Numbered from the stretch's first letter, positions 1 to 24,155 are shown. The stretch: 24,155 nt of DNA from a virus (IMGVR_UViG_3300021960_000494:1-24155); one strand, 5' to 3'. The notes: a model not told the origin generated them from the letters alone. Program-made: numbers and translations.

Positions 1-314
1 GTGAGTATGCAAAAGGGTCTGTAGGTGGCACAAGACAAAACATTAACACTAGAAAAAGCATTGACGGCAATACGCTAGTCTCAATGAGCAAGGAAAATGG
101 GCAACCATTAATAAATACTAAGGATATGTACAATACTTTAAAGGCAACTAAAAATACTCTAAACATTAATGAGTATGGATGGGGTCATAATGAAGGTTTG
201 TACAGAGTTAAAAAAGGTACAGAATTAAGAAATTTTATTGGAGCTTCTAAAGAAATTGAAGCATTGATTGATAAACAGTTTGATTTAGAAATAGATAAAG
301 CTCTTTCAAAATAA
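1..314 (+). CDS. 5'-truncated gene, possibly phage virion morphogenesis/tail-completion (Mu gpG-like) protein
   Basis: The frame of ORF 84..314 is open back to the window edge (EYAKGSVGGTRQNINTRKSIDGNTLVSM...). The PLINTKDMYNTL...EYGWGHNEG segment resembles the LxDTGxL...YAxxHxxG pattern of that family. Confidence 0.45.
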   Translation, partial: EYAKGSVGGTRQNINTRKSIDGNTLVSMSKENGQPLINTKDMYNTLKATKNTLNINEYGWGHNEGLYRVKKGTELRNFIGASKEIEALIDKQFDLEIDKALSK

Positions 315-351
315 CCATTTCTTGCATACCAAACAAAATTAGAGGTATTTT

Positions 352-822
352 ATGGCAACTATAGATAAGGAAACTTTAGATGACAAAGACAGAGGATTAT
401 TGCTTCTCGTTGCTCTTGGAATATCTTATGACACTCGAATCTTTGGTGAAAGACTTAGACAGGAGATTAACAGACTTGTCAGAAGTGGAGTTAGCCAACA
501 ATCAATTGCTAGCATTATTAACTCAGACTTCCAGTCAAATGGAAGAATCTTCGGAGAACTTAAAAATGCAATCAAGCGAGGAGTCGTGGGAGGAATTAAT
601 CAAGCTTTCCGCAGAAGTGGAAGGATGGGAAAAGAATTAAAATGGATAGCAGTATCTAAAAACATATGCCCAGACTGCAAAAGCAGGGCTGGTCAAGTAG
701 ATAGTTGGGAAGGTTGGGAAGTGAAAGGTATGCCTGGTTCTGGATGGAGCGTGTGTAAGGAATACTGCTACTGTCAACTACTTCCTGCAAGTTTAAACAT
801 AGAAGAAATTATAAAAATATGA
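352..822 (+). CDS. Minimal MuF/SPP1 gp7-like head morphogenesis (minor capsid) protein
   Basis: C-terminal WIAVSKNICPDCKSRAGQV...PGSGWSVCKEYCYCQLLP fits the W..CxxC..G....P..CxC pattern of MuF C-termini. GAGG RBS upstream. Confidence 0.55.
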   Translation: MATIDKETLDDKDRGLLLLVALGISYDTRIFGERLRQEINRLVRSGVSQQSIASIINSDFQSNGRIFGELKNAIKRGVVGGINQAFRRSGRMGKELKWIAVSKNICPDCKSRAGQVDSWEGWEVKGMPGSGWSVCKEYCYCQLLPASLNIEEIIKI

Positions 823-977
823 GTAGATACCAAATAGCTATGTGGTTTTGTAAAGATTGTGCATGGCTTTGGAAAACACTTAGTGCTGATCGTGAAACTG
901 AAGATCAGTGTCCTAGCTGCAATTCTTACAGATCTCAGCGAATTATAAAGCCAAAAGACACTAAAACTCTAGTATAA
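819..977 (+). CDS. Small zinc-ribbon protein (52 aa), absent from the ORF track
   Basis: MSRYQIAMWFCKDCAWLWKTLSADRETEDQCPSCNSYRSQRIIKPKDTKTLV has two CxxC pairs and an ATGA overlap with the upstream stop. Confidence 0.75.
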   Translation: MSRYQIAMWFCKDCAWLWKTLSADRETEDQCPSCNSYRSQRIIKPKDTKTLV

Positions 978-1056
978 CAAGTTAAAGTTTTGTATATTCT
1001 AGTATGTTGTTGCTCAAGGAGAGGACAACTTAATTAACTAGCATATAGGAGTTATT

Positions 1057-1515
1057 ATGAGAATAGCAAAAGTACCCCTTCATTTCAATCGAGATGAATT
1101 TTTAACACCCTTTGATAGAATGTTTGATGACATTCTTAGCACACAATTTCCAGAATTTGCACTTCAAAGTGGAATATCCTTTGAAAAAGGCTCTTTTCCA
1201 AGAGTAGATGTAGCAGATTACGATGATTCAGTAGTAATTATTGCTGAAATACCATCATTAAAGAAAGATGCCTTAAAAATAGAGGTAGATAAAGGTATTT
1301 TAAGTATTAGTGGAGATAAACATCAATTAGATGAAGATAATGTTCGTTATATACGTAAAGAGTTAAAACATTCATCGTTTAGACGATCTTTTAAGTTAGG
1401 AGAGGTTTTAGATGCCGATAATATAGTAGCAACTTTTGAAGATGGTGTTTTAAGAGTTGAAATACCTAAGAGTGAGCCAAGTGCTAATAGTAAACGGGTA
1501 GTAGACATAGTATAA
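1057..1515 (+). CDS. hsp20: Small heat-shock protein Hsp20/alpha-crystallin family
   Basis: PRVDVADYDDSVVIIAEIPSLKKDALKIEVDKGILSISG...F.RSFKL...IVATFEDGVLRVEIPK is the canonical alpha-crystallin pattern. AGGAG RBS at 1047-1051. Confidence 0.95.
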   Translation: MRIAKVPLHFNRDEFLTPFDRMFDDILSTQFPEFALQSGISFEKGSFPRVDVADYDDSVVIIAEIPSLKKDALKIEVDKGILSISGDKHQLDEDNVRYIRKELKHSSFRRSFKLGEVLDADNIVATFEDGVLRVEIPKSEPSANSKRVVDIV

Positions 1516-1677
1516 TGTGTATATATATATACTTATATATAGTAACCCGATTATGGGTATAGCTTAAAAATGGAGTTGTTGATATTGTTGAAGTTACAGG
1601 CACTAGATATGATTACCTATATCAAAATACAGTATGAGGGGTATAAATACCCTATATCTAAAAACGGGTATAGGTTA
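1485..1677 (-). other. Origin-like array: four degenerate TACCC-N6-GGGTA sites plus a TA-rich tract
   Basis: Sites at 1655-1670, 1620-1635, 1544-1559 and 1485-1500, with a (TA)n tract at about 1520-1541. Matches the array inside rep (9232-9425). Confidence 0.55.
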
Positions 1678-2280
1678 AAGGATTTGTTTTTCTTTTTCTA
1701 TAACAAGATTTTGCCAGGCTTCTTTCTGAGCGGGGGTCTTTCTTCCTTTTGGCAAAAGAGCAATCCCAACAACTCTAGCCCTATCTCTCCACTGTTTGGC
1801 CGTTTTTCTTTTTTTATTTTTTATTTCTTCGGCATTAAAAGTCTTAACTTTTACAGCTTCAATAGCTGAAGGCGGTTTTTTAGTGATAGGTTCTATTATT
1901 TCATCCTCTTCAACTACGGCAGCTTCTGTGATTTCAGCATTTAAAAACTTTTCAAAGGGGCTTTGGTGGTTAGCTACTTCAACTCTTTTTATTAGTTTAC
2001 CAGAATGCTCTAATACAAGTCTACCAGCTTGTACATTACCAGCTTCTGCTTCTCTGATCATTGAACTAAGCACTGCGGGCAGTTTAGAACCAAATGATAT
2101 CATATATCTTTGATAAAAAACTTCTACAAATTCTGGGTCTTTTAACCACTTGTGTATTGTTACTGATGAGACTCCCGATTCATCTGCAACATCTTTTATT
2201 CTTGCACTTGGTTGAGACACTAAAAGCTCTACAGCTCTTACTTTAGATGTCTTCCAATGGGTAGGTAAATTTATGCTCAT
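1675..2280 (-). CDS. HTH DNA-binding protein, probable terminase small subunit (phBC6A51-like)
   Basis: N-terminal HTH (ARIKDVADESGVSSVTIHKWLKDPEF) followed by a helical AEAGNVQAGRLVLEHSG segment typical of TerS-like proteins. GGAG RBS. Confidence 0.55.
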   Translation of the reverse strand: MSINLPTHWKTSKVRAVELLVSQPSARIKDVADESGVSSVTIHKWLKDPEFVEVFYQRYMISFGSKLPAVLSSMIREAEAGNVQAGRLVLEHSGKLIKRVEVANHQSPFEKFLNAEITEAAVVEEDEIIEPITKKPPSAIEAVKVKTFNAEEIKNKKRKTAKQWRDRARVVGIALLPKGRKTPAQKEAWQNLVIEKEKQIL

Positions 2281-2302
2281 TATCTCTCCGACTTTCTAGT
2301 TA

Positions 2303-2332
2303 ATATTACAGACTTTAAGTATACTAAGACAA
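2303..2332 (-). promoter_or_regulatory. Sigma70-like promoter for the TerS-like gene
   Basis: TTGTCT-18 nt-TAATAT on the minus strand, about 23 nt upstream of the ATG at 2280. Confidence 0.5.
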
Positions 2333-2347
2333 GAAACAAAGTTTCTT

Positions 2348-2407
2348 ATTTCTGCCGACCTAAATCCACTAATGGCAGAAATCCTACTATACAAGCATAA
2401 GTATAGT
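2348..2407. repeat. Two adjacent inverted repeats
   Basis: ATTTCTGCC (2348-2356)/GGCAGAAAT (2374-2382) and ACTATAC (2386-2392)/GTATAGT (2401-2407). Confidence 0.7.
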
Positions 2408-2733
2408 GGTGGGACATTCTTTTGGGCATTTCACGAGGAGAGGGGTAACTCGCTCTGCTATAAAACAATATACGGGTACGGGGGGTCAATTGCAAGGCCT
2501 AAATAAATAAATATGTTTTAGTTGACTTTCTCACATATTATATGTATGAGGCTTGGCATTATACAAATAAAGTAATTAAAGTGCTTGCATATTAAAATAA
2601 ATCGACTGATCGTACCAAATCCAGGGGATAATCATAAAGCCATATAGATAGCCGCCTTACTATGAGATACGGCCATTTAGGGCTAAATATGGAGGTTTAC
2701 TCTCTATAGAATTAAATTAGTTTTAATTGGTTG

Positions 2734-2762
2734 TTGACATTGTCATTCATAGTGTTTAAAAT
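2734..2762 (+). promoter_or_regulatory. Strong sigma70-type early promoter
   Basis: TTGACA-17 nt-TAAAAT with AT-rich upstream sequence, 32 nt before the ATG at 2795. Confidence 0.8.
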
Positions 2763-2794
2763 CAATTGTTAATTAAATAAAAAAGGGGTTAAAC

Positions 2795-2905
2795 ATGAGT
2801 GATAATATATTAATATTTAGTATTTTTCTTGGGTTGTTAGGGTTACTATTACCCTTAATTCATGCGGTTGTTTTTGAATTAATCAAACTATTTAAAAGGG
2901 GTTAA
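2795..2905 (+). CDS. Small hydrophobic membrane peptide (36 aa), absent from the ORF track
   Basis: MSDNILIFSIFLGLLGLLLPLIHAVVFELIKLFKRG. Its RBS/start context AAAAGGGGTTAAACATGA is identical to that of the next gene. Confidence 0.7.
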   Translation: MSDNILIFSIFLGLLGLLLPLIHAVVFELIKLFKRG

Positions 2906-2907
2906 AC

Positions 2908-3120
2908 ATGACACACACAAATAATAAAATGTTAAAGAAAAATAAAGCTTTTAATCATATTCTAGAAACCATAGAAGACCTAGAAACAATCGAAGACTTG
3001 ATACTATCTGAAGTTTTCAATACGGGAGATGATGAAAGAATGACACAATTTAGAGAATCATTAAATCATGCTAGAAATTTAATATGGTTTAAATACATAA
3101 ATAAAAAGGGAGAAAAATAG
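2908..3120 (+). CDS. Hypothetical protein (70 aa)
   Basis: ORF with AGGGG RBS, tightly packed in the operon. Confidence 0.75.
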   Translation: MTHTNNKMLKKNKAFNHILETIEDLETIEDLILSEVFNTGDDERMTQFRESLNHARNLIWFKYINKKGEK

Positions 3121-3121
3121 A

Positions 3122-3394
3122 ATGGATTTTATACACAATCACGCTATTGAAATTTGTATCGTATTTATGATAATAGGGTTACTAGGTGCAATGGGTTGTA
3201 TTGGTGGCCTAATTATGCTAGATATACAAGGCTATCGAAAGCGTAAAAAGGAGGAGTTGCAAAAAAAAGCTAAGATGGTTTTATGGCTTGCATCCAATAC
3301 TAATGAATTTGAATACTATGAAGCTTGCGAAAGTTTTGGTTTGTGTCCTAAAACTAGTGTGACGGAATTAATTTTGGGGGTTCATTGTGACTAA
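3122..3394 (+). CDS. Hypothetical membrane-anchored protein (90 aa)
   Basis: N-terminal hydrophobic helix ICIVFMIIGLLGAMGCIGGLIML followed by a basic RKRKKE stretch. GGGAG RBS. Confidence 0.7.
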   Translation: MDFIHNHAIEICIVFMIIGLLGAMGCIGGLIMLDIQGYRKRKKEELQKKAKMVLWLASNTNEFEYYEACESFGLCPKTSVTELILGVHCD

Positions 3395-4040
3395 ATCAGA
3401 AGCAAAATTAATTTTAGGTAGTGGACTTTCATGTACTTCAAAAATGCCTTGTTACAGTTTTAATTTGTCCGCATTGGATTGCAAGACGGGGTCAAAATTA
3501 GTAGGTTTAAAAGGGTCTGTCTGTGAAGGTTGCTACGCTTTAAGCGGTAATTATCAACGCTATAAATTACCTTTTAAGATGCAACCTAAAACGGAAAAAA
3601 TAAACAATCTTAAATGGGTTGATGCAATGACAAAATTAATTTTAAATCAAGGGAGTAAAAAAGACTCTAATTATTTTCGTTGGCATGATAGCGGAGACAT
3701 TCAAAGTGTAGAACATTTGAGAAAAATTGTTTTAGTTTGTTTAAAAACTCCAAAGGTCAAACATTGGATACCAACAAGAGAGTACAGAATAGTAAAAGAA
3801 TATCTAAATAAATACGGGCAATTCCCTTCGAATTTAGTTCTTAGGCTTTCAGCACATATGATTGACAAAAACGCACCAATGCTAAAATATAAGGGTCAAT
3901 TTTTGCCAACGTCGACAGTACATAAAAATAAGCCCGCTTTTGGTACAGAATGCGAAAGTTACAAGAATGACAATGAATGTAAGGAATGTCGCTTGTGTTG
4001 GAATCCTAAAATAAATAACATATCTTACAAATATCATTAA
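3387..4040 (+). CDS. GP88-family (mycobacteriophage gene product 88-like) Cys-rich, putative Fe-S/radical-SAM-like protein
   Basis: Motifs SKMP.YSFNL, C..GCYA, FRWHDSGD, HWIPTRE, P.NL.LRLS and C-terminal C-x7-C-x2-C-x2-CW...YH. Confidence 0.8.
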   Translation: MTKSEAKLILGSGLSCTSKMPCYSFNLSALDCKTGSKLVGLKGSVCEGCYALSGNYQRYKLPFKMQPKTEKINNLKWVDAMTKLILNQGSKKDSNYFRWHDSGDIQSVEHLRKIVLVCLKTPKVKHWIPTREYRIVKEYLNKYGQFPSNLVLRLSAHMIDKNAPMLKYKGQFLPTSTVHKNKPAFGTECESYKNDNECKECRLCWNPKINNISYKYH

Positions 4041-4058
4041 ATAACCCCTACCACAACG

Positions 4059-4085
4059 AAAGCCCCCTTTTTAGGGGGTTTTTTT
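4059..4085 (+). terminator. Rho-independent terminator
   Basis: GCCCCCT-TTTT-AGGGGGT stem-loop followed by a T run, about 20 nt after the GP88-like stop codon. Confidence 0.9.
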
Positions 4086-4089
4086 GTAT

Positions 4090-4189
4090 CTAGACCCGTT
4101 AAAATCGTCCCATATTCAAGATCTGTGGGGCTTTTATGGGTCTAGGCATACCTATGGCAGCCCGCTTGGATTTAAGCCGAATTTGAGCG
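4090..4189 (+). other. Two long imperfect hairpins (candidate ncRNA or ssDNA structure)
   Basis: CTAGACCCGT/ATGGGTCTAG encloses GTCCCATA/TGTGGGGC, and CGCTTGGATT pairs with AATTTGAGCG. The non-Watson-Crick pairs in these stems are G-U/G-T on the + strand. Confidence 0.5.
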
Positions 4190-4295
4190 AATTTAAGCCT
4201 TCTGTGATGATTGATTGACGACAGAATATACAAATGAGATTGCGTCTCAATAACAACAAATAACTAGGAATGATTACTACTTAGGAAATTTCTAG

Positions 4296-4339
4296 ATTTA
4301 TAATTTATATTTATAATTTATAATTTATATTTATAATTT
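4296..4339. repeat. Pure-AT tandem repeat
   Basis: ATTTATAATTTATATTTATA x2 plus ATTT (44 bp), built from ATTTAT(A) subunits. Confidence 0.9.
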
Positions 4340-4662
4340 GCTTGACTTCTAGTAAAACACTCCAATTTTATTTTGGACTGATCTTAAAATAATTCTTGAC
4401 TTTTAGAAAAAACATCGAACCACTTTTTGGTTGGACAAAATCCAGGGAAGTCAAGAACTTTTTTGTAAAATGTAAAAGTTTTTTTCATACTGCGTTTAAT
4501 ATGCCTATTTTAGCGTTTAGAGACATTTTTTAAGTACTCGACATCTAATATTAAAAAAGTTTTTTACGGCCAATGTGGTATGATCTTGGAGCTTGCCCCT
4601 CGGAGAAATTGAGCGGTAAATATAGTTATTGCTAGATTTATGAAAATAATTCAAAATATTAC

Positions 4663-4700
4663 TTGACTTTGATTGTTGATATAAATTAATCTTTATCAAC
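4663..4700 (+). promoter_or_regulatory. Sigma70-like promoter with overlapping inverted repeat (possible operator)
   Basis: TTGACT-18 nt-TAATCT. GTTGATA (4675-4681) and TATCAAC (4694-4700) bracket the -10 element. Confidence 0.6.
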
Positions 4701-4718
4701 TTAAAAAAAGGAAATACA

Positions 4719-5114
4719 ATGAAAACAATAAATGAGTTTAACAGAAATAATCTTGATATAATGAGAGCTTCTATAAATAGTAAATTAGCTGAATTAGAAT
4801 CTGATTTTAATATTAAGATTAAATTAGGTCGTATTAGTTATAGTGACAGTAATTTTACTTCTAAAGTGGAATGCAATCTTGTCAAAGATGGTCAAGTTAT
4901 TGAGACTATTGCTACTGATTTTGATAGGTATAAAGATGCTTGGGGATTGCAATTTTCTCTAGGGTATACTTTTTTATCTAATGATACCCGTTATAAAGTT
5001 GTTGGTTTAAAACCTAGGAATAGAAAATATCCCATTATCGCTGAAACATCTAGAGGCACAAGGTATAAATTCTCTGAAAATAAAATCAATGATATTTATG
5101 AGAGTAGTTTATAA
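4719..5114 (+). CDS. Hypothetical phage protein (131 aa)
   Basis: AAGGA RBS, first gene after the promoter, TAATG coupling to the next gene. Confidence 0.8.
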   Translation: MKTINEFNRNNLDIMRASINSKLAELESDFNIKIKLGRISYSDSNFTSKVECNLVKDGQVIETIATDFDRYKDAWGLQFSLGYTFLSNDTRYKVVGLKPRNRKYPIIAETSRGTRYKFSENKINDIYESSL

Positions 5115-5737
5115 TGAAGGTTCTTGATTTATTTGCGGGTTCAAGGTCATTTAGCAATATTGCTGATGGCCTTGGCCACGAGACATTTGCCGTTGATATT
5201 AATCCATTTGACGGCATCGATTATGTTACTGATATAATGGATTTTAACCCTAAAAAAGTACCCTTTAAACCCGATTTAATTTGGGCTTCTCCACCTTGTA
5301 CCACATTTAGCGTTGCTTCAATTGGTCATCATTGGGGTGGTGGTAAGCGTGGGTATATTCCTAAAACTGCTAATGCTTATAGAGGTATGGCATTTGTTAA
5401 GAAAACTCTAGAGATTATTGATTTTTATAAACCAAAGTATTGGTACATGGAAAATCCTAGAGGTGTACTTAGGAAATTAGATGTAGTCAAAGACTTACCT
5501 AAAAATACTATTTGGTTTTGTACTTATGGAGACGACAGAGCTAAGCCTACAGACATATGGAATAACGATTTAAATTGGATACCTAGACCCGTATGTAAGA
5601 ATGGTAATAAGGACTGTCATCATGCACCCGCTCCTAGAGGCTCAAGAACGGGTACACAAGGCCGTAAAAACAACTATGAGCGTAGTAAGTTGCCTAATGA
5701 ATTATGTCTTGAAATACTAGCAAATAAGGAGGTTTAA
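5114..5737 (+). CDS. Short DNA cytosine-C5 methyltransferase-like protein 1
   Basis: Motif I VLDLFAGS, motif IV WASPPC, motif VI MENPRG, followed by YG...KPTDIW. Only 207 aa. Confidence 0.85.
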   Translation: MKVLDLFAGSRSFSNIADGLGHETFAVDINPFDGIDYVTDIMDFNPKKVPFKPDLIWASPPCTTFSVASIGHHWGGGKRGYIPKTANAYRGMAFVKKTLEIIDFYKPKYWYMENPRGVLRKLDVVKDLPKNTIWFCTYGDDRAKPTDIWNNDLNWIPRPVCKNGNKDCHHAPAPRGSRTGTQGRKNNYERSKLPNELCLEILANKEV

Positions 5738-5956
5738 TTGAAATCATATAACAGAAAATATCCTAAGAAACAAAAATGGGTTGCTATTTATATTACTGAT
5801 TCATGTGACCCTATTGTTTATGGAATTTTTAAATCTGAAAAGTCTGCGAATGAATATGTAAAATATATGTACGAAAATGAATGGACAGAATATGAGCATA
5901 ATAACGATGCATATTTACAAGTAGAAGAAATTAGGGAGTTGACAATTGTTAAATAA
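5738..5956 (+). CDS. Hypothetical protein (72 aa)
   Basis: TTG start with a strong AGGAGG RBS. Confidence 0.7.
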   Translation: MKSYNRKYPKKQKWVAIYITDSCDPIVYGIFKSEKSANEYVKYMYENEWTEYEHNNDAYLQVEEIRELTIVK

Positions 5957-6104
5957 AAGTAAAGTACTAGCTGAATTACAACAGATGCAAATTGGTTTAG
6001 CTCATTCAGAGCGAAGGGATATTTATAATTTTCTTTATAGATTTCTTGATGGATGGGATGAAGAGTCAATTAAAATCTTATTAAATCAATACAAAAGGAG
6101 ATAA
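5946..6104 (+). CDS. Hypothetical protein (52 aa), absent from the ORF track
   Basis: TTG start after GGGAG. MLNKSKVLAELQQMQIGLAHSERRDIYNFLYRFLDGWDEESIKILLNQYKRR fills the gap exactly. Confidence 0.65.
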   Translation: MLNKSKVLAELQQMQIGLAHSERRDIYNFLYRFLDGWDEESIKILLNQYKRR

Positions 6105-6105
6105 A

Positions 6106-6744
6106 ATGAAAATACTAATAGCTTGTGAAGAGAGTCAATCAGTTACAAAAGCATTTAGAAAATTGGGTCACGAGGCATTTTCTTGTGACCTACTAGATGC
6201 TAGTGGTGGTCATCCCGAATGGCATATTAAAGGAGATGCTTTAAAGGAGGCTTATAGCGGTAAATATGACATGATGATTGCCCACCCACCATGCACTTAT
6301 CTAGCAGTAAGTGGTGCTAGGTGGATGTATAATAAAGACGGCTCAGTTAATCAAGAGAGGTTGCAAAATCAAAAAGATGCATTGCAGTTTGTTTATAGCT
6401 TAATGGATGCACCTATGGATAAGATTGCTATTGAAAATCCCGTAAGTGTAATTAGCTCTCAAATCAGAAAACCCGAACAAATAATTCAGCCTTGGCAGTT
6501 TGGTGATGAAGCTCAAAAGACTACTTGTTTGTGGTTGCATAACTTACCACAATTGAAGCCAACTAAAATTGTTGGTAAGGGCGAGTTTATTGAATGGACA
6601 GATAAGAATGGTAGGAAGAAAAAACAAGCCAAGTGGTATCTTGAAGCTCTTTCAAAAGCAAAAACCAATGCAGAACGTAGGACTCTAAGAAGCAAGACTT
6701 TCCAAGGGATAGCAGATGCAATGGCACAACAATGGGGTTTATAA
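6106..6744 (+). CDS. Short DNA cytosine-C5 methyltransferase-like protein 2 (LIACEES type)
   Basis: MKILIACEESQ, SCD, motif IV AHPPCTYL, motif VI IENPV, QPWQFG...KTTCLWL, C-terminal RSKTFQGIADAMAQQWG. Confidence 0.85.
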   Translation: MKILIACEESQSVTKAFRKLGHEAFSCDLLDASGGHPEWHIKGDALKEAYSGKYDMMIAHPPCTYLAVSGARWMYNKDGSVNQERLQNQKDALQFVYSLMDAPMDKIAIENPVSVISSQIRKPEQIIQPWQFGDEAQKTTCLWLHNLPQLKPTKIVGKGEFIEWTDKNGRKKKQAKWYLEALSKAKTNAERRTLRSKTFQGIADAMAQQWGL

Positions 6745-6962
6745 TGAGAATGAACAGAGAAGATCTGAAAAATCCGTTAACAAAAGTTAAAAAAGGTTGT
6801 GCTAATCATAATACGGGTCACAAATGTTCGGGCATAATGATTAATCGACAATTGCAGCAATGGATAAATTCGGAAATGTGCGAGAAGATTTGCCTTATAA
6901 AAGAGGGTAAATCATGTGATTATTTTACTAACATAGTTGAACCATCAATAAAGGAGTTATAA
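6744..6962 (+). CDS. Cys-rich small protein (Cys_rich_VLP-like)
   Basis: CANH....KC...C...C...CDYF..IVEP. Start moved to the TAATG-coupled ATG at 6744. Confidence 0.55.
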   Translation: MRMNREDLKNPLTKVKKGCANHNTGHKCSGIMINRQLQQWINSEMCEKICLIKEGKSCDYFTNIVEPSIKEL

Positions 6963-7117
6963 TGGAGGACTTGGATTATATTAGAAAGCAACCATTTGAT
7001 ATATATGAAAAACTTAAAAAATATCACAAAGCACTTAGTGAGATAGCTAATTGCTCAGAGCAAGGGAATCCAATTTATTTAAAAAAAATAGCAAGAGAGG
7101 TATTAGAAGATGGCTAA
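6962..7117 (+). CDS. Hypothetical protein (51 aa), absent from the ORF track
   Basis: AAGGAG RBS and TAATG coupling. MEDLDYIRKQPFDIYEKLKKYHKALSEIANCSEQGNPIYLKKIAREVLEDG. Confidence 0.7.
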   Translation: MEDLDYIRKQPFDIYEKLKKYHKALSEIANCSEQGNPIYLKKIAREVLEDG

Positions 7118-7271
7118 GATAAAAATAGATAAGAAATCAAAAAGAGTTTATAATATGCTACAGCGATTAGATGTTATAAAATACATAAAAGAAAATGAAA
7201 CAATTACTCAAGATCAGTGGAAAAATCTTGTCGATGCAATTTACTATGAGGTTTATAATGAAAAAATATAA
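7110..7271 (+). CDS. Hypothetical protein (53 aa), absent from the ORF track
   Basis: GAGG RBS. MAKIKIDKKSKRVYNMLQRLDVIKYIKENETITQDQWKNLVDAIYYEVYNEKI. Confidence 0.65.
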   Translation: MAKIKIDKKSKRVYNMLQRLDVIKYIKENETITQDQWKNLVDAIYYEVYNEKI

Positions 7272-7416
7272 AAAATTAATAAGAATATTGAAAGCCTATG
7301 ATATATCTCAATCAAATTATATAGGTGGATTAGAAGATTACGATGATTGGATAGAATTTATTGATAATATTGATAAATCTATTAATAGTAAAAGTTGGCG
7401 GTGGTTAACTAAATAG
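7258..7416 (+). CDS. Hypothetical protein (52 aa; start corrected from 7195)
   Basis: GAGG RBS before ATG 7258 (MKKYKKLIRIL...). Confidence 0.65.
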   Translation: MKKYKKLIRILKAYDISQSNYIGGLEDYDDWIEFIDNIDKSINSKSWRWLTK

Positions 7417-7424
7417 GAGAAAAA

Positions 7425-7625
7425 ATGATAAAAAATGATTATATTGAAAAAGAACAGATATTAAGAAAATGCATCAAGTTTATAAGGTCACTATGGGTAC
7501 ATACTGAAGGAGAAGACTTGGGGCAATACTCAATATTAAAAAAAGAAATGAATATATTATCAGATAAAGTAAATGATATTATAATTGAATTGGATGCTTA
7601 TGAGCAAAATAAAAACAAATCTTAA
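7425..7625 (+). CDS. Hypothetical protein (66 aa)
   Basis: AGGAG RBS and operon packing. Confidence 0.7.
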   Translation: MIKNDYIEKEQILRKCIKFIRSLWVHTEGEDLGQYSILKKEMNILSDKVNDIIIELDAYEQNKNKS

Positions 7626-7953
7626 CCTATCTAAAAGAATAGTCTCTCAATACGAACTAAATACAAGTATTGCTATTATGGATAATATAGGAGACTGTGG
7701 ATTTTATAGCGTTTTAAGTGATACAATATATCTTAATAAATCTTATAATTCTTATGCTGAGTTTTTATTAACCTTATTACATGAAATTTGTCATGCATTA
7801 GATAATAAAAGATTGGGAAAAAAGTTTATTAAGAAGTACAATCAAGCATCTCAAGTAGCTACTTATTATGGTTTAAATGCCCATGATTATAATAAGTGGG
7901 AGATCAGAGCAGAAAAATGGGCAAAAAAGGAGTACAACAATGGAAAACTATAG
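7600..7953 (+). CDS. Zinc metallopeptidase-like protein (ImmA/IrrE-like HExxH)
   Basis: GFY....TIYLN...TLLHEICHAL, with a downstream NKWEIRAE as candidate third zinc ligand. Start position uncertain. Confidence 0.7.
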   Translation: MSKIKTNLNLSKRIVSQYELNTSIAIMDNIGDCGFYSVLSDTIYLNKSYNSYAEFLLTLLHEICHALDNKRLGKKFIKKYNQASQVATYYGLNAHDYNKWEIRAEKWAKKEYNNGKL

Positions 7954-8218
7954 AAGAAAAACAGATGCAAACATCGAATCTTTAAAGTACTATTTTAAAG
8001 ATAAGGAATGGTTTGATAAGACAACTTATACTAAAGGTAGGCAATTTGATTATTGGAGCAATAAGGCAACTGCAATACCGCCCAAAAGATGTCCTAAATG
8101 CAAAAGAGCTTTTCAAATGCTCATTCAGAATGTTGACCATAGGCCTTATACGTATTTATTAAGTGCATTGTTTGTTAATGTTAGATTAGAAAAGGAGATT
8201 TGCCATGAATGTAAGTGA
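7940..8218 (+). CDS. Zinc-finger hypothetical protein (start corrected from 7877)
   Basis: AAGGAG RBS before ATG 7940, with CPKC...CHEC. Confidence 0.65.
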   Translation: MENYRRKTDANIESLKYYFKDKEWFDKTTYTKGRQFDYWSNKATAIPPKRCPKCKRAFQMLIQNVDHRPYTYLLSALFVNVRLEKEICHECK

Positions 8219-8831
8219 TAAGTTAATATTGGATTTATGTGGTGGTACGGGTTCTTGGGCTAGACCTTATAAAGAGGCGGGTTATAATGTAAAAACAATA
8301 ACTATTCCCGAATATGATATTGTAAAATGGCGACAATACCAAGATATCTATGAGCCTATAATGGCAAATGAGGTTTATGGTATCCTGGCCGCTCCGCCTT
8401 GTACGATGTTTAGTTATGCTAGAACAAATGCTAAAACTCCTAGGAATTTTCAAGAAGGTATGTACACAATACAAGCTTGCATGGAAATTATTTGGCAATC
8501 TCAAATGTGTTTTGAAGCTAGTTATACAAAAAAATCTAGATTAAAATTTTGGAGTTTAGAAAATACGGGTGGTTTTTTAAAGAATTTTCTAGGTAAACCT
8601 ATTTATACTTTTAATCCGTATGACTTTGGAGATAATTATAAGAAAAAAACTTGCCTTTGGGGATGGTTTAATGAACCTATAAAAAATCCAATTGATTGTG
8701 ATATGCCTAAGTTTGATCGGTTATCGACAAAAGATATTCATGGAGAATTTTACGGCAAATTAACTAGGACTGAAAGAAGAAGTATTACACCCCAAGGGTT
8801 TGCCAATGCATTCTTTGAAGTTAATAAATAG
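8205..8831 (+). CDS. Short DNA cytosine-C5 methyltransferase-like protein 3
   Basis: Motif I ILDLCGGTGSW, motif IV LAAPPCTMFS, motif VI variant LENTGG, PYDFGD.YKKKTCLWG, C-terminal RSITPQGFANAFFEVN. Confidence 0.85.
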   Translation: MNVSDKLILDLCGGTGSWARPYKEAGYNVKTITIPEYDIVKWRQYQDIYEPIMANEVYGILAAPPCTMFSYARTNAKTPRNFQEGMYTIQACMEIIWQSQMCFEASYTKKSRLKFWSLENTGGFLKNFLGKPIYTFNPYDFGDNYKKKTCLWGWFNEPIKNPIDCDMPKFDRLSTKDIHGEFYGKLTRTERRSITPQGFANAFFEVNK

Positions 8832-8832
8832 T

Positions 8833-8861
8833 TTGCGGATAGGTTTATAATTGGTTAATAT
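8833..8861 (+). promoter_or_regulatory. Sigma70-like promoter of the replication operon
   Basis: TTGCGG-17 nt-TAATAT in the gap before rep. Confidence 0.5.
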
Positions 8862-8895
8862 AGACATATCAAAAAGGAGATTCAATAAAGTTTTT

Positions 8896-8958
8896 GCGTG
8901 GTTTATGTTGAGGGTTGGTTTCCTCCTTTTTTCCAGCCCTCCACGCTTAGCAAAGGAG
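8896..8958 (+). promoter_or_regulatory. Leader hairpin with an anti-Shine-Dalgarno loop upstream of rep
   Basis: GAGGGTTGG/CCAGCCCTC and GCGTG/CACGC stems. The loop TTTCCTCCTTTTTT is complementary to the rep SD AAAGGAG. Confidence 0.6.
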
Positions 8959-8963
8959 ATTAT

Positions 8964-9761
8964 ATGAAAAGTGCTTACATGGGTTTTATACCCGCAAATG
9001 TTAGGTATGATAACAGCCTATCTGCTAGAGATAAGGTTATATATTCAGAGATTACAGCAACCATTGATGGCGATAAATGTAAAAAAGGCAATGCCTACTT
9101 TGAAAAAATATTTAATATATCAAGTACAACTCTTGGCAATTGTTTAAGAAGTTTAAGAGAAAATGGTTATATTGAAGTTCATATTGAAAAAGCTAAAAAC
9201 AGTCATAAAGTTTTAAATCGTTATATATACCTACCCTGTACCAATAAACGGGTAGGGGTAGAACAAGAATTAGAAACACCCTCTACCCAAAATGTGATAG
9301 GGGTAAATTCTAGATCAGAGGAGGATTTATCAAATAAAGAGCAAAAATCATCTCAAAATCGGGCTACATCTTATAGTAATAAGATAACATATATAAACTC
9401 TGATAGGTACACTAAAAATCGGGTAGAGTTATTGCCTGAAATTAATTCTAAGCAAGTAGAATATTTAGATAGCATTGTTAGAAAGTTTTACACAAGAAAA
9501 AGAGAACAACTACCAAATGTTATACATTCAGAGTGGCATAAAGATAAGACTCTTATAAATGATTCTATTAATACTCTTTATATGATTATAAAATTAGATG
9601 ATTATGATGAGAAGTTGGTTAAAAATGTATTAAATTGGGCAATTGATGAAAAGTTTTGGCATTTAAATCTTACATCTTTAAGAGGTCTTAGAAAGAAATC
9701 TAATAATGGTCAAAGTAAGTTTACCAATATTTATTTAAAATACAAACAAGGAGAACAATAA
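8964..9761 (+). CDS. Phage replication initiator / replisome organizer (N-terminal HTH_36-type winged helix)
   Basis: IPANVRYDNSLSARDKVIYSEI...NAYFEKIFNISSTTLGNCLRSLRENGYIEV, a low-complexity linker containing iteron-like DNA, and a C-terminal WAIDEKFW..N..S...LRKK. AAAGGAG RBS supports the start at 8964. Lies upstream of the helicase. Confidence 0.8.
   Translation: MKSAYMGFIPANVRYDNSLSARDKVIYSEITATIDGDKCKKGNAYFEKIFNISSTTLGNCLRSLRENGYIEVHIEKAKNSHKVLNRYIYLPCTNKRVGVEQELETPSTQNVIGVNSRSEEDLSNKEQKSSQNRATSYSNKITYINSDRYTKNRVELLPEINSKQVEYLDSIVRKFYTRKREQLPNVIHSEWHKDKTLINDSINTLYMIIKLDDYDEKLVKNVLNWAIDEKFWHLNLTSLRGLRKKSNNGQSKFTNIYLKYKQGEQ
9232..9425 (+). other. Probable replication origin inside rep (iteron-like palindromes plus AT-rich tract)
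   Basis: TACCA-ATAAAC-GGGTA (9239), TACCC-AAAATG-TGATA (9284), ATCTC-AAAATC-GGGCT (9350) and CACTA-AAAATC-GGGTA (9410), with AT-rich DNA at 9368-9400. The intragenic location is as in lambda O. Confidence 0.65.
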
Positions 9762-9762
9762 A

Positions 9763-9900
9763 ATGGAGACAATATTCGGAATAGTAGTGTTAGCTACATT
9801 ATGTGGATTATTGGTATTAGTGGCATATTTAAAAACTGAATTAAATATTGCTGAAAATAGAATAGATGATTTGGAGTTTTTGTATGACCTTCGAAAGTAA
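9763..9900 (+). CDS. Small membrane peptide (45 aa), absent from the ORF track
   Basis: AAGGAG RBS. METIFGIVVLATLCGLLVLVAYLKTELNIAENRIDDLEFLYDLRK. Confidence 0.7.
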   Translation: METIFGIVVLATLCGLLVLVAYLKTELNIAENRIDDLEFLYDLRK

Positions 9901-11557
9901 GGGCATATTTATAAGAGGTACAAGTGGTCAAGAAAAAACAAAATGCCCTGAATGTTCGCCAGGAAGAAAGAAATCTTTTGACCCATGCTTGTCTGTTAAT
10001 ATAGATGAAGGTGTTTGGAATTGCCATCATTGTGGTTGGAAAGGTTCTTTAATGAAATCAAATAAAACATTTACAGCTCCTTTGATCCAAAAACCAAAGC
10101 AAGAAGTAATAACAGATTTACCTATTGAAATAGTTAATTGGTTTGTCGATAGAGGTATTTCTGAGGAAACACTAACTGCTGAGAAAATTGGATATAGTAA
10201 TGGTTGGATACAATTTCCTTTTTATAAAGAAGAAGAAGTTGTCAATATCAAATATCGTAAGGTTGATAAATCATTTAAGCAAGAGAAAAATGCAGAGAAA
10301 TGTTTTTATAGGTTTGACCACTTACAAGGTATGAAGACAATTATTATAACTGAAGGAGAGATGGATGCTTTATCAATAGTAGAGAGCGGACTAAATAATG
10401 TAGTATCTGTTCCAGATGGAGCAACTGCACCAAATTCTAATCCTACAGATAGAAAGTTTAGCTACCTTATATCTGCTGAAGACCATTTTATGAATGCAGA
10501 TACTGTAATACTATGTACTGATAGCGATGCATCTGGAAAGCATTTAAGAGAAGAGCTTTCTAGGAGGATAGGTAGAGAAAAATGTTTTAGAGTTACCTAC
10601 CCATTAGATTGCAAAGATATGAATGAGGTTCTAGTAAAGCATGGTCAAGATAGGGTTATGGAAGTTATTGCTAATGCACATCCTTATCCAATTGATGGTG
10701 TAGTAACTATAGGAGATGTTACAGAAGAAGCTATTGATTTATTAAATAAGCCTGAACATATGGGGCTATCAACGGGTTGGGTAGATATAGATAGTTTTTA
10801 TAGAGTAAGCCCTAGTGAAGTAACTGTTATAACGGGTGTACCTAATATGGGTAAATCAGAATGGATGGATGCTTTAATGATAAATATGATACAAGACTAT
10901 GGTTGGAAGTTTGGGATATTTTCAGCAGAGAACTTTCCTGTTAAGCATCACTTATTAAAATTAGTTGGTAAATTTGCATCTAAGCCTTTTTATGGTGAAG
11001 AAAAAATGTCTGAAGAAACTGCAAGAAACTCTATGGCAATACTAGATGACCATATTAAATTTATAGGTACACAAGAAAATTCAGTTACCATAGCTTCAAT
11101 TATGGAGCAAGCTAGACTGCTTAATTATAGGTTTGGTTTAAATGGATTGGTGGTTGACCCTTGGAATACACTAGAACATAAATTTGGAGATGGGGAAAAT
11201 GAGACTAATTATGTATCAAGAGTTTTGTCAGAGCTTAGTGCTTTTGCTAAACTTAATGAAATACATATTTGGGTAGTGGCTCATCCTAGAAAAATGGAAA
11301 ACGACAATAACAGAAGACCCGTAGTGCCATCACCTTACGATATCAGTGGATCAGCTAATTGGTTTAATAAATGTGATAATGCAATCACTATCCATAGACA
11401 TAGAAGCGATGAGGATGATTATGTGGGTGTTCATGTACATAAAATTAGATTCCAATATAAAAATGGCAAACCTGGAATGGGTAAGTTAAACTATAACGTA
11501 AAAACAGGAAAGTATATTTACCATGAAGAAAAACCTAAAGAAAATCTTTTTGGATAG
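9884..11557 (+). CDS. Bifunctional DNA primase-helicase (T7 gp4/Twinkle-like)
   Basis: Zinc domain CPEC...CHHCGWKG, TOPRIM ITEGEMDALS, SVPDGA, DSDASG and KDMNE, Walker A TGVPNMGKSEW, VVDPWN, VAHPRK, DISGSANW. GGAG RBS before ATG 9884. Confidence 0.95.
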   Translation: MTFESKGIFIRGTSGQEKTKCPECSPGRKKSFDPCLSVNIDEGVWNCHHCGWKGSLMKSNKTFTAPLIQKPKQEVITDLPIEIVNWFVDRGISEETLTAEKIGYSNGWIQFPFYKEEEVVNIKYRKVDKSFKQEKNAEKCFYRFDHLQGMKTIIITEGEMDALSIVESGLNNVVSVPDGATAPNSNPTDRKFSYLISAEDHFMNADTVILCTDSDASGKHLREELSRRIGREKCFRVTYPLDCKDMNEVLVKHGQDRVMEVIANAHPYPIDGVVTIGDVTEEAIDLLNKPEHMGLSTGWVDIDSFYRVSPSEVTVITGVPNMGKSEWMDALMINMIQDYGWKFGIFSAENFPVKHHLLKLVGKFASKPFYGEEKMSEETARNSMAILDDHIKFIGTQENSVTIASIMEQARLLNYRFGLNGLVVDPWNTLEHKFGDGENETNYVSRVLSELSAFAKLNEIHIWVVAHPRKMENDNNRRPVVPSPYDISGSANWFNKCDNAITIHRHRSDEDDYVGVHVHKIRFQYKNGKPGMGKLNYNVKTGKYIYHEEKPKENLFG

Positions 11558-11732
11558 AATTGAAAAGCTACCTAATAACGCTGGCAAAAGCGAAGATTAT
11601 CACTTAAAAAAAATGTGTAAGAAACTACACGATGAGTTTGATAAAATATGGGTTAGGTATAACAATAACAAGTCTACTTATAATCAATGGGAAAAAGCAA
11701 TGAATAAGTGGCTAAGTGCGGAGTGCATATGA
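11523..11732 (+). CDS. Hypothetical protein (69 aa)
   Basis: Fills the gap between helicase and phosphoesterase, with ATGA coupling at the 3' end. Start uncertain. Confidence 0.6.
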   Translation: MKKNLKKIFLDRIEKLPNNAGKSEDYHLKKMCKKLHDEFDKIWVRYNNNKSTYNQWEKAMNKWLSAECI

Positions 11733-12490
11733 AAGTAAAAAGATACGTAGTAACACCAGATAAACATTTTCCATTACATGACCAAAAGGCCATTAATGTA
11801 TTATGTAAGGCAATAGAGATTATACAACCTGATGGTTATATAGACCTCGGAGATGTGGGAGAATTTTCAAGTACTTCCCACTGGCAATGGGCAAAAAAGA
11901 AGAGGCCGCCGTTGGAATATCAATTACCATTTGTTCATAAAGATATATTCGATGTTAACCAAGGTATGGATATGATTGATGAATCATTGGATAAGGCAAA
12001 TGTAAAAATCAAACATTTTGTTGAAGGTAATCACGATGATTGGTTAAATAAATTTGTTGTAGAAAATCCTTATTTAGATGATTTAAGATTTCCTAAAGCA
12101 GTAAGACTTAAGGAAAGAGGCTATAGATATCATAAAATAGGCAAGTTACTTAGAATAGGTAAGCTTAATTTTTATCATGGCCATCATTATGCGGGTGTAC
12201 AGCATACTAGGAATCACTTAATTAGAATGGGTGGTAATGTAATGTATGGACACCACCATGATATTCAGCAGTCTTCAGTGACTCATATTGATGGAGCAAA
12301 ATCTGCTTGGAGTATTGGATGTTTAAAAGATATGACTGCTGAAGCAAATGCTTGGCTAGGAAATAGAGCAGTTAATTGGGGTCATGCTTTCGCTATAGTT
12401 GATTTTTACCATAGTGGATTATTTACAGTTCATATAGTTCAAATTATTGATGGTAAAACATCACTATGGGGAGAGTTAATTAAAGGTTGA
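11729..12490 (+). CDS. Calcineurin-like metallophosphoesterase
   Basis: Motifs PDKH, LGDVGE, EGNHD, YHGHH, YGHHH. GGAG RBS and ATGA overlap support the start at 11729. Confidence 0.9.
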   Translation: MKVKRYVVTPDKHFPLHDQKAINVLCKAIEIIQPDGYIDLGDVGEFSSTSHWQWAKKKRPPLEYQLPFVHKDIFDVNQGMDMIDESLDKANVKIKHFVEGNHDDWLNKFVVENPYLDDLRFPKAVRLKERGYRYHKIGKLLRIGKLNFYHGHHYAGVQHTRNHLIRMGGNVMYGHHHDIQQSSVTHIDGAKSAWSIGCLKDMTAEANAWLGNRAVNWGHAFAIVDFYHSGLFTVHIVQIIDGKTSLWGELIKG

Positions 12491-12541
12491 CAGTCTATAA
12501 GTTACATTAGTAGTTTTTAACTAACAAATAAGGAGAATATA

Positions 12542-12826
12542 ATGTATTACAATACAACTAAACAAGATGGTAATGATTTAAAAAGTTACAAATCTAAAGC
12601 GTTGTCACAAGAAGCTAAGATATTAAATTATTTTACTGTAAAAGGCAAGGCAACTCCCACTGAAATATGGTCAAGAATGTCAGCAGATGCTTTGCTTACA
12701 TCAGTTAGAAGGTGTATTACTAACTTAACTAAGTCAGGTCGTTTAATTAAAACTAAAGTAAAGAAGACTAGTATTTATGGTCGTCCAGAGTATGTATGGG
12801 AATTTAACTTAGAGGGGAACTTATAA
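12542..12826 (+). CDS. Winged-helix DNA-binding protein
   Basis: ATPTEIW...TSVRRCITNLTKSGRLIKT....SIYGRPEYVW. AAGGAG RBS. Confidence 0.7.
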   Translation: MYYNTTKQDGNDLKSYKSKALSQEAKILNYFTVKGKATPTEIWSRMSADALLTSVRRCITNLTKSGRLIKTKVKKTSIYGRPEYVWEFNLEGNL

Positions 12827-13077
12827 TGAAGGAATATGACCGATTTAATACTTATTATGGGACAATTGTGTGGACAAATCCTAATACAATCAAAGATAAA
12901 AGCGTTACAATTCATAGGGCTTCACTTCGAGATCTTATAGAGGGAGTAGAGGAACATCTAGAAAAGTATAAGTCTAGAAAAGCTTTTATGGAGTCTTGTG
13001 CTGTTCAACATGACTTGAAAGATGGGATATCTGAATGGACAGATATTACAGAAATGGTGCAAAAAGAACTTAACTAA
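12826..13077 (+). CDS. Hypothetical protein (83 aa)
   Basis: TAATG coupling and GAGGGG RBS. Confidence 0.7.
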   Translation: MKEYDRFNTYYGTIVWTNPNTIKDKSVTIHRASLRDLIEGVEEHLEKYKSRKAFMESCAVQHDLKDGISEWTDITEMVQKELN

Positions 13078-13088
13078 CAGGAGTAAGA

Positions 13089-13571
13089 ATGGAAACAACA
13101 CAACTAAAAATACCAACTAACGGAAGTGCAGTAGTCGAATTAATGTTTGACAATTGTAAGCAAGGTACTAATGATTATGGCAATTGGAATCTTTATGGTT
13201 TGAAAAGTGAGGGGCAAGATGTAAGTCTTTTTGCTACTGACTTACTGCATGAAAAGATGAAGTATTATTCTACGGGCGATGTGGTACAGATTAATAAGAA
13301 TGAAACTGATCAAGGTCGTATTCAGTGGGAGGTTATACCTAAAAATGGTACACCTGCAAGGGATGCATCTAACTCTACTGCAGCTCCAGTTCAATCTGTA
13401 GTTAGTGGTAAATCTACTGATAGTAGGACTGCTGATATACATAAGCAAGTATGTTTAAAGCTTGCAGTGCAGAGTATGGGAGATGATTTTGATGTAGAAG
13501 AGATTGAATCCAGGATGTATAGCTTATTGAGTGTGTTGCATGGTAGTGAATCAGATGGTCTACCGATCTAG
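13089..13571 (+). CDS. Putative single-stranded DNA-binding protein
   Basis: Beta-rich N-terminal domain, flexible linker and an acidic C-terminus ESDGLPI resembling SSB DDIPF tails. Lies in the replication/recombination cluster. Confidence 0.5.
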   Translation: METTQLKIPTNGSAVVELMFDNCKQGTNDYGNWNLYGLKSEGQDVSLFATDLLHEKMKYYSTGDVVQINKNETDQGRIQWEVIPKNGTPARDASNSTAAPVQSVVSGKSTDSRTADIHKQVCLKLAVQSMGDDFDVEEIESRMYSLLSVLHGSESDGLPI

Positions 13572-13922
13572 TTGAAGAAACCATTAATAAAGAAGTTAGA
13601 TAATGCGTGGGCTAAGAAAATTAGAGAATATGGTATGTGTGAAAACTGCCATAAAACAAAACCGCTTAATGCTCACCATTTCTACTCTAGGTCTATTCGT
13701 GTTGTGCGTTGGGACTTAAGAAATGGTTTTTGTTTGTGTGTTGGATGTCATGTTTTTTCGTCAAATTTTTCAGCTCATAAAACTCCCGCAGAGTTTGTTG
13801 AATGGGCTATTGAAAAGCGTGGCATCCAGTGGTATGAAGATTTAAAAATGAAAAAAAATTCAATGATTAAGTACGTAGATGCTGATTATGATTTAATTTA
13901 TAATGACATCTGGGGAGTATAG
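13572..13922 (+). CDS. ninG: NinG/Rap-like HNH endonuclease (probable junction resolvase)
   Basis: KKLD.AWAKKIR...CENC...AHHFYSR....VRWDLRNGFCLCVGCH. Confidence 0.75.
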   Translation: MKKPLIKKLDNAWAKKIREYGMCENCHKTKPLNAHHFYSRSIRVVRWDLRNGFCLCVGCHVFSSNFSAHKTPAEFVEWAIEKRGIQWYEDLKMKKNSMIKYVDADYDLIYNDIWGV

Positions 13923-14025
13923 AATTGCCCCTTAATTTTAATAATAAACAGTGGTTTGAAATAAACTGTTTGACTGAAATGAATTGGCGTTCATGGGGCA
14001 AAAAAATTAATATAAGGAGTACAAT

Positions 14026-14142
14026 ATGATAGAAGTAATGTTAATGTTTGTATTAGGGTTGGTTATTTATAATAGTAAATTGTGGGAAGATGGAATGTGG
14101 GAAACCACTAAATCTAAATGGGTATATTGGAGAAGTAAATGA
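14026..14142 (+). CDS. Small Trp-rich hydrophobic peptide (38 aa), absent from the ORF track
   Basis: TAAGGAG RBS. MIEVMLMFVLGLVIYNSKLWEDGMWETTKSKWVYWRSK, with ATGA overlap to the next gene. Confidence 0.65.
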   Translation: MIEVMLMFVLGLVIYNSKLWEDGMWETTKSKWVYWRSK

Positions 14143-14459
14143 AAGTGCCTGATTTTATAAAGTGGGCAAAGTCAATGCAAAAAGAAGAGAATAGACTTAT
14201 GCTAGTTAAGGGTGAAGAGTATACTGTCTCTGATGAAGATAAGTTTAAAAACTTTAAAAGCATTGCTGAACGAATGGGGTTAAGTGCAGAGCAAGTTACT
14301 ATGATATATCTACTTAAACATATGGACTCTATTAGGAATTATATTCATACGGGCAAAGAATCAAGTGAAGAATCTATTATGGGTAGAATACACGATGCTA
14401 GAAACTACTTATTATTACTAGGTGGTATCATTGAGGAGCGTAATTCTGTCAAAAAATAA
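14139..14459 (+). CDS. Nucleotide-modification-associated domain (DUF1599/Nmad1-like) all-alpha protein
   Basis: KGEEY...D...NF...KH.D.I...ESI.GRI.DARNYLLLL pattern. Confidence 0.55.
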   Translation: MKVPDFIKWAKSMQKEENRLMLVKGEEYTVSDEDKFKNFKSIAERMGLSAEQVTMIYLLKHMDSIRNYIHTGKESSEESIMGRIHDARNYLLLLGGIIEERNSVKK

Positions 14460-14685
14460 ATTTGGATCAATTCAATGGGTCATAGATGCCTTATATAGTG
14501 ATGTAAAGGAAAAAACCCATAGAAGGCCTAGGGAAACTGACGAAATACGGGCAGATAGAAACTTATCTTGGTGTCCTGGATGCAGTCGTAAATGGAATAT
14601 GTATGAAGGTCGCTTATGGGCATCTACAGATATAAAATTATGGAAGGAAAAAGTATGTCCAAAATGCGATTCCCCTGCGAAATAA
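14422..14685 (+). CDS. Zinc-ribbon hypothetical protein
   Basis: WCPGC...VCPKC. Start uncertain and probably slightly downstream of 14422. Confidence 0.6.
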   Translation: MVSLRSVILSKNKFGSIQWVIDALYSDVKEKTHRRPRETDEIRADRNLSWCPGCSRKWNMYEGRLWASTDIKLWKEKVCPKCDSPAK

Positions 14686-15017
14686 AAAACGGCAAATTAA
14701 TTATTACAAATAGAGATGAATTTGATAATACTATTAGTAATTATAGTGGTAACTACTATCTTGAACTAACTGAAACGGGAGTAAGATCTTCACAGCAAAA
14801 TAATTATTATTGGAAGATTGTAGATTTATTAGCAGAAGATTTAGGATACACTAACCAAGAAATGCATCAAGCAATCAAAGACCATTTTAATATAGATAGT
14901 ACAAAAGTCTTAACTACAAAAGAATTTTCACAGTTTATAGAGCGTATAATTAGATGGGCAGCAATTGATTTAAATGTTGTAATTCCAGATGTTAAAACTC
15001 TTCTTCAATCTTCATAG
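14655..15017 (+). CDS. ninB: NinB/Orf-like recombination protein
   Basis: RSSQQNNYYW...G....EMH..IK..F...STK.LTTKEFS.FIE.I...A....V.IPD. Confidence 0.7.
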   Translation: MSKMRFPCEIKNGKLIITNRDEFDNTISNYSGNYYLELTETGVRSSQQNNYYWKIVDLLAEDLGYTNQEMHQAIKDHFNIDSTKVLTTKEFSQFIERIIRWAAIDLNVVIPDVKTLLQSS

Positions 15018-16065
15018 AAACATCAAATACATCAGGTGCTACTTGAGTCATATTTAAACTATTTTGAGCAAATCTAGCAAATAAATAATCAGAATAATCA
15101 CTACTTGTTTTATCTTGAGTAAATATAAAAGGAGTATGGTTGCCATTTGTTTTATTCCATAGGTCTTCAATTATACCTTCATCACTAGGTTGAAATTCGT
15201 TATAATTATCAGGCATTATATCTGTTGAATTTAGATAGCTAAACTTCATATCATATGACATTCTACCTCCATAAGCACCAAATGCATTATAATAAGTGTG
15301 AAAAGGGCTTTTATTAGAATCGCTTATATTTTTTCTGCCATAATTAGACATTGTAGAATATCTTTGCCCACCTAAAGATTCTTGAATATTAACGCTATCA
15401 AAAGCTATTGTTCTTTTTACATTTAAATCAGGGCTATGTGGCATATCATGGTATTGACCTAACAATATACATCCTATTTTTAAATTAGTAGTTGGATTAA
15501 ATAAAGCACCCGCACCACTATCATCTCCATTTGTTGTACCTTCAAATTGGATACCCCAAAACCTATCTTGGACTCCTGTAAAACTTATAATTGTATGACC
15601 AGCTCCCCAACTGTCAGTTAAATCTGGGCCAATTAAATGATCTGCTGGGTCACTTGTTACTCCACCTACAACATTAGATATAGCTTGTTTGTTTGAAGCT
15701 CCCGCATGATTAACGGCTATAATCTCAGCTTTATCTGTAGCGTGGTCATCACTACTTACTCTAATTTTTGCATCAGCACCTACCATATTATGATTTAATA
15801 TTGCTATAAAATCTACTTTAAAAGAAGTGCTTTTTAAATCAATCCATAGTTTTAAATGACCATCAGTATTGCCTGTTGTATTAAATTCAACTTGATTTAA
15901 TGGTCGCATATCATATAGTTCATCAACAGTGCTACCACTAGATAAACTTATATCATCAGAGTTACTTGCTTGTATTCCATAATGACCTCCTACAGGGTCA
16001 CGAGTTTTTAAAAAATTAACGTAGTCTACATAAAATCTTGGTGTTCTTATATTCATATTTGACAT
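14992..16065 (-). CDS. Tail-tip protein, likely distal-tail (Dit)-like with an inserted beta-sandwich domain
   Basis: Last gene of the tail operon. C-terminal QESLGGQRY...R.SYDMKFSYL...G...PFIF...ARF....L..TQVAP..FDVSM.IEEEF resembles Dit/gpM belt domains. Confidence 0.5.
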   Translation of the reverse strand: MSNMNIRTPRFYVDYVNFLKTRDPVGGHYGIQASNSDDISLSSGSTVDELYDMRPLNQVEFNTTGNTDGHLKLWIDLKSTSFKVDFIAILNHNMVGADAKIRVSSDDHATDKAEIIAVNHAGASNKQAISNVVGGVTSDPADHLIGPDLTDSWGAGHTIISFTGVQDRFWGIQFEGTTNGDDSGAGALFNPTTNLKIGCILLGQYHDMPHSPDLNVKRTIAFDSVNIQESLGGQRYSTMSNYGRKNISDSNKSPFHTYYNAFGAYGGRMSYDMKFSYLNSTDIMPDNYNEFQPSDEGIIEDLWNKTNGNHTPFIFTQDKTSSDYSDYLFARFAQNSLNMTQVAPDVFDVSMKIEEEF

Positions 16066-19046
16066 TATGATATTACTCCTATTTCTCTAGCTTTAAATTT
16101 TATTGATCCAACTGTTCTTGATATTGATGTAATCATAAAAACCATATTAGTAAAAGACTTATCAAACATTTTTACTGGGTACATATCGGTAAATTGAACA
16201 GTGTTACCAACATTAATATCAAAGTATTTTGGGTTTATTAACTCAGATGATATATTTAATCTAACTACCCCATTAATATTGTTATAATAACTATAGAAAT
16301 CATCGTTAGGATTATTTGATGGGCTTGAAGGTATTTCTGGATATACATAAGCATCAAGTTTTATATCTTTTTTATTTTCTTTTGCATTAATAACATATTC
16401 TGCTTTTGAAGAAGGATTGGAGCAGTTCTGTAAAAATAAATATTTAGTGTTGCTTGGGTTTGGATGTTTTTGATAATTAATATCCATTTTAGTTACTATA
16501 GAGTTAAAAGAGTCTGGGTTTATATTAATATTTTTTAAATCATATTGAGATAATGTTAAATCTGTTGAAGTATAAGAGTCTTTTATAAATATGTATTCTG
16601 GTTGGTTTTGATCGCCTCTTCTAAATCTAAATATAAAACCACCTTCATATTGCAGTTTTTCTAATGTATGTGCTAAACTAGTAGGTTCTAATTGCCAATA
16701 TCTAATTTTCCAATCTTTTGTATCGTCTAATAATCCATCATTTGCAGCATCACTACCATAACCAATAATTTGGTTTGTATTAGTTGGGTCAGAATCAACA
16801 TCAAAACCAGCAAATCTATTCATTAAATCTAAATGTGCTTCATGTATTTCTGTAATATTATTACCCGCTAAGCCTACTATATTATGCTGTAATCCATTAC
16901 CACCTGAATAAAAATACTCTGTTCTTGCTAATTGTTCATGGTCATCTTGAACATCATCATCATTAGAAAAAGCAGGCAGTTCAACTACATGGTAAAGTTG
17001 TAAAGAGTGTATTTTACATTTAAAATCTTCTTGGTTATATCCACTTAATCCAGTTCCAGATGGAGTTTGTAATTTTAAAAGCAAATTATCTGGGCACATT
17101 GCTCCTTGCCTATTATCTATTTTATTCCCTGCTGTTAAGCCTAAAGCTATACCTCCGCTATACGTACTATTAGAGCCTGTTCCACCTCTTATAACAGTAT
17201 CATAAAACCTTGCATAATTTCCAAAAGAATTATAATCTATTAAATCATCATTACTAGAATCAAATTGATTTGAAAAAGCATCCCAATTTATTTGCTGTTC
17301 AGTTCCTAAACTCCCATCAGTAGCTTCCACAGATATTCTAGCTAAATAATAATATACATACTCTAATGTAAATCTTTTTTTAGGTGTTTGTACCATTAAA
17401 TAATATGTATCTAAAGTACTAACATCAAAAGATTTTGATGCAAACACTGTATCATCTAATACATTATTAGGTTTCCATTTAAACATATTTTCTTGATTAT
17501 CAAAGTAAGTTACACTTCCTCCGTATTCAGGGTCAGTAACTTCTGTAGTAATATAACCAGCAAAAGCACTATTTTTCCAATCACCACTATTATCTTTTGC
17601 TCTAATTCTTGAACTTAAAATATTTAAACCACTATCATCTAATGTAGTGCTTGTTCCAGAATCAACTCTGTTAGAAGTATCTGTAAATATTTGACTATGT
17701 AACCTTAACGGAGTAAACTGTGCATTAAAACCATCTACATGATTATGAATAAATGAATTATCACTTGCTACATACGCTCTAGGCATTAAAGTCCATATAA
17801 AATTACTAGATATTTGTAAAACTGGAACAGGGAAAACAGTTCCCATAACTCCATATGCTTGATTACTGCTATTAGTATCAGCACCTCCAGTAAAATCTCC
17901 ATAAACAACAGGCTCATATATGTTATGTAAAGGATGTTTTACTTGAGGAGATGAAATATTATCCCAAGGATTAAATGATTTTAATGATATAGATATAGAA
18001 TTTCCACTTGTAGAAATATCAGATGTTCTAAAACATCCAATTAAAGTTGGAGTACCATCATTTATTTGAGAATATACTTTTACACTATAATTTAAATACA
18101 CATTTGTACCAAATAATTCTTCAGATATTAATTTATTTTTATATTTAAAATCTGGAATATCAATATTAATGTTAGACCGACTACTTTTAGAGGTTGATAA
18201 GTCAATTGATTCTCTTATTGAGGGCTGATTAGTAACAACACCATGATAGTAATTACTATTGTATACTGTATCTTGAAAAGAAAGATGTAACTCTGAGTTT
18301 TCATAAGAAGCCCCATAAATTTTACCACTTTGATTATTTATAAAATCAGTTGCTCTTTTATTATTGTTAAATTTATAATAAGCTACTAAATCATCTAGTC
18401 TTACTTCAGTAAAATTTATATAATTACCGCTATTATATAAAGAATTAACATTAGCTTGATTTAAAAATACATTATAAACTGCTAAGTTTTTTAATTTAAA
18501 CCTACCATATGCATCAGTGCCAACTACTTCTCTACCGATATAGGCAACTCCATTAGGGCTATAGCTTGGAGCATTATCATCAGAAGTCCCAGAATTAGTT
18601 ACATTGCCACTAGCATCTCCATTAATCCAAATTTTACAATTAGAATTTCTATCTACTATGGAAGACTCAAAATTAGTTCCAATAACTACAAAATACCATT
18701 TATTTGCCTCAAGTGCAGTACCACTAGTCATAGTTTCCCTGTTAGATTCTCCAGCTCCAGCAGCATCACCCCAAGTGATTGCTATTTTATTATCAGATCC
18801 TTTAGCAATTAAAATACCTGAATAATTAGAATCTTGCGAGTTATTATAGAATATATCTTCTTGCGTACCTAAAACTGGAAAATTAATCCAAAAAGCTATT
18901 GAGCCATTACTTGATACGCTAATAGGAGAAGTACTTGTCGTACCCCCTAAATCAATATAATCATTAACCCCATCAAAATTAAGGTATGAATCTTGATTAT
19001 AAAAATCAAATAACCAATTTTCTTTTATATTTGATCCAACTGACAT
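16065..19046 (-). CDS. Large tail-tip/hub protein with N-terminal LamG (concanavalin A-like) domain
   Basis: YLNFDGVNDYID...SIAFWINF...WYFVV...KIWING...F.LKNLAVYN...LVAYYKFN is the LamG pattern, and a PVVYGDF hub-type motif follows. Lies directly after the tape measure gene. Confidence 0.7.
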   Translation of the reverse strand: MSVGSNIKENWLFDFYNQDSYLNFDGVNDYIDLGGTTSTSPISVSSNGSIAFWINFPVLGTQEDIFYNNSQDSNYSGILIAKGSDNKIAITWGDAAGAGESNRETMTSGTALEANKWYFVVIGTNFESSIVDRNSNCKIWINGDASGNVTNSGTSDDNAPSYSPNGVAYIGREVVGTDAYGRFKLKNLAVYNVFLNQANVNSLYNSGNYINFTEVRLDDLVAYYKFNNNKRATDFINNQSGKIYGASYENSELHLSFQDTVYNSNYYHGVVTNQPSIRESIDLSTSKSSRSNINIDIPDFKYKNKLISEELFGTNVYLNYSVKVYSQINDGTPTLIGCFRTSDISTSGNSISISLKSFNPWDNISSPQVKHPLHNIYEPVVYGDFTGGADTNSSNQAYGVMGTVFPVPVLQISSNFIWTLMPRAYVASDNSFIHNHVDGFNAQFTPLRLHSQIFTDTSNRVDSGTSTTLDDSGLNILSSRIRAKDNSGDWKNSAFAGYITTEVTDPEYGGSVTYFDNQENMFKWKPNNVLDDTVFASKSFDVSTLDTYYLMVQTPKKRFTLEYVYYYLARISVEATDGSLGTEQQINWDAFSNQFDSSNDDLIDYNSFGNYARFYDTVIRGGTGSNSTYSGGIALGLTAGNKIDNRQGAMCPDNLLLKLQTPSGTGLSGYNQEDFKCKIHSLQLYHVVELPAFSNDDDVQDDHEQLARTEYFYSGGNGLQHNIVGLAGNNITEIHEAHLDLMNRFAGFDVDSDPTNTNQIIGYGSDAANDGLLDDTKDWKIRYWQLEPTSLAHTLEKLQYEGGFIFRFRRGDQNQPEYIFIKDSYTSTDLTLSQYDLKNININPDSFNSIVTKMDINYQKHPNPSNTKYLFLQNCSNPSSKAEYVINAKENKKDIKLDAYVYPEIPSSPSNNPNDDFYSYYNNINGVVRLNISSELINPKYFDINVGNTVQFTDMYPVKMFDKSFTNMVFMITSISRTVGSIKFKAREIGVIS

Positions 19047-21763
19047 TAAGCTAATCCTTGATTAACGCTTTTATTAATTTCTGGTATTAAAATATCTCTT
19101 ACAAACCCTCTTGTTCCAATTATATGACCTCTTATATTTACAGTAACGTTACTACTACCAGTGGCATTCATTTGTGCTAAATTTTCTAAACCTATTGATT
19201 GTACAGCATTTCTAGACATTACAAACTCTCCTTTTTCAGCTTCAATTAATGTACCACCTTGAGAATGCCTATTACCGCCTACTTCACCACCCTTTTCAAA
19301 CTTTTGAGCAGCGGTAAAAGCAGCAACAGCGGCTGTAACCCCTAACACATATGGAGCTCCTTTTGCTAAAGTTTTGGCTAAAGCTCCTGGGCCATAATAA
19401 GTAGCAATCTTAGCACCATCTTTCATTGCTTCAGACCCTGTTTTTTTGTTTTGAGCTTTTTGTAAAGCGTGTTCAATTAAAAAAGATTTAATTTGCTCTT
19501 TAATCATTTCTCCAAGAAATCTAATAGTAGACTCTAAAATAGCTCTTTTAATTGCTTTTTCAGCATCTAAAAAATTTGCATCTTTATCTAACATACTATC
19601 TACAAAAGCATCATAAGAAGACATTGTTGCTTGATAAATTAAATTCTTTTCTTCTAAATGTTGTTGAGATAACTCTGATTGCTGACCTTGAAACCATTTT
19701 TCTAATGCAATTTCATTTTCTTTACCAGTTAAAAGTTTTGCAAATTTATCTTTTTCTAGTTGTAGTTGTTGTAATTGAAAATTTAAATCGTCTCCAAATA
19801 CTTTTTGCCTAGCACTATTAATCCTATCTTGATGTTGTTTATTTAATGCCTCTATTTTATCATTGCTTTTTTTCTTTATTTCTTCTTTTTTACCTGCTAA
19901 CCATACATCAATTTGAGCTTGTTGCTCTGCACCATCTAATAAACTTTTAAAATATATTGCTTGATCATCTAATGTCTTAAATTGATGGTGTTGATTATTT
20001 TTAAAAATAGTATCTAAAGCATTTTTTCGTTCTTTAATTAACTTTTCTTCATCTCTTACTTGTTTAGCTTTTGCTTTAATTTCATCTTTAATATTTTTAA
20101 TATCTTGTTTATCGGCTTCTTTTTTGTCCTTTTTTTCTTTTTCTAACGCCGCTATAATTTGAAATTCTTTTTCAAGCATATCAATAAGTTTTGGGTGATT
20201 TTTTACAAATTCTTTATCAAGTTTTAATTTTGCTATTTCAAAATCACTTACACCCATTAAAGCTGCTTTTTTTAATATTAAAGATTTTATTTCACTACCT
20301 ATTCCTTTAACATTATTTTCTAATTGTTCTTTATTTCTTTTTTGTGCTTCCGTTAAGATATCAGTTGTTACAGCTAATGCATCAGATTCTTTTTCAAGTA
20401 ATGCAATTTCTTCTTTTAAATTATCGGCATGATCTGTTAAGTCTTCAAACTCTTGATTTGTTTCTCCCATGTGCAACTTTGCCATTAATGCAACTATAAG
20501 ACCTATTGCAGCTGATATTCCACCAGTTGCTAAAGCAGTTGAGAATGCAAGTTTCATCATTGCAATATTTACACCTAAAACAGCTATTTTATAAGCACCG
20601 AATGAACCAGCTATACCTATAACAGCACTTGTCATATTTTTCATGTCATTAACATCAATTGACTTTGCTAACTTGCTTACAGCTATAGCCGCTTCTTCTG
20701 CTTTTGGAGTAAAAAAGTCACCAATTTCTGCGGTAAGATTAGCTATATCTGCTGACATTTCTTGAAAATTATGTCTAGCTGTTCTAACTTCTGGTGGTAA
20801 TTTAGAAATTTTATCTTTAGCAGCTTCCATCGTAGCATTTAAAAATGCTTGTTTTCTTTCCATAACTGTTAAATCATCAACATTTTTCTTTAATGTTTCA
20901 GCATATACTTTATAAGCCTCGTCAGATTTAACAATAATACCAATATTATCTAACATCATTCGAGACTGTCGTCCAATACCAGTTACTAGTGATTCAATAG
21001 AAGACCTAGTATCCCTACCTAAAGCATCACCAAGTCTCTGAGCCATATCAAACATTTCAGCCATTTCATCAGAGTTTTTTGTTACTCCTAATATCATAGC
21101 ATTGTTTGCTTGTTGAAATAAATCCATTTTAGAAACAGTACCATCAGTTGCTTTAGTAAGCTTATCTATAGCTACAGTTGCTTTTCTACCCCCACCACTT
21201 AAAGTATTAAAAGCTGTTTCCATAGCATTGACTTTAGATGCTTCATTAACAAAATGACCTATTTTTCTGATACCTAAACCCATTGCAAAGTTAAATAAAA
21301 GTAGTTTAGATCTTAGTACAGCAAATGTTCCACCTAATATTCTAGTTCCTGTACCAGCAGTATTTAGTGCATTACCAAATCTATCTGTGCTATTTTTTGC
21401 ATTTTTAAGGGATTCATTATATTTTTTAATTTCAACAATGTGAGCAGAGGTTTGCAATCTTAACAAAGCCATTGCATTTTTATTACCTTTTAATGCATTG
21501 GTTAATGTTTCAGTAGATACTCTTGCGTTTTCAAAGTTAGAATCTAATTTAGAAACAGATAGTCTAAGTTTTTGTATTGCAATATAATTTTTATTTAATT
21601 GTTGAAATTGTTTGGCTTTAGAATTTGTTGATTTTTTTTCTGTATTATGTAGTTTATCTTGAGTATTAGTTAATTGTTTTGATATGTTGTCAAGTTTTTT
21701 AAGCTGATTAACTAAACCTTTGTCTTCAGCTCTAAATTCAATTGTTACTTGTTTATTTGCCAT
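19046..21763 (-). CDS. Tail tape measure protein (905 aa)
   Basis: N-terminal VTIEFRAED, Ala/Gly/Lys-rich coiled coil, GIGRQSRMMLDNIGI, a hydrophobic segment, and C-terminal GG.V...GGTLIEAEKGEFVM. Follows the chaperone genes. Confidence 0.9.
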   Translation of the reverse strand: MANKQVTIEFRAEDKGLVNQLKKLDNISKQLTNTQDKLHNTEKKSTNSKAKQFQQLNKNYIAIQKLRLSVSKLDSNFENARVSTETLTNALKGNKNAMALLRLQTSAHIVEIKKYNESLKNAKNSTDRFGNALNTAGTGTRILGGTFAVLRSKLLLFNFAMGLGIRKIGHFVNEASKVNAMETAFNTLSGGGRKATVAIDKLTKATDGTVSKMDLFQQANNAMILGVTKNSDEMAEMFDMAQRLGDALGRDTRSSIESLVTGIGRQSRMMLDNIGIIVKSDEAYKVYAETLKKNVDDLTVMERKQAFLNATMEAAKDKISKLPPEVRTARHNFQEMSADIANLTAEIGDFFTPKAEEAAIAVSKLAKSIDVNDMKNMTSAVIGIAGSFGAYKIAVLGVNIAMMKLAFSTALATGGISAAIGLIVALMAKLHMGETNQEFEDLTDHADNLKEEIALLEKESDALAVTTDILTEAQKRNKEQLENNVKGIGSEIKSLILKKAALMGVSDFEIAKLKLDKEFVKNHPKLIDMLEKEFQIIAALEKEKKDKKEADKQDIKNIKDEIKAKAKQVRDEEKLIKERKNALDTIFKNNQHHQFKTLDDQAIYFKSLLDGAEQQAQIDVWLAGKKEEIKKKSNDKIEALNKQHQDRINSARQKVFGDDLNFQLQQLQLEKDKFAKLLTGKENEIALEKWFQGQQSELSQQHLEEKNLIYQATMSSYDAFVDSMLDKDANFLDAEKAIKRAILESTIRFLGEMIKEQIKSFLIEHALQKAQNKKTGSEAMKDGAKIATYYGPGALAKTLAKGAPYVLGVTAAVAAFTAAQKFEKGGEVGGNRHSQGGTLIEAEKGEFVMSRNAVQSIGLENLAQMNATGSSNVTVNIRGHIIGTRGFVRDILIPEINKSVNQGLA

Positions 21764-22193
21764 GCTTAGTTGCCTCTATTTTTTTACGAGCAATGCTATT
21801 CTTAATAAGAAAGCTTTTTTCTACCCACTTTGATGGTTGCTCTCCATACGTTCCTTTATACGGGGATATACTAAATTGCTTTGAATAAATGTACCTAGAT
21901 ATGTCTTTTTGAGCTTGCGTGTCAAATAAAACATTAGGACAAGCAAAAAAGGGTAACTGCTTAACTACAGAATCTGCTAAGTTAAAACTATTACCCTTAT
22001 TGTTTTCTTCTTTAACTTCTTGTATTAAAAGCTCTATAACAGCATTAATGTCATCTTTTGATGTAAAGGTTCGAGTCTCATATTTTCCATCGATTGCGAT
22101 AGGAATTTGAGCCTTATACGGGTATGTATGATACATACAGCCCCCACAATAATCTGTTACTTGAAGATTGTACTCTAGTGTGAGGGTTTCTAT
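21753..22193 (-). CDS. Tail assembly chaperone, -1 frameshift extension (gpT-like portion)
   Basis: The -1 frame from the slippery site reads IETLTLEYNLQVTDYCGGC and continues into ORF 21753..22136 without a stop. Confidence 0.75.
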   Translation of the reverse strand: METLTLEYNLQVTDYCGGCMYHTYPYKAQIPIAIDGKYETRTFTSKDDINAVIELLIQEVKEENNKGNSFNLADSVVKQLPFFACPNVLFDTQAQKDISRYIYSKQFSISPYKGTYGEQPSKWVEKSFLIKNSIARKKIEATKHGK

Positions 22194-22453
22194 TCCCCCA
22201 AGCGTTGATATTCTTGCACAGCAACTGATATCTCATTTTTTTCATCATCTGTTAAAGACTTAATGAATTTATCATCTGCTCCATCAACACCCTTACGAAT
22301 CCATGCTGTTCTAGCTTTTGCTAAGTTTTTAATAGTAACTAGTTCATTATTATCGTATTTCATTTCAGGCACATCATTGCAGAAATCTATATCGTCTACT
22401 GACATTTCTATAATCTTAACTTTTTTATCAGTAGATAGCTTAATTTCTTTCAT
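22190..22453 (-). CDS. Tail assembly chaperone (gpG-like)
   Basis: Small acidic protein between the tail tube and tape measure genes, ending TTG GGG GAA TAG. Confidence 0.8.
   Translation of the reverse strand: MKEIKLSTDKKVKIIEMSVDDIDFCNDVPEMKYDNNELVTIKNLAKARTAWIRKGVDGADDKFIKSLTDDEKNEISVAVQEYQRLGE
22193..22199 (-). promoter_or_regulatory. Programmed -1 frameshift slippery heptamer G GGG GAA
   Basis: Immediately before the TAG stop, at the canonical G/GT position. Confidence 0.8.
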
Positions 22454-23463
22454 TATGCTTTATCCACAGTTAATACAGACTCTGTATCAGTATGAGCTAA
22501 TGCTTTCATTTCAACATCTAACATCATAGCATCACCTTCGTTATATGCTACATTAGTTAAAGCTGATCTAGCTATAGCTAAAGAATAATTGCTTGCAGCA
22601 GTTTGAGTAACTGTAAAAGAACCAGCTGCATCAACAGTTCCAGCGTGAAAATTACCTAGTATTCCCCTACTAACTGAATCTAGTTTAATTGTAGATGATG
22701 CAGTTACTGATGTTTCTGCACCTCTTGCAAATGCTTCAAAACCAACACTAGACACCCCTGTATATATAACTGGACTATCGATTGTTACATTAAAACTTTG
22801 CATAATAGCTGTTATACTATTTACTGTTTTAACACTTGCAGTAGATAATGATATTGGTGTAGCTACAAAGCTATCAGCTTCCCCAGGTGCTTGTGCATTT
22901 TCTAATAAAGGAACTAATCCTGTTGTAATAGTTGCTTCAAATTTATACATTCCACCATCTCCCATATCAGCAGATATTGCAAAATTACTACATAGGCAAC
23001 CTCTTAATATAATATTGTAACCACCTGCTTGGTCTGGAGATGCAAGTACAGTAGTAAATGTTGCATTATCTACAGATGATGTTCCATATGTTCCAGATGA
23101 TCCAGTATGATTGTAAACAATTGCTAAGGGGTCTGCTGTACTTCCCATAATATTTTCAAGAAGTAAATTATGGCCAGGTGAATTAGATAAAGTTCCAGAT
23201 ACAGATATTTCTGTTACAGAATTTTTATTATCATGGAAAAAATCAACTGCTTTAGCTACTCTACCAGCTCCAGCTCTTACTTCTGATACTTGATTAGCAT
23301 TAAATGATGGAAAACTTATAGAATCTACATTTAACTTTAATAAATTTGATGTAATTGCAGGGGCTGTAACATTTTGCCCGCTTACAACATTTCCATTTAC
23401 AGCAGTACTAGCACCCTCTAATATTACATGGGCTTTAAAATCTTTTGGTGAAAAAACTGACAT
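22453..23463 (-). CDS. Major tail (tube) protein
   Basis: 336 aa, Ser/Thr/Ala/Gly- and beta-rich, positioned between the tail terminator and the chaperones. AAGGAG RBS. Confidence 0.75.
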   Translation of the reverse strand: MSVFSPKDFKAHVILEGASTAVNGNVVSGQNVTAPAITSNLLKLNVDSISFPSFNANQVSEVRAGAGRVAKAVDFFHDNKNSVTEISVSGTLSNSPGHNLLLENIMGSTADPLAIVYNHTGSSGTYGTSSVDNATFTTVLASPDQAGGYNIILRGCLCSNFAISADMGDGGMYKFEATITTGLVPLLENAQAPGEADSFVATPISLSTASVKTVNSITAIMQSFNVTIDSPVIYTGVSSVGFEAFARGAETSVTASSTIKLDSVSRGILGNFHAGTVDAAGSFTVTQTAASNYSLAIARSALTNVAYNEGDAMMLDVEMKALAHTDTESVLTVDKA

Positions 23464-23633
23464 TATTTAGCTCCTTTTACTTTTGATGTTTCTAATTGAT
23501 CTTTACAGCGTTCTGGCATTGAACTAACTTCAATTTCTTTCCCCTGGTTTAATGAAGTCCATTGCTCCATTGTTAAGCCTTGATAGCTATTGTTTGATGA
23601 GAGTTTCTCACCACTTTTTAATTTAACTTTCAT
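23463..23633 (-). CDS. Small hypothetical protein (56 aa), absent from the ORF track
   Basis: AAGGA RBS. MKVKLKSGEKLSSNNSYQGLTMEQWTSLNQGKEIEVSSMPERCKDQLETSKVKGAK, with TAATG coupling to the tube gene. Confidence 0.7.
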   Translation of the reverse strand: MKVKLKSGEKLSSNNSYQGLTMEQWTSLNQGKEIEVSSMPERCKDQLETSKVKGAK

Positions 23634-23651
23634 ATCTTATTCCTTATTACT

Positions 23652-24083
23652 TTATGATACGTTGCCTAAAAATTTACCTCTCCATTCCCATCTCATAACA
23701 TTTAATCCTTCAATTAATGCTTCATCGTCTTCTATCTCATTAATACGACAAGATGTTAGTCTGCCGTCAAAGAAAGTATTGCTCTGATTCTGAAAGAATA
23801 GACCTTCTATGTGTGATACTTGCCGAAGTATATGCTCCCAAGTATCTCGTTTAATTGTTTTTTCTTTAAAAGTATACGATACATCTAAAATATACTCCCT
23901 CATTTCTCCTGCAGCTAATCTATCAATTAAATCACTACCTATAGGGTTAAGCCTTATAGACTGATTCCCCATATCTTTAAAGTCTCCTGTATAAACAGGA
24001 ATACTACCAGCAAATTCAGCATTTAAGAATGTCCTGATAGTGTCTAATATTTTGTCGTCCCATATATTAACAAATGTTATCAT
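23652..24083 (-). CDS. Putative tail terminator/completion protein
   Basis: 143 aa, acidic, upstream of the tail tube gene. Size and alpha/beta pattern fit gpU-like proteins. The call is mostly positional. Confidence 0.55.
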   Translation of the reverse strand: MITFVNIWDDKILDTIRTFLNAEFAGSIPVYTGDFKDMGNQSIRLNPIGSDLIDRLAAGEMREYILDVSYTFKEKTIKRDTWEHILRQVSHIEGLFFQNQSNTFFDGRLTSCRINEIEDDEALIEGLNVMRWEWRGKFLGNVS

Positions 24084-24155
24084 CTACGAGTCATTCGCAT
24101 AGAAAAAGGCATACCAGTATCTGTTGTTTCATACTTACCTGATACTTCTATCTCC
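24080..24155 (-). CDS. 3' end of an upstream gene (possibly a neck/head-tail joining protein)
   Basis: Reads ...EIEVSGKYETTDTGMPFSMRMTRR-stop, with ATGA overlap to the next gene. Confidence 0.55.
   Translation of the reverse strand, partial: EIEVSGKYETTDTGMPFSMRMTRR

Follow-up and report, generated by a model that had tools for sequence, protein, structure and literature searches.

The early region of an uncultured marine phage is completely devoid, outside the palindrome CCWGG, of two asymmetric four-base words, CCAG and CAGG, probably because this phage, like T5 and T7-like phages, avoids host DNA-defence sites in the DNA that enters the cell or is expressed first, here in a small siphovirus-type genome. 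The window analysed comprises all 24,155 nt of IMGVR_UViG_3300021960_000494:1-24155, and the full genome circle measures 38,441 bp. The non-palindromic sites, CCAG/CTGG and CAGG/CCTG outside CCWGG, are referred to as CCWGH and were scored on both strands. The features relevant to the argument are the following:

1675..2280, minus strand: terminase small subunit gene, terS (PHROGs 24579/2538, E 3e-10), with the gap's left edge at its start codon
2137..8932, both strands: block free of non-palindromic CCAG/CTGG and CAGG/CCTG (counts, shuffles, binomial test)
2281..2907, no strand: divergent intergenic region, terS to the left and early genes to the right; candidate packaging start
2621..2625, no strand: spared CCWGG, intergenic
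3387..4040, plus strand: GP88-family gene (Pfam PF17338, E 1e-22)
4442..4446, no strand: spared CCWGG, intergenic
5114..5737, plus strand: M1, short C5 cytosine methyltransferase-like gene (PF00145, E 3e-7; phrog_757)
6106..6744, plus strand: M2, short C5 methyltransferase-like gene (phrog_757, E 1.5e-66)
6732..6962, plus strand: 76-aa gene, present in the early block of 16/16 family loci examined
7594..7953, plus strand: small zincin-like metallopeptidase gene (PF18818, E 8.5e-6, below cut-off; phrog_7245, E 1.8e-6)
8205..8831, plus strand: M3, short C5 methyltransferase-like gene (phrog_757, E 1.3e-34)
8933..15000, plus strand: partly purged zone with 23 sites (3.8 per kb), including the replication initiator (8964-9761) and primase-helicase (9866-11557) and extending to ninB

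The gap described by the first-pass annotation is real: in the stretch bounded by CTGG at 2133 and CCAG at 8933, the four tetramers CCAG, CCTG, CTGG and CAGG occur only within the CCWGG pentamers at 2621, 4442 and 8384. None of the window's 104 CCWGH sites falls in the 6,796 nt of positions 2137-8932, where the remainder of the window predicts 40.7 (binomial p 1e-15). On the full circle the gap spans 6,801 nt and the second longest only 1,011 nt, while random placement of the sites in 20,000 runs produced a largest gap of 2,531 nt. We also ran the codon-shuffled null that had been proposed; by synonymous shuffles with the proteins held fixed, the early genes should carry 9.3 + 16.5 sites, and they carry 0 + 0. 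On the coding strand of the block all four strand forms are at 0 (4.7, 4.3, 8.3 and 9.5 expected), and its intergenic DNA is likewise empty (0 sites vs 7.5 expected), indicating that the target is DNA and not mRNA.

As would be expected of a leading region, the motif is missing regionally and kept elsewhere: the 6.8 kb of the block contain none and the 29.5 kb that follow contain 224. Site densities per kb are 0 in early, 3.8 in replication and 8.6 in late DNA. On the left the gap starts at terS; on the right the edge is a gradient through the replication genes. Since a relative, G004, has sites 18-106 nt inside terS, the true left edge lies at or just upstream of the terS start codon. Outside the block, the residual depletion tracks the coding strand and not one genome direction; a one-strand-only depletion, as would mark the inverted sites of type III or MANTIS systems, was not seen, all four strand forms being at 0 in the block, and a type III-like orientation bias was dropped.

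The cause of the purge is selection on the DNA sequence, not methylation decay, as codons, shuffles and orthologous sites all show. Within the early genes, proline codons preceding G are CCC in 8/8 cases (3/50 when not before G, 4/61 in late genes; Fisher p 9e-8), and threonine, alanine or serine codons preceding glycine (NCx before GG) are NCG in 9/9, compared with 10/199 and 9/140 (Fisher p 5e-11). Both replacements use rare codons and run counter to the AT bias. The 76-aa gene is the best marker of erasure in place, using ACG GGT and TCG GGC where relatives have ACA/ACT GG and TCA/TCT GG; M1 similarly reads CCC GAT, CCC GTA, GCG GGT and ACG GGT in place of their CCT G, GCA GG and ACA GG, and the GP88-family gene synonymously lacks the CCWG sites borne by homologues in other phages (64-66% identity). 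Among distinct orthologous positions with an unchanged amino acid (from 22 loci of relatives, aligned at 45% identity or above), the site is kept at 0/25 in early genes vs 14/64 in middle genes.

The depletion is confined to particular words. CCGG had been counted among those purged regionally, a claim that fails because the word, as with GCGC, CGCG and GGWCC, occurs nowhere in the 38.4-kb genome (0 vs 35.5 expected); it therefore carries no regional information, and "CCDG" as a word is not supported. CCWGG is not depleted in the block (3 vs 3.9 expected; 3/13 of sites, p 0.48), and the conspicuous CCCG/CGGG mentioned in the annotation is a genuine excess (24 vs 9.4 expected). A general ban on CAG/CTG was rejected, the early-gene CAG deficit (49 vs 74) being explained by CCAGH and DCAGG with the remaining contexts near expectation, and GTAGA, GGAAC and CAGC, tried as additional purged words in the window, are unremarkable under codon shuffling.

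All three methyltransferase-like genes lie within the gap, as first reported. Their predicted proteins possess the catalytic PC and EN motifs, with P62, C63, E110 and N111 invariant in 7 aligned proteins; a glycine-rich SAM-binding motif I is found in M1 and M3, and an acidic stretch instead in M2 and its close homologues. The predicted structure of M2 (pLDDT 72) gave DNMT1, DIM-2, M.HaeIII and M.HhaI as best fold matches, none at E <= 0.001; M2 has no sequence match in the PDB, and our search returned no characterised close homologue of the predicted C5 methyltransferases M1-M3. M2 is common to the window phage and G004/G005 (75%), and the pattern does not require it. The third spared CCWGG (8384) lies inside M3 and overlaps a GGCC, a word kept by the window phage alone (16 vs 0-2 in 32 other loci). 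On that account M3 may be a GGCC methylase, but the locus of its 88% homologue has 5 GGCC and that of its 60% homologue 0.

Counter-defence candidates in the block are these three genes and a weak match to an anti-restriction family in the zincin-like gene, which non-purged relatives also have. Profile scans of 40 window proteins identified no clear anti-restriction gene in the block and no RNA polymerase, and no notable repeats were found. The best sigma-70-like match, at 2734-2762, falls in the divergent intergenic region, with total promoter matches not above shuffles (37 vs 38.5).

When 120 non-palindromic 4-mers were scanned blind over all 5-kb windows of 10 near-complete family genomes, the top match started between -500 and +2000 nt of the terS start in 7/10, with differing words (G004 and G005 are near-identical); in the other 3/10 it lies elsewhere, which speaks against our interpretation. 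G015 purges CAGG and not CCAG, G002 and G011-G013 CCAG and not CAGG, and G014 CAGG and GAGT. Because relatives thus purge either word, both, or others, CCAG and CAGG are separate asymmetric words. L363 has a 9.0-kb CCAG gap in which 7 CCWGG and 15 CAGG-type sites remain, and in the 16.3 kb of its genome covered, terS and rep have no methyltransferase between them; together with G002, G014 and G015, it is purged without an M1-M3 homologue in the block. Similar gaps occur in two unrelated phages, G009 (4,222 nt without CCAG, beginning 79 nt from the terS start, with 4 CCWGG inside) and G010 (4,694 nt), which, along with the sparing of CCWGG in L363, argues against an LpnPI-type reader and against phage methylases. 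Loci with the full pattern (5/33, and one more partly) tolerate both CCWGG and GCWGC, of which the other 27 hold 0-3 and 0-2; this joint tolerance is a host-level signature. Gene content in the early block differs greatly from one family member to another, and in G015 the corresponding block encodes ArdA (PF07275, E 1.6e-13). Almost all relatives have a reduced CCWGH density in their early block, mostly for compositional reasons, which weighs against our interpretation.

The proposal that host defence selects on early DNA thus stands as the best explanation for a selected block beside terS, although not in its original form of a single, possibly methyl-dependent CCDG reader. Host enzymes reading CCAG and CAGG on unmodified double-stranded DNA would attack the DNA likely to enter and be expressed first; such readers may be restriction-modification-like systems recognising short asymmetric sites, different ones in different host strains. 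Packaging would start near the terS start and proceed through terS and the virion genes, in which case the early block would be packaged last and ejected first, DNA ejection being last-in first-out in other phages, and its products might then shield the remaining genome. A virion mark left by the previous host could spare CCWGG, in the form of Dcm-like 5mC or of m6A added by either system, the m6A option for CCAGG resting on the adenine that CCAG and CAGG there have in common.

Of 140 distinct terS loci, 44 have their end no more than 500 nt upstream of terS and 7 downstream, a bias that assembly breaks at the variable region explain equally well, and the contig ends are scattered over 9-490 nt with no single cut found upstream of terS. 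In a comparison of window positions 1-4250 with four viromes, contigs of three start at 2439-2449 and the fourth covers terS and stops at 2354; being fragmentary and of low depth, these contigs are unable to show an end and were given no weight. The G001 record has no long terminal repeat, only an 87-nt end overlap located elsewhere, and a leading end with long terminal redundancy would not be expected to keep the 6.1 sites per kb found in terS and the genes to its left. The nearest cultured terminases, only 30-31% identical, include circularly permuted phages, which counts against our interpretation and weakly suggests headful packaging. No close cultured phage was found; neither a host nor an enzyme of CCAG or CAGG specificity was found, which also counts against our interpretation, the best genome matches (42-43%, primase) being a Neomarinimicrobiota bin, Achromobacter and Comamonas, with capsid matches of 23-36% in 5/401 genomes of that bin's phylum. 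Hsp20 loci added nothing new.

For the early block, the order of entry cannot be separated from the order of expression, and an unlikely alternative places the selection on the latter: the genome would enter quickly and whole, and a host DNA-binding or modifying protein that reads the words would, by binding or damage there, block the first operon before counter-measures are made. The gradient does match the early, middle and late temporal classes, what depletion remains outside the block goes with the coding strand, and packaging may be headful; however, the purge extends to intergenic DNA and to both strand orientations, and no CCAG/CAGG reader of this kind was found in the open-access literature. 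In a reading built on the annotation's CCDG proposal, the phage methylates CCDG, which is the site of LpnPI, and a methyl-dependent enzyme of this MspJI family cuts it, so that the first DNA avoids CCDG. This is most improbable: CCAG, CCTG and CCGG are all missing from the block in the window genome and three C5 methyltransferase-like genes are present, but CCWGG is spared here and in the gaps of L363 (7) and G009 (4) although both of its strands fit CCDG, CCAG, CCTG and CCGG do not co-vary, CCAG and CCTG being purged separately in relatives, four of which lack M1-M3 homologues in the block, and there is no C-to-T decay signature. MspJI itself, moreover, is described in PMC2938202 as cutting Dcm-methylated CCWGG. 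It is also very unlikely that the words are CRISPR PAM contexts or other sequence-reading defence targets, with acquisition or interference biased to leading DNA; they are short, asymmetric and lineage-specific, and PMC12455610 mentions a leading-region CRISPR bias for plasmids, yet CCA and CCT by themselves are not depleted in the block (163 vs 175; 143 vs 122), the full purge would exceed the expected demand of spacer-dependent targeting, and the CCWGG exemption is left unaccounted for.

If M2 methylated CCWGG protectively and near-cognate CCWGH as well, self-methylation could be selected against in the early block. Among the first 78 family loci the association was strong, M2 and the combination of gap and CCWGG tolerance both occurring only in L001 and L007-L009, and G009 and G010 have M2 within their gaps; wider sampling weakened it, with a gap at p < 1e-5 in just 3/60 M2 loci of 8 kb or more, several M2 loci without any CCWGG, and family carriers from two lineages only, and it was undercut by L363, which combines a CCAG gap and CCWGG tolerance with no M2 in the block. 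M2 as cause was rejected as most improbable. An early module imported from a phage avoiding CCWG genome-wide would fit the variable gene content, but the 76-aa gene, a 66-aa gene and the zincin, all common to the nearest non-purged relatives, lost their sites in place, the window phage nests among non-purged relatives (support 99/99), and no genome-wide-purged donor appeared among the loci fetched; the in-place loss largely refutes this extremely improbable origin. Mutational decay, in which 5mC deamination converts CCWG to CTWG most rapidly in early genes because these are weakly constrained, is barely credible. The block does hold more CCAA/TTGG (67 vs 48) and CCTA/TAGG (62 vs 39) than expected, and the frequent CTAG pointed out earlier is there (33 vs 22; 33/90), but its excess is only marginal (p 0.049, uncorrected) and most gap-free relatives have CTAG counts close to or above expectation; the CCC and NCG codons, A/T-to-C/G third-position changes beyond the reach of deamination, largely refute decay.

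If avoidance in the first DNA is the correct interpretation, the rule that only this DNA must dodge host sites extends from T5 and T7-like phages to small, abundant marine long-tailed phages, and may hold for possible headful packagers, contrary to a 2025 prediction. Genome-wide surveys would miss asymmetric-site avoidance where it is regional. Two specific 4-bp words could then be sought in marine methylomes, the search for counter-defence would narrow to ~16 genes, and the fingerprint of CCWGG and GCWGC kept with CCAG/CAGG purged early, seen in three unrelated phage groups, could tie them to one host group. More tentatively, and with considerable doubt, marine bacteria might carry undescribed defences that read 4-bp asymmetric central-AG words (CCAG, CAGG, GAAG, GAGT, CAGT), are swapped between strains and stop phages only in the first 5-9 kb beside terS, even in small, maybe headful siphoviruses, with CCAGG escaping by shared-adenine m6A. 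Were such a class to exist, sequence alone, through the purged word and the edge of its purge, would reveal the entry end and the host defence motif.

We found no report of regional CCAG/CAGG avoidance or of a CCWG system in the open-access literature. According to PMC6286503, asymmetric type I/IIG sites are not avoided genome-wide, which goes against our interpretation. The closest parallel is with Murciavirus (Autographiviridae) phages, described in PMC12455610 as avoiding one type I site in the leading region: there too an asymmetric site is missing from the early region and tolerated elsewhere, and the early region is variable and the proposed home of counter-defence genes. Theirs, however, is a single long bipartite motif, and these T7-like phages have fixed ends and a known staged entry, whereas the window phage, long-tailed and with a small genome whose ends are unmapped, has lost two 4-bp words, codon changes having removed ~40 expected sites; the same source expects no regional avoidance in headful packagers or circularly permuted phages. 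In the first-step transfer of T5/BF23, restriction sites likewise matter only in the first-entering block (PMC10644984), but T5 has a 9.7-kb terminal repeat, two-step injection and a 114-kb genome, unlike the 87-nt overlap of G001 and the gradually fading purge seen here. The MspJI family (LpnPI) resembles our case in that CCAG and CCTG both match CCDG, and differs in the sparing of CCWGG and in the independent variation of the two words. Type III/MANTIS systems share short asymmetric sites, adenine hemimethylation and selection visible in phage genomes (bioRxiv 10.64898/2026.09.23.753747); MANTIS sites are nevertheless 6 bp with one-strand depletion genome-wide, while the window phage loses 4-bp words on both strands in one region. 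Finally, a marine Marinimicrobia genome has CTCC as a four-base asymmetric methylation motif with an orphan m4C methylase (PMC8919816); CCAG and CAGG are absent from the main text of that paper, but CTCC/GGAG is the second blind-scan match near the G014 block, and 4-bp asymmetric motifs do exist in marine bacteria.

Between 2133 and 8933, the tetramers CCAG, CCTG, CTGG and CAGG occur only within CCWGG pentamers, at 2621, 4442 and 8384, exactly as the first-pass annotation had claimed. Scored as CCWGH on both strands, none of the window's 104 sites falls in the early block (2137–8932), where 40.7 were expected (p 1e-15), while CCWGG numbers 3 against 3.9 expected (p 0.48). The window derives from G001, a 38,441-bp circle, with 2 mismatches over its 24,155 nt; on this circle the gap spans 6,801 nt and the runner-up 1,011 nt, and the largest gap among 20,000 random placements was 2,531 nt. 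To the left of the gap there are 6.1 sites per kb; the density drops to 0 inside it, is 3.8 in 8933–15000 and reaches 8.6 beyond. In a family genome, G004, sites lie 18–106 nt within terS (terminase small subunit) before the gap starts, so the left edge corresponds to the terS start and not to a point within the gene. CCGG, which had been counted as part of the regional purge, carries no regional signal, since it is missing from the whole of G001, as are GCGC, CGCG and GGWCC. The gene layout is as follows:

Left of terS, rightward: terminase large subunit (terL), portal-like and head-type genes, Hsp20
2280 to 1675, leftward: terS
Between terS and the early genes: divergent intergenic region
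Early genes, rightward: GP88, M1, M2, zincin, M3 and small unknowns (M1–M3 are short C5 methyltransferase-like genes)
After the early genes: replication initiator, primase-helicase, ninG, ninB
After ninB, leftward: tail and head genes

The portal label is given by position (Pfam returned no match). On the G001 circle, terL lies ~5 kb left of terS (1675–2280), which is on the opposite strand to the terL-portal-Hsp20 block and aimed at it; the scaffold and capsid genes are oriented away from terL, so that the packaging block looks inverted. The relative L363 has the same layout. A strong terminator-like hairpin, matching on both strands, follows the GP88 gene (4058–4083), and is itself followed by ~630 nt without a convincing gene.

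The codon-shuffled null proposed in the first-pass annotation was run so that only synonymous codons were exchanged and the proteins stayed the same: 9.3 + 16.5 sites were expected in the early genes, which hold none, and intergenic DNA has 0 versus 7.5 expected. Given the genome-wide ban on CCGG, only CCC allows proline before G to avoid the words, and only NCG allows Thr, Ala or Ser (NCx) to do so before Gly. CCC fills 8/8 such proline positions in the early genes, 3/50 elsewhere in the same genes and 4/61 in late genes; for NCG the counts are 9/9, 10/199 and 9/140. When orthologous positions were compared across 22 relative loci, sites present in a homologue with the same amino acids were kept at 0 of 25 distinct early positions versus 14 of 64 in middle genes. 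The gap is therefore a real, selection-driven feature, and the selection on DNA that had been proposed is borne out by the codon shuffles, the CCC and NCG codons and the in-place orthologous loss. Two other origins were considered and found very unlikely: mutational decay, as deamination is unable to produce the CCC and NCG changes, and import of a purged module, as genes common to non-purged relatives lost their sites in place. The window's phage nests among such relatives with 99/99 support (38 primase rows).

The single word CCDG assumed in the first-pass annotation did not hold, since CCAG and CAGG are purged separately among 10 near-complete family genomes. Both are purged in G001, G004 and G005; G015 has purged CAGG/CCTG (early, 3 vs 13.2) and carries CCAG/CTGG in excess (30 vs 19.1), whereas G002 and G011–G013 show the opposite, with CCAG/CTGG purged and CAGG/CCTG not. 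G014 has lost CAGG and GAGT, and the M1-bearing group has lost GAAG too. When 120 non-palindromic 4-mers were scanned blind in all 5-kb windows of the 10 genomes, the best match started −500 to +2000 nt from terS in 7 and elsewhere in 3. The near-identity of G004 and G005, together with the different composition of the early block, makes this a supportive result rather than a clean count. The window's early genes all share one strand, and none of the four strand forms occurs in them, which identifies double-stranded DNA as the target. As side observations, GAAG/CTTC numbers ~21–31 vs 36–51 in the early genes of M1-bearing loci (L046, L053, L013, L061, L062, L064, L117), a shortage that is confined to those genes and largely spares GAAGA. 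In G014 (L041, L027), GAGT/ACTC numbers 3 vs 18.5 in early genes and is normal elsewhere, and CTCC/GGAG is also low near terS.

CCWGG is likewise spared in the early blocks of G004 (3) and G005 (2), in L363 (7 within a 9.0-kb CCAG gap) and in the unrelated phage G009 (4 within a 4,222-nt CCAG gap). CCWGG and GCWGC are both kept in 5 of 33 family loci and partly in 1, with nearly none in 27; both are kept in G009 and in a second unrelated phage, G010. M2 at first seemed to be the cause, since only the window's phage (L001) and L007–L009 had it. This is undercut by L363, which has no M1–M3 homologue between terS and rep (16.3 kb seen), and by a survey in which only 3 of 60 M2 loci of at least 8 kb have a gap at p < 1e-5; together these make it more likely that the pattern is set by host group. 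CCWGG may be spared through Dcm-like 5mC or, alternatively, through m6A on the adenine common to CCAG and CAGG in CCAGG. LpnPI recognises CCDG. The LpnPI-like methyl-dependent defence suggested in the first-pass annotation predicts the opposite of sparing, because CCWGG matches CCDG whichever strand is read, and MspJI is described as cutting Dcm sites (PMC2938202).

The intergenic spared sites (2617–2628 and 4438–4449) have the common context AAATCCAGGG, and CCWGG also lies ~320–330 nt upstream of terS, in unaligned sequence, in G004, G005, L363 and L382. The third (8381–8392) lies in M3 immediately ahead of the codons for the catalytic PPC, where ATC CTG GCC carries both CCWGG and GGCC, is GC-rich despite AT-rich synonyms and is possibly kept for self-regulation. 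The block contains 9 of the window's 17 GGCC sites; the window's phage keeps GGCC (16 in L001) versus 0–2 in 32 other family loci, and it alone among the family loci carries M3. GATC is missing from the nearest relatives (L003, L004, L005, L006, L025, L028), at or above expectation in L007/L008 and at about half in the window's phage; palindrome bans switch fast within a single clade.

Among counter-defence candidates, M1–M3 all hit phrog_757 and retain the PC and EN motifs, and the predicted model of M2 resembles C5 methyltransferases with a non-significant score; characterised relaxed phage C5 enzymes are given as ~700 aa (PMC5537653, PMC6536676). The zincin matches an anti-restriction family weakly and is present in non-purged relatives too. 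The CAGG-only purger, G015, carries an ArdA-family anti-restriction gene in its early block (L057:4936–5496).

Of 140 distinct terS loci, 44 stop no more than 500 nt upstream of the gene and 7 downstream, at scattered positions, which fits a packaging start as well as breaks in the assembly where the DNA is variable. Among cultured phages, the closest terminases are 30–31% identical; they include those of Microbacterium cluster EF, whose members are listed as circularly permuted (PMC7302621), and give a weak hint of such packaging. Packaging that begins close to terS and proceeds leftward would leave the early block to be packaged last, so that it would enter first with its terS-proximal part leading, in agreement with the direction of the site-density gradient. 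The main objections to this entry model are that sites are retained within terS and to its left, and that entry order is confounded with expression order. The G009 and G010 gaps occupy the same kind of place, where leftward genes give way to a series of small rightward genes; in G010, a 65-kb phage, GroES- and GroEL-like genes recognised by eye lie just before the purged block (L312:9829–11713). Overall, the best explanation, and one we consider rather probable, is avoidance of a host defence in DNA that likely enters or is expressed first.

Genome-wide surveys are reported to show no avoidance of type I/IIG sites (PMC6286503), palindromes are described as not consistently depleted in plasmid leading regions (PMC13478746), and the MANTIS study describes 6-bp sites depleted on one strand (bioRxiv 10.64898/2026.09.23.753747). 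Our search of the open-access literature found no report of this CCAG/CAGG case; CCAG or CAGG may be listed in the supplementary data of the MANTIS study or in the motif tables of PMC8919816 or PMC11954522. Judged from sequence, the early block appears to work like the leading regions described for Murciavirus (PMC12455610) and T5/BF23 (PMC10644984). New here are asymmetric words of 4 bp, the complete removal of ~40 sites at codon level, the switching of words between lineages while the position stays fixed, a palindrome exempt from the purge, and a small long-tailed genome as the carrier.
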